Source: an uncultured Rickettsiales bacterium
GTDB lineage: Bacteria > Pseudomonadota > Alphaproteobacteria > Rickettsiales > SXRF01
Direction of reading: 5' to 3'
NCBI GenBank assembly: GCA_964624555.1
Contig: CAZUXB010000004.1
Span: 5,825 to 69,824 of the forward strand
DNA: 64,000 bases
Shown here: positions 1 through 64,000 of the stretch, piece by piece
Layout of the letters: the number at the start of each line of letters is the position of its first letter
Position numbering within the stretch: the first letter of the stretch is position 1
Program-made: the position numbers and the translations under genes
The notes under the pieces: generated by a model
What the model was told of the DNA's origin: nothing
Database searches by the model: none
What the model saw: the letters and a program-made list of their open reading frames with translations, nothing else

Positions 1-50
1 CATTTTATTGACTGGCAAAGTGGATATAGTTTTGCGATAGGAACTAGCGC

Positions 51-3000
51 ATGAGTCTTGACGACTATATCAGAGACATACAGGAATTGCGTAGAGGAAA
101 TGTTCCTGAACATATTGCCAATGAATACAAAATACTTTCTCCCGATAATCCTATTACGCAAGCTTTTGCACCGCACATGCAAAAATTGTGGGAACGGCTG
201 ATCGGAGCAACCAACCAAGGCGGATATGATCCGCAAAAACATCAAGTCCGGTTTCTGCTTTCCGCTTCTGATGATGTGAATGCGTTTGTATTCACGGACT
301 CTGTGCCTCCAACGATTGTCTTAACTAAAGGTCTTATATCGAAACTTCAGACTGAAGGTGAAATAGCCGGGGTGCTGATGCATGAAAAACTGCATAGCAT
401 TCTTAAAGACCGGCTCGGCTTACATCCCAATAGCTATATGGAAGAAAGCGGCGCGGATATGTATGGTGCCTATGCGCTTTATAAAGCGGGCTTCCCACCC
501 GGCGAAATGGCCACCGCCCTTAATAAGTTGCCGCATGATGGCGTAGTTAATATGGTCGATAAGATGCTGCAGGTGGGTACTGATCCTCATCCACCGATAG
601 AAGAACGGGTGCGTGTGGTTGAAGACACCGTTGCGATATTGCAGAGACTACAAGGATTATCCACTGCAACATCGCAAGATATTGACCCAGCGTTCAAAGC
701 CCAGATAGCGAGTGCGACTTTTGAATCTGCATTCGGCAAAAGACTAGCAGCCATCACTGAGGAGGGAGTCGCACCTGCTGAACAGTTGCGCCGAGCAGCA
801 AATTTTATACCTGACCTGCAACGATTGCCGGACAATGAGTGGGCTGAAAGTCAGATTCAAAGATTTTTTACTGACTTAACAAAAATTGATATTAGCCCGT
901 CTCGGGAGGAAGATAAGCTGGCTTATAAAGAGTTCATGCAGCGTCTGTACGCAAAACCAGAAGCTGTTAGTCGCCGCTGGCAAAGAAGCTTAGTTTTAGG
1001 ACATTCAAATGGTGCTGTTGAGCATCTTGATCAAAAACTTGGCCTAGACAGGATACGTGATTTTAACACCCGAGCCGAATATGCCGGACTGCCAGCAAAT
1101 GAGATAAAGAAAGCTGCTCAGGGAATGATAGGAGCCGTAACGGAAGCAGAGTTCCTGACTCATGCAAGTAACCTTGCCCGCATGCTTGATGTTTATAATA
1201 CAGATAGCAATAGCTTAACATTAAAATTATCGGGTGTACTTTATAACTACCCTACGCAGGCTATTGACGCATCACAAGTTCAAGCAATAAATGATTCGAT
1301 AATACAGGCTGGTGATTCTCCGCAAGCTCTAAGCGAGGCAATTGCTAAACATGGAATAAAACTACCGTGGCATGACCATATTACGTGGGCGCAGCAAGCG
1401 ATGGCTGGCGGTCATCCTGAAGCAATGAAAGCGCTGCACTATCTGGGAATAGGTAATGTTGATCCAAGAGTAGCAGAATTTCCTGGGGTTTCTCCAATTG
1501 ATGGTGGCATCCATCAAAAGAGTAGGATGTTAATTAATCCTGCGAACGGTATGATTCAGGGAACGATTGACCGCAGGCAAGAGACTAGCTATTCGCGCCC
1601 GCTTAATCTGGAAAAAGAGAAAGAAAGACTCGCTGCGTTTGATCTTCAGCAAAAAGCAGCAGTAGCCACTGCTGATTGGGGGCTGCTGGAACGTGATTTC
1701 CATGAATTCACAAGGCAATATAAACGCTTCTTATCGCCACTTGGTACAGATTGGCCGGAATCAGCACCTTTTGCTCAGCGTTTCATTCAGGAATCGGAAA
1801 AATTACTGGCAAAAGACAGAGCTAAATATGCACCGCTGCTAAAAGAGTATTTAGGTATTACCGATGAAACCGCTGCCCATCTCAGGGACATTTATACGCG
1901 TGCCCAATCTAAAGATATTATAGAGTTAGCTAGAGCAGAGAGCGATTACAACAGGTTATCATATCATGCTCCTTATTCAGATAGAAGCATGGTGATGCGT
2001 CGTTCTGATGCTTTTTCAGATACTCATTTAGATATTATACAAGGCGGTAAATTTGAAATTCATCCAACACATCCATTTGTAGGGTTTGTGGTTCAGGATA
2101 AACATAATCTCTTCTCGGTTGCTGATAAAGTTGAGCTTCTAAGCGGTGTTGTAGGAGGATTTATCCATCCTATTGCAGCACCAGAGAGAGTTTATGGCTT
2201 TGCTACTCCCAATACCATGCAGGAATTACGCGCAGCGATGGATGTAGTTCGCACCAGCCCTCTTGATGCATCTTCAGACAGAGCAAATTATACGGGCATG
2301 GCCAATGACTATTTAAGATTTAACTATTTAGTAAACCATCCTGATGAAGCCTATTCGCGCCGTGATTTAGAACTTTTCACCTCTGTTCACAGATTAGACG
2401 GAAGCAACTTTAACGCTGGGGGATTGCCCGAACAGGATGTTATTAAAGCTATTTTAGCGAAACACAATGAACGCCTTGTTGCGCATGAGATTAGCCCACA
2501 GTCAACTTTGGAAGAAACGATACAAGGTTTCCGCCAATTCGCTGATGAAGGGAATTCGTACTTCAAACAGCATCCAGAAATACGCGTTCAGTATGAGCAA
2601 AAAATATTAGCCGGATTAGCACAATTAAGAGATGCCGATCCGCAGGAAGCCAGCCGCCTTACCAAAATGTTATTATATACCGAACATAAGGGGCATATTG
2701 GCCAGCTTGGTGCTCTACGTGGCAATGGCAAAACCATGACCCCTGAATTTTTGAATAGTAAATTCAAACAAGAGGTAATGTCCCATTATGTAGCCGCTCA
2801 AGCTGCTTTGCTTGGAACAGATGATTTAAGCCAGCAATATTCCACAAGGGCAAAGGCTGCCATTGACGAAGTAGTAGCGCGTGTTTCCGGCAATTCCCGC
2901 TATGAAATACTACGCGATCTAACCGACGCAGTAGTGTCCGGCAAAGAGGTTAGCTACTACGCACGCGATAGCTTAATGCGTATAACCAACGACCAGATAA

Positions 3001-6000
3001 GCCATGCTGATAATTCCCTACGCGGAAGTTATATGGCCAATCAATTCCTAGAGAAGAAATCTCCCGAAAGACAGGCAAGTTTTATAAAATTCTTGCGCGG
3101 AGGGTATGACGAACAAAGTGCAGTAGAATTTTTAAGAGTAATCGAAGATAGAGAAAAATACGAAGCGCTTAAGCTAAGAGAACAGGAGTTGCAGGAACAA
3201 GCAAAGGCCCAAAAAGCAAAGATTGCTATTATAGACCAAGCAATGGACGATAATCGTAAGCTCGCCGCACAAAATCAAGGTGAAGGATTTATTCCTACCG
3301 TTGCTTCCGAAGAGCGCAGTACACAACTATATAAAGAATATATTAAGTTAGAAGAGCAAAGGCGTGAACACGCATATGCAATCCACTCCATAGAAAGCGA
3401 ATTAGAAAATAAAGTAAAAACTGAGCTGCAAAACAGAGATTTTGCAACCACTAAACTTTGGAAACAAATAATAACCGGCGATGTTTACACTGATTCGGCT
3501 CCTGTTACTGAGGCGCAGAAAATCCTCTATCTGCAAATGCAGCATGATAATTTCTGGGCAATGTCCACAGAAGGGCGGACAATGGTATTGTCACGCCAGC
3601 TATTTCCTACTGACATGCCGGATGCAGAAGCTGAAGCCCATTTCCAGCAGCAAAAAAGTCGAATCTTAGCGGAGCAGCTTCCTGATAGCATGAAAAGTGG
3701 TTCTGATGCACGGGTGATTGCAGAAAAATATATGGAGCATATACCTCGTGCAGAAGCACGTTTGTTCCTGAGTGCGCTTATTGCCTCCCGTGACCCACGT
3801 GTTGCCCATGAGGCCTCGTTAGGTGATGCTATCGGCCTACTTGCCAAGGCAATGGGTTCTGCGGAAAACAAGCTGGCGCAGGTTGGGCATAGCCTTGAAG
3901 CAACACCTGATGATATTCGTGCAGGTCTTGCACATTCAAAAAGCGATTATAAAAAACCATCAAGATGGGCTTCGTTTGAGTGGATTGAAACGCATGGCCC
4001 ACCAGCAGCTGGGCAAGCCCATGTTGGAGCGTTACTGGGAGCAGGCTCATATAACGTAACGTGGCCATTGGAATACCCGGATGGACGGCAGACCGCACTT
4101 AATATGCTTCGTCCTTATGTTGAAGAAAGCTCAACTTACGGTTTTGATATTCTCGAAAAAACTGCACGGGCACTTGTAGCAGATGACAGGAAATACCAAC
4201 CACTCCTCGACCTAGTGCAGGAAACCAGACGGCAGTTTCCAAATGAAGTGAATACCCGCCTCGCTGCTGGACAGGCTATCGTTGCTGACCAGAACTACCA
4301 TGGCACAGTGGTTAAAGCAGGGGGATATGAATTTCATATCACCACGGCTGACTGGATCGCGCATGGTGACAGCTATAAAGAAACGCTTATTGCTCCCGGC
4401 AAACATTTTAGTGACTTGCCAGAATCAACATCGGCGGAGTTGGCATTTAAGAAGGCTGCTGCCAAAGCACTCTTTACGGTAGAACTTTCGCAATGGTCAC
4501 GAGGACATGCGACTGACCCTGACCGTCACGGTAAGCAGCAAAAGATTATCGCTGATCCGAATAATCCAACCGTAGCATTGGTTACTATGTTCGACCATGG
4601 GATGCAGAAACTAGATGCACCTTCACTTAAAACCCAAATGGTAGCAGGCAGGGCGATAGAAAGCGCGGTGGCACTATCTAAAAAGAGCGGCATTGGCTTC
4701 GGAGAAGCTTTGGCTAGTGTCATTGATGCAAAGGTCAGCGGTTATGCTGATAGTGTTCCGCCCGAGGAAATTCAGCATTTATCTTCACTTAAACGCGGGC
4801 TACTGCAAATGGGCGATTATGTTCAGTATATGGACAAAGCCGATATTGCTGAATCCATATCAGCCATACGTAAAGCCGGGGCAGTTTCAACCGGCTTAAA
4901 GCTTGGTATTATGCAAGAGCGTGTAAGCAGTGAAGGTGTTGCCGGATTACTGCCAAGGTTTGGCGGCAGTGAAGCAAAACCTGACCCTGCCAATAGAATT
5001 GTATTAGCGCATGATTTTGCTACTGTAGAACAAACTAAGCTTAGATTGAATCCATCCTATGCCGCACTGGTAAATCCTGCTCCGCCTAAACCCGTGTTAA
5101 CCATAGTTCCTGATACAGGCCAGCAAGTAGCACCGCCTCAAGAAAGTAATAGACCTGCCCCCGGTCCACGTGGCAACAGGCCCGGCTCATCATCAGTAAT
5201 TGGTATCGCACCACAACCTTTACCATTGAATACCACGCCAGTTGTCGGTGGATTGGCTTTGGTAGCAGAACTGCAAACTCCGCTTCAGCTTGCTCCGGCT
5301 ACTGAAACAATTGTATCTCCGGCACACATGCCTGCTGCTGCTAATGAGCCTAGCATCAATCCAACACCAAAAGCCGATGTTAAGCCAACTCCGCACACAC
5401 CAGTGACCACTGCACCAAAAGTTCACGCAGCTACACGTACCACTGGTTCCGCCGGTGCAGCACTTGGAATTAAAGGATTAGTGGATAGTTTTAGTGAAGG
5501 CGGAAGTTATCAAAAAGCGTCACAAGTTGGTGGTGAACAGCTTTACTCAGAAAGAGCGGCAATTGCCGGGGACGTTGCAGGCATTGCTACCGGCGCGGGT
5601 GATATTATAGGCAAAGCAAGTAAGGCTGTTCAATTTTTAGGACGTGCTGCTCCTATTGTTGCTGCTGGAGGCACAATTCTTAGAGTAAATGCTGCTGATA
5701 AAGCGCAAGATGGGCGCACAGGAATAGGAGCCATTACTGGCTTTGTAGGTGCTATGGGTTCAGGTGCCGCTACTGGTTTTGTCGCTGGTACTCAAACAGC
5801 AAATCCATGGGTTACAGCAGGGAGTGCGTTTGGTGGCGCATTGGTAGGTGGTTATCTGGCAACTGATGCCGGAAAGGAATCACAGCTTGGCGATCAAAGA
5901 CAACGCGATCTCGACCATGCGGCACAGGTAATTATAGATAAGAATATAGCTACCTTCCAGACACTGGAAAAAATGCGCTTATATGGTGGTATGTGGATTA

Positions 6001-6788
6001 AGCCAGAACGTATAACCGTCCGCCAAATTACTAAAGCAATGCATGAGCAGTATATGCGCCTGTCTGTTCTGGATATTCCGCCAACAGATATTGATGGTCA
6101 TATGCGTCTGGAATTCCAAAAACGCCAAACTTTGCAGTTTATTGATTACATGAACGGCAAAGAAGGTACGCCGATGCCACAAAGCAGTATTGAGGTAGCA
6201 AGTAACTTATCGCGCAAGCTTGATGCACTCCTGCCGCAGTTAAATGATCCGAAACTCGGCTGGCAGAAATATCTGGATGCTGACGGTGATGGCAAAGTAT
6301 CTCGTGCGGATGTATTGGCAACTCTCTCAAAATACGGCGCAGAGATACATACTCTCAGTATGGATGGGATTAACCTGACCATTGGCGAACTGACTGGTGC
6401 GCTAAAAGCATTGGGTGTTGATCAAGGAACAACTCGTACCGAGCGTGTAGGTCGCGCTATTCAAACCACTTCCTTAGTCCCACTTATTAACGATGAAGTT
6501 CATGAGAACTTTGGTGGTCGTGCAGGTTATGGTAAATTTATAGAGGCCATAAAAGCGCAGCTTCCAGCACTAGAAAAACTTGGTATTTCTAAGTATATCG
6601 GCAACGGCGATAGCAAGATTACCCTTGATGAAATCATGGACACCTGCAAGAAAAATGGTATTCGCATAAGCGAGATAGACCGCGACGGTGACGGAAAAAT
6701 AACCGCCGGGGAAATTGTTCAGGCACTACAAACACGGGGTATAGGAATGCCGCAAGCCAATGGAAAGAATGACTCTGGTCGTACGTAG
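51..6788 (+). CDS. Giant 2245-aa mosaic, effector-like protein: N-terminal M48-type Zn-protease motif, central ABC1/UbiB-like kinase-fold region, Pro-rich linker, Gly/Ala-rich hydrophobic segment, C-terminal EF-hand-like loops
   Basis: Uninterrupted 6.7-kb ORF. Protease motif: VLMHEKLHS (HExxH), then EESGADMYGAYALYKAGFPP (M48/BepA-like third ligand). ABC1/UbiB signatures in order: LGAGSYNVTW, TALNMLRP, NEVNTRLAAGQA, HATDPDRHGKQQ, MFDHGM. Pro-rich PPKPVLTIVPDTGQQVAPPQESNRPAPGPRGNRPG. Ca-binding loops DADGDGKVSRAD and DRDGDGKITAGE. Confidence 0.8.
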   Translation: MSLDDYIRDIQELRRGNVPEHIANEYKILSPDNPITQAFAPHMQKLWERLIGATNQGGYDPQKHQVRFLLSASDDVNAFVFTDSVPPTIVLTKGLISKLQTEGEIAGVLMHEKLHSILKDRLGLHPNSYMEESGADMYGAYALYKAGFPPGEMATALNKLPHDGVVNMVDKMLQVGTDPHPPIEERVRVVEDTVAILQRLQGLSTATSQDIDPAFKAQIASATFESAFGKRLAAITEEGVAPAEQLRRAANFIPDLQRLPDNEWAESQIQRFFTDLTKIDISPSREEDKLAYKEFMQRLYAKPEAVSRRWQRSLVLGHSNGAVEHLDQKLGLDRIRDFNTRAEYAGLPANEIKKAAQGMIGAVTEAEFLTHASNLARMLDVYNTDSNSLTLKLSGVLYNYPTQAIDASQVQAINDSIIQAGDSPQALSEAIAKHGIKLPWHDHITWAQQAMAGGHPEAMKALHYLGIGNVDPRVAEFPGVSPIDGGIHQKSRMLINPANGMIQGTIDRRQETSYSRPLNLEKEKERLAAFDLQQKAAVATADWGLLERDFHEFTRQYKRFLSPLGTDWPESAPFAQRFIQESEKLLAKDRAKYAPLLKEYLGITDETAAHLRDIYTRAQSKDIIELARAESDYNRLSYHAPYSDRSMVMRRSDAFSDTHLDIIQGGKFEIHPTHPFVGFVVQDKHNLFSVADKVELLSGVVGGFIHPIAAPERVYGFATPNTMQELRAAMDVVRTSPLDASSDRANYTGMANDYLRFNYLVNHPDEAYSRRDLELFTSVHRLDGSNFNAGGLPEQDVIKAILAKHNERLVAHEISPQSTLEETIQGFRQFADEGNSYFKQHPEIRVQYEQKILAGLAQLRDADPQEASRLTKMLLYTEHKGHIGQLGALRGNGKTMTPEFLNSKFKQEVMSHYVAAQAALLGTDDLSQQYSTRAKAAIDEVVARVSGNSRYEILRDLTDAVVSGKEVSYYARDSLMRITNDQISHADNSLRGSYMANQFLEKKSPERQASFIKFLRGGYDEQSAVEFLRVIEDREKYEALKLREQELQEQAKAQKAKIAIIDQAMDDNRKLAAQNQGEGFIPTVASEERSTQLYKEYIKLEEQRREHAYAIHSIESELENKVKTELQNRDFATTKLWKQIITGDVYTDSAPVTEAQKILYLQMQHDNFWAMSTEGRTMVLSRQLFPTDMPDAEAEAHFQQQKSRILAEQLPDSMKSGSDARVIAEKYMEHIPRAEARLFLSALIASRDPRVAHEASLGDAIGLLAKAMGSAENKLAQVGHSLEATPDDIRAGLAHSKSDYKKPSRWASFEWIETHGPPAAGQAHVGALLGAGSYNVTWPLEYPDGRQTALNMLRPYVEESSTYGFDILEKTARALVADDRKYQPLLDLVQETRRQFPNEVNTRLAAGQAIVADQNYHGTVVKAGGYEFHITTADWIAHGDSYKETLIAPGKHFSDLPESTSAELAFKKAAAKALFTVELSQWSRGHATDPDRHGKQQKIIADPNNPTVALVTMFDHGMQKLDAPSLKTQMVAGRAIESAVALSKKSGIGFGEALASVIDAKVSGYADSVPPEEIQHLSSLKRGLLQMGDYVQYMDKADIAESISAIRKAGAVSTGLKLGIMQERVSSEGVAGLLPRFGGSEAKPDPANRIVLAHDFATVEQTKLRLNPSYAALVNPAPPKPVLTIVPDTGQQVAPPQESNRPAPGPRGNRPGSSSVIGIAPQPLPLNTTPVVGGLALVAELQTPLQLAPATETIVSPAHMPAAANEPSINPTPKADVKPTPHTPVTTAPKVHAATRTTGSAGAALGIKGLVDSFSEGGSYQKASQVGGEQLYSERAAIAGDVAGIATGAGDIIGKASKAVQFLGRAAPIVAAGGTILRVNAADKAQDGRTGIGAITGFVGAMGSGAATGFVAGTQTANPWVTAGSAFGGALVGGYLATDAGKESQLGDQRQRDLDHAAQVIIDKNIATFQTLEKMRLYGGMWIKPERITVRQITKAMHEQYMRLSVLDIPPTDIDGHMRLEFQKRQTLQFIDYMNGKEGTPMPQSSIEVASNLSRKLDALLPQLNDPKLGWQKYLDADGDGKVSRADVLATLSKYGAEIHTLSMDGINLTIGELTGALKALGVDQGTTRTERVGRAIQTTSLVPLINDEVHENFGGRAGYGKFIEAIKAQLPALEKLGISKYIGNGDSKITLDEIMDTCKKNGIRISEIDRDGDGKITAGEIVQALQTRGIGMPQANGKNDSGRT

Positions 6789-6799
6789 TTTTCCTGCTG

Positions 6800-7282
6800 T
6801 TATTTGCTTTCATTTATCCAAAATACAATCACCAGTGCCAAACCAATTATTGCACTTACCAGTAACGAATGCCAAAGTTCTGAGAATGATGATGCAAACC
6901 AATTAATAATAGATGTTAGGATCGTTGCACTTGCTGCAAACCACCACCCTATAAATTCTGCTATAAGATTTTTGCGTAGCTCTGTTTTAGTATAAGGGGT
7001 GTTTTGCCACTTATTAATTCGTTTCTGAAGTTTCTTATCCAAAACATTTGCGTAGTCAGCGATTAGTGGCAGATTGCAGCGCATCCATGATAGAGCTTCC
7101 ATATCCATTGGACTTGGCAAATATTTTGTATCACTTTCTATAAGCTGCAATTGCCGCTCAATAGCTTCAAGCTGCATCGCCAATTTTCGTATATTATGCT
7201 TTTTACCTAGCAGCACATGATACCCCGACATAGTGAACGATACCACCAAGACAGTTAGTCTCAGTGGTGCCGGGTTGTTCAA
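6800..7282 (-). CDS. Hypothetical membrane protein (160 aa)
   Basis: ORF convergent with the giant gene, 11 nt between stops. Hydrophobic stretches LRLTVLVVSFTMSGYHVLL, WWFAASATILTSIINWF and VSAIIGLALVIVFWI. No family recognised. Confidence 0.5.
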   Translation of the reverse strand: MNNPAPLRLTVLVVSFTMSGYHVLLGKKHNIRKLAMQLEAIERQLQLIESDTKYLPSPMDMEALSWMRCNLPLIADYANVLDKKLQKRINKWQNTPYTKTELRKNLIAEFIGWWFAASATILTSIINWFASSFSELWHSLLVSAIIGLALVIVFWINESK

Positions 7283-7762
7283 AAAGCTGTAGTGAAACAG
7301 CCACGGCGTTTTTAGCCGAAGCCTGTTATATGTGCGCCGTCAACCCGACCTACTGGTCGAGAGACAGCATCAATCACGGTCTGATGCAGAACCGTTCACT
7401 AAGGGCTTTTTGAAGACCCAACACCTTATGAGTGTCATGGAAACCATATCATGAATAATCAGCGCGTCAAACAATCCCTGAAAAATCAATTTTGCATAAT
7501 CAATTTATTATTGCTCCTCTCTAGGACTGTTGCTACTGAAAACACCATAAATTTGCTCTTCGCACACGCACGTGTACACAGCTGTGCTAACTAATATTCA
7601 GTTATGTTATATAATTCAATCGGTTGATATTTTAGCAGAGGTGCGTTGACGTGCTAATTGCTAATATCATGATATTTAATGATAAAACGCTCATATTAAT
7701 CAATAATGCAAAAATATATGCTAATTAATCAATGTTATTTTTTATTGATTACACAAAATTGA

Positions 7763-8494
7763 TTAATCATAGCTGAGTAAATGCTCTTCAGATAGCAATG
7801 CACGAAAAGTATTTAAGGCGACCTTATTTTCCGATGTTCGAAATTTTGAGAGATATTTATGTGCTGACATTTTGGTACCGGCGCTAGAAGTAGCATAACT
7901 TTCAAGAAAGCTCATAAATTCACTAATTGATTTTCTGTCGAGTCGATCCGCATCTTTATTGCTAATTAGTTTTTTTACTGCATTATCTTCAATAGATTCT
8001 GCTAATTTAGATGCTGCAAATATTGGATTTTTTTTCTCAGCAGAATGGGCAATGAGTATAGTTCTTACACACCAAGCAATTCTTTTGTTCATGATTGTAT
8101 GATTTTCGAAAGTTTTAGAGTAATGTACTAAAAACCATCCAAGATCAGAAGCATGTTCTATTTCTTGACTGTAAGAATCTCGAAAGCGGAACTGTTTCTT
8201 TAAGCATTCAAAGAATCCATTTTGATCGTGGAGCGGTTGAGCTTCATAAACAATATGACAAACAAATAAATCACCACTTTCCGCCTTTTGAATTAGTTGA
8301 TTTTGTGGATAGAAAGATAAAGAAAAGTTAACTTCTAAAATATGCTTAGGCTTTGTATCGGGCGTTACTAAAAGAATATCCGTATCGGAAGCTTCTTCGT
8401 GATCGCCTCTAGCCCTACTGCCAAAAAGTGCAGCAGCAACAATTGAGGAATTATCCTCATAAAACTGAGAAAATTCTTTTATTCTAGTTTCCAT
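7763..8494 (-). CDS. Pol-beta/MNT-type nucleotidyltransferase-domain protein with helical C-terminal tail carrying a candidate HEPN-like Rx5H motif
   Basis: 243-aa ORF whose start overlaps the upstream WYL gene by 11 nt. LFGSRARGDHEEASDTDILLV fits the minimal NTase signature (GS-x10-DxD). The C-terminal half contains RTILIAH. AT-rich: hand count 19/60 G+C in 7801-7860. Confidence 0.75.
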   Translation of the reverse strand: METRIKEFSQFYEDNSSIVAAALFGSRARGDHEEASDTDILLVTPDTKPKHILEVNFSLSFYPQNQLIQKAESGDLFVCHIVYEAQPLHDQNGFFECLKKQFRFRDSYSQEIEHASDLGWFLVHYSKTFENHTIMNKRIAWCVRTILIAHSAEKKNPIFAASKLAESIEDNAVKKLISNKDADRLDRKSISEFMSFLESYATSSAGTKMSAHKYLSKFRTSENKVALNTFRALLSEEHLLSYD

Positions 8495-9422
8495 TATTTT
8501 CCGTACAGAAATTTTTTAATGCTTCTGCCGCCCTTACGCGGGCTTCATCTCGTGCATTTTCAATTTCAAGTCTATTTAACAAAATTATCTGCTGTTTATC
8601 AGGCTTTATTTTTCCTGGCTCTACATCTAAATTATACTCATTCATTAGATAAAAAGTTAGGCTAATTCGCGTGGGAATAACTAACTTTCCATCTTTCATA
8701 TCATATTCTGTGCTTATTGCTTTTTGTTTATCCGCAGAAAGTTCTGGATTTGGAGTGATAACCAAATTGATCATTTCGTTCCAAGCAATATCACATATTG
8801 ATTTATCAATTGAAGGGTTGGCCTCAAATACCTGAGAAATTCGACCTAGATGAAAGTCATTAAAATTGTCATGTTCTTTACACCATGCACGGATATACCA
8901 ACGTCCTGCACTGTTAATGAGTGTATGTGGAACTATATGTCGCACAACATCAGCTTTGCCGCTCATGGAATTGTAGTTGATTCTAAGCTCAAGCTTATTT
9001 CGGATAGCATCTAGAATTGCTAGCAGTAAAGATGATGAAGTAGATTTCCCCTTTAAAGTAACAATTTCAGCGGGTGGAAGGGTATCAAACCACGTATCTT
9101 CTTTTTTTATAAAACCACTTTTAATTCCCATAAGTTGCAGAAGATAGCGGTCAGTATTATGTCCAATCAAGCATGGCTTGAATGCCGAGCGACGTATAAA
9201 TGCTTTTCGGGCATTATCATATTCTAAGTTAGCAGGTGCCAATTCTTGATATTGGCTAATATCAGCAGATGCCTGCTGCGCAGATATATTGAAAACGTCA
9301 ATCAAATCTTTTCGGTTGAAGTACCCGTCCCACAATAAACGGAAATCAATGAATTCTAATCGGCGTTGTACTCCCCAGCGCACGGAATCCGGCAAAGAAA
9401 CAGGCACATCTTCATTATTCAT
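8484..9422 (-). CDS. wHTH + WYL-domain transcriptional regulator (CapW/BrxR-like architecture)
   Basis: 312 aa. N-terminal HTH-like RLEFIDFRLLWDGYFNRKDLIDVFNISAQQASADISQYQ. WYL-type core GRWYIRAWCKEHDNFNDFHLGRISQV, followed by a ~100-aa C-terminal extension. Divergent from the Thoeris operon. Confidence 0.75.
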   Translation of the reverse strand: MNNEDVPVSLPDSVRWGVQRRLEFIDFRLLWDGYFNRKDLIDVFNISAQQASADISQYQELAPANLEYDNARKAFIRRSAFKPCLIGHNTDRYLLQLMGIKSGFIKKEDTWFDTLPPAEIVTLKGKSTSSSLLLAILDAIRNKLELRINYNSMSGKADVVRHIVPHTLINSAGRWYIRAWCKEHDNFNDFHLGRISQVFEANPSIDKSICDIAWNEMINLVITPNPELSADKQKAISTEYDMKDGKLVIPTRISLTFYLMNEYNLDVEPGKIKPDKQQIILLNRLEIENARDEARVRAAEALKNFCTENNGN

Positions 9423-9454
9423 AAAAAACCCATCAAATAACTTGACGCACTCGG

Positions 9455-9489
9455 CTGGATAATGTATCCAGTTACTAGATGCATCTAGT
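9455..9489. promoter_or_regulatory. Two adjacent palindromes in the divergent control region; candidate operators for the WYL regulator
   Basis: CTGGAT-aatgt-ATCCAG at 9455-9471 and the perfect 16-mer ACTAGATG|CATCTAGT at 9474-9489. They lie 33-67 nt upstream of the WYL start and 51-85 nt upstream of the first plus-strand ORF. Confidence 0.45.
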
Positions 9490-9539
9490 TTGTTGTCTGA
9501 TTATACACTGTTAACCCAATGAATTAAAGGAAAAAGATT

Positions 9540-9725
9540 ATGGTGAAAAAACCAGGAGAATCAACAGGAAATTGCGGGGGGATCTTTCAGGAGGTGGGGC
9601 CGCGTGGTGGGGTAAAGCCTAATTATGCGACAGTGGCCGACAATCATCGTCTGCCACCGACTCAAACAAGTGGCGGCGGCTGGAAACCTATTAAAGTTAC
9701 TCCTGATAGCTTTCGTAAATCCTAA
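9540..9725 (+). CDS. YjzC-like small protein (61 aa), first cistron of the Thoeris-containing operon
   Basis: AAGGA-type SD about 9 nt upstream. KKPGESTGNCGGIFQEVGPRGG...HRLPPTQTSGGGW follows the YjzC-family pattern as I remember it (PGE..G.Y.E.GPRGG....LPPT...G..W). Confidence 0.5.
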   Translation: MVKKPGESTGNCGGIFQEVGPRGGVKPNYATVADNHRLPPTQTSGGGWKPIKVTPDSFRKS

Positions 9726-9779
9726 CAACAACAGGCCGCAGAATTTTCTGATGGCTTACTAATTTGAGAAAGAAAGTAT

Positions 9780-10271
9780 ATGGCAAGAAAAGTATTTTTT
9801 AGCTTTCATTATGATCGCGATGTAAGGCGGGTTGTGCAGGTGCGCAATTCATGGGTTGTGCGTGGTGAGAAAGAGGCTCAACCATTCTTGGACAAAGCAG
9901 AATGGGAGTCGATTAAGCGTACGGGAGATAGAGCCGTGGAAAAATGGATCGAAGAGCAACTTAACGGCACATCTGTTACCGTAGTGCTTATCGGCGCAGA
10001 GACTTATGATCGTGAGTGGGTGAAGCACGAAATTAAGCGGAGTTACGAACTGAAAAAAGGTATAATCGGTATTTATATCCATAACATTAAAGACCCACAA
10101 AAGGGAACAGATACAAAGGGTAGGAACCCCCTAGACCATTGGCACATCACCAGTAATGGCCAAAAGCAAATGTTTACTAGTCTTTATAAAACTTATGATT
10201 GGGTTGCTGATAATGGCTATCAAAACTTCTCGGCGTGGGTTGAGACTGCTGCTAAAGCTGCAGGAAGGTAG
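9780..10271 (+). CDS. thsB: Thoeris ThsB, TIR-like (DUF1863-type) protein
   Basis: MARKVFFSFHYDRDVRRVVQVRNSWVV, VVLIGAETYDREWVKHEIKRS (WVxxE catalytic-Glu context) and YKTYDWVADNGYQNFSAWV closely follow the Bacillus cereus ThsB pattern as I remember it. Confidence 0.85.
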   Translation: MARKVFFSFHYDRDVRRVVQVRNSWVVRGEKEAQPFLDKAEWESIKRTGDRAVEKWIEEQLNGTSVTVVLIGAETYDREWVKHEIKRSYELKKGIIGIYIHNIKDPQKGTDTKGRNPLDHWHITSNGQKQMFTSLYKTYDWVADNGYQNFSAWVETAAKAAGR

Positions 10272-10276
10272 TAAAT

Positions 10277-10783
10277 ATGCCGATATCACTTCACACTCTG
10301 CGTTCAACTGGAAGCGTTCTCCAAAAGGCTCATAATATCTCAGAGGCGCGTACACTTGGAGCGCAAACTGCTTTCCTGTGTCATAGCCACAAGGATAAAG
10401 ACTTAGTGCAAGGCGCGGTCGCCCAACTCCATAAAGCTGGATGGAACGTATACGTAGATTGGGCAGACGCGGCGATGCCGGAAACGCCCAATCGGGAAAC
10501 AGCAGCTAAAATTAAGGATAAGATCGTTGAACTGACATTCTTTCTATTCTTAGCTACCCCTAATTCGATGAATTCAAAATGGTGTCCGTGGGAATTAGGT
10601 TATGCCGATGGGAAAAAGGACATTGAAAAAATTCTCGTAATTCCTACCAGTGATAATGGCTCCACTTATGGCAGCGAATATCTTCAATTATACCGGCGCG
10701 TTGATGTTGGTGGTTCCGGCTTATTAGAAGTATTTTCACCAGGATATCAGCATCACAGCACTTCATTCAGAAATTTATATTAG
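10277..10783 (+). CDS. thsB: Second, different TIR-domain protein (ThsB-like)
   Basis: Starts 5 nt after thsB. AFLCHSHKDKDLV...GWNVYVDW...FLFLATPNSMNSKWCPWELGYADG fits the canonical bacterial TIR layout (SHxxxD start, conserved Glu in WELG). Confidence 0.8.
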   Translation: MPISLHTLRSTGSVLQKAHNISEARTLGAQTAFLCHSHKDKDLVQGAVAQLHKAGWNVYVDWADAAMPETPNRETAAKIKDKIVELTFFLFLATPNSMNSKWCPWELGYADGKKDIEKILVIPTSDNGSTYGSEYLQLYRRVDVGGSGLLEVFSPGYQHHSTSFRNLY

Positions 10784-10791
10784 AGGTTGGA

Positions 10792-12225
10792 ATGAACAGG
10801 GAAATAGAAGCTTTTATCAATGATTTTGTGAACGATCTGGCTGCAAACAATGCAGCGATTTTCGCAGGCGCCGGCATGTCAAAGAATACAGGGTATGTAG
10901 ATTGGTCAGGTTTACTTGATGATATCGCAACACGTCTGGGTTTGCAGATCGATAAAGAGAATGATCTCGTATCTCTAGCTCAGTATCACGTAAATGAAAG
11001 TGGGCGCGCTTTATTAAATAAAAAAATTATAGAAGAATTTGTTGAAGATAATGATATTACTGAAAATCATCGTATCTTAGCTAGGTTGCCTATTTCGACT
11101 TATTGGACGACGAATTATGACCGTTTAATCGAAAATGCCCTAAAAGAAGCGAACAAAAGAGCGGATGTAAAATTTGCTGTTGAGCAAATTTTTAATACAC
11201 ATCCTAGACGTGATGCAGTTGTATATAAAATGCATGGCGATGCGACTTTACCTGCGCAGGCTATTTTGACCAAAGAAGATTACGAACGATATCATGTAAC
11301 TCATGAAGCATTTATCAATGCTCTTACTGGCGACCTCACTACTAAAACTTTTCTTTTTATTGGATTTAGTTTTGCTGACCCAAATCTCGATTATGTCTTA
11401 AGTCGCATAAACGTAAGACATCGTGAGTATAAACGCGATCACTACTGCTTTATTAGGCGTCCAAAGTTAGGAGAAAAGGAAAGCGAAAGCAGAGCAGATT
11501 TCGATTATAATAGTAGGAAACTGCAACTAAGATTAGGAGAGCTAAAGCGTTACGGAATTCAGCCTCTTCTAATCGATGAGTACCATGAAATCAGAGAAGT
11601 TCTCGAAGAAATAGAAAATCGCTTTAGAAAACGCACTGTGTTTATTTCTGGCAGTGCAGAAGAATATGGCGATTGGAATCGTAATGAAGCTCAACAATTC
11701 GTTCACAAACTAAGCAAAGCACTAATTATTCAAGGCTATCGCATAGTAAATGGATTTGGCTGGGGAATTGGCAGTGCCGTAATCAACGGTGCGCTTGATG
11801 CAGTATATGAAAGGCCCGATAAATACAGCGAAGATCAGCTTATTATGAAACCATTTCCCCAGTTCCAAACGGGGGATAAAGCACTTCCTGATTTGTGGGA
11901 AGAATATCGTCAAAGAATGATCGGGCTGGCTGGTATTTCAATCATTATATTTGGAAATAAGTTAGACAAGGGAACGATTGTAAATGCAAACGGCGTTAGG
12001 CGTGAGTTCGAAATTGCTAGGCAACATGATTTGGTGCCGATACCGATACCAATAACTGGATATATGGCTAAAGAAATCTTTGATGAGATTTCACAAGACT
12101 TCGATTCCTTATACACCGAGAACAAAAAAATAATACCTTTGGTAAAGGGACTTTCTTCGCTTGCTCACAACGATGTAGATAAAATCGTTCATAAAATAAT
12201 AGAGATACTAAAAAAGGTGAACTAG
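10792..12225 (+). CDS. thsA: Thoeris ThsA: N-terminal SIR2 NADase + C-terminal SLOG signal-binding domain
   Basis: 477 aa. IFAGAGMS (NAD-binding GAG), WTTNYDRLIE (catalytic Asn) and VYKMHGDATLP (catalytic His). C-terminal VFISGSAEEYG...GFGWGIGSAVINGAL...IIIFGNK...REFEIA is SLOG-like. GAGG SD 8 nt upstream. Confidence 0.9.
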   Translation: MNREIEAFINDFVNDLAANNAAIFAGAGMSKNTGYVDWSGLLDDIATRLGLQIDKENDLVSLAQYHVNESGRALLNKKIIEEFVEDNDITENHRILARLPISTYWTTNYDRLIENALKEANKRADVKFAVEQIFNTHPRRDAVVYKMHGDATLPAQAILTKEDYERYHVTHEAFINALTGDLTTKTFLFIGFSFADPNLDYVLSRINVRHREYKRDHYCFIRRPKLGEKESESRADFDYNSRKLQLRLGELKRYGIQPLLIDEYHEIREVLEEIENRFRKRTVFISGSAEEYGDWNRNEAQQFVHKLSKALIIQGYRIVNGFGWGIGSAVINGALDAVYERPDKYSEDQLIMKPFPQFQTGDKALPDLWEEYRQRMIGLAGISIIIFGNKLDKGTIVNANGVRREFEIARQHDLVPIPIPITGYMAKEIFDEISQDFDSLYTENKKIIPLVKGLSSLAHNDVDKIVHKIIEILKKVN

Positions 12226-12237
12226 GAGCAGGTCGCT

Positions 12238-13050
12238 ATGAAATTTGCGCTGGTAAACGGATATAAAACTGAACCTCAGCCAAAGCTGCATGGTATCTGC
12301 GCACATTGCCATAGTGAAACAGTTTCGAAATGCGGAGATGCAAAGGTTTGGCATTGGGCGCATAAAAACAAGCTCTCATGTGATATATGGTGGGAGAACG
12401 AAACGGAGTGGCATAGGGTGTGGAAAAATCATTTCCCTACAGAATGGCAGGAAATTAGCCATTCTGATCCTTTAACCGGCGAAAAACATATAGCGGATAT
12501 TAAAACAGAAAATGGACTGGTAATAGAGTTCCAGCATTCTGCAATCCAACCCACCGAGATGAAAAGCCGTGAGGCTTTCTATAAAAATATGATATGGGTT
12601 GTTGATGGGACACGTCTAAAGAGAGACTACCCACGCTTCCACAAAGGGCTTAGGAATCTGGGGCTGGTAAAACAAGGGGTTTTCCTTTCGCCTTTCCCTG
12701 AAGAAAGTTTTCCAGCAAGCTGGCTTACAAGCTCGGTACCAGTTTATTTTGATTTTCAAGGCATGAATCCTATTGATGAATCAGATTGGAGCCAACCGCT
12801 TCTTTGGGGGATATTTCCAAATCGTGTAGAAGGGCGTGTTATAGTTGCTGCGTTCTTACGCAAGGAGTTTATCGAATCTCCTCACTTACTTTTGGGGCAT
12901 GAGGTCTTTAATATGATTTCAGAGTATATTCAGGAGCAGCGTGAAAAAACAACAGTTAACGTCCAAAAACAATCTCTGCAATTACCTCGCCAACAGCATA
13001 TGGTAATACCCATGCGAATGAGAAGGCCAAGAAGATATAGGCGTTTCTAA
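12238..13050 (+). CDS. CoiA-like (competence protein CoiA family) putative nuclease, last cistron of the operon
   Basis: Starts 12 nt after thsA with an AGGAG SD. Zn-ribbon-like CAHCHS...KCGD...WHWAHK, then GEKHIADIKTENGLVIEFQHSAI matching the CoiA core (D-x-...-E-F/Y-Q-x-S). Basic tail RMRRPRRYRRF. Confidence 0.7.
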   Translation: MKFALVNGYKTEPQPKLHGICAHCHSETVSKCGDAKVWHWAHKNKLSCDIWWENETEWHRVWKNHFPTEWQEISHSDPLTGEKHIADIKTENGLVIEFQHSAIQPTEMKSREAFYKNMIWVVDGTRLKRDYPRFHKGLRNLGLVKQGVFLSPFPEESFPASWLTSSVPVYFDFQGMNPIDESDWSQPLLWGIFPNRVEGRVIVAAFLRKEFIESPHLLLGHEVFNMISEYIQEQREKTTVNVQKQSLQLPRQQHMVIPMRMRRPRRYRRF

Positions 13051-13240
13051 GGAGCCAAAAATTTTTAAAAATTCCTAGGCAGGCTTAAAAAGTTCCGGGG
13101 GGTATTTAGGGCAGGGGTATTTTTAAGTTTTCTTAATGAAGTGATGGAGAGGATAGGCCGATAATAGGCATGATGGTATCCCCACGGTATCCCCGAAGAT
13201 TAGGTGTGGAAAACGACTATCCATAACTCGTTGAAATAAA

Positions 13241-13317
<77 letters not shown>

Positions 13318-13325
13318 ACAAGAGA

Positions 13326-13408
13326 GATGATAAGATTACTAGATGACAATATGATAAGAAAGTACTAGATAATCTCTAGTCATCTCGTTATCTCGTAATC
13401 TAGTCATC
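13326..13408. repeat. Tandem-octamer hairpin (GATGAnnA / TAGTCATC vocabulary)
   Basis: Left arm 13326-13357 is gatgataa gattacta gatgacaa tatgataa. Right arm 13377-13408 is tagtcatc tcgttatc tcgtaatc tagtcatc. About 24/32 complementary by hand alignment. Lies between tRNA-Pro and dapA. Confidence 0.7.
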
Positions 13409-13461
13409 GGAAAAATGAGTCCTCCTTCTTAACCTCCAACTGCAAACTGTCAACTAAAATT

Positions 13462-14352
13462 ATGTTCAAAGGTGTATATACTGCATTAATTACCCCATTT
13501 ACGGCCTCCGGGGCTGTGGATGAGGGGGCTTTCCAGAAATTTGTCGAATGGCAGATAGACCAGGGGATCCACGGACTTGTGCCCTGCGGAACCACCGGGG
13601 AATCGCCGACCTTAAGCCATGAGGAGCATAACCGGGTCATCGACCTGTGTGTTGAAGTTGCCCAAAATAATAAAAAGGGGGGGCGGGTGCCAGTCATGGC
13701 CGGGACTGGCTCAAATTCTACCGAAGAAGCGATTATGACCACCCGCTACGCTAAAAAAGCCGGGGCGGATAGTGTTCTTATTGCGGCGCCGTATTATAAT
13801 AAGCCGACACAGGAAGGGCTTTACCAGCATTATAAAGCGATCAATGACGCTGTCGATATACCAATTATATTATATAATGTTCCGGGGCGGAGTGTGGTCA
13901 ATATCAGTGATGATACCATTGCCCGCCTGGCCGAACTTCCCAACATAGTTGGCCTCAAAGATGCTACTGGCGATCTGGCGCGTCCTTATACTTTGCGCAG
14001 GAAACTGAAAAAACCTTTCCAGCTGTTTTCCGGCGAGGATATGACTGCGGTCGCTTTTAATGTTTCCGGTGGGCATGGGTGCATTTCCGTTGCCTCGAAT
14101 ATCGTGCCGAAATTATGTGTGCAGGTTCAGGAAGCATGCCGCGCGAATGATTATGTCAGTGCGCTGACTTTACAAGACAAGCTTGTTGAACTAAATGCTG
14201 TTTTATTTTGTGAGACGAGTCCTGCGCCAGTTAAATATGCTGCTTCACTTATTGGTAAATCTTTACCAAATCTTCGTTTACCTTTAGTCGGAGTTTCGGA
14301 GTCGTCTCAAATAGAGATTAAAAAAGCATTAAGCAATTTGCACTTGCTATAA
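13462..14352 (+). CDS. dapA: 4-hydroxy-tetrahydrodipicolinate synthase
   Basis: ALITPF, GLVPCGTTGESPTLS, GTGSNST, YYNKP and the GLKDATGD active-site Lys context. Confidence 0.95.
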   Translation: MFKGVYTALITPFTASGAVDEGAFQKFVEWQIDQGIHGLVPCGTTGESPTLSHEEHNRVIDLCVEVAQNNKKGGRVPVMAGTGSNSTEEAIMTTRYAKKAGADSVLIAAPYYNKPTQEGLYQHYKAINDAVDIPIILYNVPGRSVVNISDDTIARLAELPNIVGLKDATGDLARPYTLRRKLKKPFQLFSGEDMTAVAFNVSGGHGCISVASNIVPKLCVQVQEACRANDYVSALTLQDKLVELNAVLFCETSPAPVKYAASLIGKSLPNLRLPLVGVSESSQIEIKKALSNLHLL

Positions 14353-14395
14353 AGTTTTTTTTCCTATTTATTAGTAAAATTATTGGAACGATTCC

Positions 14396-14881
14396 ATGTC
14401 AGAAAAAAATAATGCAACTGGGAAAACTACCAGCGGCAATATTGCACAAAACCGCAAGGCCCGTTTTGAATATTCCGTTGAGGAAGAATTTGAGGCAGGC
14501 ATTGTACTTACCGGCACTGAAGTGAAGTCGCTGCGCGCGAATAAGGTTCAGATAAATGATGCCTATGCCGGTGAAAAAGACGGGGCGATTTGGCTGTTTA
14601 ACGCCTATATCGCGGAGTACGCTGGCGGGAATCGTAACAATCATGAAACTAACCGTCCGCGTAAATTGCTGCTGCATAAAAAACAAATACGCAAATTGCT
14701 AGGAAGGTTGAAAGTTAAAGGGGTGACGCTGGTGCCGCTGTCGCTCTACTTTAATAGCCGCGGTCTGGCGAAAATTAAACTGGCACTGGCAATGGGTAAA
14801 AAACAGTACGAAAAACGCGATACAATAAAGCAACGGGACTGGCAGCGTGACAAAGCCAGGATCATGCGCCAAAAAAACTGA
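14396..14881 (+). CDS. smpB: SsrA-binding protein
   Basis: [32 protein letters not shown] and a basic C-terminal tail; 161 aa. Confidence 0.95.
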
Positions 14882-14913
14882 TAAATTAAAACGGGTAAAG
14901 CAGGTAAAAAAAT

Positions 14914-16326
14914 ATGTTGGAAGCAATTACAGATTTCTGGAAACCAGTAAAAAAAGTTTCGCCACCAAAAATAAAACTGATTGATATGCAGATAGGTACT
15001 GTGGTCAGTTTTGGCTTTGTTCCACAGTCGGTGCTGAGTGGGCGGAAGCTGACTGTTACCGCTATTAATAGTTATCAATTCGGTAAGGATGTACTCACAT
15101 CTTTTGTTCTTGGCAGTGAAAAAGGCGAAGAAGTTTCCATGATTATCGCCGAGGCACAGGGTGAGCAATATCTCGCCATCTCCAGACGCATTGCGATTAA
15201 AGACCGGGAGAAACTATTTGATGCTGGTTCTATTGAAATTATAACCGGCAAGAATGAAGCCGGACAGTTTACCTGCAAGGATAACATACCGGAATTGAAA
15301 GGCTGGCTGGTCAGCAACTATAAGCGTGAAATCCAGGGGATGCGCGGCTATATTCATCATGCTGATTTCAGGGATGGCAGCGAAGTGCCGCAATCGGGCA
15401 AGGAGTTCCAGTATACACTTCTTGGCAGCAGCAGTAATGAGCATGCCATAGAAATAGAATCATACCAGGATGGGCATGTTGATGTATATGCGACCGTCTA
15501 CCGCCGCACCAGCGATATCAACGAAGTTATCCATCAGGCAGTGGCGCGGGAAGATGTTAAATTGACACTAGTTAACGAGCCTGAAAAACCGGATGAAAAA
15601 TCTGCCGCAGAGCCTGTGGCAGTAAAAGATGTGGCAGCACCGGCAGTTGTGGAAACGCCAAAAGCAGAACCTGCCAAGCTGGAAATAGTAAAAGAAGAAG
15701 CTAAAGCTGAGCCGCCAAAATTAGAGTCGGTAAAACTGGAGTTGCTGGCCCTGCCTGAACTAATAATAACTCCGCTGGCACCGGAGATAAAAAAATCAGA
15801 AACAACCCCTGAAGCTGTAAAATCTGAACCGAAGCCTGCTTTGGTAAAGGCTGACAAAGAAACTGCCAAAGAAAATAATATTACAAAAAATAACAACGAG
15901 GAGAAGAAAATTATGTCAACTGCAACTAACGAAAATAAACCGATAAACGGTACCTCTGGTTCAGACCTGAAGCCAGTTCCGAGTTTCGGAAGCATAAATA
16001 AAGATTTTATACAGGAGATCAAACCCGTGACAAAAACAACAAATGGTATGGAGAATGATTCTCTGGAATGCGATCTGCGTATAGCCAACCAGATCATTGA
16101 CGAAGCCATCCGCAATGAAATGCGCCTGTCCGATGTGGTGCGCCGTATCATAGAACTTCCGGTAGCACATCAGGAAGCGGTGCAGATTCCTATCAACCTT
16201 GCTGATGAAGATTATTCACTGCTTGCTATCCGCTATGGCATCCCGGCCTCTGACCGCCATGCCATAAAGCTGCGCATCATCCAGGACCTTGGTGATTTCT
16301 CCGGTTCCAAGAAGAAGGTGAATTAG
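14914..16326 (+). CDS. Hypothetical protein (470 aa) with a Lys/Glu/Pro-rich repetitive linker; N-terminal part possibly DUF4178-like
   Basis: Long ORF. Central KAEPAKLEIVKEEAKAEPPKLESVKLE repeats. The family assignment is only a weak impression. Confidence 0.6.
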   Translation: MLEAITDFWKPVKKVSPPKIKLIDMQIGTVVSFGFVPQSVLSGRKLTVTAINSYQFGKDVLTSFVLGSEKGEEVSMIIAEAQGEQYLAISRRIAIKDREKLFDAGSIEIITGKNEAGQFTCKDNIPELKGWLVSNYKREIQGMRGYIHHADFRDGSEVPQSGKEFQYTLLGSSSNEHAIEIESYQDGHVDVYATVYRRTSDINEVIHQAVAREDVKLTLVNEPEKPDEKSAAEPVAVKDVAAPAVVETPKAEPAKLEIVKEEAKAEPPKLESVKLELLALPELIITPLAPEIKKSETTPEAVKSEPKPALVKADKETAKENNITKNNNEEKKIMSTATNENKPINGTSGSDLKPVPSFGSINKDFIQEIKPVTKTTNGMENDSLECDLRIANQIIDEAIRNEMRLSDVVRRIIELPVAHQEAVQIPINLADEDYSLLAIRYGIPASDRHAIKLRIIQDLGDFSGSKKKVN

Positions 16327-16334
16327 TAAAAACC

Positions 16335-16415
16335 CCTCTCTAACTCTCCCCACTACGTGGAGAGAGGACTTATTCTTTATTCCCTCTCCCGCTTGCGGGG
16401 GAGGGTTAGGGAGGT
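16335..16415. repeat. Variant or partial copy of the Pro/Gly-coding palindromic element, between convergent genes
   Basis: Two hairpins: cctctctaactctcccc-acta-cgtggagagagg and ttccctctcccgc-ttgc-gggggagggttagggagg. They fill the gap between the stops at 16326 and 16418. Confidence 0.6.
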
Positions 16416-16417
16416 GG

Positions 16418-17893
16418 TTACAGCGTATTCAGCTTCTCACGTTTGCGTTTAGGTGAAGAAGCTATACCAAGAGCTTCCCGGTATTTGGCGACTGTACGCC
16501 GTGCCACGTTGATGTTGCGTTCCTTGAGCAGGTCAACGATATCATCATCCATAAGTATTTTATCAGGTGTTTCTTTTGCGATCATTTCGCCAATGAAATG
16601 TTTTACCGTCTGGCTGGAAAAACTATCGCCGCTGCCGATAGCTCTGGCCAGCGCCGAAGTGAAGAAATATTTCAGCTCGAAGGTGCCGCGCGGGCAGATC
16701 AGGAATTTGCCATTGGTAACGCGTGATATGGTGCTTTCGTGATATCCGGTAGCTGCCGCAATGTCCTTAAGCGTCATCGGTTTCATATAGCGCACACCTA
16801 AGCGGAAGAACGCGTCCTGCTGCTTGACCAGTTCGCTGGCGACCTTGAGCATGGTCTGGGCGCGTTGCTCCAGCGCCCGCACCAGCCAGTTGGCAGAACC
16901 AAACTGTTCACTTAAATAATCCTTGTCTTTTTTATTACGGGTTTCGGCGCTGACTTTTTTGTAGAAGCGTTTATTGACCATTATTTTCGGAAAATTATTC
17001 ATGTTGAGTTCGATATGCCAGTTACCATCAGGCAGGCGGCGCACGAAAATATCCGGCTCCAGAGTCTGCGAAGTTTCATGAACAAAGCCGCCGCCCGGTT
17101 TGGGGTTGAGCTCACGTATCTCGGCTACCATCTGGCGCAGGTCATCCTTATCCACGCCGCACTTTTTTTGCAGCTCGTCAAAACGGCTTTCGGCCAGCAG
17201 GTGCAGATGCTCAAGAAGTTTCTGCATCGCCGGGTCAAGGCGGTTCTTGTCTTTAAGCTGCAAGGACAGGCACTCGGTAAGGTTGCGGGCACAGATTCCA
17301 ACCGGGTCAAAATTCTGCAATGCGGCGAGTGTTTCTTCGATCTCTACCATCTCCACGCCGAACATTTCGGGCAGGGGGCTTAGGTCTTCTTTTATGTAGC
17401 CGGCATCATCGACAAGGTCGATAAGATGCGCGCCAATAAGCAGTTTCGCCGGGTCATGAACATCCATATGCAGCTGGCTTAAAAGATGCTCGCGCAGGGA
17501 AATTCCCTGTGAAGGGTTATCGTCGATGCTGCGTGTATCATCTTCGGCATCATAAGCGGAAGTGCCGCCGCTACTGCTGCTTTCACGCAAATAGTCGCGC
17601 TCGATATTTTCGCTGTCGTCCCAGTTTTCGGAAGAATTTTCGTCAGAAAAATTATCGTCGCTGTTAAAGTCAGCTTCGCGCGGTTCGTCACTTTCCTTGG
17701 GTTTGGCAGATTCCGCGTTATCTTCGCCGGATTCAAGTTCTTCCTGCGAGAGAAACGGATTTTCTTCCAGTGCTTGTTCAACGAATTCGCGTAGTTCAAG
17801 GGAGTTGCATTGCAACAGCTTTATCGATTGCTGTAATGCCTGCGTCATCACCAGTGACTGGCCTTGGCGGAGTTCTAACCTTGGAGCGTTCAT
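16418..17893 (-). CDS. rpoN: RNA polymerase sigma-54 factor
   Basis: N-terminal LELRQGQSLVMTQALQQSIKLLQ, acidic region II and C-terminal RpoN box ARRTVAKYREALGI. Confidence 0.95.
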   Translation of the reverse strand: MNAPRLELRQGQSLVMTQALQQSIKLLQCNSLELREFVEQALEENPFLSQEELESGEDNAESAKPKESDEPREADFNSDDNFSDENSSENWDDSENIERDYLRESSSSGGTSAYDAEDDTRSIDDNPSQGISLREHLLSQLHMDVHDPAKLLIGAHLIDLVDDAGYIKEDLSPLPEMFGVEMVEIEETLAALQNFDPVGICARNLTECLSLQLKDKNRLDPAMQKLLEHLHLLAESRFDELQKKCGVDKDDLRQMVAEIRELNPKPGGGFVHETSQTLEPDIFVRRLPDGNWHIELNMNNFPKIMVNKRFYKKVSAETRNKKDKDYLSEQFGSANWLVRALEQRAQTMLKVASELVKQQDAFFRLGVRYMKPMTLKDIAAATGYHESTISRVTNGKFLICPRGTFELKYFFTSALARAIGSGDSFSSQTVKHFIGEMIAKETPDKILMDDDIVDLLKERNINVARRTVAKYREALGIASSPKRKREKLNTL

Positions 17894-17956
17894 GATAAAT
17901 TTTTCAAATTTTTTTCTAATTTATTTTGCAGCATATTATATGCTTACACACTCCAG

Positions 17957-18619
17957 CTACAAGCTAAATCCTTCCCGTTTTGAAGAGATAACTACCAGAA
18001 GCATCAGCGCCACGCCGGGGACAAGGCTGGCCTGAAGGCTCATCTGCGAGGCGAGCAGGCCGCCAAGTGCACAGCCAATGGAGAAGGCAATAATCATAAG
18101 CCCGGTAAATGGTTTTGGCGCACCTGGCTTGGTTTCCGGTTTCGGTAACCTGAAGATACCTTCTGTGTGTGATGCCGCCCAGTTCATTACAGTTCCGGTC
18201 ATGACCGTGGTCATGGGGCCGGGGAGGTAGCGGTGCAGCGAATTCTGCAAGCCCATTCCGCCAACCAGTATCAATCCGAGATATGAGTTAGACAAGCCGG
18301 GCATGGTATATGATAAAATACCAGCAATCAGGAATAACCAGGCCTGGAATAGCAGAACCAGTTTAGCTTCAGCCATGCGCCATTGCTGTTTGCTGCTGAT
18401 GCCAAATATCATAACACCTATACCTACAAACAGAACAAATATAGGGAAGGAAATAAGTTTGATGTAATCTTTTTCTTCAACACCATGCGCGAGGCTGGCA
18501 CCGAATACCACAAAATTGCCGGTTACATGCGCGGCAAAAAGCGAGCCGGAACATATGAACGAGATCGTGTCTATGTATCCGGCGATAGCTGTAAGTAACA
18601 ATATGGTGGATTTCTTCAT
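17957..18619 (-). CDS. YoaK/DUF1275-family membrane protein
   Basis: LLLTAIAGYIDTISFICSGSLFAAHVTGNFVVFG and multiple transmembrane segments. Confidence 0.75.
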   Translation of the reverse strand: MKKSTILLLTAIAGYIDTISFICSGSLFAAHVTGNFVVFGASLAHGVEEKDYIKLISFPIFVLFVGIGVMIFGISSKQQWRMAEAKLVLLFQAWLFLIAGILSYTMPGLSNSYLGLILVGGMGLQNSLHRYLPGPMTTVMTGTVMNWAASHTEGIFRLPKPETKPGAPKPFTGLMIIAFSIGCALGGLLASQMSLQASLVPGVALMLLVVISSKREGFSL

Positions 18620-18669
18620 ACGGTTTCACAGAATAATCCAAAATAAAAATAATAAAACATATAGTTGTT

Positions 18670-18699
18670 ACAAATAAGAAATTTACATTTCTTATTTGT
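18670..18699. promoter_or_regulatory. Perfect 13-bp-stem palindrome in a divergent intergenic region
   Basis: acaaataagaaat-ttac-atttcttatttgt. Confidence 0.5.
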
Positions 18700-18768
18700 A
18701 GATACGCCCGCTACGCGGCGGAACCAAAGGTCGGCGAAGCCAATATCGGACTTTCGGTCTCGATTTTC

Positions 18769-18805
18769 ATAATCGTTGCGTATAATTATTATACGCAACG
18801 ATTAT
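18769..18805. promoter_or_regulatory. Perfect 37-nt palindrome (18-bp arms) in a divergent intergenic region
   Basis: ataatcgttgcgtataat-t-attatacgcaacgattat, about 115 nt upstream of the 655-aa ORF. Confidence 0.5.
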
Positions 18806-18919
18806 AAATATATCATTATCAGATGGATAAGGCTTTTATAGGAGTCGTAACAAAAACTTAACATGACCGTGCCTCTTTAATAATGTTAATCTATTAACTA
18901 TTAGGGAAAATGAGATTTT

Positions 18920-20887
18920 ATGCACAGTCACGGCCTTAGTGATCAACAGAAGAAATTTTACCTGCAAGCTGTGCTGGCAGGTACGGCGGAGATGTTAGGG
19001 GCAAAAAATCCTAATGCTATTTCCGATCTCGCGGTGCAGGCCACCAGTAATCCATATGAACGCCTTGATCGGCGAGGCAACCGAATCCGTAATTTTCATA
19101 CCTTCGGCCATGTCACGCGCTCGGCGGAAGAAGTTTACCCGGAAATGGAACAGGTGCGTAAATATGTTGAAGATTATGTAAGACGGAATGAAACAGCGCT
19201 TAAAATGCTTCCAACAGATAACCGCAACCAGACACTGGCGGGAGTATATGTGGAAGCTTCGTTGCAGGCATTTGGTTTTAATGCTGATTGTGGTGGGGTG
19301 CCGGTAGAGATAATTTTGCGTGGAATGGCGAACAAACCCGGTTTTAAAAAGATGTTTGATGCCGCCGGCCTGAACCGGACGGGCATAATGCATGACCTTG
19401 TATACTATGTTGATAAAACTCCCGAGCCGCAGTGGCTTGAATATATTACCAAAGGTAATAATGCCCTGCTTAAGCTGTCGGATGATGGCAAGAATCTGGA
19501 GTGGAACGAGCGCGGCAAAGCTACCATGCTGTATAAGTTGCTGGCGCCGATGGAAGGCAAGGACAAGCCCTTTGATCTGGAAGCACCGTGCGGGGCTCTT
19601 GGCCCTTATCCGTTAGATTTATCAAAGGTGATGGTATATGGCGAGTTATTGAGCGCGGTGACGGCTGCCCAGCATGATCTCGACCAGGGTATGCCGAAAA
19701 AAGAGCAGTTGCGCCGGGCGGTTGAGATAATAGGAACCTATTTCTGTAAATCGGAAAGTTTTAGCGATGAACTGTTTGACCGTTTTAATAAACTGGGAAA
19801 CACTTTGGGTATGTCTGGTAATGAGATAGTTCATGATTATGAAGTTGCCATAAGTTTTCCCAACAAGTTCGACATTGGGGCATTCAAGGGTATTGGTGAA
19901 GGGCTGGAGTCCGGGATCCATGCCAAGTCACGTTTTGTTGATGAGCTGGAGCCTAACCCTGCCAACCGTGATCTGGCAACAGTTACCGACTTTGACCGCG
20001 CCAATATGGGCGCAGCGTGGTTCAACCGTGATATTGTCCTTGTCGGGTTGATAAAGGGGCTGGAATTGCAGCTTGCTGATGACAGGGTGCCACCGGCACT
20101 ACATACACGCATCAAAGAATTTCTGGCTCCCTATAGGGGGGATGACGGCAAAATAGATGGCGAAAAACTCGACAGGGAATTTGGTTCAGGTACCGCTAAG
20201 TCCTATGAATCAGTTAAACCGCTGGAGATATTCCGCAGCCTGCCACGGGCGGTGTCAAATGGGCACTCGCCCAATAATTATGTGGTCGGTGATACGAAGG
20301 GTAACGGAATCGACATACTTAATGTTACCAAGCTGGAAGCCAATTTTCGGGCGGCAGAGTTATGTGCGGAGAACGTAAGGGCATTGCAGGCGATAGCGGC
20401 TACGGAAATGCTGGTGGGTGCGTTGTTACATAAGGAAGGAATGTCTGATACGCCAACATGGGAGCTTAATATCCAGCCTTTGAAGCTAGATGGCAAAACG
20501 CCGGCTGGTGGTTTAAATGCAAATGTCATGCAGCGGCTTAAAGAGCCGGAAACAATGGTTGATATTTTTGGGGAAGACAGGCCGGCAGGACATCCTAATA
20601 ACAAGATAGCCGCATCGTTACTGGAATTGGTGGGGCACGAAAAAATGGCCGAGCTTGCTTCCTTGCAGGCAAAGATCGTAATGGGCGCCAAGCCTGCCGA
20701 TACTGATGCGCGGAGGAAGGCGTTGGTGGATAGTGCAGATGAGATAATTAGCAAAGCTGAACAGGTGTTTGGCAATGAGGTTGTAGAACAATTAAGGCAA
20801 AATGTGCATAAGGCGGTTGAAAGTAGGGATGTTCCAACACAAATAGACAATGCATCCATAGCGCCCATGAAAAGGGAACGGGGTTGA
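18920..20887 (+). CDS. Hypothetical protein (655 aa), no family recognised
   Basis: Long ORF with protein-like composition. Its stop overlaps the next start (ATGA). Confidence 0.7.
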   Translation: MHSHGLSDQQKKFYLQAVLAGTAEMLGAKNPNAISDLAVQATSNPYERLDRRGNRIRNFHTFGHVTRSAEEVYPEMEQVRKYVEDYVRRNETALKMLPTDNRNQTLAGVYVEASLQAFGFNADCGGVPVEIILRGMANKPGFKKMFDAAGLNRTGIMHDLVYYVDKTPEPQWLEYITKGNNALLKLSDDGKNLEWNERGKATMLYKLLAPMEGKDKPFDLEAPCGALGPYPLDLSKVMVYGELLSAVTAAQHDLDQGMPKKEQLRRAVEIIGTYFCKSESFSDELFDRFNKLGNTLGMSGNEIVHDYEVAISFPNKFDIGAFKGIGEGLESGIHAKSRFVDELEPNPANRDLATVTDFDRANMGAAWFNRDIVLVGLIKGLELQLADDRVPPALHTRIKEFLAPYRGDDGKIDGEKLDREFGSGTAKSYESVKPLEIFRSLPRAVSNGHSPNNYVVGDTKGNGIDILNVTKLEANFRAAELCAENVRALQAIAATEMLVGALLHKEGMSDTPTWELNIQPLKLDGKTPAGGLNANVMQRLKEPETMVDIFGEDRPAGHPNNKIAASLLELVGHEKMAELASLQAKIVMGAKPADTDARRKALVDSADEIISKAEQVFGNEVVEQLRQNVHKAVESRDVPTQIDNASIAPMKRERG

Positions 20888-21144
20888 TGGGGAAGGGCTT
20901 TACCGCAATTCTCGCCGACGAGCCGGGACGGGGGATATTCCTGGTGAACGGCATGAATAACGGCAAAGAGTTGTGGCACTATGTGCGGGTGCCGCCGGAG
21001 AAGGTTATGGTCTTTAAAAGCGCGGTGCGTAAAGGATCCCTTGATGTTAGCAAATTTGGCGAGGTCCTGTTTTCCGGTTGGGGAAAGGAACCGCCAAAAG
21101 AGATACAACAAAAAATCAAAAATTTTCGGCGCAATAAAGATTAG
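20884..21144 (+). CDS. Hypothetical small protein (86 aa), translationally coupled to the 655-aa ORF
   Basis: 4-nt ATGA overlap with the upstream ORF. GKELWHYVRVPPEKVMVFKSAVRKGSLDVSKFGEVLFSGWGKEPP. Its stop codon interdigitates with the spoT stop (TTAG). Confidence 0.55.
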   Translation: MMGKGFTAILADEPGRGIFLVNGMNNGKELWHYVRVPPEKVMVFKSAVRKGSLDVSKFGEVLFSGWGKEPPKEIQQKIKNFRRNKD

Positions 21145-23300
21145 GTCTGCCAGCGTTCTACGCTCTGCACCACCTCTTTGCTGCGCAGATTGGCGATGAT
21201 GTTGTTTAAGTGGCGGAGGTCGCGCACCTCAATGTCTATGAGCATTTCAAAGAAATCCATTGAGCGGTTGGTTATCTTGAAGTTGCTTATATTGCCGTTC
21301 TCGCGGGCGATGACGTTGGTGACCGTGGCCATAGCTGCCGGTTCGTTGCTGATATTGAGCCGGAGCCTGCCGATGTGCCCGGATTCGTTCTGGTCGCGTT
21401 CCCAGGCTACGTCTATCCAGCGTTCCGGGGAATCGGCATAGTTTTCCAGAGTTTCGCAATCCATGGTGTGGATGGTCACGCCCTTGCCGGTGGTGACGAT
21501 ACCAACGATACGGTCCCCGGGTATGGGGTGGCAGCAACCAGCGAAGTGGATGGCCATGCCTGATATCAGGCCTTTGATCGGCATTGGTGCCGCGCTGCTT
21601 TCCTTCTTTTTGCGGAAAGGATTGGGTAGGCTTGAGAGCATCGAGGTAACGCCGCTTACCGGCTGCGGTTTTTTGTGGCCGAGCACGATTTCCGCCACCT
21701 GCTGGCGGCTTATCACACCTTCGCCGACCTCGGCTATCACATCCTCAACGGTTTTTTTGTTGAAGGCGGGCAGATGCGGTTCGATCATCTTTTCGCTAAA
21801 TTCTTCGCCTTCCTGTTTGAAGGTCTTGGTAAGAATCGCCGTGCCCAGCGTGATATACTCCGCCCGCTGCGACACACGTACGAATTTGCGTATCTCGCTG
21901 CGCGCTTTGCCGGTGACCACGAAACGCTCCCAGCTTGGGGAAGGGGTCTGGGTTTTACTCGTTATTATCTCCACCTGGTCGCCGTTTTTAAGCTGGGTGC
22001 GCAGGGGAACAATACGCCCGTTTATCTTCGCACCAACACAGGTATCGCCCACGCCGGAGTGGATACCATAGGCAAAATCCACCGGCGTAGCGCCGCGCGG
22101 GAAGGCGATGATATCGCCCTTGGGAGTGAAGCAGAATACCTGATCCTGATACATTTCGAGCTTAGTATTTTCGAGGAATTCTTCCGGGTTTTCCGACTGG
22201 TCGAGAATCTCCAGAAGCTCGCGTATCCAGCGCAGTTTTTTGCCATCTTTGCCGGCATTGGCCCCCTGTTTATACGACCAGTGTGCAGCCAGACCATACT
22301 CGGCGATTTCGTCCATATCGTGGGTGCGGATCTGTATCTCCACGCTCTGCTGGGCAGGCCCGAGAACAGCGGTGTGTATCGACTGGTAGCCGTTGGATTT
22401 GGGCGTGGAGATATAATCCTTGAAGCGGCCCGGTATGGTGTGCCACTCGGCATGGACAACACCTAATGCCTGATAACATTCCGCGATGCTATCAACCGTT
22501 ATGCGGAAAGCAACGATATCGGAAAGCTGTTCAAAGGCTATCTGTTTGCGCTCCATTTTTTTCCAGATGGAAAACGGTTTTTTCTCACGGCCGGTGATAA
22601 CAGCATTGGGAAGTCCGGCTTCGGTGAGTTTTTCGCGCAGCGTCGACATGGTCTTTTCTACCTCGGCGGCGCCCTGTTCGCGCAGGAACTGCATGCGGGT
22701 GACAATAGATTCGCGCGCCTCAGGATATAATTCAGCAAAGGCAAGGTCCTGCAATTCTTCCTTGATGGTGCGCATCCCGATACGCTCGGCAAGGGCCGCG
22801 TAAATTTCCAGAGTTTCGCGGGCGATGCGCTGGCGTTTTTCAGGTTTCTTAATGTGCGACAGCGTTTCCATATTGTGCAGGCGGTCGGCAAGTTTCACCA
22901 GCAGCACGCGCAGATCTTCGCTCATGGCAATAAGCAGTTTGCGGAAATTCTCCGCCTGCTTCATGTTCTCGGATTTGCCTTCAAGGCGCGATAATTTAGT
23001 TACGCCATCGACAAGGCCGCGGATTTCCTTGCCGAAATTGGCTTCTATGGAATCGAGCGTGGCGTCGGTATCTTCTACAGTGTCATGGAGCAGGGCGGTG
23101 ACTATCGAAGCACCGTCAAGTTTGTATTTGGTAAGGCTATAGGCAACCTCAATAGGATGCGAAAAATACAATTCGCCCGAGGCGCGTTGCTGCGTCCCAT
23201 GCGCCTTCAACCCAAACGCATAGGCCCGCTTTATAAGGTCGGCATCAACATTCGGGTCGTAAGACCGGATTTTTTCAATTAGGGCATCTTCACTGATCAT
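21141..23300 (-). CDS. spoT: Bifunctional (p)ppGpp synthetase/hydrolase (RelA/SpoT homologue)
   Basis: HD hydrolase HPIEVA...LHDTVEDT, synthetase YQSIHTAV...EIQIRT, and TGS and ACT regions; 719 aa. Confidence 0.95.
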   Translation of the reverse strand: MISEDALIEKIRSYDPNVDADLIKRAYAFGLKAHGTQQRASGELYFSHPIEVAYSLTKYKLDGASIVTALLHDTVEDTDATLDSIEANFGKEIRGLVDGVTKLSRLEGKSENMKQAENFRKLLIAMSEDLRVLLVKLADRLHNMETLSHIKKPEKRQRIARETLEIYAALAERIGMRTIKEELQDLAFAELYPEARESIVTRMQFLREQGAAEVEKTMSTLREKLTEAGLPNAVITGREKKPFSIWKKMERKQIAFEQLSDIVAFRITVDSIAECYQALGVVHAEWHTIPGRFKDYISTPKSNGYQSIHTAVLGPAQQSVEIQIRTHDMDEIAEYGLAAHWSYKQGANAGKDGKKLRWIRELLEILDQSENPEEFLENTKLEMYQDQVFCFTPKGDIIAFPRGATPVDFAYGIHSGVGDTCVGAKINGRIVPLRTQLKNGDQVEIITSKTQTPSPSWERFVVTGKARSEIRKFVRVSQRAEYITLGTAILTKTFKQEGEEFSEKMIEPHLPAFNKKTVEDVIAEVGEGVISRQQVAEIVLGHKKPQPVSGVTSMLSSLPNPFRKKKESSAAPMPIKGLISGMAIHFAGCCHPIPGDRIVGIVTTGKGVTIHTMDCETLENYADSPERWIDVAWERDQNESGHIGRLRLNISNEPAAMATVTNVIARENGNISNFKITNRSMDFFEMLIDIEVRDLRHLNNIIANLRSKEVVQSVERWQT

Positions 23301-23335
23301 CCCGCCAGTTTATCATAAAAAACAAGGCATTACAA

Positions 23336-23399
23336 TCGATAACTCGAGAACTAGAGGACCCGATTACTCGAATTCTCTAGTCCTCGAATCCTCTAATTC
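23336..23399. repeat. Array of eight degenerate octamers (TCGAGGAC family), self-complementary halves
   Basis: tcgataac tcgagaac tagaggac ccgattac | tcgaattc tctagtcc tcgaatcc tctaattc. Homologous to 53125-53217 and 53935-54003. Confidence 0.7.
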
Positions 23400-23620
23400 A
23401 AAACTCTGTGTGGCCAGATACTCAACGGTTTAGGACTTGTTAACTACACGGACAGGTTCTCCTGCCCGCACGGGTTTGCATAAAAGGTGAAGCGTAACCA
23501 ACGCCGCACCAGTTTCCATAGCCTCACACCGTACAGCCTGATTAAGGCGGTGTTGTGTTATCTATAGTTTCAATTCAACTCTACGGGTTAGACGTATAAT
23601 TTTCGTCATTGCTCACAACT

Positions 23621-23716
23621 TCTTCTCCCTCTCCCCTTGCGGGAGAGGGTCGGGGTGAGGGGTATGTCATAAAACTTACCCCCCATCCTAACCTTCCCCC
23701 GCAAGGGGGGAAGGGA
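23621..23716. repeat. Three-stem ~95-nt palindromic element, copy
   Basis: tcttctccctctcccc-ttgc-gggagaggg, then tcggggtgagggg ... ccccccatcctaacc, then ttccccc-gcaa-ggggggaagg. Confidence 0.8.
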
Positions 23717-23971
23717 TTTATGGAGTATGCAATGACGGAATTGATATACGCAATCAACCCCGCAGGATGAGTCCAGATGTCGCGCCGATCCGTTCGGCTT
23801 TCCATGGAATATCTGACCACATTACTCTTCATCTTTCCGAGCATTGGCGTTGTTAGCCATTGGCTCGTGTATTAAGTATACACGTCGCCTTGGCTGCCTA
23901 GCCACTGCTCGAAAATACTCGAGTAATCCCAGAGTATGGGAGAACAAAATGGTCGGGAAGGGGCTTTTTTT

Positions 23972-24038
23972 AGTTACTAGTTACCGGTTACTAGCTACCA
24001 GAAAAATACTCGTAACTGGTAACACGTAACTGGTAACT
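23972..24038. repeat. Tandem-heptamer hairpin (AGTTACn / nGTAACT family), downstream of pilin gene 1
   Basis: Left arm agttact agttacc ggttact agctacc ag. Right arm ctcgtaactggtaacacgtaactggtaact. 24/30 complementary, 7-nt loop. Homologous to 39260-39333. Confidence 0.8.
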
Positions 24039-24137
24039 TGCTGATTACACCAAATTCTTATTGAGTTTAGTATTGCCGGTTTCGGCCGGATTCAGCAACA
24101 ATTCGTAATGTGCGGCACCGGCCAAGGGGAGCCGTTG

Positions 24138-25184
24138 CTACTGGAATTTAATGGATAGCTCACAATTTTTTTGATCTGAATTGTACAGTGAATATTTAAT
24201 GGTCACGCCGGGTACGCCGCCATTGTCAAAGCAGCTACCAGAATACGGATACATAGCAGGATTTGGAAGAGTCATAGCATTAAGGCTTGTCCATGTTTCC
24301 CCAATGCCACCCGAAGCAGTAGCAGCAAGATAGCGGTCTTCAATCATCAAAATAGTTCTCCATAAATACAGTACATTTACATTTCCTGTAAAAGGCAGCC
24401 CATCATCGATCTTATTATCGATGTTATATGCTTGTTGTACTGATAATGAACGTGGATTTGACGAAGAGCCTGAAACAGTTACTATGGTTCCATTGGCGCC
24501 TACGGAAGCTGGTGCAGCCAAACCCGATATACCAAAATAGTTTTTTCTATCTTTCAATAATGTACTTATTCCATCATTATAGACATACACATAAATGCTG
24601 TTTCCTATTACGGCTCTGGGAAGCAAGCTGCTAATGGACGGTGAAGATGCCTCAGTTAATACTCCTGGCAGGCCAGAGCTTGCACTAGCAAAAAGGCTGA
24701 AATTGCCACCTATAAGTTTTGCCGCGCTCAAATCTTGCCAGAAGAGACCATTTTCCCCATCTGAACATAAGAAACAGGAGCTTCCCTGCATAATACCATC
24801 GTCATTACCTGTACCTGCGGTTCCTCCCCTCGCTACAAAACCAAATCCGCTAGCAGTTGGGTCTGGTATGTCTCCTGGCAGGGAACCATACTTGACCTTG
24901 AACGTATTAACGGCCGTTTGGTATTTTTCAATCTGGCTTATCTGTGCTCTGATTTCTGCGGAACTTATGAGATCACGACCCACCAGCACCCCGCCCACCA
25001 GCAGGCCAATGATTACCAGCACAATCGCCAGTTCAACAAGGGTAAATCCTCTTGTCACCCCGCACGTGGTTAGCGGTGGTCTGGAGCTACAATTTATGAC
25101 AGTGGTTTTATCACCGGATACCGCAACAAGTGCGGTATGACAGGAATTGCAACCTGAAGTTGAGGGGGGGGGTAATATTTTCAT
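24138..25184 (-). CDS. Prepilin-type N-terminal cleavage/methylation-domain protein (type IV pilin / pseudopilin-like), paralogue 1
   Basis: RG|FTLVELAIVLVIIGLLVGG motif. The N-terminus MKILPPP matches paralogue 2 (MILPPL), but the leader is 46 aa. An alternative in-frame GTG at 25058 would give MTRG|FTLVEL. Confidence 0.8.
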   Translation of the reverse strand: MKILPPPSTSGCNSCHTALVAVSGDKTTVINCSSRPPLTTCGVTRGFTLVELAIVLVIIGLLVGGVLVGRDLISSAEIRAQISQIEKYQTAVNTFKVKYGSLPGDIPDPTASGFGFVARGGTAGTGNDDGIMQGSSCFLCSDGENGLFWQDLSAAKLIGGNFSLFASASSGLPGVLTEASSPSISSLLPRAVIGNSIYVYVYNDGISTLLKDRKNYFGISGLAAPASVGANGTIVTVSGSSSNPRSLSVQQAYNIDNKIDDGLPFTGNVNVLYLWRTILMIEDRYLAATASGGIGETWTSLNAMTLPNPAMYPYSGSCFDNGGVPGVTIKYSLYNSDQKNCELSIKFQ

Positions 25185-25218
25185 GGATTACTTTTATTTT
25201 TTTGTTTTTGTTAAGCTA

Positions 25219-25247
25219 TTTGTAACTAAAGCAAGGATACTTGGCAA
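25219..25247 (-). promoter_or_regulatory. Sigma-70-like promoter conserved between the two pilin paralogues
   Basis: Minus strand reads TTGCCA (25247-25242), 17-nt spacer, TACAAA (25224-25219). The surrounding ~35-nt block is near-identical to 51798-51830. Confidence 0.5.
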
Positions 25248-25258
25248 TGCAAAAGGAC

Positions 25259-27106
25259 TTACACCAAATTCTTATTGAGCTTCGCGCTGCCCGTTTCGGC
25301 GGGGTTGAGCAGCAGTTCGTAGTGTGCCGCGCCTGCCGGGATCATCGGATACACGTTCTCGTTCTGGTCAACCAGCATGTCCACTATCACCGGGCCTTTA
25401 TGCGCGATCATTTCCTTGATGGTGGCATCGACATTTTCAACCTTATCGCAACGCAGGCCCTTCATGCCGTAAGCTTCGGCGAGCTTCACGAAATCGGGCA
25501 GGGAATCCATGTAGGATTCGCTGTAACGGTTGCCGTGGAACATCTCCTGCCACTGGCGTACCATGCCCATATAGCGGTTGTTGAGGATAAAAATTTTCAG
25601 CGGCAGACGGTATTGCATGATGGTGGAAAGTTCCTGAATGTTCATAAGCACTGAGGCTTCACCGCTCACACACACCACGAGGTCATCAGGATGCGCGATC
25701 TGCACACCCACCGCCGCCGGAACGCCATAACCCATAGTGCCTAAGCCACCGGAGGTAAGCCAGTGGTGCGGTTTATCGTACTTCAAAAACTGCGCTGCCC
25801 ACATCTGGTGCTGGCCGACATCTGTTGTTACGAAGGTGTTATGTTTTTTGGTAAGTTCGTTTAGGCGGTCGAGCGCGTATTGCGGTTTGATTATTTTATC
25901 ATCCTGCTTATAGGAAAAACTTTTGCGCGCGCGCCATGTTTCAATCTTGTCCCACCAGCCTTCGCAAGCAGGGCGCGCGATGGCTGTCGCGCCGGAGCCT
26001 GATTCAGGCGAAGGCGGGCTGTCGCCGCTTGCTTCGGCTCGGCAAGCCATTGGGAAGTGCTCCTTCCATAATCTGAGCATCTGCTCCACCACCGCGCCGG
26101 CATCGCCGATGATCGGCACATGCACACGCACCACCTTGTTGATGGAGGAGGCATCAATATCCACGTGTATCTTTTTCGAGTTCAGCGAAAACGCATCGAG
26201 GCGGCCAGTCACGCGGTCGTCAAAACGCGCACCAATGTTTATCATCACATCGCATTCGGCCATGCACATATTGGCTTCGAGGGAACCGTGCATACCAAGC
26301 ATGCCCACGAATTGCGGGTCGTTACCCGGAAATGCGCCAAGGCCCATCAGGGTAGTGGTGCAGGGGAAACCAGTCAGGTGCACCAGCTCAGTGAGCAGCT
26401 TGCAGGCTTTCTCACCGGAATTGATGAGGCCGCCGCCGACATAGAATATCGGGCGTTTTGCCGTTGCCATCAGCGCTACCGCTTTTTCAATTTGCGAAAT
26501 ATCCGGCTTCGGAATCGGCTTGAATGAGGGGCGGTTCACTTCCACTTTTTCGGTATAACTGCCCATGCTGTTCATGATGTTTTTGGGTATATCGATAACC
26601 ACCGGGCCGGGACGTCCTGAACGTGCGACATGGAATGCCTCGTGCACGATGCGCGGCAGGTCGGCTATATCACGCACAAGGTAGTTATGCTTGGTGCAGG
26701 AACGGGTGATTCCAGTTGTATCCGCTTCCTGAAAGGCATCGGAACCGATGAGATGGGTAGGCACCTGACCGGTGATGCAGACTAATGGAATCGAATCAAG
26801 CATCGCATCGGTAAGGCCGGTGACCGCGTTGGTAGCGCCGGGGCCGGAGGTAACCAGCACCACGCCGACCTTGCCGGTAGAACGTGCATAACCTTCCGCC
26901 GCATGGGTTGCAGCCTGCTCATGGCGCACGAGTACATGGCGCAACTGGTTCTGTTTGAATATCGCGTCATAGACCGGCAGCACCGCACCACCAGGATAAC
27001 CGAAGATGGTATCCACCCCTTCATTGATGATGGCTTTGACGATGATCTCAGCCCCCACCATTTCAGAATTGGTTGCTTCCATAGGTTTAGTTTTTGCCTG
27101 TGTCAT
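25259..27106 (-). CDS. ilvB: Acetolactate synthase (AHAS) large subunit
   Basis: GYPGGAVLPVYDA, HEQAATHAAEGYAR, GPGATN and a ThDP-binding C-terminal domain; 615 aa. Contains an extra GC-rich ~25-30-aa segment (see findings). Confidence 0.93.
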   Translation of the reverse strand: MTQAKTKPMEATNSEMVGAEIIVKAIINEGVDTIFGYPGGAVLPVYDAIFKQNQLRHVLVRHEQAATHAAEGYARSTGKVGVVLVTSGPGATNAVTGLTDAMLDSIPLVCITGQVPTHLIGSDAFQEADTTGITRSCTKHNYLVRDIADLPRIVHEAFHVARSGRPGPVVIDIPKNIMNSMGSYTEKVEVNRPSFKPIPKPDISQIEKAVALMATAKRPIFYVGGGLINSGEKACKLLTELVHLTGFPCTTTLMGLGAFPGNDPQFVGMLGMHGSLEANMCMAECDVMINIGARFDDRVTGRLDAFSLNSKKIHVDIDASSINKVVRVHVPIIGDAGAVVEQMLRLWKEHFPMACRAEASGDSPPSPESGSGATAIARPACEGWWDKIETWRARKSFSYKQDDKIIKPQYALDRLNELTKKHNTFVTTDVGQHQMWAAQFLKYDKPHHWLTSGGLGTMGYGVPAAVGVQIAHPDDLVVCVSGEASVLMNIQELSTIMQYRLPLKIFILNNRYMGMVRQWQEMFHGNRYSESYMDSLPDFVKLAEAYGMKGLRCDKVENVDATIKEMIAHKGPVIVDMLVDQNENVYPMIPAGAAHYELLLNPAETGSAKLNKNLV

Positions 27107-27118
27107 AAATTTCCATAA

Positions 27119-27243
27119 ACACCCTCTCCCTCTGGGAGAGGATTCCTTAAAACTCCCTCTCCCTCCGGGAGAGGGCTGGGGTGAGGGCTAAGTAATATAT
27201 AGAACAAAGCCCTCATCCTAACCTTCTCCCAAAGGGAGAAGTG
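27119..27243. repeat. Three-stem palindromic element, copy with an extra leading hairpin
   Basis: ccctctccc-tct-gggagagg, then ctccctctccc-tcc-gggagaggg, then ctggggtgagggct...agccctcatcctaacc, then ttctccc-aaa-gggagaag. Confidence 0.8.
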
Positions 27244-27302
27244 AAAAGATTGTAAAAAAGACAGGAATGCTAACGTTTTTAGCGGATTCGGTCAATAGCT
27301 TA

Positions 27303-28379
27303 TCAGTGTGGCGCGATACTTATTTGACCATGTCTGGATGGGTTCTGACTTTGGATTGCACCCATGAATGTATCATGGAACCCTTCATCTTCCGGGAGCA
27401 TTATCTTTGGAGAAGGAACAATGATACCGCCCTGTGCACGCAGAGGGTCGGTTATTATTTGCTTAGCAGGACGTTTTGTTCCAAGTTGGTCTCTGCCAAA
27501 CCTTTTTTCCAACATGCCGCGGACGACTTTTTCAGCCTCTTCGCGGTCATCGGCCTGTGGTATACCGCCGCTGATAGTAGCGGCATATTTTTTGGATGGG
27601 ATCTTATCATTAGCCTCATCTTTTTGGGCGGCGGTGACAGAAAAATGGATAAGTTTGTCGACCTCTTCCTTGCGGGTGCTGGCTATCTCGCCTTCGGGAA
27701 GCTTGGTAAGTAACTCGGCACAGCCCATAGCTGCCGATACCTGAACGGGAGCTTCCACATGGGTATGGTCATCCTTACAGATACAGCCAATATTTGGATC
27801 GGTATTAAGGCTGTCCCTAGCCATTTGCTCCAGTATTGGGCGGAGTCTGGCCTTGGCCTCTTCCGGGGTACATTCTTTCATGATGATGCCGAACTCATCG
27901 CCGCCGAAACGGGCGAAAATATCACCTTCCGGAGAACGTGGGCGCCCTGCCTGATTTGGCTTGCGCAGCCTTTTAGTAATATAATCTGACATGTATTTTA
28001 TGGCCCTGTCACCACCATTGCCGTAGCTTATGTTATTAAGCTGCTTAAGGTAGTTGAGGTCTAAGAATACAATGGTTGTTGGTTTCAGGTCTGCCTCTGC
28101 ACCTTCGGCATAGGTATCGGTATAATTCTTATTGGCAAGATGGCGTAGCGCCGAATCGAACGCATTGCGATTGAGCTTGCCGCTGGCCGGGTCGATAAAG
28201 GCTTCTCTCTCTGTTTTCCTTAATTCGTCGGCTACACCTTTGATTATCTGAAGCAGCTCTTTCTTATCATCGGGAATATCACTTTCATTCTGTATCTGCA
28301 TGGTCGCAGTGACAGCCCCTTCGCGCGGGAAGGCGGTGGTACGAAATAAATCAATGGTTTTCTGTATCAGGTCTATCAT
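27303..28379 (-). CDS. GGDEF-domain protein (putative diguanylate cyclase) with a C-terminal extension
   Basis: ARFGGDEFGIIM active-site motif, preceded by IVFLDLNYLKQLNN. Confidence 0.8.
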   Translation of the reverse strand: MIDLIQKTIDLFRTTAFPREGAVTATMQIQNESDIPDDKKELLQIIKGVADELRKTEREAFIDPASGKLNRNAFDSALRHLANKNYTDTYAEGAEADLKPTTIVFLDLNYLKQLNNISYGNGGDRAIKYMSDYITKRLRKPNQAGRPRSPEGDIFARFGGDEFGIIMKECTPEEAKARLRPILEQMARDSLNTDPNIGCICKDDHTHVEAPVQVSAAMGCAELLTKLPEGEIASTRKEEVDKLIHFSVTAAQKDEANDKIPSKKYAATISGGIPQADDREEAEKVVRGMLEKRFGRDQLGTKRPAKQIITDPLRAQGGIIVPSPKIMLPEDEGFHDTFMGAIQSQNPSRHGQISIAPH

Positions 28380-28416
28380 AGGTAGCTATTGAGTTGGGGG
28401 AGATCGGTTACCATAT

Positions 28417-28611
28417 TTACCTGCTACGGACCTGTTGAGGAGGCAATAACCTCCCGTACTTATCTACTGTTCTTGCCTCTTCCGCGGTTTCTTCGCCCGC
28501 TAGCAGCCTACCAATATATTGAACTGCTCCTTTTAATCCTTCAGGCTTTACTATTCTAGGCACAGATTGTAGCGCATCCGGCGCCCATTTTTTCTGTTCA
28601 GATTCGTCCAT
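28417..28611 (-). CDS. Hypothetical small protein (64 aa)
   Basis: ORF 37 nt upstream of the GGDEF gene on the same strand. No family recognised. Confidence 0.35.
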   Translation of the reverse strand: MDESEQKKWAPDALQSVPRIVKPEGLKGAVQYIGRLLAGEETAEEARTVDKYGRLLPPQQVRSR

Positions 28612-28784
28612 ATTATTTTATTCTTCGGTTAAGTTGTTAATTGAAATATAGCAAATCCCGGTAAAAAATACTGTTAAGATTTGATGACAAATTAATTATA
28701 GCTATAAATCAGTATGTTAGTATCATAAATAAAGCAATTTGTCCAGTGTTTTAGGTGTCTGACCATGCCTATTATATAAAATCC

Positions 28785-28812
28785 TTGAACCTGGTGCAAA
28801 ATTGTGTATATT
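28785..28812 (+). promoter_or_regulatory. Candidate sigma-70 promoter of the rimP-nusA-infB leader
   Basis: TTGAAC (28785-28790), 16-nt spacer, TATATT (28807-28812). Confidence 0.45.
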
Positions 28813-28823
28813 AACAAAATTGG

Positions 28824-28851
28824 AAGGTGGGCCTGTTTGCCCGCCTTTTTT
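28824..28851 (+). terminator. Intrinsic terminator / attenuator in the rimP-nusA leader
   Basis: aaggtgggc-ctgttt-gcccgcctt followed by TTTTTT, only ~15 nt downstream of the candidate -10 and 45 nt upstream of the rimP ATG. Confidence 0.6.
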
Positions 28852-28896
28852 ATTTCTTGGAGTTTTATTTAGTCCTGTGCGTTGTTAGGTTGTGTA

Positions 28897-29397
28897 ATGG
28901 ACGTAGTGTCGAAAATAGTCGAGATTATCGAGCCGTCGGTGGATGCGCTGGGTTACAGGCTGGTGCAGGTGAAGCTGGCCGATAGTGCCAAGCGCAAAAC
29001 GCTGATGGTGATGGCCGAACGCAAAGACGATGTGATGATGGGCTTTGATGACTGCACGGAAATAAGTAACACCGTTTCCGCGCTGCTTGATGTGGAGGAG
29101 CCGATTTCCGGGGCTTATAACCTCGAGGTCTGCTCGCCGGGAATTGACCGCCCGCTGACCAAACGTGAGGATTATACGCGTTATGCGGGCTATGAAATAA
29201 AGGCGGAGACGATAATACCGGTGAATAACCGCAAGCGTTTCAAAGGAGCGCTTAAAGGGATAAAAGGGGACGAGATTACAATGGTGGTGGATGGGACGGA
29301 AATGAAATTTCCCTTTACCCATGTAAAAACCGCCAAGTTAGTGATGAATGACGAATTAGTTGCAAATTTTTTAAAGAAACAAAAAGTGAAAGGATAA
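28897..29397 (+). CDS. rimP: Ribosome maturation factor RimP
   Basis: IVEIIEPSVDALGYRLVQVKL and SPGIDRPL. I chose the ATG at 28897; the ORF track starts at a TTG at 28882. Confidence 0.9.
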   Translation: MDVVSKIVEIIEPSVDALGYRLVQVKLADSAKRKTLMVMAERKDDVMMGFDDCTEISNTVSALLDVEEPISGAYNLEVCSPGIDRPLTKREDYTRYAGYEIKAETIIPVNNRKRFKGALKGIKGDEITMVVDGTEMKFPFTHVKTAKLVMNDELVANFLKKQKVKG

Positions 29398-29401
29398 TAC
29401 A

Positions 29402-30916
29402 ATGAGTGCCACCCAGCCGATTTACGGAAGTAGCGAATTGCTGCAAATTGCCGATGCTGTTGCCCGCGAGAAAGGACTGCCGAAAGATGCGGTTATCGAC
29501 GCGATGGAACAGGCCGTGCAGGTTGCCGGACGCCGCAAATACGGGCATGAGCATAATATCCGCGCCGAGATCGATAAGAAATCCGGCGAAATAAAACTGT
29601 ACCGTATCCGCACCGTGGTGGAAGCCATAGAAAACGAAACCACTGAGCTTACCCTAGCGCAGGCGAAAAAGATCAGCAAGGAAGCTGAACTTGGTGATGA
29701 AATAAAAGACCTGCTGCCGCCGATCGATTTCGGCCGCGTTGCCGCCCAGACCGCGAAACAGGTGGTATTACAGAAGGTGCGGGATGCCGAACGCGAAAAA
29801 CAATTCGCCGAATTCAAAGACAAGATTGGCGAGATTATTTCTGGCGTGGTGAAACGCGTGGAGTATGGCAACGTGGTGGTGGACTTTGGCCGCACCGAAG
29901 CGATGATCCGCCGCGATGACCTGATTCCTAGGGAAATTTTCCGCACCGGCGACCGCATCCGCGCCTATATCGCCGATGTGCGCCGCGAAAAAACCGGCCC
30001 GCAAATTTTCCTTTCTCGTACCCATCCTGATTTCCTCGCCAGCCTGTTTGCGCAGGAAGTGCCGGAAATTTATGACGGCATCATCGTGATAAAAGCTGTG
30101 GCCCGCGACCCCGGTTCACGCGCGAAAATCGCGGTTATCTCCAAAGACGCCAGCGTCAACCCTGTACTCTCCTGTGTGGGCGTGCGTGGTTCACGCGTGC
30201 AGGCGGTGGTTGGCGAACTTCAGGGCGAAAAGATCGATATCATCGAATGGTCGCCGGATCCGGCTACTTTCGTGGTCAACGCGCTTTCTTCCGCGGAAGT
30301 GAGCAAAGTAGTTATTGACGAAAATAAAGGCCGTATTGAAGTGGTGGTGCCGGATGACCAGCTTTCCCTGGCCATTGGCCGCCGTGGCCAGAACGTGCGC
30401 CTTGCCTCGCAACTGGTCGGCTGGAGCATAGATATCCTTACCGAAGCAGTGGAATCCGAGCGCCGAGCTGAAGAATTTAACAAGCTGTCACAGCTCTTTG
30501 TGGAAGCACTGGATGTGGAAGAAGTTATAGCCCATCTGCTTGTCACCGAAGGCTTTACTTCTATCGAAGAAGTGGCTTTCATCCCGGTTTCTGACCTCGC
30601 CTCCATCGAAGGTTTTGATGATAACGTAGCCGAGGAATTGCATAACCGTGCCCAGAACTGGCTCAAAGCCGAGCAGCATAACCGCGAAGTCAAACTCAAG
30701 GAAATGGGAATTGAAGCCTCGCTGCTTGATTTTGTTAACAATAACGCATTGATGAAACCGGAATGGCTTGATAATTTTGGTAAGAACAAAATCCTTACCC
30801 TTGATGATCTTGCCGATCTTTCAACCGCTGAACTTCTTGATATACTGCCATCAGGAGCCTTGAGCTCGGAAGATGCCGGTAACCTTATCATGGCGGCAAG
30901 GGCGAGCTGGGAGTAG
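29402..30916 (+). CDS. nusA: Transcription termination/antitermination factor NusA
   Basis: [11 protein letters not shown]1 and KH regions ([15 protein letters not shown]) and C-terminal acidic repeats. Confidence 0.97.
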
Positions 30917-30982
30917 GTGTGTGAGTGTGGGTGCGAGTGTTGGTGTAGTAGAAAACACTAGCACTAACACTCACACTAACAC
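30917..30982. repeat. Tandem-hexamer hairpin (GTGTnn / CACTnn)
   Basis: gtgtga gtgtgg gtgcga gtgttg gtgtag ... cactag cactaa cactca cactaa cac. About 21/27 complementary. Begins at the base after the nusA stop. Confidence 0.8.
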
Positions 30983-31012
30983 TATAATGTCATAAACTAA
31001 GAAACGAAAAAC

Positions 31013-33556
31013 ATGACCGACGATAACGTAAAAAAAGATACACTGAAAGTAGCCAACCCGGGAAGGTTGCAGCTTACCAAAACCGTCGAAAGCGGTAAGG
31101 TGAAGCAGAGCTTCACGCATGGCCGTTCCAAATCGGTCACGGTGGAAGTGCGCAAAACCCGTACCTTTACTCAGGGCGCCGGAAGCGGGGCTATGGTCGA
31201 GGTGAAACCCAGCTCAGGAGTTTTTGCTGCGCGAAGTACCAATTCTGATAGTGATGATGAGGCAATGCGCCACCTCACTAATGAGGAGCGTCAGAGTAGA
31301 CTTAAGGCTTTAAAACTTGCCGAAGAACAAATGAAGATTGAGGCGGAGCTTGCTGCCAAGCGTCGCGAGGAAGAAAAGCATGCACGCGCCCTGCGCGGTG
31401 AGAGTGAAGATAGCGAAAAAGAAGCAGAAGAAAAAACCATCAAGTCAGATGTGGTGATTCCGCCACCGTCTGGTATCGTTACACCTATAAAATCTGAGCC
31501 TAAATTAAGCGTAAGCAAGCCAGCACCTGCTGCTGCCCAGCCTAATAATGGCATTACCGTTTCCCCAAAACTACACGGAAAAACCCTGCATCACGCGCCG
31601 ATTGAAGAAGTCGAGCAGAAGGAAAAAGGCGGCAAACTCAAGCTGCGTGGTGGTGAAGACCGCCGTTCTTCCGGTAAGATAACTGTCAACCAGGCTCTAT
31701 CTAATATTGAGGAGCAGCGTGTACGTTCTCTGGCCTCCATCCGCCGTGCCCGCGAAAAAGCCATCAAAAAAGCGATGGGCAAATCCACTGAATCGGAAAA
31801 AGTCCTCCGCGATGTGGTGATACCGGAAGCTATCAGCGTTGGTGACCTCGCCAACCGTATGGCTGAACGCACCGTGGATGTAATAAAAGTGCTGATGAAA
31901 CTCGGTATCATGGCCACCGCCACCCAGAATATCGACGCCGATACCGCCGAACTGGTGGTTGGTGAATTCGGCCATAAATTCAAGCGCGTTGCTGAAGGTG
32001 ACGTGGAAAATATTTTAAAAGATGAGCAGGAAGATGCCGAAAGCATGTTGCCGCGCCCCCCGATAGTTACCATCATGGGCCACGTGGACCACGGTAAAAC
32101 CTCGCTGCTTGATGCGCTACGTAAAACCGATGTTGTGGCCAAAGAAGCCGGTGGCATCACCCAGCATATCGGCGCGTACCAGATCGAGGTCGAGGGTGGC
32201 CAGAAAGTTACTTTCCTCGATACTCCCGGCCACGAAGCCTTTACCGCAATGCGCGCGCGCGGTGCGAAAATTACCGATATCGTGGTGCTGGTGGTAGCGG
32301 CTGATGACGGTATCATGGAACAGACCAAGGAAGCGATCGCTCATGCTAAAGCAGCCGGTGTGCCTATCGTTGTTGCGGTGAATAAAATTGATAAGCCGGG
32401 TGCTGATTCCAGCCGTGTGAAACAGGAGCTGATGCAGTATGAGCTGGTTCCTGAAGAGTTCGGCGGCGATACCATGGTGGTGGAAGTGTCGGCCAAAACC
32501 GGGCAAAATCTTGATAAACTTGTGGAAACTATCCTGCTGCAGGCGGAAGTTCTCGAACTCAAAGCCAACCCTAACCGCGTGGCGGCGGGGGTTGTGGTGG
32601 AAGCCAAGCTCGATCAGGGTAAAGGTGTTGTCACCACTATCCTCGTGCAGAAAGGTACGCTCAAAGTTGGCGATATAGTGGTTGCCGGTGCGGCTTACGG
32701 AAAAGTACGCACTATAGTTGACGATAAAAATAATACGCTCAAGGATGCTATTCCCGGTATGCCAGTAGTGATACTGGGTTTAAGCCAGGCGCCAGATGCC
32801 GGTGATGTGTTCTCGGTGGTGGAAAATGAAAAGACTGCGCGCGATATCGCTGAATACCGCGAACGCCGCATCCGCGATAAAAACGTGGTTCTTTCCACAC
32901 GCTCGCTGGATAACCTGTTCGGCGAGGCCGCCGGAACCAACGCCAAGGAACTTTCGGTTATCATCAAAGGTGATGTGCAGGGCTCGGTGGAAGCCATCGC
33001 AGGTTCAGTAGCCAAATATTCTGGCGATGAAGTGGCTGTGCGTGTGCTGCATAGCGGCGTGGGTGCTATCACCGAATCCGATATTACTCTAGCAAAAGCA
33101 ACCGGTGCGATGATAATAGCCTTTAACGTGCGTGCCGCCCCCAAAGCCAAGGAATTGGCGGTTAAGGAAAAGGTCAATATCCGCTATTATTCCATCATCT
33201 ATAATGTTGTTGATGATGTGAAGGCCGCGCTTTCAGGAATGTTATCGCCGACATTGCGCGAAAACTTCCTTGGTTACGCACAAATCCGCGAAGTATTCAA
33301 TATCAGCAAAGCCGGGAAAATTGCCGGTTGTATGGTTACTGACGGGCTCATTAAGCGTGGCGCGAAGGTGCGCTTGCTGCGTGACAATGTGGTGATCCAC
33401 GAAGGCACACTCAAGACACTGAAACGCTTCAAAGACGAGGTGAAGGAAGTCAAAAGCGGGCTGGAATGCGGTATGGCCTTCGAAAATTACGAAGATATCC
33501 GCATCGGCGACCAGATCGAGGCATTTGAAATTGAGGAAACAGCAAGGACAGTATAG
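31013..33556 (+). CDS. infB: Translation initiation factor IF-2
   Basis: [20 protein letters not shown] and NKIDK G-domain motifs; 847 aa. Confidence 0.97.
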
Positions 33557-33560
33557 GGAG

Positions 33561-33602
33561 CGTAAAACGTTTTACGTAAAACGTAATACGGCTTACGAAT
33601 TA
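33561..33602. repeat. Array of six degenerate heptamers (CGTnnnA), partly self-complementary
   Basis: cgtaaaa cgtttta cgtaaaa cgtaata cggctta cgaatta. Fills the infB-rbfA gap. Confidence 0.7.
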
Positions 33603-33604
33603 AG

Positions 33605-34000
33605 ATGCACGATTTATTTACCGAAAAAAAAACAAGTGGCGGCCAGCGCAATTTGCGCGTGGGGGAAGAAATCCGCCATGCCCTCGCCGATATTTTTATG
33701 CGCGGGGAAGTGCATTCCATGGATATTATTTCCAGCTCCATCACCGTGTCGGAAGTGCGCGTAAGCCCCGACCTGAAGAACGCCACCGCTTATGTTATGC
33801 CGCTCGCCGGAAAGAATAAACATGAGCTCATAACCGCGCTGAAAATAGCATCACCGGAACTGCGCCACCTTGTTTCCAAACGCGTAAAACTGCGCCATGT
33901 GCCGAAAATATTCTTCGCCCTTGATGATTCGTATGACGAGGCCGAACGCATCAGCAACCTGCTCAAAAAACCGGAAGTTATTCGCGATATCGAGAAATAG
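33605..34000 (+). CDS. rbfA: Ribosome-binding factor A
   Basis: RNLRVGEEIRHALADIF...ITVSEVRVSPDLKNATAYV. Confidence 0.92.
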   Translation: MHDLFTEKKTSGGQRNLRVGEEIRHALADIFMRGEVHSMDIISSSITVSEVRVSPDLKNATAYVMPLAGKNKHELITALKIASPELRHLVSKRVKLRHVPKIFFALDDSYDEAERISNLLKKPEVIRDIEK

Positions 34001-34017
34001 CATATGGCTGAGTAATT

Positions 34018-34626
34018 ATGGCAGATAACCAAAAAAACTTCGAAGATGTAGTTAAACTTTTAGATAAAAGATCTGGTGGGGATGGTAAAGTTAAAGAACA
34101 ATTATCAGTATACAAAGACGGTGCGACAAGGCTAGCAGAAGAAGGTTTTTCATTTGCTTCGCAGTTTGCTGCCATAGAATCCTTGCATGATTTGGATATT
34201 GCCGCCGGGCAGGCGGTGTATAAAGGCATGATATCTAACCCACTGCTGCATATAGATTTAAAAAAAGAGCATGAAATAAGTTTTGCCGAACAATTTGCGG
34301 CAGCGGTTATGGTCTATGATACTGTGAGCAAGGAAAATATCTATTTAGCTGATATACAAGATATTTACGATGAAACTCGTACTGGAGGTTTGGTATTAAA
34401 TTCTCAGAAGTTAGAAGGGTTGAAAAGATATTATCATAAAGATTTAGGAGCTTATTGTATTTCTGATGAATCTGGCCCAGAACCATATACAGATCTAAGG
34501 AATAAGATAGCTGTATTTGAGACAGGTGCATTTGTTGCATCTATTACAAAAGATACTGAAGGTGCAGCAATACAAAGGGGATCTGGTACAATTACAGACC
34601 CTAGAATAAAGAATAAACACGAATAA
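34018..34626 (+). CDS. Hypothetical protein (202 aa), AT-rich
   Basis: ORF 17 nt after rbfA. No family recognised. Confidence 0.55.
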   Translation: MADNQKNFEDVVKLLDKRSGGDGKVKEQLSVYKDGATRLAEEGFSFASQFAAIESLHDLDIAAGQAVYKGMISNPLLHIDLKKEHEISFAEQFAAAVMVYDTVSKENIYLADIQDIYDETRTGGLVLNSQKLEGLKRYYHKDLGAYCISDESGPEPYTDLRNKIAVFETGAFVASITKDTEGAAIQRGSGTITDPRIKNKHE

Positions 34627-34697
34627 TGGACGGCTGGATAAACCTTGGTTTGTTGCTTATTAAAGAATGCCGGAGCAATTTTTTTATATAGTGTAAT

Positions 34698-35807
34698 ATG
34701 ACAATGAATAATAGAGAGTTACAACAATTTACAAGTAACCGGCTAGTTGGGATCGAAATTATCCGTTTTTTGTCGGCTATTGCCATTCTTTTTATGCACT
34801 ATTCCAGCTTGTCTACAGTGGATGGCAAATTTGTTAGGCCATCCTTAGAGAATCTTCCATTCTATTCTTTTTTTCATGTTTTATACAATCATGGTCACAT
34901 GGGAGTGCAGTTTTTTTGGGGTATCAGCGGTTTTATATTTTTTTATAAATACCGGGAATCAATAAACCAAGGTTTAGTGACTGGAAAAAAGTTTTTTATA
35001 TTAAGATTTTCCAGATTGTACCCATTACATTTAGTAACACTACTGTTAATTTCCCTGTTGCAGTTACTATATCCGCATTTAACAGGGCATCCTTCGGTTT
35101 TGGCAACCCATAACAGTCTTTTTCTTTTTATCCTTCAGCTTTTTATGGCCAGTAATTGGGGCTTTGAAAAAACAAGCCTTTTTGCGGCAGAAGGAATATA
35201 CAGTTTTAACGGTGTAATTTGGTCTGTTTCGGTAGAAATATTAGTTTATTTTATATTCTTTATGCTTCTGCGTTATGTCAGTAAGTCGATATTTGTTAAT
35301 ATAATTATTATATGTTTTTTTACAGTATTAGCCGTGAATTACGAAGTGTTTAGCTGTATGGTATATTTTTACACTGGGGGATTGTCAGCAATCGCAACCA
35401 AGTTTATAAAATCTACCAAAAAAAACAAAGATATAATTTGGATATCCTGGGTTTTTGTAATCGTAACACCGATTTTTATATGGAGCTTTGCATTGCAACC
35501 GGATAGTATTTTTTATCTTCTATATATACCTGTATGCTTATTTTGTTTTTCTCAAGAGTTGCCGTTAAATAACTATACAAAAAAAACTATTGAAACTGCA
35601 GGAAATCTTACCTATTCCAGCTATCTTTTGCATTGCCCAATGCAAATAGTAATATCCTTGTTTTTCTTCTATGTGGGAATAGCAGTGCCAATATACAATC
35701 CATTTTTCTTTATAGCTTATATGGCTACTATGTTAATCTTATCTTATTACACGTATAGATATTTTGAGGTTCCTGTTCAAAATATTATCAGAAAAAAATT
35801 ACTTTAA
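34698..35807 (+). CDS. Acyltransferase family 3 (O-acyltransferase) integral membrane protein
   Basis: RLVGIEIIRFLSAIAILFMH...GVQFFWGISGFIF...RFSRLYPLH and about 10 transmembrane segments. AT-rich: hand count 18/60 G+C in 35221-35280. Confidence 0.8.
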   Translation: MTMNNRELQQFTSNRLVGIEIIRFLSAIAILFMHYSSLSTVDGKFVRPSLENLPFYSFFHVLYNHGHMGVQFFWGISGFIFFYKYRESINQGLVTGKKFFILRFSRLYPLHLVTLLLISLLQLLYPHLTGHPSVLATHNSLFLFILQLFMASNWGFEKTSLFAAEGIYSFNGVIWSVSVEILVYFIFFMLLRYVSKSIFVNIIIICFFTVLAVNYEVFSCMVYFYTGGLSAIATKFIKSTKKNKDIIWISWVFVIVTPIFIWSFALQPDSIFYLLYIPVCLFCFSQELPLNNYTKKTIETAGNLTYSSYLLHCPMQIVISLFFFYVGIAVPIYNPFFFIAYMATMLILSYYTYRYFEVPVQNIIRKKLL

Positions 35808-35809
35808 AT

Positions 35810-36631
35810 ATGCTTATGGAGTTAAACGGCTGGATAAACCTCGATAAACCGCTGGGGATTAGTTCGGCGCATGCGGTGGCGAAGGTGAAATGGCTGCTTA
35901 CCTCCCACCTTAGGGGGGAGGCAAGGAGGGGGGCTGAATTGGCTCAGTCCGAGCAAGTAAGCCCTCACCCTGGCCCTCTCCCTAAGGGAGAGGGGAGAAA
36001 GATAAAGATCGGCCACGCGGGAACGCTGGACCCGCTGGCATCGGGCATACTACCGCTGGCGCTGGGCAAAGCTACTAAAAGCGTTGAGCAGATGATGGGT
36101 TGTGAGAAGGCGTATATTTTTACCGTAACCTGGGGGCAGGAGAGGGCAACTGACGATGCAGCGGGAGATGTTATCGCCGAGTCCGCTGCCAGCCCGAGCA
36201 GGGCAGATATAGAAAAAATACTGCCCCAGTTCATTGGCGAAATATTACAGGTGCCCCCCAATTTTTCTGCCATAAAACTCGATGGAAAAAGGGCTTATGA
36301 CATGGCGCGCAAAGGGCAGGTGGTGGAGATAAAACCACGTAATGTTATTGTAAAATCACTAGAAATCACTTCACTGACAACTGACAACAGACAACTGACC
36401 ACCACCTTCCTCTGTCACTGCGGTAGGGGCACCTATATTCGCTCTCTGGCGCGGGATATGGGCAGGATTTTGGGCTGTTACGGCTATGTTTCGGCACTTC
36501 GCAGGACAAAAGTCGGTAAATTTACGGAAAACAATGCGATTTCGCTGGAAATCTTAGAAAATATGGTGCATAAAGGCTCACTTGATTTTTTGCAACCTGT
36601 GGAATTCGTGCTGGACGACATCTTGGCATGA
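35810..36631 (+). CDS. truB: tRNA pseudouridine-55 synthase TruB, carrying an in-frame repeat-element insertion
   Basis: NGWINLDKPLGISS, GHAGTLDPLASGILPLALGKATK and CGRGTYIRSLARDMG. 33 extra residues (TSHLRGEARRGAELAQSEQVSPHPGPLPKGEGR) sit between KVKWLL and KIKIGHAGTLDP. Confidence 0.93.
   Translation: MLMELNGWINLDKPLGISSAHAVAKVKWLLTSHLRGEARRGAELAQSEQVSPHPGPLPKGEGRKIKIGHAGTLDPLASGILPLALGKATKSVEQMMGCEKAYIFTVTWGQERATDDAAGDVIAESAASPSRADIEKILPQFIGEILQVPPNFSAIKLDGKRAYDMARKGQVVEIKPRNVIVKSLEITSLTTDNRQLTTTFLCHCGRGTYIRSLARDMGRILGCYGYVSALRRTKVGKFTENNAISLEILENMVHKGSLDFLQPVEFVLDDILA
35900..35998 (-). repeat. Three-stem palindromic element inserted in-frame inside truB (reverse orientation)
   Basis: cctccc-acctta-gggggagg ... 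agccctcaccctggccctctcc-cta-agggagagggg is the reverse complement of the intergenic copies. About 99 nt = 33 codons. Confidence 0.8.
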
Positions 36632-36662
36632 ATGAAACTTGGTGTTTGTGTTTAATTTAAAA

Positions 36663-36741
36663 GCGGACAGCGGTCGGCGATCAGCGGTCGGTAAGAAAGT
36701 CTTACTAATCCTGGCCACTGACAACTGACCACTGACAACTG
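36663..36741. repeat. Tandem-heptamer hairpin (GCGGnCn / CTGACnA)
   Basis: gcggaca gcggtcg gcgatca gcggtcg gtaag-aaagt-cttac ... cactgac aactgac cactgac aactg. Imperfect stem; perfect 5-bp apex gtaag/cttac. Confidence 0.65.
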
Positions 36742-36755
36742 AAAGGGAAGCTACG

Positions 36756-37022
36756 ATGTCGCCACAAGCTAAGAAAAAAGATACTATAAAGGCCTACGCA
36801 ACCAAAAAAGATGATACCGGTTCACCGGAAGTTCAGGTAGCCCTGCTTACCGACCGCATCAACCATTTAACCGAGCATTTCACCAGCCACAAGAATGACC
36901 ATCATTCCCGTCGTGGCCTGCTGATCCTCGTTGGCCGCCGCCGCCGCCTTCTTGACTATTTAAAGAGAAGCGATAACGCCCGCTACGAAGCGTTGATCAA
37001 GAAATTAGGTATCCGTAAATAA
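36756..37022 (+). CDS. rpsO: 30S ribosomal protein S15
   Basis: [33 protein letters not shown]. Confidence 0.97.
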
Positions 37023-37024
37023 TT

Positions 37025-37096
37025 GGTGTTAGTGTGGGTGTGAGTGTTGGTGTAAAGCCAAAACTTCACTCACACTACCATTCACACTCACACAAC
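37025..37096. repeat. Tandem-hexamer hairpin (GTGTnn / CACnnn), homologous to 30917-30982
   Basis: gtgtta gtgtgg gtgtga gtgttg gtgtaa ... cactca cactac cattca cactca cac. Confidence 0.75.
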
Positions 37097-37121
37097 TAAG
37101 CAGGAAGAGAGATATAAAATT

Positions 37122-39254
37122 ATGTTTAATGTAACGAAGAAATCAATTGAATGGGGTGGCCGCACACTAACACTTGAAACCGGAAAAATAGCCCGCCAGG
37201 CCGATGGCGCAGTACTCGCAACCTATGGCAATACCGTGGTACTCTGCACCGTAGTTGCCGCAAAAAAACCAAAAGCTGATGTTGATTTCTTCCCGCTTAC
37301 CGTAAACTATCAGGAAAAAGCCTTCGCCGCCGGTAAAATTCCCGGTGGCTTTTTCAAACGTGAAGGCCGCCCGACTGAAAAAGAAGTGCTGACCTCGCGT
37401 CTGATCGACCGCCCGATCCGCCCATTATTCCCCAATGGATTCTACAACGAAACACAGGTTGTGTGCACATTGCTTTCTCACGACATGCAGAATGATCCGG
37501 ATATCGTTTCTATGATCGGCGCATCGGCTGCACTAACACTTTCCGGTGTTCCCTTCATGGGCCCGGTATTTGGTGCCCGTGTTGGTTATGTGAACGGCGA
37601 ATATATGCTCAACCCAACCCGTGCTGAACTGCTTGATAGCAAGCTCGACCTCGTGGTTGCCGGTACTCGCACTTCTGTTCTCATGGTTGAATCAGAAGCG
37701 CAGGAACTTTCTGAAGAAGTGATGCTTGGCGCCGTGACCTACGGCCACAAGGAATCACAGGCCGTTATCAAAATGATCATTGAGCTTGCTGAGGCCGCTG
37801 CCAAAGAACCGTGGGATTTCAAAAAACCCGAAGATGCCGAGCTCGAAGCGAAAGTTCGCGCCGCTGCGGAAGCAGACCTGCGCGCCGCTTATAAGCTCAC
37901 CGGCAAACAGGATCGCTCCAACCGTCTTGATGAAATTAAAACCGCTGTCAAAGAAAAACTCGGCGGCGAAAACGGCTATGATGATAAAACCCTCGGCAAC
38001 CAGATCAAAAAACTGGAACAGGACATCGTGCGCACCGCCTATGTGGAAAACAAAGTGCGTATCGATGGCCGCGGCCCAGCCGATATCCGCCAGATAGTCA
38101 GCGAAGTTGGAGTTCTGCCTATGACCCACGGTTCGGCGCTGTTCACCCGCGGTGAAACACAGGCCGTAGTTGTTGCCACGCTCGGCACCAGCCAGGATGA
38201 ACAGGTCATTGACGCGCTGGAAGGCGAATATCGCGAGAACTTCATGCTCCACTACAATTTCCCGCCATACTCAACCGGTGAAACTGGCCGCCTTGGTTCG
38301 CCAGGACGCCGTGAAATTGGTCATGGCAAACTGGCATGGCGCGCGGTACACCCGATGCTGCCGGAAAAAGAAGAATTCCCCTACACGCTGCGCTGCGTAT
38401 CGGAAATCACGGAATCGAACGGTTCATCTTCGATGGCGACCGTGTGCGGTAGCTCATTGGCGCTGATGGATGCCGGTGTGCCGCTGAAACGCCCGGTTGC
38501 CGGTATCGCGATGGGCCTCATAAAAGAAAAATCCGGTTTCATCGTTCTTTCCGATATCCTTGGTGATGAAGATCATCTCGGCGATATGGATTTCAAAGTG
38601 GCTGGTACGTCTGACGGTATCACTGCATTGCAGATGGATATCAAGATTGATGGCATCACCGAAGAGATCATGAAGGTGGCGCTGACTCAGGCAAATGCCG
38701 GACGCAAGCACATCTTGGGCGAAATGGGCAAAGCGCTTTCCGCCCCGCGTGAATCTGTGGGCAGCACTGCGCCACGTATCACCACCATGAGCATACCGAA
38801 AGATAAAATTCGCGAAGTTATCGGCTCCGGCGGTAAAGTTATACGCGAAATCTGCGAAGTGACCGGCGCGAAAGTGGACATTGAAGATGACGGTACCGTG
38901 CGTATCGCTGCAACTTCGGAAGAAGCTGGAAAAAAGGCTTACGACTGGATATACGGCATCGTTGCTGAGCCGGAAGTTGGTCAGATACATAGCGGCAAGG
39001 TTGTGCGCGTGGTTGATTTCGGCGCCTTCGTGAACTTCTTCGGTGCGAAAGATGGCCTTGTGCATATCAGTGAACTGGCTGACCACCGCGTAAATAAAGT
39101 TGAAGACGTTGTAAAAGAAGGCGACACAGTGAAGGTGAAGGTTCTCGATATTGACAACCGTGGCAAGATCCGCCTCTCCATGCGGGTTGTGAACCAGGAA
39201 ACTGGCGAGGACATGTCTGACAGCATGCCATCACGCGAAAAGAAAGCCCAGTAG
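37122..39254 (+). CDS. pnp: Polyribonucleotide nucleotidyltransferase (PNPase)
   Basis: Two RNase PH domains, then KH and S1 ([15 protein letters not shown]); 710 aa. Confidence 0.97.
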
Positions 39255-39259
39255 AAAAT

Positions 39260-39333
39260 AGTTACGAGTTACCGGTTGCCAGTTACCAGAAAATTATTTA
39301 ACACTGGTATCTCGTAACTGGTAACAGGTAACT
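39260..39333. repeat. Tandem-heptamer hairpin (AGTTACn family), homologous to 23972-24038
   Basis: agttacg agttacc ggttgcc agttacc ag, 14-nt loop, then ctggtatctcgtaactggtaacaggtaact. 24/30 complementary. Ends 6 nt before the next ATG. Confidence 0.8.
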
Positions 39334-39339
39334 AAAATC

Positions 39340-39948
39340 ATGAGCAATCCCAAATTACTCAAAGCCCGCATTAACCACAGCCGCATATTTGCGGTTGCGC
39401 TGGTGCTGGTGCTGCTCGTCAGTCAACCAATATATGCTGTAAACCATTTTCCGCGCGAATGTATGCTGTGGGTCGGTTATGCCATGGTGATATTCGGCGC
39501 CTTTGGCCGCGTTTATTGCTCGGCCTTCATCGGCGGGCGCAAGAATGACGAGGTAATACGCTCCGGCCCGTTCTCGGTGGTGCGCAACCCGCTTTATGTG
39601 TTCTCGTTCATCGCTATGGTCGGCATCGGTTTGCAGTCAGGCATGTTGCTGGTGACCGCGATACTCATCGGCGCATTCGTGTTTTATTATCCTATGGTGG
39701 TGGCCAAGGAAGAAGCATTTCTCGAAAATAAATTCGGCGAGCCTTATACAAAATATAAAGCCGAAGTGCCGCGCTGGATACCTAATTTAAAACTGTGGAA
39801 TGAACCGGAACAGGTGGATGCCAAGCCCAAATTCCTGCGCAAAACCGCGCTCGATGCCGCGATATTCTTCCTGCCGATGCCTTGTTTTACTATTATCAAC
39901 TCCTTGCAGATACACCACATATTGCCAATATGGTTGACACTGCCATAG
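39340..39948 (+). CDS. Isoprenylcysteine carboxyl methyltransferase / phospholipid methyltransferase-family membrane protein
   Basis: RSGPFSVVRNPLYVFSFIAMVG and several transmembrane segments. Confidence 0.75.
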   Translation: MSNPKLLKARINHSRIFAVALVLVLLVSQPIYAVNHFPRECMLWVGYAMVIFGAFGRVYCSAFIGGRKNDEVIRSGPFSVVRNPLYVFSFIAMVGIGLQSGMLLVTAILIGAFVFYYPMVVAKEEAFLENKFGEPYTKYKAEVPRWIPNLKLWNEPEQVDAKPKFLRKTALDAAIFFLPMPCFTIINSLQIHHILPIWLTLP

Positions 39949-40020
39949 GTTAACTCCATTTAATATTTTGTCTTTAAACGGCGGGGATATTTGCTATAAT
40001 AGGAAAAAATCAGGGCCGGA

Positions 40021-40410
40021 ATGATGGAAGAAAACAAACCTGAAAATAATGACGAAAAGCATAAGAAGCATCACTTCTGGCAAAGGCGTCATGAAAAAGA
40101 AAAGGAAATCGCCAACCACCGTGGTCAGGCCGCTGCTTATGCTACCGTTGGTACTATTGGTACGCTTGGTTGGGGAACTGCTGAGGCAATGGGAAGTGGC
40201 TTGGCATCAGAACTTGCAGAAGTTGCGTTGTTTGAGGCGTCCGATAAAATAAGCAAAAAAGCATGGAAAAGAATCGGTGCTGTTGTGGGTGGGGTGGCGG
40301 TAGGCGCATTTGTATATGCCGGGATAAAACATTTCCGCGCTGAAAAATTACAGGCTGAATTGAATGAAAAAGACTCTTCTCCCTCTCCCCTTGGGAGAGG
40401 GCTGGGGTGA
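40021..40410 (+). CDS. Hypothetical protein (129 aa); C-terminal 11 residues and stop are supplied by a repeat element
   Basis: Gly-rich hydrophobic core AAAYATVGTIGTLGWGTAEAMGSGLA. The tail SSPSPLGRGLG* lies within element 40376-40468. Confidence 0.5.
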   Translation: MMEENKPENNDEKHKKHHFWQRRHEKEKEIANHRGQAAAYATVGTIGTLGWGTAEAMGSGLASELAEVALFEASDKISKKAWKRIGAVVGGVAVGAFVYAGIKHFRAEKLQAELNEKDSSPSPLGRGLG

Positions 40411-40468
40411 GGGCTAAGTAACCACGATAGACAGCCCTCATCCTAACCTTCTCCCAGAGGGAGAAGGA
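40376..40468. repeat. Three-stem ~95-nt palindromic element, reference copy
   Basis: Stem a ccctctccc-ctt-gggagaggg (9 bp). Long-range stem ggggtgagggct...agccctcatcct. Stem b ccttctccc-aga-gggagaagg (9 bp). Confidence 0.85.
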
Positions 40469-40522
40469 ACTATCCTAAAGCAATTTCCTTGTAAAAATAT
40501 AGCTAACTGCTAAACCAGTTGG

Positions 40523-42724
40523 ATGAACTCATCCTTGGAAATTACTACAACACAATCTTCTGAAAATTCCCTCACTGCGGCGCTGAATCCGCAGCAACGT
40601 GCGGCAGTGGAGGCAACGCAGGGCGCGGTGCTGGTGCTGGCCGGTGCGGGCACTGGCAAAACCCGCGTACTCACCACGCGCATCGCCTATATCCTCACCA
40701 ACCGCCTCGCATATCCCGGTGAAATTCTCGCGGTGACTTTCACCAACAAAGCCGCGCGCGAAATGGCTGAGCGCGTGAATGCCATGACCGGCAGCGCACA
40801 GGCATTATGGCAGGGAACGTTCCACTCGATAGGCGCCAAAATCATCCGCCGCCACGCCGAGAAGCTGGGGCTTACCTCGAGCTTCACCATACTGGATTCT
40901 GATGACCAGTTGCGCCTGCTCAAAACCATTCTCGCCGAACAGAACATTGATGATAAGTCGCTGCCGCCGAAATTATTTTCAGCGATAATCCAATCATGGA
41001 AAGACCAGGGGCTAACGCCGGATAAGGTGACCAATGTCAGTGATTCGCAGGCCGCTGGTGGCCACGCGCTTAAAGTATATAAACTATATCAGGACCGGTT
41101 GCGTAGCCTGAACGCGACCGATTTCGGCGATTTGATATTGCATATGCTGACTTTGTTCACCAATTTCCCGGAAGTGCTGCGCGAATATTCCAGCCGCTTT
41201 AAATATATCCTCGTCGATGAGTATCAGGATACCAACGTGGCGCAGTATCTGTGGCTGCGGCTGCTTGCGAGTTATCACAAGAATATCTGCTGCGTGGGCG
41301 ATGACGACCAATCCATCTATAGCTGGCGCGGCGCGGAGGTCGGCAACATCCTGCGTTTTGAAAAAGATTATCCCGATGCCACGGTCATTCGCCTTGAATG
41401 CAACTACCGCTCTACGCCGCATATACTGGCGGCGGCGAGCAAAGTTATCGCCAATAATAAAGGACGTCTTGGCAAAACGCTGTGGACGCCGGTGCAGGAT
41501 GGCGAAAAAATAAAACTAAAATCAGTGTGGGACGAGGGCGAGGAAGCACGCTTCGTCGGCGAAGAAGTGGAGGCACTGCAACGCGCGAAAATTTCGCTCA
41601 AGGATATGGCGATATTGGTGCGCGCCGGTTTCCAGACGCGGGCGTTTGAAGAACGGTTTTTGACACTGGGAATTCCGTATCGTGTTATCGGGGGGCTGCG
41701 CTTTTATGAGCGGCAGGAAATCCGCGATGCGGTGGCCTACTTGCGCATACTCGCTGTGCCGCAGGATGATCTGGCTTTCGAGCGCATCATCAACACGCCC
41801 AAACGCGGTATCGGGCAGGCGACCATGCAGCAACTGCACACCACCGCGCGGAGCCTGAATAGCTCGCTCTATAATGCCACCCACCATCTGCTTAAAACCG
41901 GGGTGATAAAAGGAAAACTCGGTGAGGCGCTGAATAAGTTTATAAATAACTGCGAAAGCTGGAAGGTGAAACTGGCAACGCTGCCGCTCGGCGAAGTGGT
42001 GGAGTTAGTGCTGGAAGAAAGCGGTTACCTGAATATGTGGAAGCAGGAAAAAACACCGGAAGCGGCGGGGCGTATTGAAAACTTAAAGGAATTATCACGC
42101 GCTATCGGCGAGTTTGAAAGCATCAATGCCTTTCTTGAGCATGTGAGCCTGGTGATGGAAGCGGCGGGTGCCGATAGTAATGTTGATATGGTAAGCCTGA
42201 TGACGCTACACGCTGCGAAAGGCCTGGAGTTCAATGTGGTATTCCTGCCCGGATGGGAGGAGGGGGTATTCCCCCATCAGCGCGCAATCGACGAATCCGG
42301 CGCCAAGGGGCTGGAGGAAGAACGCAGGCTGGCCTATGTGGGCATCACCCGCGCACGGAATAAATTATATATATCGCACGCAGCTAACCGCCGCATCTAT
42401 AACCAGTGGCAGAGCAGTATTCCTTCGCGCTTTATTGGTGAAATACCGCCGGACACGATGGAGCAGGTGGGTGGCGGCGCAGTGAATATGGCAAGCCGGA
42501 GCATGAAAAACTGGAGCAGCGAGGTGGCCGATATTTTGGCGTCCCATAAAGCTACCGTAACCCCAGAAGCCGAGGAAAAATTCAAAAAAGGCCAGCGCAT
42601 TTTCCACCAGAAGTTCGGTTACGGCTACATATTAACCATTAGCGGAAATACGCTAGAGATCAGCTTCGACAAGGCTGGAAAGAAAAAAGTATTGGCTGAG
42701 TTTGTTAGTGTCATGCCAGCATAG
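40523..42724 (+). CDS. uvrD: UvrD/Rep/PcrA-family ATP-dependent DNA helicase
   Basis: LNPQQRAAVE, AGAGTGKT, VDEYQDTN, YRS and VGITRA helicase motifs; 733 aa. The last 5 codons and stop fall in the MITE-like element. Confidence 0.92.
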   Translation: MNSSLEITTTQSSENSLTAALNPQQRAAVEATQGAVLVLAGAGTGKTRVLTTRIAYILTNRLAYPGEILAVTFTNKAAREMAERVNAMTGSAQALWQGTFHSIGAKIIRRHAEKLGLTSSFTILDSDDQLRLLKTILAEQNIDDKSLPPKLFSAIIQSWKDQGLTPDKVTNVSDSQAAGGHALKVYKLYQDRLRSLNATDFGDLILHMLTLFTNFPEVLREYSSRFKYILVDEYQDTNVAQYLWLRLLASYHKNICCVGDDDQSIYSWRGAEVGNILRFEKDYPDATVIRLECNYRSTPHILAAASKVIANNKGRLGKTLWTPVQDGEKIKLKSVWDEGEEARFVGEEVEALQRAKISLKDMAILVRAGFQTRAFEERFLTLGIPYRVIGGLRFYERQEIRDAVAYLRILAVPQDDLAFERIINTPKRGIGQATMQQLHTTARSLNSSLYNATHHLLKTGVIKGKLGEALNKFINNCESWKVKLATLPLGEVVELVLEESGYLNMWKQEKTPEAAGRIENLKELSRAIGEFESINAFLEHVSLVMEAAGADSNVDMVSLMTLHAAKGLEFNVVFLPGWEEGVFPHQRAIDESGAKGLEEERRLAYVGITRARNKLYISHAANRRIYNQWQSSIPSRFIGEIPPDTMEQVGGGAVNMASRSMKNWSSEVADILASHKATVTPEAEEKFKKGQRIFHQKFGYGYILTISGNTLEISFDKAGKKKVLAEFVSVMPA

Positions 42725-42778
42725 GCTGGCATCCAGTGGATAGAAGTTCTGGATACCAGCTTTCGCTGGTATGACAAG
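42709..42778. repeat. GTCAT-terminated MITE-like palindromic element (~70 bp)
   Basis: tgtcatgccagc-ata-gctggcat...ataccagc-tttc-gctggtatgacaag. Reverse-oriented relative of 52093-52163. Confidence 0.75.
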
Positions 42779-42785
42779 GAAGTAT

Positions 42786-42835
42786 AATTCCTATTGACAT
42801 ACTAGGAATTAAACTATATAAAATCACTATAGTTT
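42786..42835 (+). promoter_or_regulatory. Candidate promoter with two inverted repeats upstream of the Rrf2 regulator gene
   Basis: TTGACA (42794-42799), 17 nt, TATAAA (42817-42822). aattcct/aggaatt brackets the -35. aaactata-N9-tatagttt overlaps the -10. Confidence 0.45.
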
Positions 42836-42865
42836 AGTTTGATTTGGTTTTTTGGGGAATTTGCT

Positions 42866-43306
42866 ATGCTGTCGATGAAGTCAAAATACGCGATCCGGGC
42901 GCTGATGGTGCTGGCTGCCGCTGATGGTAAAATGCTCCAGAGCAAGGCCATTGCCAAGGCCGCCGATGCCCCGCTTAAATTCCTTGAGGCCATCCTCCTT
43001 GAACTGAAAAACCACGGAATTGTTGAAAGCAAGCGTGGAATTTTCGGTGGCTATTACTTAGAAGTACCGGCTAAAAAAATCATGATCGGTGATGTAATAC
43101 GCCTGATGGAAGGGATGCTTGCGCCCGTGCGTTGCGCCAGTATCAATAATTACCAGCGCTGTGAAGATTGTACGGACGAAGAAACCTGTACCATACGCCA
43201 TTTGATGATCGATGTCCGTAACGCTATTTCCGATGTGCTGGATAAGAAAAATCTGTCGGAACTGATATCAACCCAAAACAAGCTTGTTAACAAAAAACAT
43301 AAATAG
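42866..43306 (+). CDS. Rrf2-family transcriptional regulator (Cys-containing, IscR/NsrR-like)
   Basis: MLSMKSKYAIRALMVLA...PLKFLEAILLELKNHGIVESKRG..GGY and a C-x7-C-x2-C-x5-C cluster. I chose the ATG at 42866. Confidence 0.85.
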   Translation: MLSMKSKYAIRALMVLAAADGKMLQSKAIAKAADAPLKFLEAILLELKNHGIVESKRGIFGGYYLEVPAKKIMIGDVIRLMEGMLAPVRCASINNYQRCEDCTDEETCTIRHLMIDVRNAISDVLDKKNLSELISTQNKLVNKKHK

Positions 43307-43337
43307 GAGAGTGAATCATGCAAAAACATAAAAGCAC

Positions 43338-43423
43338 CGTCATTGCGAGCGCAGCGAAGCAATCCAGTAACGGCCTTGCAGTTAGACCTGGATTGCTTCG
43401 TCGCGTTGCTCCTCGCAATGACG
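43338..43423. repeat. MITE-like palindromic element with perfect 12-bp terminal inverted repeats
   Basis: cgtcattgcgag...ctcgcaatgacg, with internal gcgaagcaatccag / ctggattgcttcg arms. Lies upstream of the probable porin start. Confidence 0.8.
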
Positions 43424-43440
43424 TATTATATGGAACGCTT

Positions 43441-44847
43441 ATGGTTACCAGCGTTCTTACTTTGTTATTATCATCTCCCGCTTATGCTGACGCGGAAACT
43501 GACGCGCTACGCGCGCAGATAAAGGTGCTGGAAAAACGCCTCGATCAGTTGGAGAAAAAACAGAAAGTGGTCGCGGCCAAACCGGATATTGAAAAGCGCT
43601 TAAATATTGTCGAGCGCAAACAGGAAATAGCGCAGGATGATGCGAAGGCCAAAGCCGACAAAACTCCGGCTATCGAAGTTGGCCCGAAAGGTATTTCCAT
43701 CACCTCGCCGGATAAGCAATACAGTGTTCGTATGCGCGCCTATGCCCAGACGCAATACCGTAATTTCCTGAATAATAGTAACACTACCAGCACCAACCAG
43801 TTCCTGCTGCGTAGCGCGCGCCCGATACTGGAAGCAAAAATTACCGACTATTTTAATGCCCGTCTGATGCTTGATTTCGGTAACAACCAGACGCGCCTGC
43901 TTGATGCCTATGTCGATTTCAAACCAGTACCGGAATCAAAACTGCTGGTGCTGCGGGCAGGTAAATTCAAAGCACCTATCGGGCTGGAACGCTGGCAATC
44001 AGAGCAGGAGCTGATCTATGCCGAGCGCGGCCAGACCACCAACCTGGTGCCGTTCCGCGACCAGGGCGTGATGGCGCTTGGTGAAATAATACCTGACCAA
44101 CTTGAATACCAGCTATCCTACACCAACGGTGTAGTTGATCTTGGTGACAATAGCGCCGACTCTGACAACCACAAAGACGTAAGCGGGCGAATATTTGCCC
44201 ATCCGTTCCGCTGGTCCAACGTTGGATTTCTACAGGGATTGGGGCTGGGTGTGGGTGGAACTTACGGCGAACATACCGGCAATTCCACAGCAGGTTCGCA
44301 GGGGCTAACCGCCGGTTATGTGACAATAGGTCAATCACGTTATTTTACCTATAGCAGCTCAGCCTATGCCGATGGCACGCAATGGCGCTTCAACCCGCAG
44401 GCCTATTACTATAACGGGCCATTCAGCCTGCTTGGTGAGTATGTCCTTAACAGTCAGGAAGTGCGTAATGGAGCCAATAAAAAGACGCTGCGTAACGATG
44501 CCTGGAATGCCATCGCGACCTATGTCATCACTGGTGAAGATGCGAGTTTCGATGGGGTGAAACCGGCCAATAATTTTGATATCACCAAGGGCAACTGGGG
44601 TGCGTTCGAAGTGACCGGGCGTGTTGGTGTGCTTAATGTGGATAAGGATGCTTTCCCATTATTCTCAAGCCTCACTACTTCGGCAAAAAAGGCCAGCGAA
44701 GGAGCGGTGGGGCTTAACTGGTACCTGAATAATTCGGTGAAGCTCAACCTCGATTTTGCCACCACAAAATTCGACCGTGGTGCTGCGGGGACTGCCGACC
44801 GTTCAACCGAACGTGTGGTCATAACACAAGCACAATTTAGATTTTAA
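43441..44847 (+). CDS. Phosphate-selective porin O/P-family outer-membrane porin
   Basis: Signal peptide MVTSVLTLLLSSPAYA, coiled-coil segment, YFNARLMLDFG and C-terminal ...AQFRF. Start moved from 43318 because codons 1-41 are repeat-element sequence. Confidence 0.8.
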   Translation: MVTSVLTLLLSSPAYADAETDALRAQIKVLEKRLDQLEKKQKVVAAKPDIEKRLNIVERKQEIAQDDAKAKADKTPAIEVGPKGISITSPDKQYSVRMRAYAQTQYRNFLNNSNTTSTNQFLLRSARPILEAKITDYFNARLMLDFGNNQTRLLDAYVDFKPVPESKLLVLRAGKFKAPIGLERWQSEQELIYAERGQTTNLVPFRDQGVMALGEIIPDQLEYQLSYTNGVVDLGDNSADSDNHKDVSGRIFAHPFRWSNVGFLQGLGLGVGGTYGEHTGNSTAGSQGLTAGYVTIGQSRYFTYSSSAYADGTQWRFNPQAYYYNGPFSLLGEYVLNSQEVRNGANKKTLRNDAWNAIATYVITGEDASFDGVKPANNFDITKGNWGAFEVTGRVGVLNVDKDAFPLFSSLTTSAKKASEGAVGLNWYLNNSVKLNLDFATTKFDRGAAGTADRSTERVVITQAQFRF

Positions 44848-44854
44848 CAAGTGA

Positions 44855-44929
44855 GATGACTCGATTATTCGATGATTCAGAAAATAATTAGTCATCGAGT
44901 TATCTAGTTATCTAGTCATCTAGTCATCC
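44855..44929. repeat. Tandem-octamer hairpin (GATGAnTC / TAGTCATC), related to 13326-13408
   Basis: gatgactc gattattc gatgattc ... tagtcatc gagttatc tagttatc tagtcatc tagtcatcc. 18/24 complementary. Confidence 0.75.
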
Positions 44930-44945
44930 AAAAAGGAGAAAAACA

Positions 44946-45953
44946 ATGAAAATATCAAATATTATAACTATAGCTTTACTGGCGACAACGGTCGTTTTCT
45001 CACCGGCCCGCGCTGCCGATCCGATAGAGTTACTAAATGTCTCCTACGACCCAACACGCGAATTCTATGAAAAATATAACACGCTGTTTGCTGCCCACTG
45101 GAAAGAAAAATCGGGGCAGGATGTGAAGATAACCCAGTCGCATGGCGGTTCGGGCAAGCAGGCGCGCTCGGTGATCGACGGGCTTAAGGCTGATGTTGTT
45201 ACTCTGGCCCTGTCTTACGATATTGACGTTATCGCCGAGAAAGCGAAATTGCTGCCCGATGACTGGCAGTCAAAATACCCGCATAACAGCTCACCCTATA
45301 CTTCAACTATCGTGTTTCTGGTGCGCAAGGATAACCCCAAGCATATCAAGGACTGGAACGATCTGGTACGCGATGAGGTGCAGGTGATAACCCCCAACCC
45401 GAAAACCGGCGGCGGCGCACGTTGGAATTATCTGGCAGCGTGGGCCTATGCCAAGGATAAATTCGGTGGTGATGAAGCAAAAATAAAAGAATTCGTCGGC
45501 AAGATATATAAACATGTGCCGGTGCTTGATACGGCTGCACGGGGAGCAACCACCACCTTCGTGCAGCGTGGTATCGGCGATGTGCTGATAACCTGGGAGA
45601 ATGAAGCATTCCTTGCACAGAAGGAACTGGGCAAAGGCCAGTTTGAAATTGTCCTGCCCTCCATAAGTATACTTGCCGAACCGCCGGTGGCTGTGGTGGA
45701 GAAAAATGCAGTGCGCAAGGGAACATTGGATGCAGCGCAGGAATATCTCTCCTTCCTTTATAGTCCGCAGGCGCAGGAGCTGGCAGCAGAGAATTTCTAT
45801 CGCCCGATCGATGAAACCATAGCCGCCAAATACAAGGATAAATTCCCGGCGATAAAGATCGTAACCATCGCTGATTTCGGCGGCTGGAAGAAAGCCCAGA
45901 AAGAACATTTCGATGATGGCGGCGTCTTCGACCAGATATATGATAGTAAGTGA
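44946..45953 (+). CDS. sbp: Sulfate/thiosulfate ABC transporter periplasmic binding protein
   Basis: [47 protein letters not shown] and [11 protein letters not shown], near-collinear with E. coli Sbp as I recall it. Confidence 0.93.
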
Positions 45954-45973
45954 TTACACTTTGACTTCAAAGG

Positions 45974-46507
45974 ATGATTCTGTTATTGCAAGGTGACAAA
46001 AAACAGGTGGTCACCTTGCAAAATATTTTACAGGATATTTCATATTATAAAATATTGGAAACCCCGGTCGGAAAGTTGCAGATAATCGCTTCCGGCAATG
46101 GTTTGCGCTATGTTCTGTCCAAAAATCATTTTTATAAAAAAAGTGAAGGGCTGGTAGAAAAATCAGACCATCCGGTTTTGCTGAAAACGGAAAAACAGAT
46201 ATCAGAATATTTTGCCGGAAAGCGTAAGGAGTTTGATATCAAGCTCGATATGCGCGGTACCGTATTCCAGATAAAAGCCTGGCGCGAACTGCAAAAAATA
46301 CCATATGGAAAAACTATTTCCTACGGTGAGCAGGCCGCACGTATCGGAGATGCTAAAAAAGCCCGGGCGGTTGGCGCAGCCAATGGGCGGAATCCATTAC
46401 TTATTATTGTACCCTGCCACCGTGTCATAGGTTCATCCGGTGCCCTGACCGGTTTTGCCAGCGGACTTGACATGAAGCAAAAACTGCTTGAACTGGAAAA
46501 ATCTTAA
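45974..46507 (+). CDS. ogt: Methylated-DNA--protein-cysteine methyltransferase
   Basis: IPYGKTISYGEQA...PCHRVIGSSG active site. The true start may be the in-frame GTG at 46007 or TTG at 46016, because of the hairpin. Confidence 0.88.
   Translation: MILLLQGDKKQVVTLQNILQDISYYKILETPVGKLQIIASGNGLRYVLSKNHFYKKSEGLVEKSDHPVLLKTEKQISEYFAGKRKEFDIKLDMRGTVFQIKAWRELQKIPYGKTISYGEQAARIGDAKKARAVGAANGRNPLLIIVPCHRVIGSSGALTGFASGLDMKQKLLELEKS
45986..46021 (+). terminator. Strong hairpin after sbp (probable intrinsic terminator), lying inside the annotated 5' end of ogt
   Basis: Perfect 12-bp stem ttgcaaggtgac-N12-gtcaccttgcaa followed by aatatttta. Confidence 0.5.
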
Positions 46508-46656
46508 AAAAGATTTAATTAATATGGTCGAATTGTCAATATTTAGTGGCTGAGCTTTTATTATATACAAAGCTTCAGCAATTGTGGCCTCATTATTAGT
46601 GAAAAATTATAGATTTTGTTATATATTACACTCATAAAATGATACTATGAGACCCT

Positions 46657-49629
46657 ATGACTCCTAAAGATAAAAAGATTATAAAAACACTGGTTATAGT
46701 GTTGTTTATGTGTGTGGGTGGTTTTGAAGGCCTGTTTTTTTATATAAATAGCCTTATCAAGCCGGAAAGCTACCAGCAGCAGATACTGGATGGTATAAAG
46801 AGCAACATCGGGCAGAATGTTTCTATTAAAGGCGGTATAAGGTTTGCGTTACTGCCTTATCCGAAATTAGTGGTTTCTGACCTTATTATCGGTAGTGATA
46901 GCTATGATGGCAAGCCTTCAACCATTCCGGTTGTCGATATCAAAAATTTAGAGATAAAAATATCCCCCGATACTTTGCTTTCAAAGGAAATAAGGCTATC
47001 GGGTATAGAGCTGGTGAACCCCACTTTATTGTTGCAACGTTCAAACGATAGTATCATCCATTGGGACTGGTTGAATACCAAGTTGCTTAAGCTGTTAAAC
47101 AGCAAGAATGGAAGTTTATCATCGCTGCCGGTGGTTATTAAAGGTGGAAGTATAAATTATCAGGACGTCGTAAATAATAAAAAATTGAATATCACCAATA
47201 TAGATGCCCGCAGTGTTGTTGGTTCGGATATGGTGTTCGGCGGAAGTATGCAGAGTGAAGGCCATCAATTTGACTTCGTGCTGGATAATTCTACGTCTGA
47301 TAATACTATTAAAGAATCTGAATTTCCGCTTAACCTTAAGCTAAGTGAAGGGCAGACTAATTTTCTAAAGGTGCAGAGCATTATTGAGCCATCAGGTGAA
47401 TTTCCCAAGGTTTCCGGTAAGTTCAATATGGCAACCAATGATATCGAAGATTTCCTGAACCTGATTTCAAAAATAAACAATAATAATGAAGCAGTTGCTA
47501 GTAAATACCCATTGCCTGTTAGCGTGAATGGGGATTGGGGTTTGGATGGTGACGTAATTAAAATGGAAAACCTGGAGGTAAAGGGAATGAACTCCAAGGG
47601 GGCGGGGAGTGCAACCTTGGGTTGGGACAAGTGGTACCCCACCATTACAATGGACCTTGGTTTTGAATATATCGATTATTTGACCTGGAGAAGGTTGCTA
47701 GAGAAGAGAATCATTAACCGGGTACCCAAGAAACAGGACAATCTGGATGAAGAAGAAGCACCTAGCTATGATTTCCGTAAAGAAAACCCGCTACCAGAGA
47801 ATATTGAGATTAAGTTAAATCTCAAAGCGCAACATGTGTTGTTAAATTCTGTGACCGCAAACGCTGTTACAGCGGCTTCGTCGGCAGTTGTTACATTAAG
47901 TAATACGGCCGGTCTTAACTCTGGCATGCTGGTTACAGGAAGTAATATTGCTGATGATACGCATATACTTAAAATAGATAGTGCTACTCAGGTGACTCTC
48001 GACAAACCAGCATCAGGCACGAACCCGGTTTTGATTTTTACTGCCGGGGAATTGAAAAATACCAGTTTGAATGCAGTTCTGGAGAACGGGGCATTTACCG
48101 TAAACCAGTGCAATATAGACCTGGCTGGCAAGGGAGTGCTTTCAATCTTTGGCGTCCTTTCACAGGGGGGAACTGGCGAATTACGCTTTGAAGGAAACGT
48201 GGAAGCACAAGGCAAGTCATTGCGTGATGCTGTTTCCATGTTCTATTCGGCAGCAAAAGATCTGCCACCTATCTCTATGGGGGAATTTAATTTAAAAGCA
48301 AACATGTATGTTACCGCTGGCCAGATTCGCCTGTTTGAAACCAAGGGCGAAATAGGTGGGGTCAACCTTGATGGGACGATTACAATATTTCCAGAAGCAG
48401 TTCTGCGTATTGACATGGCGATCAAGCTACAGAATGTAAACTTTGATTATGTTCGCGATACGTTACGTAAAAATAAGCTGGAAGCGAAAACGGTAGCAGA
48501 TACCGAGTCTGCCTTAAGTTTTGACTGGTTGAAATTTCTTGGGATACGGATTGATGCCAAAGTAATTATCGATGGTTTTACATTCATGGAGAATAAAGGG
48601 GATAAGGCTTCATTCTCGCTTTATGCCTATCGTGGGGACTTCAGGTTATCAGATCTCCAGATGACCTATCCGGATCATACCGATGAGTTTAATTGCAATT
48701 TGGATGTAAGGGGTAAGTTGCCTTTCATTAACCTGATGGCCAATACTGATAAACTTGATACCAGATATTTTGATATCAGCCCGAAAGCGCAGGGAGATAT
48801 CGCACCGCCGGATACGAGTAAGAAAGAACTGTTGCAGAAGGCCAATTTGGATGTAGCGGTTCCTTTGGAGTGGATGAATAGTTTTAATGGTATCTTCGAT
48901 CTTACTATACGTAAACTTATCCATAAAAACCTGATAATTGATAAGATTAAGATGCAGTCAAAACTTGACAGCAAGAAGCTGGCTATACAGAAACTGGAAT
49001 TCGTCTTTTCGCAGGCGCAAAGCCAGGTTGTTGGTACGCTCTATGGTGGTAAGGTGCCTGGTATAAATATCAGCTTTGTAATGGCTAATGCCGATATTTA
49101 TGAGGTTGTTTTTCCTATGACCGGCCTTGACAATATATCCGGTTTTGCCAATTTAAGCGGTAATATATCAACCAGCGGCTGGAGCTTTCTTGAATGGCTA
49201 CAACATTCCGATTCCAAGATACTGCTTACTGCGCGCGGGGTAAAAGTGAACGGAATTAATTTACCTGGAGTGACTAATGTTATTGATGTTGCCCGTTCTT
49301 CCGCAGACGTATTTAATAACGTGAATAATATCCTGACAAAGGGCACAACTGAATTCTCGGTTGACGCGGCTTTTAACGTTAAGGATGGGGAACTGCGCTC
49401 TCCCAATATGTCGGTACGGGCCGGGCTGGTCACCGGCTATGTTATTGGAGGGGTGAAGCTTGAGTCTATGGATGGGCAGTTTACCTCAACATTCCGCTTC
49501 CCAAATCTTTCATCCGAGAAAGTACCAACCTTGATGATCCTGCTTTCTGGTAACATGCACAAACCGGAAATTAAAGTTGATACCGCATCACTTGAGGATT
49601 TTGTTGCCAAGAGGAATGTTATAAAATAG
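46657..49629 (+). CDS. AsmA-family outer-membrane biogenesis protein (990 aa)
   Basis: N-terminal transmembrane anchor LVIVLFMCVGGFEGLFFYI, then a long beta-rich periplasmic region typical of AsmA/TamB-like proteins. Assignment is by overall architecture. Confidence 0.7.
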   Translation: MTPKDKKIIKTLVIVLFMCVGGFEGLFFYINSLIKPESYQQQILDGIKSNIGQNVSIKGGIRFALLPYPKLVVSDLIIGSDSYDGKPSTIPVVDIKNLEIKISPDTLLSKEIRLSGIELVNPTLLLQRSNDSIIHWDWLNTKLLKLLNSKNGSLSSLPVVIKGGSINYQDVVNNKKLNITNIDARSVVGSDMVFGGSMQSEGHQFDFVLDNSTSDNTIKESEFPLNLKLSEGQTNFLKVQSIIEPSGEFPKVSGKFNMATNDIEDFLNLISKINNNNEAVASKYPLPVSVNGDWGLDGDVIKMENLEVKGMNSKGAGSATLGWDKWYPTITMDLGFEYIDYLTWRRLLEKRIINRVPKKQDNLDEEEAPSYDFRKENPLPENIEIKLNLKAQHVLLNSVTANAVTAASSAVVTLSNTAGLNSGMLVTGSNIADDTHILKIDSATQVTLDKPASGTNPVLIFTAGELKNTSLNAVLENGAFTVNQCNIDLAGKGVLSIFGVLSQGGTGELRFEGNVEAQGKSLRDAVSMFYSAAKDLPPISMGEFNLKANMYVTAGQIRLFETKGEIGGVNLDGTITIFPEAVLRIDMAIKLQNVNFDYVRDTLRKNKLEAKTVADTESALSFDWLKFLGIRIDAKVIIDGFTFMENKGDKASFSLYAYRGDFRLSDLQMTYPDHTDEFNCNLDVRGKLPFINLMANTDKLDTRYFDISPKAQGDIAPPDTSKKELLQKANLDVAVPLEWMNSFNGIFDLTIRKLIHKNLIIDKIKMQSKLDSKKLAIQKLEFVFSQAQSQVVGTLYGGKVPGINISFVMANADIYEVVFPMTGLDNISGFANLSGNISTSGWSFLEWLQHSDSKILLTARGVKVNGINLPGVTNVIDVARSSADVFNNVNNILTKGTTEFSVDAAFNVKDGELRSPNMSVRAGLVTGYVIGGVKLESMDGQFTSTFRFPNLSSEKVPTLMILLSGNMHKPEIKVDTASLEDFVAKRNVIK

Positions 49630-49638
49630 GTCTAGGCG

Positions 49639-50865
49639 ATGATTATTGTTCAGAAATCCTCAGAGATAAGGTTAATGGAGTTATTAGGGGCTATCCGCGA
49701 TCCGGCGGGATGGCAGGCTGTCCATTTCCATCTTGACGAATTGTTGGAGCAATATAAAAGCGAATACCAGATAAAAATCGCCATAAATCTGATTCATGAT
49801 CTGCTCAAAGGTTATGAGGGCGGTATATACCAGATGGCTGATGGCAGTATTATTGCCATTTGCAATGAAGTGGACAGGAATATTCTCAATAAGCTGATCT
49901 TCCAATTGCGTTATCTCTATATGGATGATCCGTTGAGCTATACAGAAGATGGCTCAGAAAATCCTTATTTCTGTACAACCTATGACCTGCGTCTAAGGTG
50001 GCAGGATTTTATGGATATGTGCGGAAGCCGTATGGCCTTTCTGGTGCGTAAAAATTCCAATACTGAGCGCAGTGAGCGTGATACGCAACAGGTTGCGGAC
50101 AATACGTTCAGCAAGGGCGGCTTTAATGTATCGCGCCTGGCTAATATAGAAAAAGATATTGAACGTGCCGATATCCAGAAAGTGTTGCGCCGCCAGCCGA
50201 TATGCGTGGTATTGCCGGATATGAGCATGCGTAAGGTATTTGATGAAATGTATATCCATATTATACATTTGCGCCAGTTGTTGAAAATGGATGCCGATCT
50301 GTTAAGCAATCGTTGGTTGTTTAAATATTTTACCCAGATACTTGATGCGCGGATGTTAAAACTGATACGCCAGAATTTAGCACGTTATGTTGAATCACCA
50401 GTCAGCCTTAACTTAAACGTGGAAACACTTGTATCAAGCCGTTTCACCGAGTTTGATGCGGCGATTAAGCCATCAGCCAAGGTTTCCATCGTAATTGAAA
50501 TACCGGTTATTGACGTTTTTGCCGATATACATGCTTTCCATGTGGCGCGGCGTGATGCCCAGCGGTTAGGATACAGGATCTGCCTTGATGGGCTCAGTAC
50601 CGAAAGCTTCCTGATGATTGGCCGGGAAAATCTTGGTGTCGATCTGGTAAAGATACAGTGGAACGCCGATATCGAGTCTGACCTTGAAACCAAAGCAAAC
50701 AAGGAAATAATCAAAGCAATAAGCAGTTTTGGCAGTAACCGCGTCATCCTCTGCCGTTGCGATACCAAGGAAGCCGTGCAGTACGGTCAGGCACTCGGTA
50801 TCTCGCTGTTCCAGGGCCGCTATATCGATAAAGTACTTTCGCCCGATGCGAAGATAGAGAATTAA
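49639..50865 (+). CDS. Degenerate EAL-like domain protein (probable non-catalytic c-di-GMP-related protein)
   Basis: C-terminal half follows the EAL order: RRQPICVV...FDEMY (EAL replaced by EMY), SLNLN, IEIPV, ICLDGLST (in place of DDFGTG), VKIQ, CRCDTKEAVQYGQALGISLFQGRYI. Confidence 0.6.
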   Translation: MIIVQKSSEIRLMELLGAIRDPAGWQAVHFHLDELLEQYKSEYQIKIAINLIHDLLKGYEGGIYQMADGSIIAICNEVDRNILNKLIFQLRYLYMDDPLSYTEDGSENPYFCTTYDLRLRWQDFMDMCGSRMAFLVRKNSNTERSERDTQQVADNTFSKGGFNVSRLANIEKDIERADIQKVLRRQPICVVLPDMSMRKVFDEMYIHIIHLRQLLKMDADLLSNRWLFKYFTQILDARMLKLIRQNLARYVESPVSLNLNVETLVSSRFTEFDAAIKPSAKVSIVIEIPVIDVFADIHAFHVARRDAQRLGYRICLDGLSTESFLMIGRENLGVDLVKIQWNADIESDLETKANKEIIKAISSFGSNRVILCRCDTKEAVQYGQALGISLFQGRYIDKVLSPDAKIEN

Positions 50866-50927
50866 ATTACAAAAATCCTGTTGCTTAGTGTTATATAATA
50901 CAACCAACTAAAATTCGTAAACCCGAT

Positions 50928-51761
50928 TTACCATAAGACAGCAAGCGTACAAATATTTGGTGTATCTGCAACTGTCGCAGATAAATTATAAGTGTTTGGT
51001 GAGGCGGCAATTGTGCATGATGCACTGTGACCATTCAAATAACCAGAGCCGTAATAGGGAGTGTTTGCCACAAGCATGTTTCGAACTCTACCAGTATCTG
51101 GAATGCCATCGTCAATTTTACTATCAATAGCATATTCTTGGTTGGTAGTGGCGTTAATATAGAAAAGATTGGATAAAGACGTTTCGGTAAAAAGTCTTAT
51201 TTGCGTATAGTCTTGGTTTTGAATAACTTGTAAATGAGGGTATCTACCAGAAAATTTAGATTTTGGTAGAAAAACATCGTAGTCGTAAGATCCGGTAGGA
51301 AGGCCAGCAAAAAAGTAACTATTAGTACTGCTTTGGATAACTGTTCCAGTACCAGTGCCATACTGTCCCGTAATCATTTTAGCTTCAGAAAGATGTTGCC
51401 AAAATGCCAAAATTTCTCCCTCATTGATTTCTCCACTACCATTTCCAAATCCATATTTTATATAATTTCCTACGCTTTCCAAAACAAGATATGCTTTCCC
51501 CGCATAAGTCCCAGTGAAGGTGAAAAAACCTAGTTGTGTGGTTTCAGTTGGCGGTATATCGCCCGGCATATAGCCATATTTTACTTTAAAGGCGTTGGTT
51601 GCTGAGGTGATTTCTTCAAACTGCTTGATCTGGGAGCGTATCTCGGAGGTTCTTATAAGGTCTCTGCCCACCATTATCCCACCAACCAGTAAGCCGATAA
51701 TTACCACAACTGTACTTAATTCAACGAGCGTAAATCCATTTTTAAGGGGGGGTAGTATCAT
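50928..51761 (-). CDS. Prepilin-type N-terminal cleavage/methylation-domain protein, paralogue 2
   Basis: MILPPLKNG|FTLVELSTVVVIIGLLVGGIMVGRDLIRTSEIRSQIKQFEE...FKVKYGYMPGDIPP, collinear with paralogue 1. Confidence 0.85.
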   Translation of the reverse strand: MILPPLKNGFTLVELSTVVVIIGLLVGGIMVGRDLIRTSEIRSQIKQFEEITSATNAFKVKYGYMPGDIPPTETTQLGFFTFTGTYAGKAYLVLESVGNYIKYGFGNGSGEINEGEILAFWQHLSEAKMITGQYGTGTGTVIQSSTNSYFFAGLPTGSYDYDVFLPKSKFSGRYPHLQVIQNQDYTQIRLFTETSLSNLFYINATTNQEYAIDSKIDDGIPDTGRVRNMLVANTPYYGSGYLNGHSASCTIAASPNTYNLSATVADTPNICTLAVLW

Positions 51762-51797
51762 TGGTTGTACTTCTTCAGGTTTGCTATCTATTATTTA

Positions 51798-51826
51798 TTT
51801 ATAACTGAAGTAAGGATGATTGGCAA
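51798..51826 (-). promoter_or_regulatory. Sigma-70-like promoter conserved between the pilin paralogues
   Basis: Minus strand reads TTGCCA (51826-51821), 17 nt, TATAAA (51803-51798). Confidence 0.55.
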
Positions 51827-52092
51827 TGAAGAATTAAGATATGGTGTGGAATAGCGATAATATAAAATGAAATAAATCAATTACTTACCGTATTATCATG
51901 AGTGAACGCAAAGGATATCATTGTAAAATTCTTCAACTGTGCCTTAGAGTGACATAAAGCTATTTACTTTGTATTTCCGCTCTGTTATAGCTTCCGCCAT
52001 AAATCACGAATTCAGGCGATCGCCGACTATAGGCTTCATTTGGTAGATGTTTTTTGAAACATCCGGCAAATGAAGGGTTTCGCTCGTCCATT

Positions 52093-52163
52093 TTGTCATA
52101 CCAGCGAAAGCTGGTATCTAGTGGAAAGTTCGCCTGGATGCCAGACTGCGCTGGTATGACAAG
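52093..52163. repeat. GTCAT-terminated MITE-like palindromic element (~71 bp)
   Basis: Perfect 14-bp termini ttgtcataccagcg...cgctggtatgacaa. 5' hairpin ataccagc-gaaa-gctggtat. Confidence 0.8.
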
Positions 52164-52184
52164 ATAAAAATTGGGGAAGAAATT

Positions 52185-53120
52185 ATGAAATTGATCGCCT
52201 GCAACAGCAATATACCTCTCGCTCAGGGCGTGGCCGATTATCTTGGTATCAAACTGACCGATGCTAGCGTAAAACGTTTCGCCGATCAGGAGATATTTGT
52301 TGAGATTCAGGAGAACGTGCGCGGGGAAGACGTATTCATTATCCAGTCCACTTCCTTTCCGGCCAATGACAACCTTATGGAACTATTGGTGTGCCTCGAC
52401 GCGCTGAAGCGTGCATCGGCTCGCCGCGTGACTGCGGTGATACCGTATTTTGGTTATGCACGGCAGGACCGCAAGATGGGCTCACGCACACCAATAACCG
52501 CGAAACTTGTTGCCAACGTTATTACCGCATCGGGTGCCAACCGTGTGCTCACTGTTGACCTCCATGCCGGGCAGATACAGGGCTTTTTCGATATACCGCT
52601 GGATCATTTATATGCTGCACCGGTTATCATCGCCGATATCAAAAAACATTATACCAAGCCGGAAAATATCATGATCGTATCGCCGGACGTGGGTGGTGTG
52701 GTGCGTGCGCGTACTATTGCCAACCGTATCGGCGCGGACCTCGCCATCGTTGATAAGCGCCGCGAAAAAGCCGGTCAGTCGGAAGTGATGAACATCATCG
52801 GTGATGTTTCCGGCCGCGATTGTATTTTGTTCGACGATATCGTGGATTCCGCCGGGACACTGTGCAATGCCGCCGCCGCGCTTAAGGAAGCCGGAGCGTT
52901 GTCAGTGGCCGCGTATGTGACGCATGGTGTGCTTTCCGGCAAAGCCATTGAACGCGTGGGAAATTCTGTGCTTACCTCGCTGGTGGTAACCGATACCATC
53001 ATGACCACTGACGCAGTGAAAGCTGCAAAAAATATTCGAGTACTTTCGGTAGCCCCATTACTTGGAGAGGCCATTAAACGTATCAGCGAGGAAACCTCGG
53101 TTTCCAGCTTGTTTGATTAG
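52185..53120 (+). CDS. prs: Ribose-phosphate pyrophosphokinase
   Basis: [31 protein letters not shown] and DDIVDSAGT. Confidence 0.97.
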
Positions 53121-53124
53121 TAAT

Positions 53125-53217
53125 TCGAGGACTCGAGGATTAGAGGACTCGAGAACTGGAAAATATAATAATGAAAACATATTGAGTGCTCGGGTTCTCT
53201 AATACTCTAGTCCTCGG
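53125..53217. repeat. Tandem-octamer hairpin (TCGAGGAC family)
   Basis: tcgaggac tcgaggat tagaggac tcgagaac, 29-nt loop, then gtgctcgggttctctaatactctagtcctcgg. 26/32 complementary. Confidence 0.85.
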
Positions 53218-53234
53218 CAAAAAAGGAGAAGAAA

Positions 53235-53933
53235 ATGTCTAAGACCAACACAAAAACAATAGCTGTATTACCAGCAGCACTACGTGACCAAAGCGGTAAG
53301 GGTATTTCCCGCAGCCTGCGCCGCGAAGGAAAAATTCCCGGCGTTCTTTACAGCAAAGGCCAGGAAGCCACCCGCATCAGCCTGCCGCTTAAAGAAGTGG
53401 CTATAGAATATTCCAAAGGCCGGTTCCGCAGCCGCCTGGTGGAACTGAAATTCGCCGACAAAGTTGTGCAGGCTCTGCCTAAAGACCTGCAGTTCAACCC
53501 GGTTACCGATGCTATCGAACATGTCGATTTTATCAAAGTTGAGGCCGGGACAACCTTGCGCGTACAGGTGCCGGTAAAAATACTAGGCCAGGAACGTGCA
53601 GTTGGTTTGAAACGTGGTGGCGTTCTCAACATAGTGCGTCACGAAATAGAATTTATTTGCGTGCCGGATGCTATCCCTACACATATTGAAGTTAATATTC
53701 AGGCTGTTGATATTGGCCACAGTGTGCATATCAATGATATTGAATTGCCAAAAGGTGTTATCCCGGCCATCAAACGTAATTTCACCATCGCAACCATCGC
53801 CGGACGCGGTAAAGCTGAAGAAGAAACCCCGGCAGCAGCGGCAGCAGCGGCTACTGCTACGGCAGCAGCCCCGGCAGCGGGAGCAGCGGCGGCTGGTGCG
53901 GCAGCGAAAAAAGAAGAACCTAAGAAGAAATAG
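53235..53933 (+). CDS. rplY: 50S ribosomal protein L25 / general stress protein Ctc, with Ala-rich C-terminal tail
   Basis: RREGKIPGVLYSKG, DLQFNPVTDAIEHVDF; tail AAAAAATATAAAPAAGAAAAGAAAKKEEPKKK. Confidence 0.93.
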   Translation: MSKTNTKTIAVLPAALRDQSGKGISRSLRREGKIPGVLYSKGQEATRISLPLKEVAIEYSKGRFRSRLVELKFADKVVQALPKDLQFNPVTDAIEHVDFIKVEAGTTLRVQVPVKILGQERAVGLKRGGVLNIVRHEIEFICVPDAIPTHIEVNIQAVDIGHSVHINDIELPKGVIPAIKRNFTIATIAGRGKAEEETPAAAAAAATATAAAPAAGAAAAGAAAKKEEPKKK

Positions 53934-53934
53934 G

Positions 53935-54003
53935 GCGAGTATTAGAGGACTCGAGGACCCGAGGAATCGAGTTCTCTAGTCCTCGAATTCTCGAATCCTC
54001 GCT
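53935..54003. repeat. Array of ~8.5 degenerate octamers (TCGAGGAC family) filling the whole rplY-pth gap
   Basis: gcgagtat tagaggac tcgaggac ccgaggaa | tcgagttc tctagtcc tcgaattc tcgaatcc tcgct, then ATG of pth at 54004. Confidence 0.8.
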
Positions 54004-54573
54004 ATGCCACACCTCATCATCGGCCTTGGCAATCCCGGCACATCCTATGCCGGTAACCGCCATAATATAGGTTTCATGATCGCTGACCGTATTGTTTCTG
54101 AATACGGCCTTCCTAAGCCTTCCCTGAAATTTGGCGGAGCGGTTGCTGAAGGTATGATTGGTGGTGAAAAAACATATGTTTTCAAACCGCTCGGTTATAT
54201 GAACATTTCTGGTAGTCCTGCCAGTGAGATTGCACGGTTTTATAAAATCCCGCTGAAAGATATTATCGTTATCCATGATGACCTCGACCTGCCGCTGGGC
54301 AAACTCCGGGTAAAGCGTGGTGGTGGCAGCGGAGGGCATAATGGCCTGAAAAGCCTGGATTCGCATCTTGGCGTTGATTATATGCGCGTGCGTATAGGCA
54401 TTGGGCACCCCGGTGATAAAGACATGGTTGCCGAATACGTGCTTTCCGATTTCTGGAAAGAGGAGCAGCCAACCCTAAAAAGCATAATAGAAGAAACCGC
54501 CAAACATATAGATATACTGATAAAGAGTGATGAGGCCGGTTTTATGAACAAGGTGAGTCTGGCGCTGAGATAA
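54004..54573 (+). CDS. pth: Peptidyl-tRNA hydrolase
   Basis: MPHLIIGLGNPG..Y..NRHNIGF and GGHNGLKS. Confidence 0.96.
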   Translation: MPHLIIGLGNPGTSYAGNRHNIGFMIADRIVSEYGLPKPSLKFGGAVAEGMIGGEKTYVFKPLGYMNISGSPASEIARFYKIPLKDIIVIHDDLDLPLGKLRVKRGGGSGGHNGLKSLDSHLGVDYMRVRIGIGHPGDKDMVAEYVLSDFWKEEQPTLKSIIEETAKHIDILIKSDEAGFMNKVSLALR

Positions 54574-54680
54574 TTTATATAATACAACATATTAATTATT
54601 AGTCGTCATAAAAGTTTAACGTGAAATCAGAACCTATCCGGTATATACTGCAACCATATAATTAATTGATTTTGGTTAGC

Positions 54681-55076
54681 ATGAGCGACAGATTAAAAAA
54701 AATTGCCAAGGCTTCGGCCCTATTATTTACAATAGGCGTTGCACTTGCTGTGGCCGTTCCACTGGTAATGGGGGCTTTGGGTGCAACTGGTGCGGTTGCT
54801 AGCGTCAGTGGTTCTGCGGTTCTTAGCTCCGGTTTGTTTTTTGCCGGTTTCGGGGCATTAAACGAGGTTTTGAACCCAACCTTTGATAAAATGTTCGGGA
54901 CAGAAGAAAATGAAGCCGGAAAGACGCAGGTAATTGTAATAGAAGCACCGGCAAAGCCGCATGCAGTTTACCATAGCCATGCCGTTGATACATCTGTCAG
55001 TGATGGGCAGACCAGTTTTTCCCAGAAAATAAAAAGCGAAAAATTGGCTCTGGCACAAAAACCACTTGATTTGTAA
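54681..55076 (+). CDS. Hypothetical membrane protein (~131 aa)
   Basis: Gly/Ala-rich transmembrane segments ALLFTIGVALAVAVPLVMGALGATGAVA. I chose the ATG at 54681 (the ORF track starts at a TTG at 54666). Confidence 0.45.
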   Translation: MSDRLKKIAKASALLFTIGVALAVAVPLVMGALGATGAVASVSGSAVLSSGLFFAGFGALNEVLNPTFDKMFGTEENEAGKTQVIVIEAPAKPHAVYHSHAVDTSVSDGQTSFSQKIKSEKLALAQKPLDL

Positions 55077-55145
55077 TTGGTTATACCTGATTTATCCTTG
55101 TATTTATTCAAACAACTATAGTTCGTAATCAGGAGAAAAAATAAA

Positions 55146-56246
55146 ATGGGTTTTAAATGCGGTATCGTTGGCCTGCCCAATGTCGGTAAGTCAACCTTGT
55201 TCAATGCGCTGCTTTCTACCATGCAGGCGGAAGCGGCGAATTATCCGTTCTGCACCATCGAGCCGAATGTGGGTAGGGTCAGTGTCCCAGATCCGCGCCT
55301 TGAAAAGCTGGCGGCGGTAGCAGGCAGCGCGCAGATAATCCCGACCCAATTAGAGTTTGTGGATATCGCCGGGCTGGTACGCGGTGCGAGCAAAGGCGAG
55401 GGGCTGGGCAACCAGTTTCTGGCACATATCCGCGAGGTGGATGCGATACTCTATATGCTGCGCTGTTTTGAAGACGGCAACATCACCCATGTCGAAGGTA
55501 CTATCGACCCGCTGCGCGATAGCGATATCATCGAAATGGAGCTGACCATCGCCGATATGGAAAGTCTTGAAAAGCGCCTGCCCGCCCTCCAGAAAAAAGC
55601 CAAGAGCGATAAGGAAGCTGCCGAGCAGGTGGCGGTTATCGAGAAGGTTCTAAAAGTGGTTTCTGACGGCAAACCGGCACGGCATACTGAGCTTAAGGAT
55701 GACGTTGAAAAAAAGATAATGAAGAACCTGCAACTGCTTACCTCTAAACCGGTAATGTATGTGTGTAACGTTTCCGAAGGCGATGCCGCGAATGGCAACG
55801 CTCTTACCGCAAAAGTGGCGGAGATGGCGGAAAAGAAAAAAGCGCCGTGCGTGGTAATTTCCGCGCGTATCGAAGCGGAGATTTCGATGCTGCCCAGCGA
55901 AGAAGATAAGAAAGAATTTTTAGAGTCTTTGAACTTGAAAGAAACAGGACTGTCGCGCATCATCCACGCAGGATATCAACTGCTCGAACTGGTGACCTAT
56001 TTCACCGTGGGGCCAAAGGAAGCACGGGCTTGGACGATAACCAACGGCATGAGCGCGCCACAGGCGGCGGGCGTTATCCACAGCGACTTCGAAAAAGGCT
56101 TTATCCGCGCCGAAACAATTGCCTATAACGATTATATAAGCTGTAATGGTGAAGCTGGCGCCAAGGAAGCAGGAAAATTCCGTCTGGAAGGAAAAGATTA
56201 TCGCGTAAAGGATGGCGATGTGTTACATTTCAGGTTCAATAACTAG
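55146..56246 (+). CDS. ychF: Ribosome-binding ATPase YchF
   Basis: GIVGLPNVGKSTLFNAL, FVDIAGLV and a C-terminal TGS-like domain (HFRFN). Confidence 0.97.
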   Translation: MGFKCGIVGLPNVGKSTLFNALLSTMQAEAANYPFCTIEPNVGRVSVPDPRLEKLAAVAGSAQIIPTQLEFVDIAGLVRGASKGEGLGNQFLAHIREVDAILYMLRCFEDGNITHVEGTIDPLRDSDIIEMELTIADMESLEKRLPALQKKAKSDKEAAEQVAVIEKVLKVVSDGKPARHTELKDDVEKKIMKNLQLLTSKPVMYVCNVSEGDAANGNALTAKVAEMAEKKKAPCVVISARIEAEISMLPSEEDKKEFLESLNLKETGLSRIIHAGYQLLELVTYFTVGPKEARAWTITNGMSAPQAAGVIHSDFEKGFIRAETIAYNDYISCNGEAGAKEAGKFRLEGKDYRVKDGDVLHFRFNN

Positions 56247-56263
56247 ATGATTAGATAATTAGT

Positions 56264-57184
56264 ATGTTTCCGTTCAAAAGAAAAAAGAATGAACAACCAC
56301 AGCAACAAGTAACTCCAAAGTGGATGATGTTCCTGGTTGTTGGTTTTGTCGCCTATGCACTGGTGACTGGCGATAAAAAAACATTTGTGGAGCCAACGCA
56401 GCCGGTAAATACAGACTCTGAAAAACCTACCGTGGAAAAAGCGCAGGATCATCCAGCCGCTGAAGATAAGTTGTTTAATATTGATGTATTGGCAGATAAG
56501 TTCCTACCGGAAGTAACCATTAACCTCAGTGTGCAGGATACTAAGGATGGTGAAGGGGAGCCTGCTGTTTGTGGCCAGACGGTAACGGTCGGCTATAGCT
56601 CAACTACTGAGGATAAGAAGGAAATTGAGAAAGACCAGAAAATTACCTTCCGGATTGGTAGCGGAAAGGCTATGCCGGCACTGGAAAAAGGTGTGCTGGG
56701 GATGCGCAGGAACGGAAAACGCACCATTACTGCCCCCGGCAAAATGGCATATGGGATAGAACAATATGCCCGGCCAGATGTGCCAGCCAAGGCTAATATC
56801 ATTTTTGAAGCAGAAATGCTGGATACAACACCCCCCTTGCCGGATTCTTCCGCTTTCAGGGTAATAGGCGATGCCTTGGATGATAGTAGCGAAGTATATC
56901 TTTGTAATTCCCAGGCCAAACTCAATGTTGTCATATGGGATGTGGCCGGGAAAAAGCTTTATGATTCAAAGGAAAATGGCGGTGAGCCGGTTAGTTTCAC
57001 CATAGGGGAATCCGAGGTGTTTATCGGGTTGGAGCAGGGGGCAATGCAGATGTCAGCAGGTATGCGCCGCAACCTTATTGTCCCACCATCATTACAGAAA
57101 ACCCTCAACGGTACCCCATCTAAAATTGATTTTCACCTTCCTAAAAACCAAACAGTGCTTGTGGATATTGAAGCAATACCTTAA
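56264..57184 (+). CDS. FKBP-type peptidyl-prolyl cis-trans isomerase, apparently two FKBP-like modules, N-terminal membrane anchor
   Basis: GQTVTVGYS...FRIGSGKAMPALEKGVLGMRRNGKRTITAPGKMAYG, and a second FTIGESEVFIGLEQGAMQMSAGMRRNLIVPP. Confidence 0.75.
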   Translation: MFPFKRKKNEQPQQQVTPKWMMFLVVGFVAYALVTGDKKTFVEPTQPVNTDSEKPTVEKAQDHPAAEDKLFNIDVLADKFLPEVTINLSVQDTKDGEGEPAVCGQTVTVGYSSTTEDKKEIEKDQKITFRIGSGKAMPALEKGVLGMRRNGKRTITAPGKMAYGIEQYARPDVPAKANIIFEAEMLDTTPPLPDSSAFRVIGDALDDSSEVYLCNSQAKLNVVIWDVAGKKLYDSKENGGEPVSFTIGESEVFIGLEQGAMQMSAGMRRNLIVPPSLQKTLNGTPSKIDFHLPKNQTVLVDIEAIP

Positions 57185-57219
57185 AAAGCGCTGTTTAATA
57201 ACAAAAACAAAGGAAAACC

Positions 57220-58422
57220 ATGTCTATTCTTGCCAACCGTCTTGACCTTGTAAAACCTTCTCCAACCCTTGCCGTTACTGCCAAAGCCGCCGAGCTTAAA
57301 GCCGCCGGGAAAGATGTTATCGGCCTTGGTGCCGGTGAGCCGGATTTCGATACGCCGGAATATGTAAAACAGGCAGCCTATGAGGCTATAAAAAATGGCC
57401 AGACCAAATATACTCCGGTGGCTGGAACACCGGCGCTTAAAAAAGCAATAACCGATAAATTCAAACGCGAAAATGGTCTTGAGTATGCGCCAAACCAGAT
57501 AGTTGCCGGAACCGGTGCAAAACAAATTATTTTTAATGCGCTGCTGGCAACCCTCAATAAGGGCGATGAGGTTATTATTCCGGCTCCGTACTGGGTTTCT
57601 TACCCGGATATGGTTCTGTTCGCAGAAGGAACGCCGGTGACTATTTCCGGTCATGAAAAAGACGGTTTTAAACTGAAACCGGACGTGCTGGAAAAAGCTA
57701 TTACCCCAAAAACCAAATGGCTGATTTTGAACTCGCCTTCAAACCCGACCGGCGCGGCCTATAGCAAAGATGAACTGAGGGCGCTGGCCGATGTGCTGCT
57801 TAAACACCCGCAGGTGATGATACTGGCGGACGATATCTATGAGCATCTGGTCTATGACGGTTTCAAATTCTACACCATCGCGCAGGTCGAACCAAAATTA
57901 TACGAGCGCACCCTGACGGTGAACGGTGTTTCCAAAGCCTATGCCATGACCGGCTGGCGTATCGGTTATGCCGGAGGGCCGAAACAAATAGTAACAGCTA
58001 TCGCCGACATCCAGTCGCAAAGCACCTCCAACCCTTGCTCAATAAGTCAGGCTGCTTCTGCGGCTGCGCTGAACGGTGACCAGGCATTCCTCGAAGACTG
58101 GAAAAAATCTTTTGCGGGCCGCCGGAATTTAGTGGTCGATGCACTAAATAAAATTCCCGGCCTGAGCTGCCTGAAACCAGAGGGCGCGTTCTACGTGTTC
58201 CCGAACATGACCAAACTGGTGGGCAAAAAAACTCCGGATGGAAAAACAATTTCTAATAGTGCAGACCTGTGCGAGTATCTGCTTGACGAAGCGCTTGTCG
58301 CCGCCGTTGCCGGTAGCGCGTTTGGCATGGAAGGTTATTTCCGCATCTCCTACGCAACCAGCGAGGCAATCCTCACCAAGGCGATGGAGCGCATTGCCAA
58401 GGCGTGTGGGGATTTAAAATAG
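57220..58422 (+). CDS. aatA: Aspartate aminotransferase (class I PLP aminotransferase, alphaproteobacterial AatA type)
   Basis: GAGEPDFDTP, NSPSNPTGA, SKAYAMTGWRIGY and FRISYATS. Confidence 0.9.
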   Translation: MSILANRLDLVKPSPTLAVTAKAAELKAAGKDVIGLGAGEPDFDTPEYVKQAAYEAIKNGQTKYTPVAGTPALKKAITDKFKRENGLEYAPNQIVAGTGAKQIIFNALLATLNKGDEVIIPAPYWVSYPDMVLFAEGTPVTISGHEKDGFKLKPDVLEKAITPKTKWLILNSPSNPTGAAYSKDELRALADVLLKHPQVMILADDIYEHLVYDGFKFYTIAQVEPKLYERTLTVNGVSKAYAMTGWRIGYAGGPKQIVTAIADIQSQSTSNPCSISQAASAAALNGDQAFLEDWKKSFAGRRNLVVDALNKIPGLSCLKPEGAFYVFPNMTKLVGKKTPDGKTISNSADLCEYLLDEALVAAVAGSAFGMEGYFRISYATSEAILTKAMERIAKACGDLK

Positions 58423-58482
58423 GATGACGGATTACTGATGACGGATGACAAGAATTATAACGTCATCCGACATCTGCTATCC
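58422..58482. repeat. Tandem-heptamer hairpin (GGATGAC units) exactly filling the gap between convergent aatA and pccA stops
   Basis: ggatgac ggattac tgatgac ggatgac, 12-nt loop, then gtcatccgacatctgctatcc. 17/21 complementary. Confidence 0.8.
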
Positions 58483-58483
58483 G

Positions 58484-60475
58484 CTAAGCCGCGAACTGGA
58501 TGATAAGCTGGTCGACGGCTACGGTGTCTTTTTCGCCGACTGCTATTTTGGTGATGGTGGTTTCGTGGTCGGCGTAGATGACGTTTTCCATTTTCATCGC
58601 TTCCAGCACCAATAATTCCTGACCGGCTTTCACCACTTCTCCTTCCTTCACACGGATGGCCTTTATAAGACCGGCAATAGGGGCGAGCAGGCGGTCTTTT
58701 TTGTTCTTATCTTTAGGTTTAGGCATGAACTGCGCCAGCTCGGCAACGCGCGGTGTGCGTACCCGGGCAACTACATCAGACCCGCCATAGGTCAGCGCAT
58801 AACCTTCCTCAAGATGTTTTATCTGCACCGAAACCGGTTTGCCGTTTACAGTTGCCTGAAACAGGCGGCGGCCAAGTTTCCACTGGGTCTTAACCGCGAT
58901 AAGCTTGCGGTTGTGGGTAATAAAATAGCCGTGCTCCTGATCAGGGCGGGCGTAGATGTTGTAATCCTCGCCATCAACATTGACCACCCAGCGCGCGCCG
59001 ATAGCGCGTTCGCGGCCCGGAGTCTGGCCGCTGATTTTGGCGGCACGTTCCGCGTCACGCAGGAAGATTGTAACGGCAGCACCCAAGAATATCTTGGTGG
59101 TTTCGGAAGTCAGTTCCGCCCCGATAAAGCCACCCGGATATTCCTGCTCAATGAAGTTGGTGGAAATATCACCAGTCTCAAAACGTGGATGGGAAAGGAT
59201 AGCTTCAAGGAAACTGGCATTGTGCGAGATGCCCTCGATAATAAAGGCGGCAAGGCCGTTCTTAAGTGTGTCGATCGCTGCCTTCCTGTTCTCCCCGTGG
59301 GAGCAGACCTTTGCGATCATCGGGTCGTAGAACATGCTGACCTCGCCACCTTCATAGATGCCAGTATCAATAAGTATGTTGTCAACATTCTCAGGTTCAA
59401 GATAGCGGGTGATGCGACCAGTTGAAGGCAGAAAACCACGTTTCGGATCCTCAGCATAGAGGCGTGCTTCCATGGCCCAGCCATCAAATTTAACGTCATC
59501 CTGAGTAAAGGAAAGTTTTTCCCCGGCGGCGATGCGAATCATCTGCTCGACAAGGTCGATGCCGGTAATTAGTTCGGTGACGCGGTGCTCAACCTGTAAG
59601 CGCGTATTCATCTCAAGAAAGTAGAATTTACCATCGGTATCCATGATGAATTCAACAGTACCAGCCGAGAAATAACCAACCTCTTTGGCCAATGCCACAG
59701 ACTGCCTGCCCATTTCAGCGCGAATAGCCGGGGTCAGGAAGCTGCTTGGTGCTTCCTCGATAACTTTCTGGTGGCGGCGCTGGATAGAACATTCACGCTC
59801 ACCGAGGAACAGTGTGTTGCCATGCTGGTCAGCGAGTACCTGAATTTCGATATGGCGCGGGTTCTCGAAGAATTTTTCTATGAATACGCGCCCATCCTTA
59901 AAGCTGCTGGCCGCTTCGGAGGCTGAGGAGAGCAGGCCGTCATGCAGTTCTTTGTCATTACGCGCTATACGCATACCCTTACCACCACCACCGGCGGCGG
60001 CTTTTATCATAACCGGGAAACCAATTTCTTTTACAACTTTTTTGGCCTCATCGTCAGAAGTGATAACATCAAGAGTACCGGGAACAGTAGAAACACCAGC
60101 CTTTATTGCAACTTTCTTAGATTCGATTTTATCACCCATTTTTTTAATGGAATCAGGTGAGGGGCCAATAAGGGTAACGCCAGCATCACGCAGGCGGCGG
60201 GCGAACTCAGCATTTTCGGACAGGAAGCCATAACCGGGATGCACCGCCTGCGCACCACTCTGGTCGATAGCATTCATGATGCTGTCAATATTCAAATAAC
60301 TTTTTATTGATGGCGATGGCCCGATATATACCGCTTCATCAGCTTCTTTTACGTGCAGTGCGCTGGTATCCGCTTCGGAATAAATGGCAACGGTTTTAAT
60401 ACCCATGCGCCTACAGGTCTGCATGATACGGACAGCAATTTCACCACGGTTGGCAATCAGGATTTTTTCAAACAT
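58484..60475 (-). CDS. pccA: Propionyl-CoA (acyl-CoA) carboxylase alpha subunit: biotin carboxylase + BCCP
   Basis: KILIANRGEIA, GGGGKGMR, ERECSIQRRHQK, LYAEDPKRGFLPSTGRITRY and the EAMKMEN biotinylation site; 663 aa. Confidence 0.88.
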   Translation of the reverse strand: MFEKILIANRGEIAVRIMQTCRRMGIKTVAIYSEADTSALHVKEADEAVYIGPSPSIKSYLNIDSIMNAIDQSGAQAVHPGYGFLSENAEFARRLRDAGVTLIGPSPDSIKKMGDKIESKKVAIKAGVSTVPGTLDVITSDDEAKKVVKEIGFPVMIKAAAGGGGKGMRIARNDKELHDGLLSSASEAASSFKDGRVFIEKFFENPRHIEIQVLADQHGNTLFLGERECSIQRRHQKVIEEAPSSFLTPAIRAEMGRQSVALAKEVGYFSAGTVEFIMDTDGKFYFLEMNTRLQVEHRVTELITGIDLVEQMIRIAAGEKLSFTQDDVKFDGWAMEARLYAEDPKRGFLPSTGRITRYLEPENVDNILIDTGIYEGGEVSMFYDPMIAKVCSHGENRKAAIDTLKNGLAAFIIEGISHNASFLEAILSHPRFETGDISTNFIEQEYPGGFIGAELTSETTKIFLGAAVTIFLRDAERAAKISGQTPGRERAIGARWVVNVDGEDYNIYARPDQEHGYFITHNRKLIAVKTQWKLGRRLFQATVNGKPVSVQIKHLEEGYALTYGGSDVVARVRTPRVAELAQFMPKPKDKNKKDRLLAPIAGLIKAIRVKEGEVVKAGQELLVLEAMKMENVIYADHETTITKIAVGEKDTVAVDQLIIQFAA

Positions 60476-60522
60476 TATTTACTCGACAGTTGCGCACTCG
60501 ATACTCGATTGGGCGGCTAAGC

Positions 60523-60652
60523 GTACTCGGTACTCGGTACTCGGTTATGGATTTCGAACGTGACAATTTGTACCTTGCAAAGTGCGGAAGTTCAACGCAA
60601 AAATGGAAGGAAATTATATTAAAAAAACACCGAGTACCGAGTACCGAGTACC
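60523..60652. repeat. Perfect 23-bp inverted repeat built from (TACTCGG)x3 / (CCGAGTA)x3, 83-nt spacer
   Basis: gtactcggtactcggtactcggt at 60523-60545 and accgagtaccgagtaccgagtac at 60629-60651. The right arm abuts the flgC stop. Further degenerate heptamers lie at 60479-60522. Confidence 0.9.
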
Positions 60653-61047
60653 TAGCTCAACATATCCAGCAGGTTCTGTTCTAACTGGTCGGCAATTTTT
60701 ATGGATTTCAGGTTCGCCTTATAATCATAAGAGGCAATCTGCATCTTCACCATTTCTTCGGCCTGATCAACATTGGGTGCTGATACAAAACCATAATCAT
60801 CGGCCTGCGGGCTTTCGGGGTCAAAATATTTTACAACCGGATTATTCGAATCACGAACCTCGGTACGTACGCCACCAGCGCCAAGAGATATCTGCACCAC
60901 ATCCTGCGGTATGTAGGGTTTGTTGGTGGTAACACCATTTACCTGTGTCGCTGTGCTGTCCTGGTTGGCAACGTTGCTGGCACTGACTTCAATACGCCTG
61001 GTCGCGGCGGCCATTCCAGAAAGGGCAGAACCTATAGCTGTGGACAT
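60652..61047 (-). CDS. flgC: Flagellar basal-body rod protein FlgC-like (orphan in this window)
   Basis: ALSGMAAATRRIEVSASNVAN...FDPESPQADDYGFVSAPNVDQAEEMVKMQIASYDYKANLK follows FlgC N- and C-terminal rod signatures. AAGAGGA SD. Confidence 0.75.
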   Translation of the reverse strand: MSTAIGSALSGMAAATRRIEVSASNVANQDSTATQVNGVTTNKPYIPQDVVQISLGAGGVRTEVRDSNNPVVKYFDPESPQADDYGFVSAPNVDQAEEMVKMQIASYDYKANLKSIKIADQLEQNLLDMLS

Positions 61048-61390
61048 AGTATCCTCTTAAATTTGCGCTCAAGCGCCGCGCAGGCTGCGCACCTCAATGG
61101 TGCTAGTCCTCACTTCGTTCGTCCAAAAAGACAAGCTGTGAAGCATAGTTAATTGTACACTAAAATTAATTAATCCGCTGTTAATTTATGCTGGCATTTT
61201 AGATTGTTATAATTGTCGGAACATTATATTTATATATCAATATATTATCAGGTGCGGAAGGCTGCGCGCAAATCTTAACAAAATCGTCATATAAAATCTG
61301 GAGATTTTGTTGTATACTAAGGAAAATTTAATATTGAACCAATTTTTCAGGGAATATATTTGTAGAAAATATATTTGCTTTAATAAATAA

Positions 61391-62602
61391 ATGACTGAAG
61401 TACAAAAAGAAAAAGGCAGCCAACCGGATAACGGACCGCGGGTTAGTGCAGGTTCTTTTTCTGTGGAACAGCCGTTGCCAAGCTCAGATACCCCGGTATC
61501 CGGCAACCTTGCCCTGGCTCCTGAGCCTGAGCCGCAATTATCCCTGGCCAAAGACCCGACAAAAATAGTGGCAGGGAGCGATTCCGCCGCCGCTAACGAT
61601 GCGGCAATGACTCCAGCCCAGCCCCAGCCCGAAGCAAAAATGAGCAAAGGTGAAAAGATTTTTGACTGGTCGGTGTATAAAGGATTGAACTACTGGGTGA
61701 ACCTGATCTCCTCTGTGCTGATTGCCGATTATTTTATAAATCCGGAAAGCAAGGGCCGACAGAATTTAGATAAATCTATCAGCCGGATGACGCAGGGGCT
61801 TACCAAAATGGGGGTTGCCCTGAAGTCGGCGCACCACAATAGTAAAGTAGGTCTGGAAACTTTTGCCTTGCTTTCCGGCGGAACATTGCTGCTTGTTCCC
61901 CTTAAACTTTTGGAGGACAGAAAGCGTAAGTCAGTTCACTGGATAAACAAGAAACTTGGCGTTGACCAGACCGGTGCGGATGGAAAAGAACTTACCCCTG
62001 ATGAGATACATATAGAAAAGGAACAGCCCAAACAAAGCTGGGCTAATGTCATCTGGCGGCGTGTACTTGCCTCTTTAGCTGTGGTTGGCGTAGGTCTTGG
62101 TGTCGACCATTTGGGGCGTGATGAAAAAACTATCCTGCCTGAGGAAAAATATGACCTGGGATTCGCAAAAGTCACCTATGATGCCAAAGTTCTTGGCGGT
62201 AAAGAACGTATAACTAACAATGTTTTTGGTGCAATAGACAAGGCAACAGAAGCGATAAGCGGCAAAAAGTTTGCGCCTAACGGAAGGGTGAGCCGCTGGA
62301 CAAAACTGTTTATTTTAGATTCGGTATTTACTGCTATCACTGCCGGAGTGATGTGGGTGACCAACGGTGCCAAAAAGGGAAAAATGCCTAAGGAAAAAGA
62401 TAATACCAATGATCCGAAAGTGATCGTTGATAAAGAGGATGATCTGGTCACCGCTGACGAAATTCCTGCTAACAGCAAAGCCTTCGCTGATAGGGTTGAC
62501 CGGAGGGTGAACAACCTTATCGATGCCAGGCGCGATGCTATGCCACAAAGCTTTGCGGAGAGTGTGAAATCTAATGAAGCAGCACCGGCTGTTGGGGTTT
62601 AG
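61391..62602 (+). CDS. Hypothetical membrane protein (403 aa) with a Pro/Ala-rich N-terminal region
   Basis: Long ORF with transmembrane segments YWVNLISSVLIADYF, LLSGGTLLLVPL, VLASLAVVGVGLGV and FILDSVFTAITAGVMWV. Confidence 0.6.
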   Translation: MTEVQKEKGSQPDNGPRVSAGSFSVEQPLPSSDTPVSGNLALAPEPEPQLSLAKDPTKIVAGSDSAAANDAAMTPAQPQPEAKMSKGEKIFDWSVYKGLNYWVNLISSVLIADYFINPESKGRQNLDKSISRMTQGLTKMGVALKSAHHNSKVGLETFALLSGGTLLLVPLKLLEDRKRKSVHWINKKLGVDQTGADGKELTPDEIHIEKEQPKQSWANVIWRRVLASLAVVGVGLGVDHLGRDEKTILPEEKYDLGFAKVTYDAKVLGGKERITNNVFGAIDKATEAISGKKFAPNGRVSRWTKLFILDSVFTAITAGVMWVTNGAKKGKMPKEKDNTNDPKVIVDKEDDLVTADEIPANSKAFADRVDRRVNNLIDARRDAMPQSFAESVKSNEAAPAVGV

Positions 62603-62617
62603 GAGCAGGAGTATTTT

Positions 62618-63691
62618 ATGGATAAACCAGTTGTTGAAAATCTTCCTGATGGAATTGATGCAACTGATTTAGCCAAGGCAATAAATAAGGTCCGTATCTC
62701 AGAAGGCATCACACCACAGCAGCTTGCGGGAGATGCAAAATTAAGTGTAGATATAATTCATAGGTTAAATAAAGACTATAGAACTCCTATTGGATTACTT
62801 TCCTTAACGCAGTCTCTGGCAGATTCAACTAAACTGGGCATAAAATCTCCGCAGGATGTAATTGCTATAGCCAATTCATTTCCAGATATTACCCGTGAAA
62901 ATGTTAATGAAGCGATTAAAACATTTGCCGAAAGGCAGAGAATTTCCATGGAGAAATTGGAGAGGCGAAAAAAAGAATTCCATCCTGCTGTTTATGATGC
63001 GAGTGGAAAATCTTTAAGAACCACTGATTTTATTAGCGAATATTATAAGGCAAAAGTACTTGGCTTTGCTTCTATAGGTGCAATGCTGGTTGCTGCACAG
63101 GAACTGGCACCAAGGGTAGATGATAATATATTTGCCAGCGCTGTAGATACTTGGACCAGTGAAATGGGTTTAAGTAAAAAATCATTATTAGGTGTTGCAG
63201 ATGTTCTCAGCAGAAATATACGGCCAGTAATAACAGGGAAATTAGGGTTTAACTCGGAACAGGAACTGGTTGATGCAGTTAATGCCTTGGAACCATTACC
63301 GGACAGGGAGAGCTATGGAAGATCTGTACGGATATTAAGAATGGAACAAGGAATGTCGTTACCAGAATTAGCAAAGAAGGTTAGATGTTCTAAATCGACT
63401 TTAGCTGCTATTGAGAATAATTTAATTAAAACTGATAGGAATGGCTATCAGACCATTCCTGAATCATCATGGTTAAGAAAGATACCTGAGCATCTTGGCT
63501 GTGATAACATGGCAGATGTTATTGAACAGGCTAAGGGGAAGTTTGAGCCACCCAAGAGGCCAAATCCTAATACAAGTAAAAAAGGACACCGAGCAATCAT
63601 AGAAGAGCGGGAGAAAGGGGCAGTCACAAATCAACGTTGGGTTGATTTAACTGGGCAGTCAAGACGTGTTGGAGAAAGTAGATTACAGTAG
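62618..63691 (+). CDS. Hypothetical protein with XRE-type helix-turn-helix segment(s)
   Basis: Starts 15 nt after the upstream ORF. YGRSVRILRMEQGMSLPELAKKVRCSKSTLAAIENN is a canonical XRE HTH. The N-terminal LAKAINKVRISEGITPQQLAGDAKLSVDIIHRLN is a second, weaker one. Confidence 0.65.
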   Translation: MDKPVVENLPDGIDATDLAKAINKVRISEGITPQQLAGDAKLSVDIIHRLNKDYRTPIGLLSLTQSLADSTKLGIKSPQDVIAIANSFPDITRENVNEAIKTFAERQRISMEKLERRKKEFHPAVYDASGKSLRTTDFISEYYKAKVLGFASIGAMLVAAQELAPRVDDNIFASAVDTWTSEMGLSKKSLLGVADVLSRNIRPVITGKLGFNSEQELVDAVNALEPLPDRESYGRSVRILRMEQGMSLPELAKKVRCSKSTLAAIENNLIKTDRNGYQTIPESSWLRKIPEHLGCDNMADVIEQAKGKFEPPKRPNPNTSKKGHRAIIEEREKGAVTNQRWVDLTGQSRRVGESRLQ

Positions 63692-63695
63692 AATA

Positions 63696-63732
63696 ATATA
63701 AAAAAAGGGCGACTTTTGCGAGCCGCCATTTT
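63696..63732 (-). terminator. Intrinsic-terminator-like hairpin, copy A of a duplicated ~38-nt block
   Basis: On the minus-strand RNA: ggcggc-ucgcaaaa-gucgcc followed by a U run. Confidence 0.5.
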
Positions 63733-63737
63733 CAATT

Positions 63738-63836
63738 TCTTCTCCCTCTCCCCTTGGGAGAGGGGCGGGGTGAGGGCTAGGTTGCAACATAATGATAGCA
63801 GCCCTCATCCTAACCTTCTCCCAGAGGGAGAAGGGA
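63738..63836. repeat. Three-stem palindromic element, copy flanked by duplicated terminator blocks
   Basis: ttcttctccctctcccc-ttg-ggagagggg, then cggggtgagggct...agccctcatcctaacc, then ttctccc-aga-gggagaaggg. Confidence 0.85.
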
Positions 63837-63873
63837 TATAAAAAAGGACGACTCATGTGAGCCGCCCTTTTTT
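63836..63873 (-). terminator. Intrinsic terminator of groEL, copy B of the duplicated block
   Basis: On the minus-strand RNA: gggcggc-ucacauga-gucgucc (7 bp including 2 G-U pairs) followed by UUUUUUAUAU. Confidence 0.6.
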
Positions 63874-63883
63874 GTTCTGGGAA

Positions 63884-63918
63884 CACTAGCCACTAATCAC
63901 TAGCAACTAGCCACTACC
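63884..63918. repeat. Single-arm array of five degenerate heptamers (CACTAGC) immediately after the groEL stop
   Basis: cactagc cactaat cactagc aactagc cactacc. I saw no complementary arm nearby. Confidence 0.75.
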
Positions 63919-64000
63919 TTAGTAGTCCATATCACCCATGCCACCCATTCCGCCCATGCCACCCATTCCGGCAGCGCCTGCGCCCGGTTTTTTATCTTCC
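63919..64000 (-). CDS. groL: Chaperonin GroEL, C-terminal fragment (gene continues beyond the window)
   Basis: Reverse complement translates to ...EDKKPGAGAAGMGGMGGMGGMGDMDY*, the characteristic GGM-repeat tail. Confidence 0.85.
   Translation of the reverse strand, partial: EDKKPGAGAAGMGGMGGMGGMGDMDY

Follow-up and report, generated by a model that had tools for sequence, protein, structure and literature searches.

A CapW/BrxR-type repressor gene overlapping a HalB-family nucleotidyltransferase gene: a probable regulatory module beside a Thoeris operon

Introduction

Why would the gene of a WYL-domain repressor overlap that of a nucleotidyltransferase (NTase), directly beside an antiphage operon? 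The question is raised by two minus-strand genes within the 64-kb stretch of DNA analysed here (the window). A preliminary description, made from the letters alone, had offered two readings: a WYL-controlled toxin-antitoxin (TA) or abortive-infection pair, or a regulator of the CapW/BrxR type, with the divergent Thoeris operon also under its control, that had acquired a passenger NTase. The second is the closer of the two. Its type of regulator and its orientation stand, but "passenger" is the wrong word for the NTase, which is conserved as the regulator's partner and co-diversifies with it. We put the probability at about 85% that positions 7763-9539 constitute a CapW-HalB regulatory module, which is neither a TA pair nor a canonical Hailong system.

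Results

The two open reading frames lie on the minus strand at 8484..9422 (capW, 312 aa) and 7763..8494 (a halB-like gene, 243 aa), both beginning with ATG, and their coordinates and their 11-nt overlap, in which the capW stop and the halB start share 8484..8494, are as first described. An overlap of this kind is consistent with translational coupling. In the two nearest relatives it measures 11 nt (locus L002) and 11-23 nt, according to which start codon is taken (locus L001), while across 16 loci the capW-to-halB spacing ranges from −23 to +55 nt, and since overlap and spacing recur in this manner the pairing is not by chance. DNA homology with L001 and L002 forms a block of approximately 1.96 kb (7764-9725). 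Directly 3' of halB there are 480 nt without open reading frames, a gap that is not conserved. The only membrane ORF on the 3' side of halB, at 6800-7282, was considered as a divergent HalA or other effector and rejected: searches of PDB, profiles and proteins gave no homologue for it, and it falls outside the conserved block.

The first gene encodes a wHTH-WYL-WCX repressor of the CapW/BrxR family. Its product matches PDB 9c5g (CapW) over residues 15-297 (E 7e-52) and, across some 280 residues, four further CapW/BrxR structures (7tb5, 7tb6, 7t8k and 7qfz), so that the homology is full-length, and its WYL domain is recognized by Pfam PF13280 (E 8.6e-16); these matches bear out the wHTH and WYL domains that had been read from the translation. 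Orthologues have the architecture WHD_BrxR + WYL + BrxR_CTD. The crystallised CapW of R. leguminosarum (9C5G) was considered as a possible HalB-linked protein, and the idea was rejected: the HalB-linked Rhizobium CapW (308 aa) matches the 299-aa chain of 9C5G distantly (E 9e-54) and is therefore a different protein.

In characterised CapW, single-stranded DNA (ssDNA) occupies the WYL pocket and the operator is released, the contacts being made in the R. leguminosarum protein by S144, R164, R168 and R184 (PMC11662680). All four residues are kept in the window CapW as S152, R174, R178 and R194 (mapped from PMC11662680), and comparison of the HalB-linked CapWs indicates that the ligand pocket is intact among them. 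The pocket differs at one ligand-facing position between the contact arginines, where the His of RWHVR is replaced by Tyr in the window motif RWYIR; this residue is Tyr in 21 of 24 HalB-linked CapWs and His in all five solved CapW/BrxR proteins. E. coli CapW binds 7-mers of poly-T, poly-C and poly-G and does not bind poly-dA (PMC11662680). If the HalBs linked to CapW make oligo-dA, their CapWs must therefore differ from the E. coli protein in base preference, and the His-to-Tyr change is only suggestive of such a difference.

The second gene belongs to the HalB family by several measures. It scores 228.6 bits against a cutoff of 190 with the NCBIfam equivalog NF051895 (HalB), matches PDB 9dbh (HalB) in phmmer over residues 15-234 (E 2.5e-38), and gives an AF2 model (pLDDT 88.6) that Foldseek superimposes on 9dbh with a TM of 0.79-0.91. 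The pol-beta NTase motif GS-x10-DxD, correctly recognized in the preliminary description, consists of G25-S26, ten residues and D37-T38-D39. The catalytic pair D37/D39, within SDTD, is equivalent to D21/D23 of solved HalB (numbers from PDB entry titles) and nearly invariant in our alignment of homologues (A1), and the catalytic residues are conserved in all CapW-linked members. The window HalB also carries a WCVRT motif at residues 141-145 and a penultimate tyrosine, Tyr242, in a tail that AF2 predicts to be flexible (low pLDDT); a Tyr within the last four residues is found in all CapW-linked and most HalA-linked HalBs.

According to reviews and PDB titles, from which the mechanistic details are taken, Hailong HalB constitutively makes tyrosine-primed oligo-dA and is the non-toxic, protective partner (Tan et al. 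2025 via PMC13434031) of HalA, an ssDNA-gated channel that binds oligo-dA (PDB 9nyi title; PMC13434031). HalA is toxic without HalB, and infection is sensed through loss of the HalB product (PMC13434031). By analogy, the window HalB is probably a template-independent deoxynucleotidyltransferase that makes short ssDNA primed on Tyr242.

To describe the genomic company of HalB we surveyed 34 other HalB loci, in which the gene immediately upstream encodes CapW in 22 and HalA in 12, and never both. The partnership is mutually exclusive, and CapW therefore fills the slot of HalA. A HalA HMM built from HalB-adjacent proteins and validated against PDB 9nyi (E 3e-44) matches 10/10 non-CapW HalB loci and 0/17 CapW loci, and it finds nothing at E<=10 when the whole window is translated in six frames. 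Because the search patterns were derived from alignment A1, the sampled loci are biased toward the window protein's relatives; a single-sequence scan of reference genomes had found no HalB relatives, and the alignment-derived patterns worked. At E<=1e-30 the HalB family amounts to about 90 clusters. CapW and HalB distances are correlated (r=0.85, a value reached in 0/5000 Mantel permutations), although linkage by itself would lead adjacent genes to co-diversify. The CapW-linked HalBs are neither cleanly monophyletic nor cleanly separated from the HalA-linked ones in a simple NJ tree, and therefore we do not claim a single switch of partner. Klebsiella ColE1 plasmids carry a BrxR/CapW-family gene and a HalB-like gene in a second, independent gene order. 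No HalB relative was present in the phage genome collection, and viral contigs gave two full-length HalB matches, both in canonical HalA-HalB pairs.

The cargo beside CapW-HalB varies from locus to locus: Thoeris in the window and, elsewhere, CBASS I/II/III, Pycsar, PDC-M48 and E1/E2/JAB, with effectors (SIR2-SLOG, patatin, NucC, SAVED-2TM, TIR and MBL-fold proteins) that are unrelated to one another. The preliminary description was right to see an operonic WYL-regulator/NTase pair in a defence setting, facing a divergent Thoeris operon. Its impression that the pairing is new holds insofar as the association appears undescribed: no link from HalB to CapW/BrxR was found in the literature searched, which excluded the primary Hailong paper, where the association may stand.

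The divergent promoter region between capW and the operon on the opposite strand (9423..9539) has a mean column identity of 88% with L001 and L002 (alignment A3) and contains two dyads, short-armed and missed by an automatic inverted-repeat finder, that we located with a custom script. The first (P1, 9474..9489), ACTAGATGCATCTAGT, is a perfect 16-bp palindrome and a candidate CapW operator; it is identical in L002, near-identical in L001, and lies at an equal distance from the capW ATG. The second (P2, 9455..9471), CTGGATA-cat-TATCCAG, lies 32 nt upstream of the capW start codon and is another candidate operator; its L001 counterpart, CTTGAT...ATCAAG, has changed in both arms in a compensatory manner. 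A TATAAT can be read on the minus strand at 9500-9505 within the region, and scans for consensus promoters and terminators performed no better than on shuffled sequence.

On the plus strand the operon begins with a conserved 61-aa gene (9540..9725; identity 92% to L001 and 85% to L002), which we rejected as an obligate third component because it is present elsewhere without CapW-HalB and absent from most CapW-HalB loci. There follows a type I Thoeris cargo (9780..12225; Pfam, PADLOC) of two ThsB genes at 9780-10271 and 10277-10783 (Pfam ThsB_TIR/TIR_2; PADLOC E 5e-71 and 1.7e-63) and a ThsA gene at 10792-12225 with SIR2 and STALD/SLOG domains (Pfam SIR2_2, STALD; PADLOC E 1.7e-200), which together are the presumed target of CapW repression. 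A plus-strand gene for a CoiA-like nuclease (12238..13050; Pfam CoiA_N, CoiA_nuc) ends the operon. L002 has it in common (60% identity to L002:3375-4097, with DNA homology), and the cargo between the same flanks there is CBASS, not Thoeris. A minus-strand tRNA-Pro(tgg) gene (13241..13317), of which a homologous 80 nt also occurs in L002, is the probable boundary and integration site of a low-GC island extending over approximately 6800-13240.

Discussion

The arrangement suggests a portable two-gene module, capW-halB, that would carry its own operator-bearing promoter. Dimeric CapW most likely binds the dyads at 9455-9489 in the shared promoter, where it would repress the capW-halB transcript, and hence itself, together with the divergent operon (the 61-aa gene, ThsB, ThsB, ThsA and the CoiA-like gene). 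HalB would make short ssDNA, the characterised Hailong product being oligo-dA. This product, or else its removal or processing when a phage infects, may act through the WYL pocket to determine how CapW binds DNA, such that Thoeris expression would be a readout of a self-made ssDNA signal. For this signalling from HalB to CapW, and through it control of the Thoeris operon, we consider the chances to be evenly balanced.

Two variants can be imagined. In a guard variant, constitutive oligo-DNA would keep CapW in a resting, repressing state until a phage nuclease or ssDNA-binding protein removes the oligo-DNA and the operon is derepressed, after which the CapW-controlled halB would bring repression back. 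In a latch variant, a first ssDNA cue would release CapW, HalB would be induced, and the ssDNA made by HalB would hold CapW off the operator. Published CapW allostery fits the latch and not the guard, known HalB behaviour fits the guard, and neither variant matches all precedents. The broader notion of a "DNA-gated transcriptional guard", in which the module's own enzyme makes the repressor ligand and either phage interference with that DNA, by a nuclease or SSB, or its induced synthesis switches on the neighbouring operon, is put forward tentatively, as somewhat less than an even bet.

A different role for HalB would dispense with signalling to CapW altogether. Here CapW would simply co-regulate halB with the cargo, and HalB, overproduced once derepressed, would be a second effector, its ssDNA homopolymer acting on the phage directly, for instance as a ligand of phage SSB or replication proteins or as a drain on dATP, as has been proposed for the DRT9 reverse transcriptase. 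It seems reasonable in that halB sits on a CapW-autoregulated transcript, that DRT9 makes protein-primed poly-dA in infection which pulls down phage SSB (PMC12483538), and that poly-dA is not bound by E. coli CapW. We nevertheless regard it as unlikely, as the upstream neighbour of halB is always ssDNA-gated (HalA or CapW) across the 34 other loci, whereas an effector acting independently ought also to turn up by itself or beside other regulators, and CapW sits in the exact slot of HalA; moreover, Hailong HalB is a constitutive, non-toxic regulator. That both known partners of HalB, HalA and CapW, are ssDNA-gated proteins argues, by analogy, for the signalling reading.

HalB might instead act on CapW covalently, deoxynucleotidylylating a Tyr, Ser or Thr of the repressor much as MntA poly-AMPylates HepT, with the adduct setting repressor activity. 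Priming on a protein tyrosine is known for HalB-family enzymes, the N-domain is MNT-like, HalB-linked CapWs have a class-specific Tyr in a WYL strand, and translational coupling would favour formation of a complex. However, every CapW-linked HalB retains the C-terminal Tyr used for self-priming, which argues that HalB still primes itself, and priming in trans by HalB is without precedent, so that we consider a modifier of this kind quite improbable.

Less probable again is the TA or abortive-infection pair of the preliminary description, in which the NTase(-HEPN) protein would be a toxin in an AbiEi/AbiEii-like or fused MNT-HEPN arrangement under WYL control. A wHTH regulator gene does overlap the NTase gene, and the string RTILIAH, which is indeed present at residues 144-150, fits the HEPN motif Rx4-6H when the window sequence is taken by itself. 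Among the homologues in A1, R144 is invariant, but position 150 is His in only 2 of 28 and elsewhere R, K or Q, and the motif is therefore not conserved as a pair. Of the profiles that had been named for searching, WYL was matched, whereas neither protein matched DUF1814/AbiEii or AbiEi (Pfam, PADLOC and NCBIfam, E<=0.1), no HEPN profile was matched in the same three collections, and the MntA model NF047752, which aligned with the N-domain alone, reached 29.3 bits (cutoff 60). In Foldseek searches with the complete AF2 model the predicted fold is that of HalB; after HalB the top whole-protein matches are ANT(4')/KNTase, LinB and AadA (TM ~0.5), and matches to HEPN-MNT complexes involve the MNT chain only. 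The C-domain of HalB has been termed "HEPN-like" (PMC13586616), a term that would apply in a loose sense only; the modelled domain appears to resemble the helical domain of kanamycin nucleotidyltransferase. Nothing in these results speaks for TA logic, and HalB of Hailong is a protective, non-toxic component.

A decayed Hailong system, from which halA was lost and in which capW is adjacent incidentally, is hardly credible. Loss of halA with retention of halB would be the safe direction of decay, because HalA is toxic without HalB, and 480 nt free of ORFs lie 3' of halB. That gap is not conserved, however, the 22 other CapW-HalB loci have intact catalytic motifs and co-diversified partners, and no halA remnants were found at E<=10 in the window or in 17 CapW loci; since canonical halA lies upstream of halB, at the place of capW, nothing is "missing" downstream. 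Direct inhibition of ThsA or another cargo protein by HalB oligo-DNA, in the way HalA is controlled, has the Hailong analogy in its favour and is just as far-fetched, for CapW is the only constant partner and one ligand is unlikely to gate all of the cargo because the effectors are unrelated to each other.

In the regulatory-module reading, some consequences are of general interest. In the native Vibrio system of such a repressor, SOS-type ssDNA is reportedly insufficient as a cue, and a repressor subfamily whose genes share a transcript with that of a predicted ssDNA synthase provides a concrete and testable candidate for the source of the ligand in vivo. It suggests that certain bacteria may themselves produce the signal by which their immune genes are controlled. 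If HalB does signal to CapW, the Hailong principle of a constitutive DNA "guard" molecule would extend from gating of an ion channel to gating of transcription, the Hailong signal generator being re-used with a completely different receptor, and the pair would form a plug-and-play regulatory cassette that has been joined to Thoeris, to CBASS, to Pycsar and to systems not yet characterised. It would then be, to our knowledge, the first defence regulator with a small nucleic-acid ligand from its own operon. There is also a practical side: the NCBIfam HalB equivalog names CapW-linked proteins "Hailong HalB" though HalA is absent, and annotation and counts of defence systems will therefore over-call Hailong and miss the CapW-HalB module.

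Comparison with Known Systems

The type VII TA system MntA-HepT and AbiEi/AbiEii share with the window pair a minimal pol-beta NTase N-domain and overlapping regulator and NTase genes. They differ in that the window pair has no conserved HEPN RNase motif, no DUF1814 or AbiEi domain and profile scores below cutoffs, and in that the whole predicted fold of its NTase is that of HalB and of two-domain NTases of the KNTase type.

Defence polymerases such as DRT9 produce ssDNA, either homopolymeric or random in sequence, from a protein primer (PMC12483538, PMC13275509). Protein-primed, non-genomic ssDNA as an immune signal or effector, with priming on a C-terminal tyrosine, is likewise predicted for the window HalB, the difference being a reverse transcriptase in the one case and a pol-beta NTase fold in the other, with no ncRNA template evident in the window. 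We know of no described link between DRT9-type polymerases and a WYL repressor.

With the CapW/BrxR regulators the window protein has in common the full-length wHTH-linker-WYL-WCX architecture, the ssDNA-contact residues, a divergent position with respect to a defence operon, palindromic candidate sites in the shared promoter, and an association with many different defence systems (PMC9122588, PMC9122601, PMC11662680, PMC13622015). The genes described so far stand alone, and the prevailing view is that their products respond to ssDNA produced by DNA damage or by infection under restriction (same four references). The window repressor differs in having the pocket RWYxR in place of RWHxR and in being co-transcribed with an enzyme predicted to synthesise ssDNA.

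Hailong, of which structures are available as PDB 9dbh, 9dbi, 9dbj and 9nyi, is the source of the second component. Sequence, a curated profile and the predicted structure all place the NTase in the HalB family; the Asp pair, WCVRT and a C-terminal Tyr are retained, and its gene likewise lies directly downstream of, and probably coupled to, the gene of an ssDNA-binding protein. What sets the window apart is that HalA, with its pentapeptide-repeat cytoplasmic domain and C-terminal TM ion channel, is absent from the 64 kb and that a repressor occupies its slot, so that the output would be expression of a swappable defence operon instead of membrane depolarisation.

Results

A CapW/BrxR Repressor Overlaps a HalB-Family Nucleotidyltransferase

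The pair under study consists of two minus-strand ORFs, capW (8484..9422, 312 aa) and halB (7763..8494, 243 aa), which overlap by 11 nt as the preliminary description had stated. The WYL domain is confirmed by Pfam (E 8.6e-16), and the suggested CapW/BrxR type is supported by full-length structure matches: residues 15-297 align with R. leguminosarum CapW (Rl CapW, PDB 9c5g; E 7e-52), and P. aeruginosa CapW, S. maltophilia CapW and two BrxR structures match as well. Over its whole length the protein belongs to the CapW/BrxR repressors of defence operons. The residues with which Rl CapW contacts ssDNA (S144, R164, R168 and R184; PMC11662680) correspond to S152, R174, R178 and R194 in the window protein, and the ligand pocket is intact. 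Almost all HalB-linked CapWs keep these residues. The WYL strand (window residues 174-178) reads RWYxR in 21 of the 24 HalB-linked CapWs and RWHxR in all five solved CapW/BrxR proteins. Since the middle residue of RWHVR alternates with a bottom-facing Trp, it is expected to point to the strand's ligand side, and the His-to-Tyr change may set the specificity for the ssDNA ligand.

In published work, CapW and BrxR recognise palindromic sites of about 20 bp within the shared promoter (PMC9122588). Upstream of capW lie two tandem dyads, P1 (ACTAGATGCATCTAGT, 9474-9489) and P2 (CTGGATA-cat-TATCCAG, 9455-9471), both candidate operators, whose positions are conserved in the two loci closest to the window (L001 and L002); P2 of L001 carries compensatory changes in both arms.

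The downstream protein has the expected pol-beta signature GS-x10-DxD (G25-S26, ten residues, D37-x-D39) and scores 228.6 bits against the NCBI HalB equivalog model NF051895 (curated cutoff 190). Solved HalB structures match it over its full length (9dbh, E 2.5e-38), and its AlphaFold2 model (pLDDT 88.6) gives TM values of 0.79-0.91 to "Hailong HalB in complex with oligodeoxyadenylate". Next in structural similarity come antibiotic NTases with two domains (kanamycin NTase/ANT(4'), LinB and AadA), and HEPN-MNT complexes are matched through the MNT chain only. All CapW-linked HalBs keep the GS...DxD catalytic motif and WCVRT, and each has a Tyr among its last four residues; in the window model this C-terminal Tyr sits in the disordered tail, a predicted placement that would be expected of a protein-priming residue.

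The string RTILIAH, previously read as a HEPN Rx4-6H motif, is present at residues 144-150, and R144 is invariant within WCVRTILIA in an alignment of 28 HalB homologues, but H150 is His in only two of them; the remainder have Arg, Lys or Gln, and solved HalB has Arg. With H150 not conserved and no HEPN profile match, a reading of the NTase as an RNase toxin is not supported. The guess of a HEPN fold is defensible in a loose sense, since the C-domain of HalB has been termed "HEPN-like" (PMC13586616).

CapW Occupies the Position of HalA

The Hailong system comprises two genes: HalB constitutively synthesises tyrosine-primed oligo-dA, which keeps the membrane channel HalA shut until a phage exonuclease destroys the oligo-dA, whereupon HalA opens (PMC13434031, PMC13276650). 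We collected HalB loci from reference genomes, metagenome and genome contigs with homologues, and viral contigs, a sample that over-represents relatives of the window protein. Where no CapW gene is present, a protein of 335-460 aa with C-terminal TM segments precedes HalB, abutting or overlapping its start. One such protein aligns with PDB 9nyi ("HalA in complex with oligodeoxyadenylate", E 3e-44), and a HalA profile built from these proteins matches 10/10 non-CapW genome loci and 0/17 CapW loci. With the window excluded, the gene immediately upstream of HalB is CapW in 22 loci and HalA in 12, never both, so that CapW stands in the exact slot of HalA in canonical Hailong. The distance from capW stop to halB start ranges from -23 to +55 nt (16 loci). 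CapW and HalB pairwise distances correlate with r=0.85 across 22 loci, a value reached by none of 5000 Mantel permutations, although a mirror-tree correlation of this kind may arise from linkage alone; the NJ tree does not resolve the number of HalA/CapW partner switches. In these loci HalB partners exclusively with either CapW or HalA, and the CapW-HalB pair co-diversifies.

HalB proteins form a small family, about 90 clusters (50% identity) matching at E<=1e-30 among 1.84 billion representatives, and CapW-linked members make up a large share of it in our biased sample. These proteins (L003, L087 and other CapW-HalB loci) score 221-229 bits against NF051895, compared with 305 for the HalA-linked HalB of L009. 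As they exceed the cutoff of 190, RefSeq names them "anti-phage Hailong system nucleotidyltransferase HalB" in loci that lack HalA, which is an annotation over-call. The pair on an R. leguminosarum conjugative plasmid is annotated merely as "WYL domain-containing protein" and "nucleotidyltransferase domain-containing protein".

The two families also meet in another, independent gene order, on 5.4-kb ColE1-type plasmids of Klebsiella pneumoniae (L094, e.g., NZ_CP110173.1). There, a WYL gene of the BrxR/CapW family is transcribed divergently from an operon made up of a 56-aa ORF and the genes for a DUF1883 protein and a divergent HalB-like NTase, which scores 139 bits with the HalB model and has HalB as its sole PDB match. 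This candidate defence or regulatory cassette occurs in ten Klebsiella plasmid records, mostly from clinical isolates. Related HalB-like matches lie on two Yersinia ruckeri plasmids.

Full-text searches, whose coverage did not extend to the original Hailong publication, returned no paper naming HalB together with CapW, BrxR or WYL, and no NTase partner figures in the CapW and BrxR papers. Within that coverage the earlier remark that no such pairing was known appears to hold, and the combination of two known components appears to be new; the original Hailong publication may possibly mention the association.

The Module Is Joined to Exchangeable Defence Cargo

The operon divergent from capW-halB varies between loci. 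In the window it is, as described before, a plus-strand type I Thoeris operon with two ThsB TIR genes and a SIR2-STALD ThsA; Thoeris recurs in L018. Elsewhere the cargo is CBASS of type I (L002), type II (L003, L007, L011, L022, L089) or type III with HORMA/TRIP13/NucC (L017, L020), a Pycsar-type cyclase (L010, L087) or the candidate system PDC-M48 (L001). In four Rhizobiales loci (L004, L006, L084, L088) a recurrent set of an MBL-like protein (about 395 aa), an E1-E2-JAB fusion (roughly 760 aa) and a membrane protein (about 255 aa) is cargo under predicted CapW-HalB control; this membrane protein is related to one adjoining PDC-M48B in L001. capW-halB is a portable module.

The window's CapW is 80-89% and its HalB about 69% identical to those of the closest relatives, and the homologous DNA begins exactly at the halB stop codon (7764) and stops where a 61-aa gene ends (9725). 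This gene (MVKKPGESTGNCGGIFQEVGPRGG..., 9540-9725, +), the first of the operon divergent from capW, is better conserved than either CapW or HalB (92% and 85% identity to the L001 and L002 orthologues), has no profile match and has homologues in only 12 clusters among 5.8 billion proteins; it also adjoins RNR genes (L091) and a RES-Xre TA (L092). Its motif presumably resembles that of YjzC-like small proteins. Homology with L002 restarts at a CoiA-like nuclease gene (12238-13050, +), the last of the Thoeris operon and 60% identical to the last of the CBASS operon (L002:3375-4097), and again at tRNA-Pro. The window and L002 thus have the 61-aa gene, the CoiA-like gene and tRNA-Pro in common as flanks but differ in the cargo enclosed, Thoeris in the window and CD-NTase and patatin in L002, which suggests a cassette-exchange hotspot at this site.

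The locus has a GC content of 0.39-0.41, against 0.44-0.52 across much of the surrounding sequence, and this low-GC island (about 6800-13240), within which no integrase was seen, stops at tRNA-Pro(tgg) (13241-13317, -). Eighty nucleotides at this tRNA gene also flank the L002 island. On the left the island is abutted by an ORF of 2245 aa (51-6788, +) that carries LMHEKLH, an HExxH-like motif, in its N-terminal part and has a linker region rich in Pro and Ala; it has the appearance of a large secreted effector or toxin. An ORF of 143-160 aa with a hydrophobic C-terminal region (6800-7282, -) has no homologue but itself in the 5.8-billion-protein collection and no PDB or profile match, and may be spurious or lineage-specific. 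The ORF-free 480 nt that follow (7283-7762) fold better than shuffles (z = -3.46) and are not conserved in L001 or L002. At their end is a sub-threshold Rfam match (7261-7349, -; 39.8 bits against a gathering score of 53, E 2e-4) to sRNA-Xcc1, an integron-cassette-associated sRNA, and the stretch could be an attC-like site or a small RNA.

Discussion

We give a probability of roughly 0.85 to the reading of the window pair as a CapW-HalB regulatory module, in preference to a TA pair or canonical Hailong. As both partners of HalB are proteins gated by short ssDNA, we propose HalB as the source of the CapW ligand. HalB would supply this ssDNA, or the fate of its product in infection would determine the ligand, and the ligand state of CapW would set transcription of the adjacent defence operon, here Thoeris. 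That the HalB product acts through CapW is tentative, at odds that we put at even or slightly below. The main obstacle to such signalling is that E. coli CapW does not bind a poly-dA 7-mer (PMC11662680); the class-specific His-to-Tyr change might, hypothetically, reflect a different base preference.

Of the five alternatives, the most probable is that HalB is a CapW-induced poly-dA effector in its own right, as in DRT9, which likewise primes from C-terminal tyrosines (PMC12483538). Second comes covalent modification of CapW by HalB. Less probable is a TA or Abi pair: the overlapping regulator-NTase layout had suggested AbiEi/AbiEii or an MNT-HEPN toxin, but profile searches give no DUF1814/AbiEii or AbiEi match and the MntA model reaches 29 bits against a cutoff of 60. 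A decayed Hailong system ranks fourth; the HalA profile finds nothing at E<=10 in the full 64-kb window translated in all six frames, and a CapW gene fills the HalA slot in 22 further loci. Direct gating of the cargo effectors by HalB is the least probable, with cargo as varied as Thoeris, CBASS and Pycsar beside the same pair.

Signalling from HalB through CapW could take either of two signs. Self-made DNA could keep CapW repressing until phage nucleases or SSBs strip it, as in a guard, and CapW control of halB would then give an automatic reset; this variant fits published HalB behaviour. Alternatively, a first ssDNA cue would release CapW and induce HalB, whose DNA would hold the operon on as a latch, a variant that fits the published allostery of CapW, where the operator is released by ssDNA (PMC11662680).

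Follow-up and report, generated by a model that had tools for sequence, protein, structure and literature searches.

A horizontally mobile CoiA-related putative nuclease encoded directly behind a type I Thoeris operon: probably an independent gene and a candidate for defence or exclusion

The best-described relatives of the gene considered here are the competence proteins CoiA of Streptococcus pneumoniae and YjbF of Bacillus subtilis, which combine three domains (CoiA_N, CoiA_nuc and CoiA_C) in about 320–370 residues. CoiA is a PD-ExQ enzyme with an additional conserved Arg (PMC1189080), and the pneumococcal protein is a monomeric, structure-specific endonuclease that requires D95 and E105, nicks 5′-tailed ssDNA-dsDNA junctions and resolves transformation D-loops (bioRxiv 10.1101/2024.02.06.579203). 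Bona fide CoiA is competence-induced and has been reported from Bacillota only, where Hardy et al. recognized it by coverage of more than 50% of the CoiA_nuc profile (bioRxiv 10.1101/2024.02.06.579203). A precedent for its zinc ribbon in defence is the validated anti-phage protein PD-lambda-4 component B (Vassallo et al. 2022), the first 66 residues of which match the CoiA N-terminal zinc ribbon (PMC9519451). PD-lambda-4 comprises two genes, the second encoding an ATPase/helicase-like partner, whereas the gene described below stands as a single gene and has only the zinc ribbon in common with component B. Stand-alone PD-(D/E)XK nucleases, such as T7 endonuclease I-like resolvases, Vsr/DUF559 proteins and PD-(D/E)XK homing endonucleases, resemble it in predicted fold and in a single-gene, element-borne lifestyle. 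The system that physically adjoins it is type I Thoeris, composed of ThsA (SIR2-SLOG) and ThsB (TIR). Our search of the literature found neither a description of a CoiA-like family outside Bacillota nor a link between CoiA and Thoeris, in agreement with the statement in a preliminary description of this DNA that CoiA-like proteins are not a described Thoeris component.

The gene lies in a 64,000-nucleotide stretch (hereafter, the window) from an uncultured Rickettsiales bacterium, a sequence that occurs in a single run, a wastewater DNA metagenome. The features of the island that carries it are as follows.

7763–8494, minus strand: HalB-like nucleotidyltransferase (NCBIfam anti_phage_HalB, 228.6 bits, cut-off 190)
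8484–9422, minus strand: WYL (BrxR-like) regulator, divergent from the string of genes that follows (Pfam, PADLOC)
9540–9725, plus strand: conserved 61-aa ORF, first in the same-strand string (homologues)
9780–10271, plus strand: thsB copy 1 (ThsB_TIR; PADLOC 5e-71, Pfam)
10277–10783, plus strand: thsB copy 2 (TIR; PADLOC 1.7e-63, Pfam)
10792–12225, plus strand: thsA (SIR2 + STALD/SLOG), the type I Thoeris effector (PADLOC 1.7e-200, Pfam)
12224–12228, plus strand: AGGAG ribosome-binding site (read directly from the sequence)
12238–13050, plus strand: CoiA-like putative nuclease gene, 270 aa, ATG start (ORF list, Pfam, alignment, model)
13241–13317, minus strand: tRNA-Pro (TGG), right-hand boundary of the island

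The island has a low GC content (0.33–0.45, against 0.47 for the window), and a gene for 2,245 aa marks its left edge; beyond the tRNA-Pro lie the housekeeping genes dapA, smpB and rpoN. An att-like repeat of the tRNA-Pro was looked for at the island's bounds and was not found. By GC and GC3 the CoiA-like gene is not separable from the Thoeris genes or from the remainder of the island. It is the last gene of the string formed by the 61-aa ORF, the two thsB copies, thsA and itself, in which the successive gaps are 54, 5, 8 and 12 nt. The upstream trio thsB, thsB and thsA is a canonical type I Thoeris system.

The CoiA-like reading frame is a real gene and not a chance ORF, because it has thousands of homologues. 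Its start codon follows the thsA stop (12223–12225) by 12 nt and is preceded by an AGGAG, as had been noted in the preliminary description; the AGGAG lies 9 nt upstream of the ATG and overlaps that stop codon. The N-terminal part contains a C2H2-type zinc finger (C21-x2-C24, H39 and H42) together with C32 and C48, the histidines belonging to the motif WHWAHK and the last cysteine to the pair C48-D49. The nuclease core motif HIADIKTENGLVIEFQHS occupies residues 84–101 within a PD-ExQ core comprising E53, D87, E97, Q99 and R111, and beyond this core come a family-specific domain (about residues 125–215), a long helix (221–248) and a disordered Arg-rich tail, MRMRRPRRYRRF, that ends in RRF. The zinc motif, WHWAHK, core and tail are thus all present as first described. 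Pfam recognizes CoiA_N at residues 20–50 (27.4 bits, cut-off 26.3) and CoiA_nuc at residues 91–131 (23.4 bits, cut-off 20.3), and finds no further domain in the protein, be it SLOG/STALD, Macro, SAVED, TIR or another recognizable ligand-sensing domain. No NCBIfam or PHROGs model matched, nor did any PADLOC v2.0.0 family at E<=0.01, a collection that we presume to include PD-lambda models.

Profile alignment with Listeria CoiA by hhalign (probability 96.5%, E 7.6e-10) covers residues 5–126 only and pairs the zinc finger of the two proteins as well as the segments HIADIKT...VIEFQHS and RQADIFV...VIEFQRS of the CoiA-like protein and Listeria CoiA, respectively. Canonical CoiA and the CoiA-like protein thereby have in common the C-x2-C...H-x2-H zinc finger, a PD-ExQ core with the same spacing of its acidic residues (D87/E97 here, D95/E105 in pneumococcal CoiA) and the conserved Arg past the core. 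Together with the Pfam matches and the conserved active site, this bears out the earlier assignment to CoiA-type, PD-(D/E)XK-like nucleases, and the sequence supports the view that the product is a CoiA-related zinc-finger nuclease of PD-(D/E)XK type with its catalytic residues intact. The resemblance ends there. In Listeria CoiA, Pfam recognizes the complete set of three domains, with a full-length CoiA_nuc and CoiA_C at 2.9e-53, whereas the CoiA-like protein lacks a CoiA_C match in Pfam and instead carries an unrelated C-terminal domain and a tail of the ...RRRRF type, a tail that canonical CoiA does not have; at 270 residues it is also shorter. Its CoiA_nuc match spans only 45 of the 158 profile positions (44–88), below the half-profile coverage required by Hardy et al., its nearest relatives (60–66% identical) belong to Coxiellaceae, other Gammaproteobacteria and Omnitrophota metagenome-assembled genomes and not to Bacillota, and its context is a defence island and not a competence locus. 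Because homology does not extend beyond the zinc finger and the catalytic core, and because coverage of the profile is insufficient, the protein, as judged from its sequence, uses CoiA's catalytic module but strictly speaking stands outside the competence CoiA family.

The predicted structure is consistent with this assignment. The AlphaFold model (pLDDT 80, pTM 0.70) exceeds a pLDDT of 90 across residues 60–170, where the modelled core runs alpha-beta-beta-beta-alpha-beta (helix 57–63, strands 71–76, 83–89 and 95–99, helix 105–114, strand 118–123). In the model, D87 is placed on the second strand and E97 and Q99 on the third, and the order of modelled strands is that of canonical PD-(D/E)XK enzymes. 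The preliminary description had looked to structure prediction for the nuclease fold and active-site residues; the modelled core with D87, E97 and Q99 answers that expectation. A Foldseek search of the PDB with the model gave no significant match (best E 0.11), the C-terminal domain likewise had no significant PDB match, and a sequence profile found nothing among solved structures. The weak top PDB matches (E 0.1 or worse) nearly all have folds of the PD-(D/E)XK type, namely YaeQ, bunyavirus cap-snatching endonucleases, Rai1 and the Cas4-like SSO0001. PD-(D/E)XK nucleases dominate the weak top matches in both the PDB and the viral structure library BFVD; in the latter the significant matches (E 1.8e-14 to 2.5e-05) are uncharacterized proteins of phages and giant viruses. 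The T7 endonuclease I-like, Vsr/DUF559 and homing PD-(D/E)XK nucleases are among the weak structural matches, at E 0.01 or worse, and none is significant in sequence or structure.

The family to which the protein belongs is large. A word-indexed search returned 4,802 homologues at E<=1e-3, and an exhaustive profile search returned 5,017 cluster representatives (clustered at 50% identity), 1,228 of them at E<=1e-30. Beyond the closest relatives named above, members that are 43–55% identical to the CoiA-like protein occur in Bacteroidota, Alphaproteobacteria, Chlamydiae, Elusimicrobiota, Planctomycetes and candidate phyla, and identities of 45–66% are kept across distant phyla. Family members are present in many phyla, plasmids, proviruses and giant viruses; single genomes may hold two copies (L006/L007 and L012/L016). 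This horizontal spread across many non-Bacillota phyla and mobile elements sets the family apart from true CoiA with its reported restriction to Bacillota. In an alignment of 31 members the residues C32, H39, W40, H42, C48, D49, E53, Q71, E72, H84, D87, E97, F98, Q99, S101, R111 and E112 are invariant, and C21 and C24 are kept in more than 90%. Among 76 full-length members from species genomes, 71 retain both CxxC..HxxH and D..ExQ, 67 carry four or more Arg or Lys among their ten C-terminal residues, and in 54 the final residue is Phe or Leu, as a rule within ...RRRRF or ...RRRRL. The tail matches no motif to which a name can be given, and the longer members (390–472 aa) have no extra Pfam domain. 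Together, the zinc finger and the Arg-rich tail may serve to hold nucleic acid or a partner protein; a role of the tail as a secretion signal is speculative. Deposited phage genomes contain no full-length relative, and the only two matches among them, at 35% coverage, come from unverified Listeria "phage" records, where the matched gene encodes a canonical CoiA with three domains.

The arrangement of the locus invites the interpretation, put forward as a possibility in the preliminary description, that the CoiA-like gene is the fifth gene of a Thoeris variant and encodes a second effector. On this explanation the nuclease would be, in this lineage only, a working accessory of the operon that is activated, directly or indirectly, during infection and adds DNA cleavage to NAD+ depletion. 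The gene is on the same strand as the Thoeris genes, has a good ribosome-binding site and follows thsA by a 12-nt gap similar to the other junctions (5, 8 and 12 nt), and the thsA/CoiA-like junction contains no terminator-like site or hairpin. From the gap, the AGGAG and the continuity of this junction, the gene is probably co-transcribed with thsA, and the earlier suggestion of co-expression is therefore likely to be right. A link confined to this lineage would also fit the tight coupling; the exact locus has no close relative, the best homologue of the protein being only 66% identical. Thoeris also occurs near a family member at one further locus, described next.

Recurrence of the pairing was assessed in both directions. 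In a forward test, the window's ThsA and ThsB were searched by tblastn against 80 CoiA-like loci of species-representative genomes, taken with flanks of at most 10 kb, and Thoeris was found within that distance of the CoiA-like gene at one locus (L026), where it lies about 8 kb away and is not adjacent; the same search of 63 viral or proviral CoiA-like loci found no Thoeris. In the reverse test, tblastn with the CoiA-like protein of 18 metagenomic loci encoding ThsA proteins 43–71% identical to that of the window found no CoiA-like gene (0/18). Most of these related loci have one or two thsB genes, the closest being ordered thsA-thsB-thsB, and their Thoeris operons are complete without a CoiA-like gene, just as the Thoeris system of the window is complete and canonical without it. 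Nor does tight spacing distinguish this locus. An unrelated same-strand gene ends within 30 nt upstream of the CoiA-like member in 12 of 74 family loci; an M78 peptidase, a restriction endonuclease and Vsr are among the products of those genes that were examined. Close spacing is therefore a habit of the CoiA-like family rather than a signature of Thoeris. The lack of recurrence in either direction, taken with the frequency of tight spacing, indicates that the pairing in the window is a one-off juxtaposition. The protein, moreover, has no SLOG, Macro, SAVED or other known signal-sensing domain through which it might respond to Thoeris. We therefore regard the accessory or second-effector explanation as exceedingly unlikely, even with its restriction to a single lineage. 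Because the family is almost never found with Thoeris, the CoiA-like gene is best described as a defence-island neighbour and not as a fifth Thoeris gene, and we hold with considerable confidence that it is independent of Thoeris. The preliminary description had itself made the Thoeris link depend on a survey for recurrence in other genomes; no recurrent association emerged, and the link falls by the standard that was proposed for it.

The first gene of the string is likewise extraneous to Thoeris. The 61-aa ORF had been called YjzC-like, but it has no YjzC match in Pfam even at E 0.1. Its 12 homologues are 66–92% identical, and the most similar copy (92%) is found in another locus, L116, to which the window is 75% identical at the DNA level from 7764 to 9694, a span that takes in the small ORF together with the genes for the WYL/BrxR and HalB-like proteins; similarity ends at both edges. 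The HalB-like protein scores above the equivalog threshold that NCBI sets for Hailong HalB, and its gene overlaps the WYL gene by 11 nt. HalA was sought beside it: there is no ORF in 7283–7762, and a 160-aa membrane ORF matches no HalA model. On the 3′ side of the small ORF, L116 encodes a metallo-beta-lactamase-fold protein and unknown genes in place of Thoeris. Another homologue of the 61-aa ORF adjoins ribonucleotide reductase genes. Judged by these sequence comparisons, the 61-aa ORF is part of a module with the WYL/BrxR and HalB-like genes and does not belong to Thoeris; because L116 has this module in common with the window and differs in the genes downstream, the regulator module is the conserved unit, and it is followed by exchangeable cargo.

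The neighbourhoods of the family as a whole point to mobility rather than to a fixed partner. When 422 neighbour proteins, three per side, were compared all against all, they fell into 376 clusters, so the CoiA-like gene has no conserved partner, and among 147 immediate neighbours examined by Pfam and PADLOC no family occurred in more than 3. The neighbour families that do recur are mostly those of mobile elements or defence: Gabija-like GajA/GajB, Vsr, integrases, SNF2/ResIII helicases and Type ISP restriction. A few recurring neighbours are metabolic enzymes, and housekeeping enzymes account for several of the genes directly beside the family member in the 80 loci. Of nine contexts annotated with Pfam, two are ordinary chromosome and seven bear hallmarks of mobile elements or conflict, namely integrases, P4-type primases, type I restriction, GmrSD/HNH, M78 peptidases, toxin-antitoxin pairs and IS elements. 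One of the seven contains two integrases, Fic and TraG; one has an M78 peptidase upstream and ResIII and GmrSD/HNH downstream; one has a serine recombinase, RmuC and a type I restriction system; two have P4-type primases and AlpA; one has an HTH-M78/DUF4411 pair; and one has Phd/ParE with an IS110 element. Relatives are also present in 52 plasmid records; in the six plasmids inspected their neighbours include relaxase or coupling-protein genes, ArdC-like genes, Tn3 transposases, integrases, a RES-Xre toxin-antitoxin pair, ParB-N proteins and an Abi protein. Among the 63 IMG/VR loci with a relative, those inspected adjoin a serine integrase or terminase/portal genes, positions at which proviruses usually carry their accessory cargo. 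Proximity to tRNA genes (16/55 loci) is about background.

Such surroundings would also suit a nuclease that serves its carrier, processing the element's own incoming or replicating DNA or countering host defences, with no part in defending the host. The action of canonical CoiA on transformation D-loops, which arise from incoming single-stranded DNA, offers a model for this activity, the plasmid members adjoin relaxase/coupling-protein, ArdC-like, ParB-N and DUF736 genes of the kinds typical of transfer or leading regions, and other members lie at prophage ends or in giant viruses. Against this, many members occupy chromosomal positions without a recognizable element, or lie among defence genes, and the family lacks a conserved helicase partner of the RadA or ComM kind. 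In the window itself, inspection of ORFs and Pfam matches revealed no integrase, relaxase or other element machinery near the CoiA-like gene. On this evidence we consider an element-serving function unlikely. A selfish, free-standing endonuclease that spreads in homing-like fashion by cutting empty sites, to the benefit of neither host nor element, would account for a single gene with ever-changing neighbours and several copies per genome, often inserted within a few bases of unrelated genes and found in phages, giant viruses, plasmids and chromosomes alike. Against it, the protein is strongly conserved over its full length across phyla, including the non-catalytic C-terminal domain and tail, and no target gene or flanking sequence was seen to recur among the loci, whose neighbours are unrelated to one another. 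This explanation we judge to be very unlikely.

The reading that we favour, with some reservation, is that the CoiA-like gene is an independent, horizontally mobile single-gene nuclease related to CoiA, that it is not a component of Thoeris and that it is a candidate defence or exclusion gene. The observations point to an active, self-contained nuclease gene that spreads horizontally as accessory cargo, and the alternative named in the preliminary description, an independent single-gene defence, remains a candidate under this reading. Because the neighbourhoods are of the mobile or defence type, we consider a single-gene role in conflict the most likely function; that this role is defence or exclusion, a proposal grounded in the neighbourhoods, we advance tentatively. 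The gene would be transcribed here by read-through from the Thoeris operon, and the divergent BrxR-like regulator may control the Thoeris/CoiA-like string. Since the catalytic module is common to CoiA, an endonuclease that recognizes DNA structure is to be expected. By analogy with pneumococcal CoiA, the protein may be a metal-dependent, structure-specific DNA endonuclease, and would nick ssDNA-dsDNA junctions or D-loop-like branches rather than act as an exonuclease. Its targets could be the intermediates formed when the DNA of invading phages or plasmids replicates or recombines, on which it would act in parallel to, and independently of, gcADPR/NAD+ signalling. The broader proposition, that the short CoiA-like family as a whole is an unrecognized single-gene immune or exclusion nuclease that plasmids, proviruses, satellites and defence islands disseminate and that cuts branched or ssDNA-dsDNA junction intermediates of invading DNA, is more doubtful.

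Had the locus held a Thoeris variant of five genes, with a second effector that targets DNA, this would have been of consequence; the pairing is instead a one-off. The locus illustrates how a BrxR-type regulator module may be followed by exchangeable downstream cargo. The family itself has been seen before, in that public annotation labels its members "competence protein CoiA family", a name given to some 5,000 clusters (at 50% identity) that lack CoiA_C, occur outside Bacillota and behave as mobile cargo. Conservation of the ...RRRRF C-terminus suggests a partner or substrate yet to be found. If these proteins are nucleases of defence or of conflict between elements, structure-specific endonucleases of the CoiA type would extend from natural transformation to genetic conflict, and if the immune-nuclease reading is true, several thousand "competence protein CoiA family" entries would be misnamed defence genes.

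The predicted CoiA-like nuclease encoded downstream of thsA ends in an Arg-rich tail:

13015–13047, Arg-rich C-terminal tail of the CoiA-like protein

This tail, with its final Phe or Leu (...RRRRF or ...RRRRL), is kept in most members of the CoiA-like family, whereas canonical CoiA, the competence protein of Bacillota, does not possess it. In the library of predicted viral structures (BFVD), the CoiA-like protein has significant structural matches to two giant-virus proteins (Hyperionvirus A0A3G5A717 and A0A3G5ABC4). Further viral proteins also matched it significantly, the library matches including A0A516L083 and F2Y1A9, and some of the viral matches sit inside longer proteins of 424–615 aa. 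At another genomic locus (L053, 1439–13769), a family member lies inside a segment of ~12 kb with a tRNA-Asn (GTT) gene on either side, and this pair of flanking tRNA genes suggests that the segment is an integrated element whose attachment site has been duplicated.

The Thoeris genes of the window (9780–12225) are ordered thsB-thsB-thsA; the order is thsA-thsB-thsB in the closest related Thoeris loci (metagenomic loci L088, L092 and L100), the ThsA proteins of which are up to 71% identical to that of the window. Only one other locus, L026, carries both Thoeris and a CoiA-like gene. Its Thoeris system consists of thsA and several thsB genes and is separated from the CoiA-like gene by ~8 kb (L026 1–2300 and 10001–10642), probably reflecting a common defence island rather than one operon.

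Two further reading frames lie on either side of these genes:

51–6788, 2,245-aa protein, N-terminal HEKLH motif of the M48 metallopeptidase type (Pfam 4.3e-09)
14914–16326, 470-aa ORF between smpB and rpoN

The former, which may be a large secreted effector, has EF-hand calcium-binding motifs at its C-terminal end; outside these and the metallopeptidase motif, it has no domain match. The latter has no Pfam match; by eye, its middle is repetitive and rich in Pro, Glu, Lys and Ala.

Upstream of Thoeris, the HalB-like gene scores above NCBI's equivalog cut-off. No HalA membrane partner was recognisable in 6800–7762: the 480-nt stretch at 7283–7762 contains no ORF of at least 50 aa, and no HalA model matched the next gene beyond it:

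6800–7282, minus strand, 160-aa ORF, apparently membrane-spanning by eye

The HalB-like nucleotidyltransferase belongs to a conserved module (7763–9725), together with a WYL/BrxR-like regulator and, in divergent orientation, a 61-aa ORF. The DNA of this module is 75% identical to positions 4226–6186 of contig L116. The genes that follow the 61-aa ORF differ between L116 and the window, and the module resembles a regulatory cassette whose defence cargo can be exchanged.

Follow-up and report, generated by a model that had tools for sequence, protein, structure and literature searches.

Hairpins with tandem-repeat arms at gene ends of an uncultured Rickettsiales bacterium are of the same kind as cyanobacterial STRR hairpins

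Many intergenic gaps in the analyzed window, a 64,000-nt stretch of DNA from an uncultured Rickettsiales bacterium, contain long imperfect hairpins in which each arm consists of head-to-tail units of 6, 7 or 8 nt. These tandem-arm hairpins are real and non-random. Filamentous cyanobacteria carry hairpins of this kind, known as STRR (short tandemly repeated repetitive) hairpins; what is new here is the lineage rather than the architecture, and the density is unusually high. Judging from sequence comparisons, we give a probability of roughly 0.55 to the reading that they are STRR-type palindromic elements at transcribed gene-end and intercistronic sites, acting on the mRNA as stem-loops.

The initial annotation had noticed five such hairpins in the rimP-nusA-infB-rbfA...truB-rpsO-pnp block, and all five were found again with the units quoted (Table 1). 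Its statement that every intercistronic gap holds one applies to five of the six gaps of at least 30 nt; the 71-nt gap 34627-34697 has no tandem-arm hairpin, and four further gaps are merely 2–17 nt long. Nine additional sites had been listed, eight of which have the same architecture, whereas the ninth, at 63884, is a direct array. No complementary arm accompanies this array or those at 56238-56263 and 36371-36403.

Table 1 Tandem-arm hairpins and single arrays of the window
Feature	Coordinates	Strand	Units	Location	Fold z-score
Hairpin	13326..13409	.	period 8, AGATGAYW / TAGTCATC	between tRNA-Pro (- strand) and dapA (+ strand)	-3.6
Hairpin	23334..23399	-	period 8, CTCGAGRA family	36 nt 5' of relA/spoT start	-5.6
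Hairpin	23970..24041	-	period 7, AGTTACY	paralogue of post-pnp hairpin	-5.8
Post-nusA hairpin	30917..30987 (stem 30919-30982)	+	period 6, GTGTKR / CACTMA		-6.3
Post-infB hairpin	33561..33600 (stem 33561-33597)	+	period 7, CGTAAAA/CGTTTTA		-3.2
Single array	36371..36403	+	heptamer, CTGACAA x3.9	in hypervariable loop of truB ORF	
truB-rpsO (post-truB) hairpin	36662..36745	+	period 7, GCGRTCR (5' arm), CTGACMA (3' arm)		-2.9
rpsO-pnp (post-rpsO) hairpin	37023..37096	+	period 6, GTGTKR / CACTMA		-4.0
Post-pnp hairpin	39259..39334	+	period 7, AGTTACC / GGTAACT		-8.0
Hairpin	44854..44930	+	period 8, CGATGATT / TAGTCATC; two additional units in 3' arm	between porin and solute-binding-protein genes	-3.8
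Hairpin	53122..53217	+	period 8, TCGAGGAC	between prs and rplY (L25)	-8.5
Hairpin	53934..54003	+	period 8	occupies entire L25-pth gap	-4.1
Single direct array	56238..56263	.	period 8, AGATRATT	ychF / FKBP junction	
Hairpin	58422..58483	.	period 7, GGATGAC	between convergent aminotransferase and pccA genes	-5.4
Hairpin, perfect arms	60516..60658	-	(GTACTCG)x3.3 / (ACCGAGT)x3.4, 75-nt insert	starts at stop codon of flagellar rod gene	-7.8
Single direct array	63884..63919	.	heptamer, CACTAGC	adjoins terminator-like hairpin	

Predicted RNA folding surpassed 200 dinucleotide shuffles of each hairpin at all 13 sites (z from -2.9 to -8.5; from -3.6 to -8.5 at the eight sites outside the block), with stem energies of -24 to -44 kcal/mol. 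The weakest value belongs to the truB-rpsO hairpin, whose arms derive from non-identical unit families. A detector requiring 21-nt arms with at least 16/21 Watson-Crick pairs and a second register, shifted by 5–9 nt, with at least 15/21 returned 12 matches in the window (0.19/kb), while 30 second-order Markov shuffles each gave none. Two hairpins, post-infB and post-truB, fall short of these strict cut-offs. Another 2.01 Mb of other loci and genomes yielded 13 matches (0.006/kb), mostly GC-rich false positives. An inverted-repeat search delimited arms of 28 nt at 79% (30919-30982), 27 nt at 74% (37026-37093), 31 nt at 81% (39259-39334) and 17–18 nt at 82–89% (33561-33597), and TRF assigned arm periods of 6, 7, 7, 6 and 7 nt to the block hairpins from post-nusA to post-pnp. 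Most stems measure 23–31 bp and are broken every 4–6 bp. At least ten distinct unit families in three periods were distinguished, without a common consensus, in agreement with the annotated difference from REP/BIME, RPE and Correia-type elements. The tetramer CTAG has a frequency of 16.2/kb in the hairpins, compared with 2.3/kb in intergenic DNA elsewhere and 0.8/kb in genes' coding sequence, and ACT/AGT is enriched 3.2-fold.

The suggestion that the stems can pair in several registers was also borne out. The shifted register equaled the best one in the pairs compared (18/18, 17/17 and 18/18; both 18/21 in the post-nusA hairpin), variant units do not appear in mirrored order in the two arms, and folding was no worse when the 3'-arm units were permuted (Fisher combined p=0.75). 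Complementarity is thus kept only at the unit level, which makes pairing register-tolerant.

Looking at the genes, the stems begin 2, 4, 30, 5, 4, 6, 4, 0 and 0 nt after the stop codon, that is, within 0–6 nt in eight of nine cases, consistent with the annotated position 3' of genes. In the window, co-directional and convergent gaps (~3.7 kb in total) hold 11–12 hairpins, and divergent gaps (~1.5–1.6 kb) hold one instead of the roughly five expected (P about 0.04); this count takes in tRNA-Pro, and the single divergent case is the tRNA/dapA gap at 13326. This distribution shows that the hairpins persist almost only at transcribed gene ends and intercistronic sites. On the 3' side of the stem, only the ribosome-binding region or no sequence at all is left free. 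The post-nusA hairpin begins 2 nt past the stop codon of nusA, and 30 nt separate its end from the infB start; the post-infB hairpin starts 4 nt past its stop and ends 7 nt before rbfA, with no Shine-Dalgarno sequence visible in between; the post-pnp hairpin starts 4 nt past the pnp stop, and the next start codon follows 5 nt after its end. In the L25-pth gap the stem base is flanked directly by the stop and start codons. The abutment to stop codons could also arise simply if, in a short gap, the ribosome-binding site constrains the right end.

Several hairpins are related to each other. The post-nusA and rpsO-pnp hairpins have 5' arms that agree in 27/29 positions and carry their unit variants in the same order, and the post-pnp hairpin shares 82% identity over 67 nt with the hairpin at 23965 (23972-24038). 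Including its loop, the truB-rpsO hairpin lines up colinearly with rpsO-pnp hairpins in three relatives (L001, L136 and L137), the post-pnp unit AGTTACC also occurs 3' of pnp in L139, and further unit families of the window were found at other junctions in the relatives' genomes. Because of these small paralogous families, the hairpins are not purely products of local slippage, as had been proposed; at best half of that proposal stands. The comparison partly shows, at the sequence level, that the hairpins form small dispersed families that were probably copied between loci and then diversified by unit turnover. No transposase, RAYT or other copying machinery is encoded within the 64-kb window. 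The truB-rpsO hairpin stands where the C-terminus of TruB is missing, and another array lies within the truB ORF; both look mutational rather than adaptive.

Orthologous gaps, whose comparison the initial annotation had recommended, were inspected in a clade of uncultured "Rickettsiales bacterium" MAGs. Tandem-arm hairpins occur at the same junctions, but they are built of different units. The rpsO-pnp gap contains a hairpin in 12 of the 13 genomes of the clade, with periodic arms in nine; in four relatives a CTAG-heptamer version is homologous, and four of its pairs have changed on both sides and still pair. The infB-rbfA gap measures 4–9 nt in relatives, and five genomes have gained unrelated hairpins there independently, which leave the stop and start codons next to the base of the stem. 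Close relatives lack a hairpin at several junctions (post-nusA in L138; infB-rbfA in L136 and L137, with a gap of 4–5 nt), which argues that the hairpins are dispensable. Presence and absence differ among genomes whose PNPase is 88–92% identical, and the genome of the window has more tandem-arm hairpins than its relatives. Short-read contigs end at hairpins, and the copy in L081 has a T7 run directly 3'.

The hairpins had not been recognized as a described class. They match, however, the STRR elements, whose original description is reportedly that of Mazel et al. (1990). STRR heptamers forming intergenic hairpins are "not unusual in filamentous cyanobacteria", for instance between hupS and hupL, where a role in transcript stability or translational coupling was suggested, and upstream of hoxW (PMC2670836). 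Shared features are tandem units of ~7 nt in several dispersed intergenic families per genome, and an array followed by its complement, giving a hairpin between co-transcribed genes. The window unit CTGACAA even equals the "ttgtcag" repeat of Nostoc 7120, present there in 44 copies (PMC2408588). In 150 kb searched of the Nostoc punctiforme plasmid pNPUN01, we found 3–4 hairpins of the same architecture (three of period 7 and one of period 8), all in co-directional gaps and one of them 3 nt past the mobF stop. There are differences too: the host is an alphaproteobacterium instead of a filamentous, heterocyst-forming cyanobacterium, the density is ~7–9 times that of the plasmid (0.19/kb versus 0.02–0.03/kb), periods 6 and 8 are no rarer than 7, and inverted arrays far exceed direct ones. 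Arrays of the classical units CCCCAGT, TTGGTCA and CAACAGT do not occur in the window.

Direct TAACTGA heptamer repeats, found in marine Beggiatoaceae, some cyanobacteria and Bacteroidetes (MacGregor 2015, PMC4679880), are likewise intergenic, patchily distributed and in part located in ORFs, where they are translated as repeats. TAACTGG and CAACTGA of the window each differ from TAACTGA by one base; tandem TAACTGA is missing from the window. That study, however, counted 169 direct sets and one inverted set, and its forward arrays stop 1 nt before start codons (PMC4679880); the arrays of the window form inverted pairs next to stop codons. REP/BIME and REPIN elements of enterobacteria and pseudomonads are dispersed families of extragenic palindromes at 3' and intercistronic sites in operons. 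REP elements protect upstream mRNA from 3' exonucleases, as established for malE-malF. They differ in having one conserved 20–40-nt sequence headed by GTAG or CGTC, arms that are not tandem arrays, and mobilization by RAYT transposases. Rickettsia palindromic elements (RPE) are palindromic repeats of "Rickettsiales" alphaproteobacteria that are tolerated within genes, but they are conserved sequences of 100–150 nt, often in frame within ORFs, which the periodic hairpins do not fit. The RPE description does fit a second, unrelated palindromic family of the window, GGGAGAGGG..., which includes an in-frame insertion in truB. RNase III acts on the rpsO-pnp leader hairpin of E. coli in the autoregulation of pnp, and in plastids, 3' inverted repeats serve in processing and stability rather than as terminators. 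The E. coli stem-loop is long and lies at the same operon position, but neither it nor the plastid repeats have sequence homology to the clade's hairpins, whose arms are periodic.

In the mechanism we propose, an array of 6–8-nt units, a short spacer and the complementary array make up one STRR-type element. A handful of unit families common to the clade may have been copied between loci and diversified as whole units were gained, lost and shuffled, leaving the arms complementary at the unit level only. On polycistronic mRNA, the imperfect 23–31-bp stem-loops, which have no U-tract, would not end transcription but would act as 3'-exonuclease barriers and/or sites for RNase III-type double-strand-specific processing, and so determine how stable the upstream cistron is. 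Gap-filling stems would keep the stop and next start codons adjacent, so that translational coupling outlasts the insertion. Between rpsO and pnp, a tandem-arm element may have taken the role of the leader hairpin that is present in almost all relatives.

A possible but rather doubtful alternative is that the hairpins are selfish or purely mutational, functionless by-products of slippage and ectopic copying that survive where harmless, 3' of genes, and at coupled junctions since a self-contained hairpin folds away. The variable presence among close relatives, paralogous copies in one genome, the link to TruB truncation and the array in a permissive TruB loop, single arrays without a partner, non-mirrored unit order and the hairpin richness of this genome would all suit it, and the second palindromic family behaves alike, in-frame truB insertion included. 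Slippage alone, however, does not predict 13 inverted versus 3 direct arrays, and the near absence from divergent gaps, the independent gains at infB-rbfA and the compensatory changes at rpsO-pnp argue against it. So does a modest stability bias: the sense strand folds better than the antisense in 9/11 cases in the window and in 18/28 including relatives (Wilcoxon p=0.016), a weak bias by the binomial test (p=0.09) and in relatives alone (9/17).

We consider it quite improbable that the arrays bind a sequence-specific protein, one monomer per 6–8-nt unit of single-stranded RNA or of DNA, with the hairpin incidental or competing. A heptamer-binding factor was argued for TAACTGA repeats (PMC4679880), for which proteins of the S1, Csp or CsrA type were proposed, and in a Nostoc recF/recO study, and the limited unit vocabulary with its CTAG and ACT/AGT enrichment, as well as the recurrence of unit families in several genomes, would agree with it. 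Yet this many families in three periods need many proteins or a very tolerant one, the adjacent complement would sequester a single-stranded site, and orthologous positions retain the hairpin rather than the unit. Highly improbable, too, are register-tolerant, U-tract-independent terminators or attenuators, despite the location 3' of stop codons, the strong stems and the T7 of the L081 copy. An attenuating terminator does lie 3' of rpsO in E. coli. As annotated, most stems of the window lack a U-tract; we found U-tracts on none of them, and no tandem-arm hairpin fits the pattern of a terminator, although these genomes do contain canonical ones (28822-28849; post-pnp in L001, L136, L137 and L138). 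The frequent interruptions are unlike terminator stems, and many hairpins lie within operons needing read-through, such as nusA-infB-rbfA and L25-pth, in the latter of which the start codon follows the stem with no spacer (0 nt). Hardly any credence can be given to a role at the DNA level, as cruciform or slipped-strand structures for nucleoid proteins or gyrase (compare BIMEs), replication or recombination: the perfect symmetry, so that either strand can fold, the better antisense folding in 10/28 cases and the contig breaks would be compatible with it, but the gene-end bias and the compensatory changes suit RNA better.

We found the gene order rimP, nusA, infB, rbfA, two inserted ORFs, truB, rpsO, pnp and a PEMT-family methyltransferase gene (NCBIfam, Pfam), with periodic hairpins after nusA (starting at 30917), infB (33561), truB (36662), rpsO (37023) and pnp (39259). 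The unit sequences listed for these five sites in the initial annotation, which had been made by reading the sequence alone, were recovered exactly. The arms are 17-31 nt long with 74-89% complementarity in an inverted-repeat search, and Tandem Repeats Finder (TRF) assigned them periods of 6 or 7. In total, the 64 kb contain 13 hairpins and 3 single arrays belonging to ~9 unit families. TRF and our own periodicity scan yielded 2.7-5.2 copies per arm, with period 6 at 2 sites, period 7 at 7 and period 8 at 5. The claim that every intercistronic gap of the block holds such a hairpin stands for five gaps but was overstated, as the 71-nt gap at 34627-34697 has none. As a whole, the initial observation is confirmed, and its interpretation is supported in part.

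Relative to dinucleotide shuffles, a control that had been suggested beforehand, the RNA fold z-scores were -6.3 (post-nusA), -3.2 (post-infB), -2.9 (truB-rpsO), -4.0 (rpsO-pnp) and -8.0 (post-pnp). Eight more window sites, starting at 13326, 23334, 23970, 44854, 53122, 53934, 58422 and 60516, ranged from -3.6 to -8.5, so that all 13 hairpins lie between -2.9 and -8.5. The predicted stems have 23-31 pairs, except for post-infB (14), 58422 (18) and 60516 (52), and are broken at 4-6-bp intervals, where the units vary. The 60516 hairpin encloses a 75-nt insert, which may be a nested element or may have entered, recently, a hairpin that was already there. The sole Rfam match was tRNA-Pro, and no known RNA family overlapped any hairpin.

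An earlier detector based on consensus-unit pairing proved overly stringent, overlooking half of the hairpins; it was replaced by one demanding a 21-nt arm pair with at least 16 Watson-Crick pairs and, on shifting by 5-9 nt, a second register that retains 15 pairs or more. This two-register detector found 12 sites in the window versus 0 in 30 second-order Markov shuffles, and 13 sites, mostly GC-rich low-complexity false positives, in 2.01 Mb of other loci. Scores in the shifted register equal those in the best register; the register tolerance proposed from the periodicity of the arms is therefore real. Base-by-base maintenance of pairing, which predicts that the native order beats permuted 3′-arm units, was rejected by a mirror-order test in which the native order was no better than the permutations (Fisher combined p = 0.75). 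Because the 3′-arm units can be permuted without a fold penalty, the arms are complementary unit by unit.

An assembly artefact is ruled out by the presence of the same structures in independent assemblies of 12 relatives and in a second assembly of the same sample. A Logan contig (SRR12487045_158055), assembled independently from short reads of the same genome, matches window positions 32146-37053 at 100% identity and stops within the 5′ arm of the post-rpsO hairpin; as a practical point, periodic hairpins break short-read assemblies into fragments.

The hairpins lie at gene ends. Distances from the upstream stop codon to the stem are 2, 4, 30, 5, 4, 6, 4, 0 and 0 nt, and the next start codon follows the stem end at 0-32 nt. 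The infB-rbfA, pnp-PEMT and L25-pth gaps consist almost wholly of the hairpin, with no Shine-Dalgarno sequence left and, at L25-pth, a spacer of 0 nt on either side. Co-directional and convergent gaps (at least 30 nt, ~3.7 kb) contain 11-12 hairpins, and divergent gaps (~1.6 kb) contain 1 versus ~5 expected (P about 0.04); this single case, 13326, is flanked by tRNA-Pro and dapA. Hairpins occupy ~40% of the usable co-directional gaps, including those of core translation operons. In an intrinsic (Rho-independent) terminator, a GC-rich stem of 5-15 bp runs without interruption and leads into a U-tract; with their regularly interrupted stems, none of the hairpins fits this pattern, and we consider a terminator role unlikely. 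Canonical terminators are present near periodic hairpins, and the terminator-like sites in the 28-46 kb interval (n = 17) include no periodic hairpin. Stop codons in all three frames, considered as a design feature, were not consistently found.

[quoted passage not shown] Known for more than 30 years, they have, to our knowledge, no established function or origin. STRR hairpins were described as "not unusual in filamentous cyanobacteria", with 7-bp repeats as a rule and a hupS-hupL hairpin in four strains; higher transcript stability or translational coupling was put forward as their role, the function being unknown (PMC2670836). Like STRR, the window arrays comprise three or more tandem direct units of ~7 nt and are intergenic, dispersed over many loci and divided into several unit families per genome. 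Like STRR hairpins, they consist of an array followed by a complementary array that can form an intergenic hairpin. With the two-register detector, we identified three period-7 hairpins (units AGGAGTC, TTATCAG and TGAGTAA) and one period-8 hairpin in 150 kb of the Nostoc punctiforme plasmid pNPUN01, all in co-directional gaps and one beginning 3 nt past the mobF stop codon. The published STRR hairpins and this plasmid place the architecture among known kinds, so the initial view that it is not a described class does not hold.

We accordingly assign the window hairpins to the STRR type with a probability of about 0.8. Unlike in the original definition of STRR, the host is not a heterocyst-forming or filamentous cyanobacterium; its PNPase is closest (91-92% identity) to that of "Rickettsiales bacterium" MAGs, followed at ~70% by Azospirillum and others. 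The novelty lies in this host lineage, in a density of 0.19/kb (Nostoc plasmid, 0.02-0.03/kb), in the predominance of inverted arrays and in periods that range over 6, 7 and 8. The presence of an STRR-type architecture in an unrelated, compact, uncultured alphaproteobacterial lineage widens the known distribution of this repeat type, in which the hairpin form can dominate over direct arrays, and offers new angles on the open question of STRR function and origin.

Tandem doublets of the three STRR units are absent from the window. The only compared cyanobacterial unit found there in tandem is CTGACAA, the reverse complement of "ttgtcag", a 44-copy repeat of Nostoc 7120 (PMC2408588). In Beggiatoaceae, cyanobacteria and Bacteroidetes, TAACTGA heptamers form direct arrays that closely precede start codons, apart from one inverted set (MacGregor 2015, PMC4679880). 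In the window, TAACTGA occurs as 4 singletons and never in tandem, and the window arrays differ from these direct arrays in being inverted pairs that abut stop codons. Our literature search for the same architecture outside cyanobacteria returned direct-repeat papers only. REP, BIME and REPIN elements share one conserved palindromic consensus, whereas the window hairpins have no common sequence. Such elements are also associated with a RAYT (Y1 transposase) gene in the genome; no transposase or RAYT was found among the ~45 window ORFs scanned with Pfam and NCBIfam. MITE- or Correia-type elements are characterized by terminal inverted repeats, target-site duplication and conserved internal sequence; here, paralogous copies exist, their loops differ, and the insertion junctions at infB-rbfA show no visible target-site duplication.

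Several hairpins are related to each other. The 5′ arms of post-nusA and post-rpsO agree in 27 of 29 positions and present their unit variants in the same order, and the post-pnp hairpin is 82% identical over 67 nt to the one at 23965. Three period-8 TCGAGGAC hairpins are mutually related, as are two AGATGAYW hairpins. All-against-all BLAST linked only pairs and trios, in agreement with the initial statement that the hairpins, unlike REP/BIME, RPE or Correia-type elements, do not share one conserved sequence. AGTTACC units follow pnp in the window and in L139 (here and below, L numbers denote loci of relatives, except for the five distant metagenomic loci L116, L118, L122, L131 and L134), infB in L081 and nusA in L137, while GTGTKR units follow nusA in the window and L002 and lie in the S49-S1 gap in L137. 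Colinearity in both arms and the loop links the truB-rpsO hairpin of the window to the rpsO-pnp hairpins in L001, L136 and L137, so that a homologous element precedes rpsO in the window and follows it in these three. Together with the paralogous families, this argues that elements were copied between loci and then underwent unit turnover. Local slippage, the origin first proposed, is at most part of the explanation.

We compared the operon across twelve relatives with PNPase identities of 77-92%. Of 13 genomes, 12 have a hairpin in the rpsO-pnp gap, 9 of them with periodic arms, and the units vary by genome: GTGTKR in the window, AGTGCY in L139, and AGCGATC, CAGCGGT and CAGCGRC in L001, L136 and L137. 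Comparison of orthologous gaps, recommended initially, hence revealed turnover at one and the same junction. Four other genomes (L002, L144, L145, L146) have a common, alignable hairpin of CTAG heptamers (TCTAGGG GCTAGGA GCTAGTG), in which 4 pairs are altered on both sides with pairing kept. It is maintained across genomes of 45-57% GC, carries a small helix at its apex, is accompanied downstream by a second hairpin (TTTCA...TGAAAGGA), and is a candidate for a conserved pnp leader RNA of this clade. The infB-rbfA gap measures 4-9 nt in three genomes, and five genomes have unrelated hairpins there, with stop and start codons at the stem base. Searches for near-identical strains that might display copy-number polymorphism gave no TruB closer than 60% in a metagenome scan, no match in an exact-protein look-up for PNPase, and for S15 only the Logan contig of the same genome (100% identical).

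In five distant metagenomic loci, which encode a TruB with 36-39% identity to the window protein, an AT-rich period-8 hairpin (AAAGATTA AGAAATTA AAAGATTT ... AATCTTTT) is conserved ~1 kb upstream of truB. Periodic-arm hairpins thus occur in at least one more lineage.

On polycistronic mRNA, the hairpins would fold as long imperfect stem-loops, which might shield the upstream cistron from 3′ exonucleases and/or act as RNase III-type processing sites; a gap-filling stem would hold stop and start codons adjacent, allowing coupling to survive. Protection or processing of this sort is known from REP elements, from plastid 3′ inverted repeats and from the rpsO-pnp leader of E. coli. RNase III processing hairpins such as this leader have ~20 bp or more of double-stranded RNA, a length that most predicted stems reach, and structure is kept with compensatory pairs at the rpsO-pnp junction of relatives; RNase III cleavage is putative here. 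In 9 of 11 window cases the sense strand gives the more stable fold, and with relatives added this holds for 18 of 28 (Wilcoxon p = 0.016, binomial p = 0.09), a bias that weakly backs RNA-level selection. CsrA-type GGA motifs were dropped from consideration, as only two unit families have them. The main rival explanation regards the hairpins as selfish or mutational palindromes, tolerated only where harmless, and is favored by their variable presence among close relatives, by single arrays whose partner arm is missing, by the array within the TruB loop and by the hairpin at the site of the lost TruB C-terminus. The series of one junction with different units over 13 genomes and a homologous hairpin with compensatory changes in four argues for an RNA-structure role of at least some copies. 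The two explanations are not mutually exclusive, and we put a general RNA-level function of the hairpins at somewhat below even odds.

CTAG and AGT form a recurrent vocabulary of the units. In a post hoc comparison, with unit families that are not independent, CTAG, which is rare window-wide (77 observed vs 246 expected from base composition), reaches 16.2/kb in hairpins versus 2.3/kb in other intergenic DNA (7-fold) and 0.8/kb in coding sequence (20-fold), and ACT/AGT is 3.2-fold enriched in hairpins. Most unit families contain AGT/ACT, and one or the other is also present in the Nostoc punctiforme hairpin units and in published STRR and TAACTGA units. A bolder reading, which we consider improbable, would see the hairpins as the output of a dedicated repeat-making or repeat-reading system, transferable between lineages, that writes register-tolerant CTAG/AGT-unit stem-loops at cistron boundaries and would be common to cyanobacteria, Beggiatoaceae, some Bacteroidetes and this alphaproteobacterial clade. 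If true, the stem-loops would be a general "operon punctuation" for mRNA processing and stop-to-start ribosome hand-over.

Positions of individual elements and neighboring features in the window and in other loci
Feature	Locus	Positions	Remark
Hairpin with insert	window	60516-60658	perfect (100%) heptamer arms around the insert, no short loop; 5′ arm then U7
CTAG-heptamer rpsO-pnp leader hairpin	L002	9882-9978	
CTAG-heptamer rpsO-pnp leader hairpin	L144	9884-9975	
CTAG-heptamer rpsO-pnp leader hairpin	L145	9890-9978	
CTAG-heptamer rpsO-pnp leader hairpin	L146	9883-9972	
AT-rich period-8 hairpin	L116	8911-8986	T-tail
AT-rich period-8 hairpin	L118	2136-2208	T-tail
AT-rich period-8 hairpin	L122	8857-8929	T-tail
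AT-rich period-8 hairpin	L131	5522-5602	T-tail
AT-rich period-8 hairpin	L134	8182-8253	T-tail
Second palindromic element	window	16329-16420, 23618-23716, 27120-27242, 35908-35987, 40378-40470, 63740-63842	
truB and truB-rpsO gap	window	35810-36755	
CTGACAA x3.9 array	window	36371-36403	
rbfA-truB insertion	window	34018-35807	202-aa unknown ORF and Acyl_transf_3 protein
rbfA-truB insertion	L137	7815-8723	rhomboid protease
rbfA-truB insertion	L145	8323-8616	97-aa ORF
Thoeris-like cluster	window	7763-12225	low GC (0.40)
Structured non-coding stretch	window	23400-23580	- strand
87-aa ORF	window	23581-23844	
9/18-nt repeat	window	63925-63972	- strand

The window TruB lacks the C-terminal ~60 residues present in all five aligned relatives, and the room freed in this way is a truB-rpsO gap of 124 nt with the hairpin, compared with 20-23 nt or overlapping genes in relatives. 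The CTGACAA array is translated in a hypervariable TruB loop, which it makes 4 residues longer than in four of the five aligned relatives. A second dispersed palindromic element of ~95-105 nt (CTCCCTCTCCCCTTGGGAGAGGGCTGGGGTGAGGGC..loop..GCCCTCATCCTAACCTTCTCCCAGAGGGAGAAGG), unrelated to the periodic hairpins, has one copy in frame in truB, giving a 32-aa insertion missing from the five relatives, and another copy that forms the 3′ end of ORF 40021-40410; in this it behaves like RPE. Periodic elements can truncate or insert into ORFs, as seen in truB, which is of practical relevance. The rbfA-truB junction is an insertion hot spot with different contents in the window, L137 and L145, and has no inserted ORF in L001 and L136.

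Upstream of relA/spoT, ~180 nt of GC-rich, strongly structured non-coding sequence without an Rfam match lie between two hairpins. The adjacent 87-aa ORF has no Pfam hit and holds a copy of the GGGAGAGGG element, and may therefore not be a gene. The Thoeris-like anti-phage cluster encodes a nucleotidyltransferase, a WYL regulator, two TIR proteins (ThsB-type) and a SIR2+STALD protein (ThsA-type). Close to the window end, the 9/18-nt repeat encodes a (GGM)n tail that looks like the C-terminus of a GroEL running past that end.
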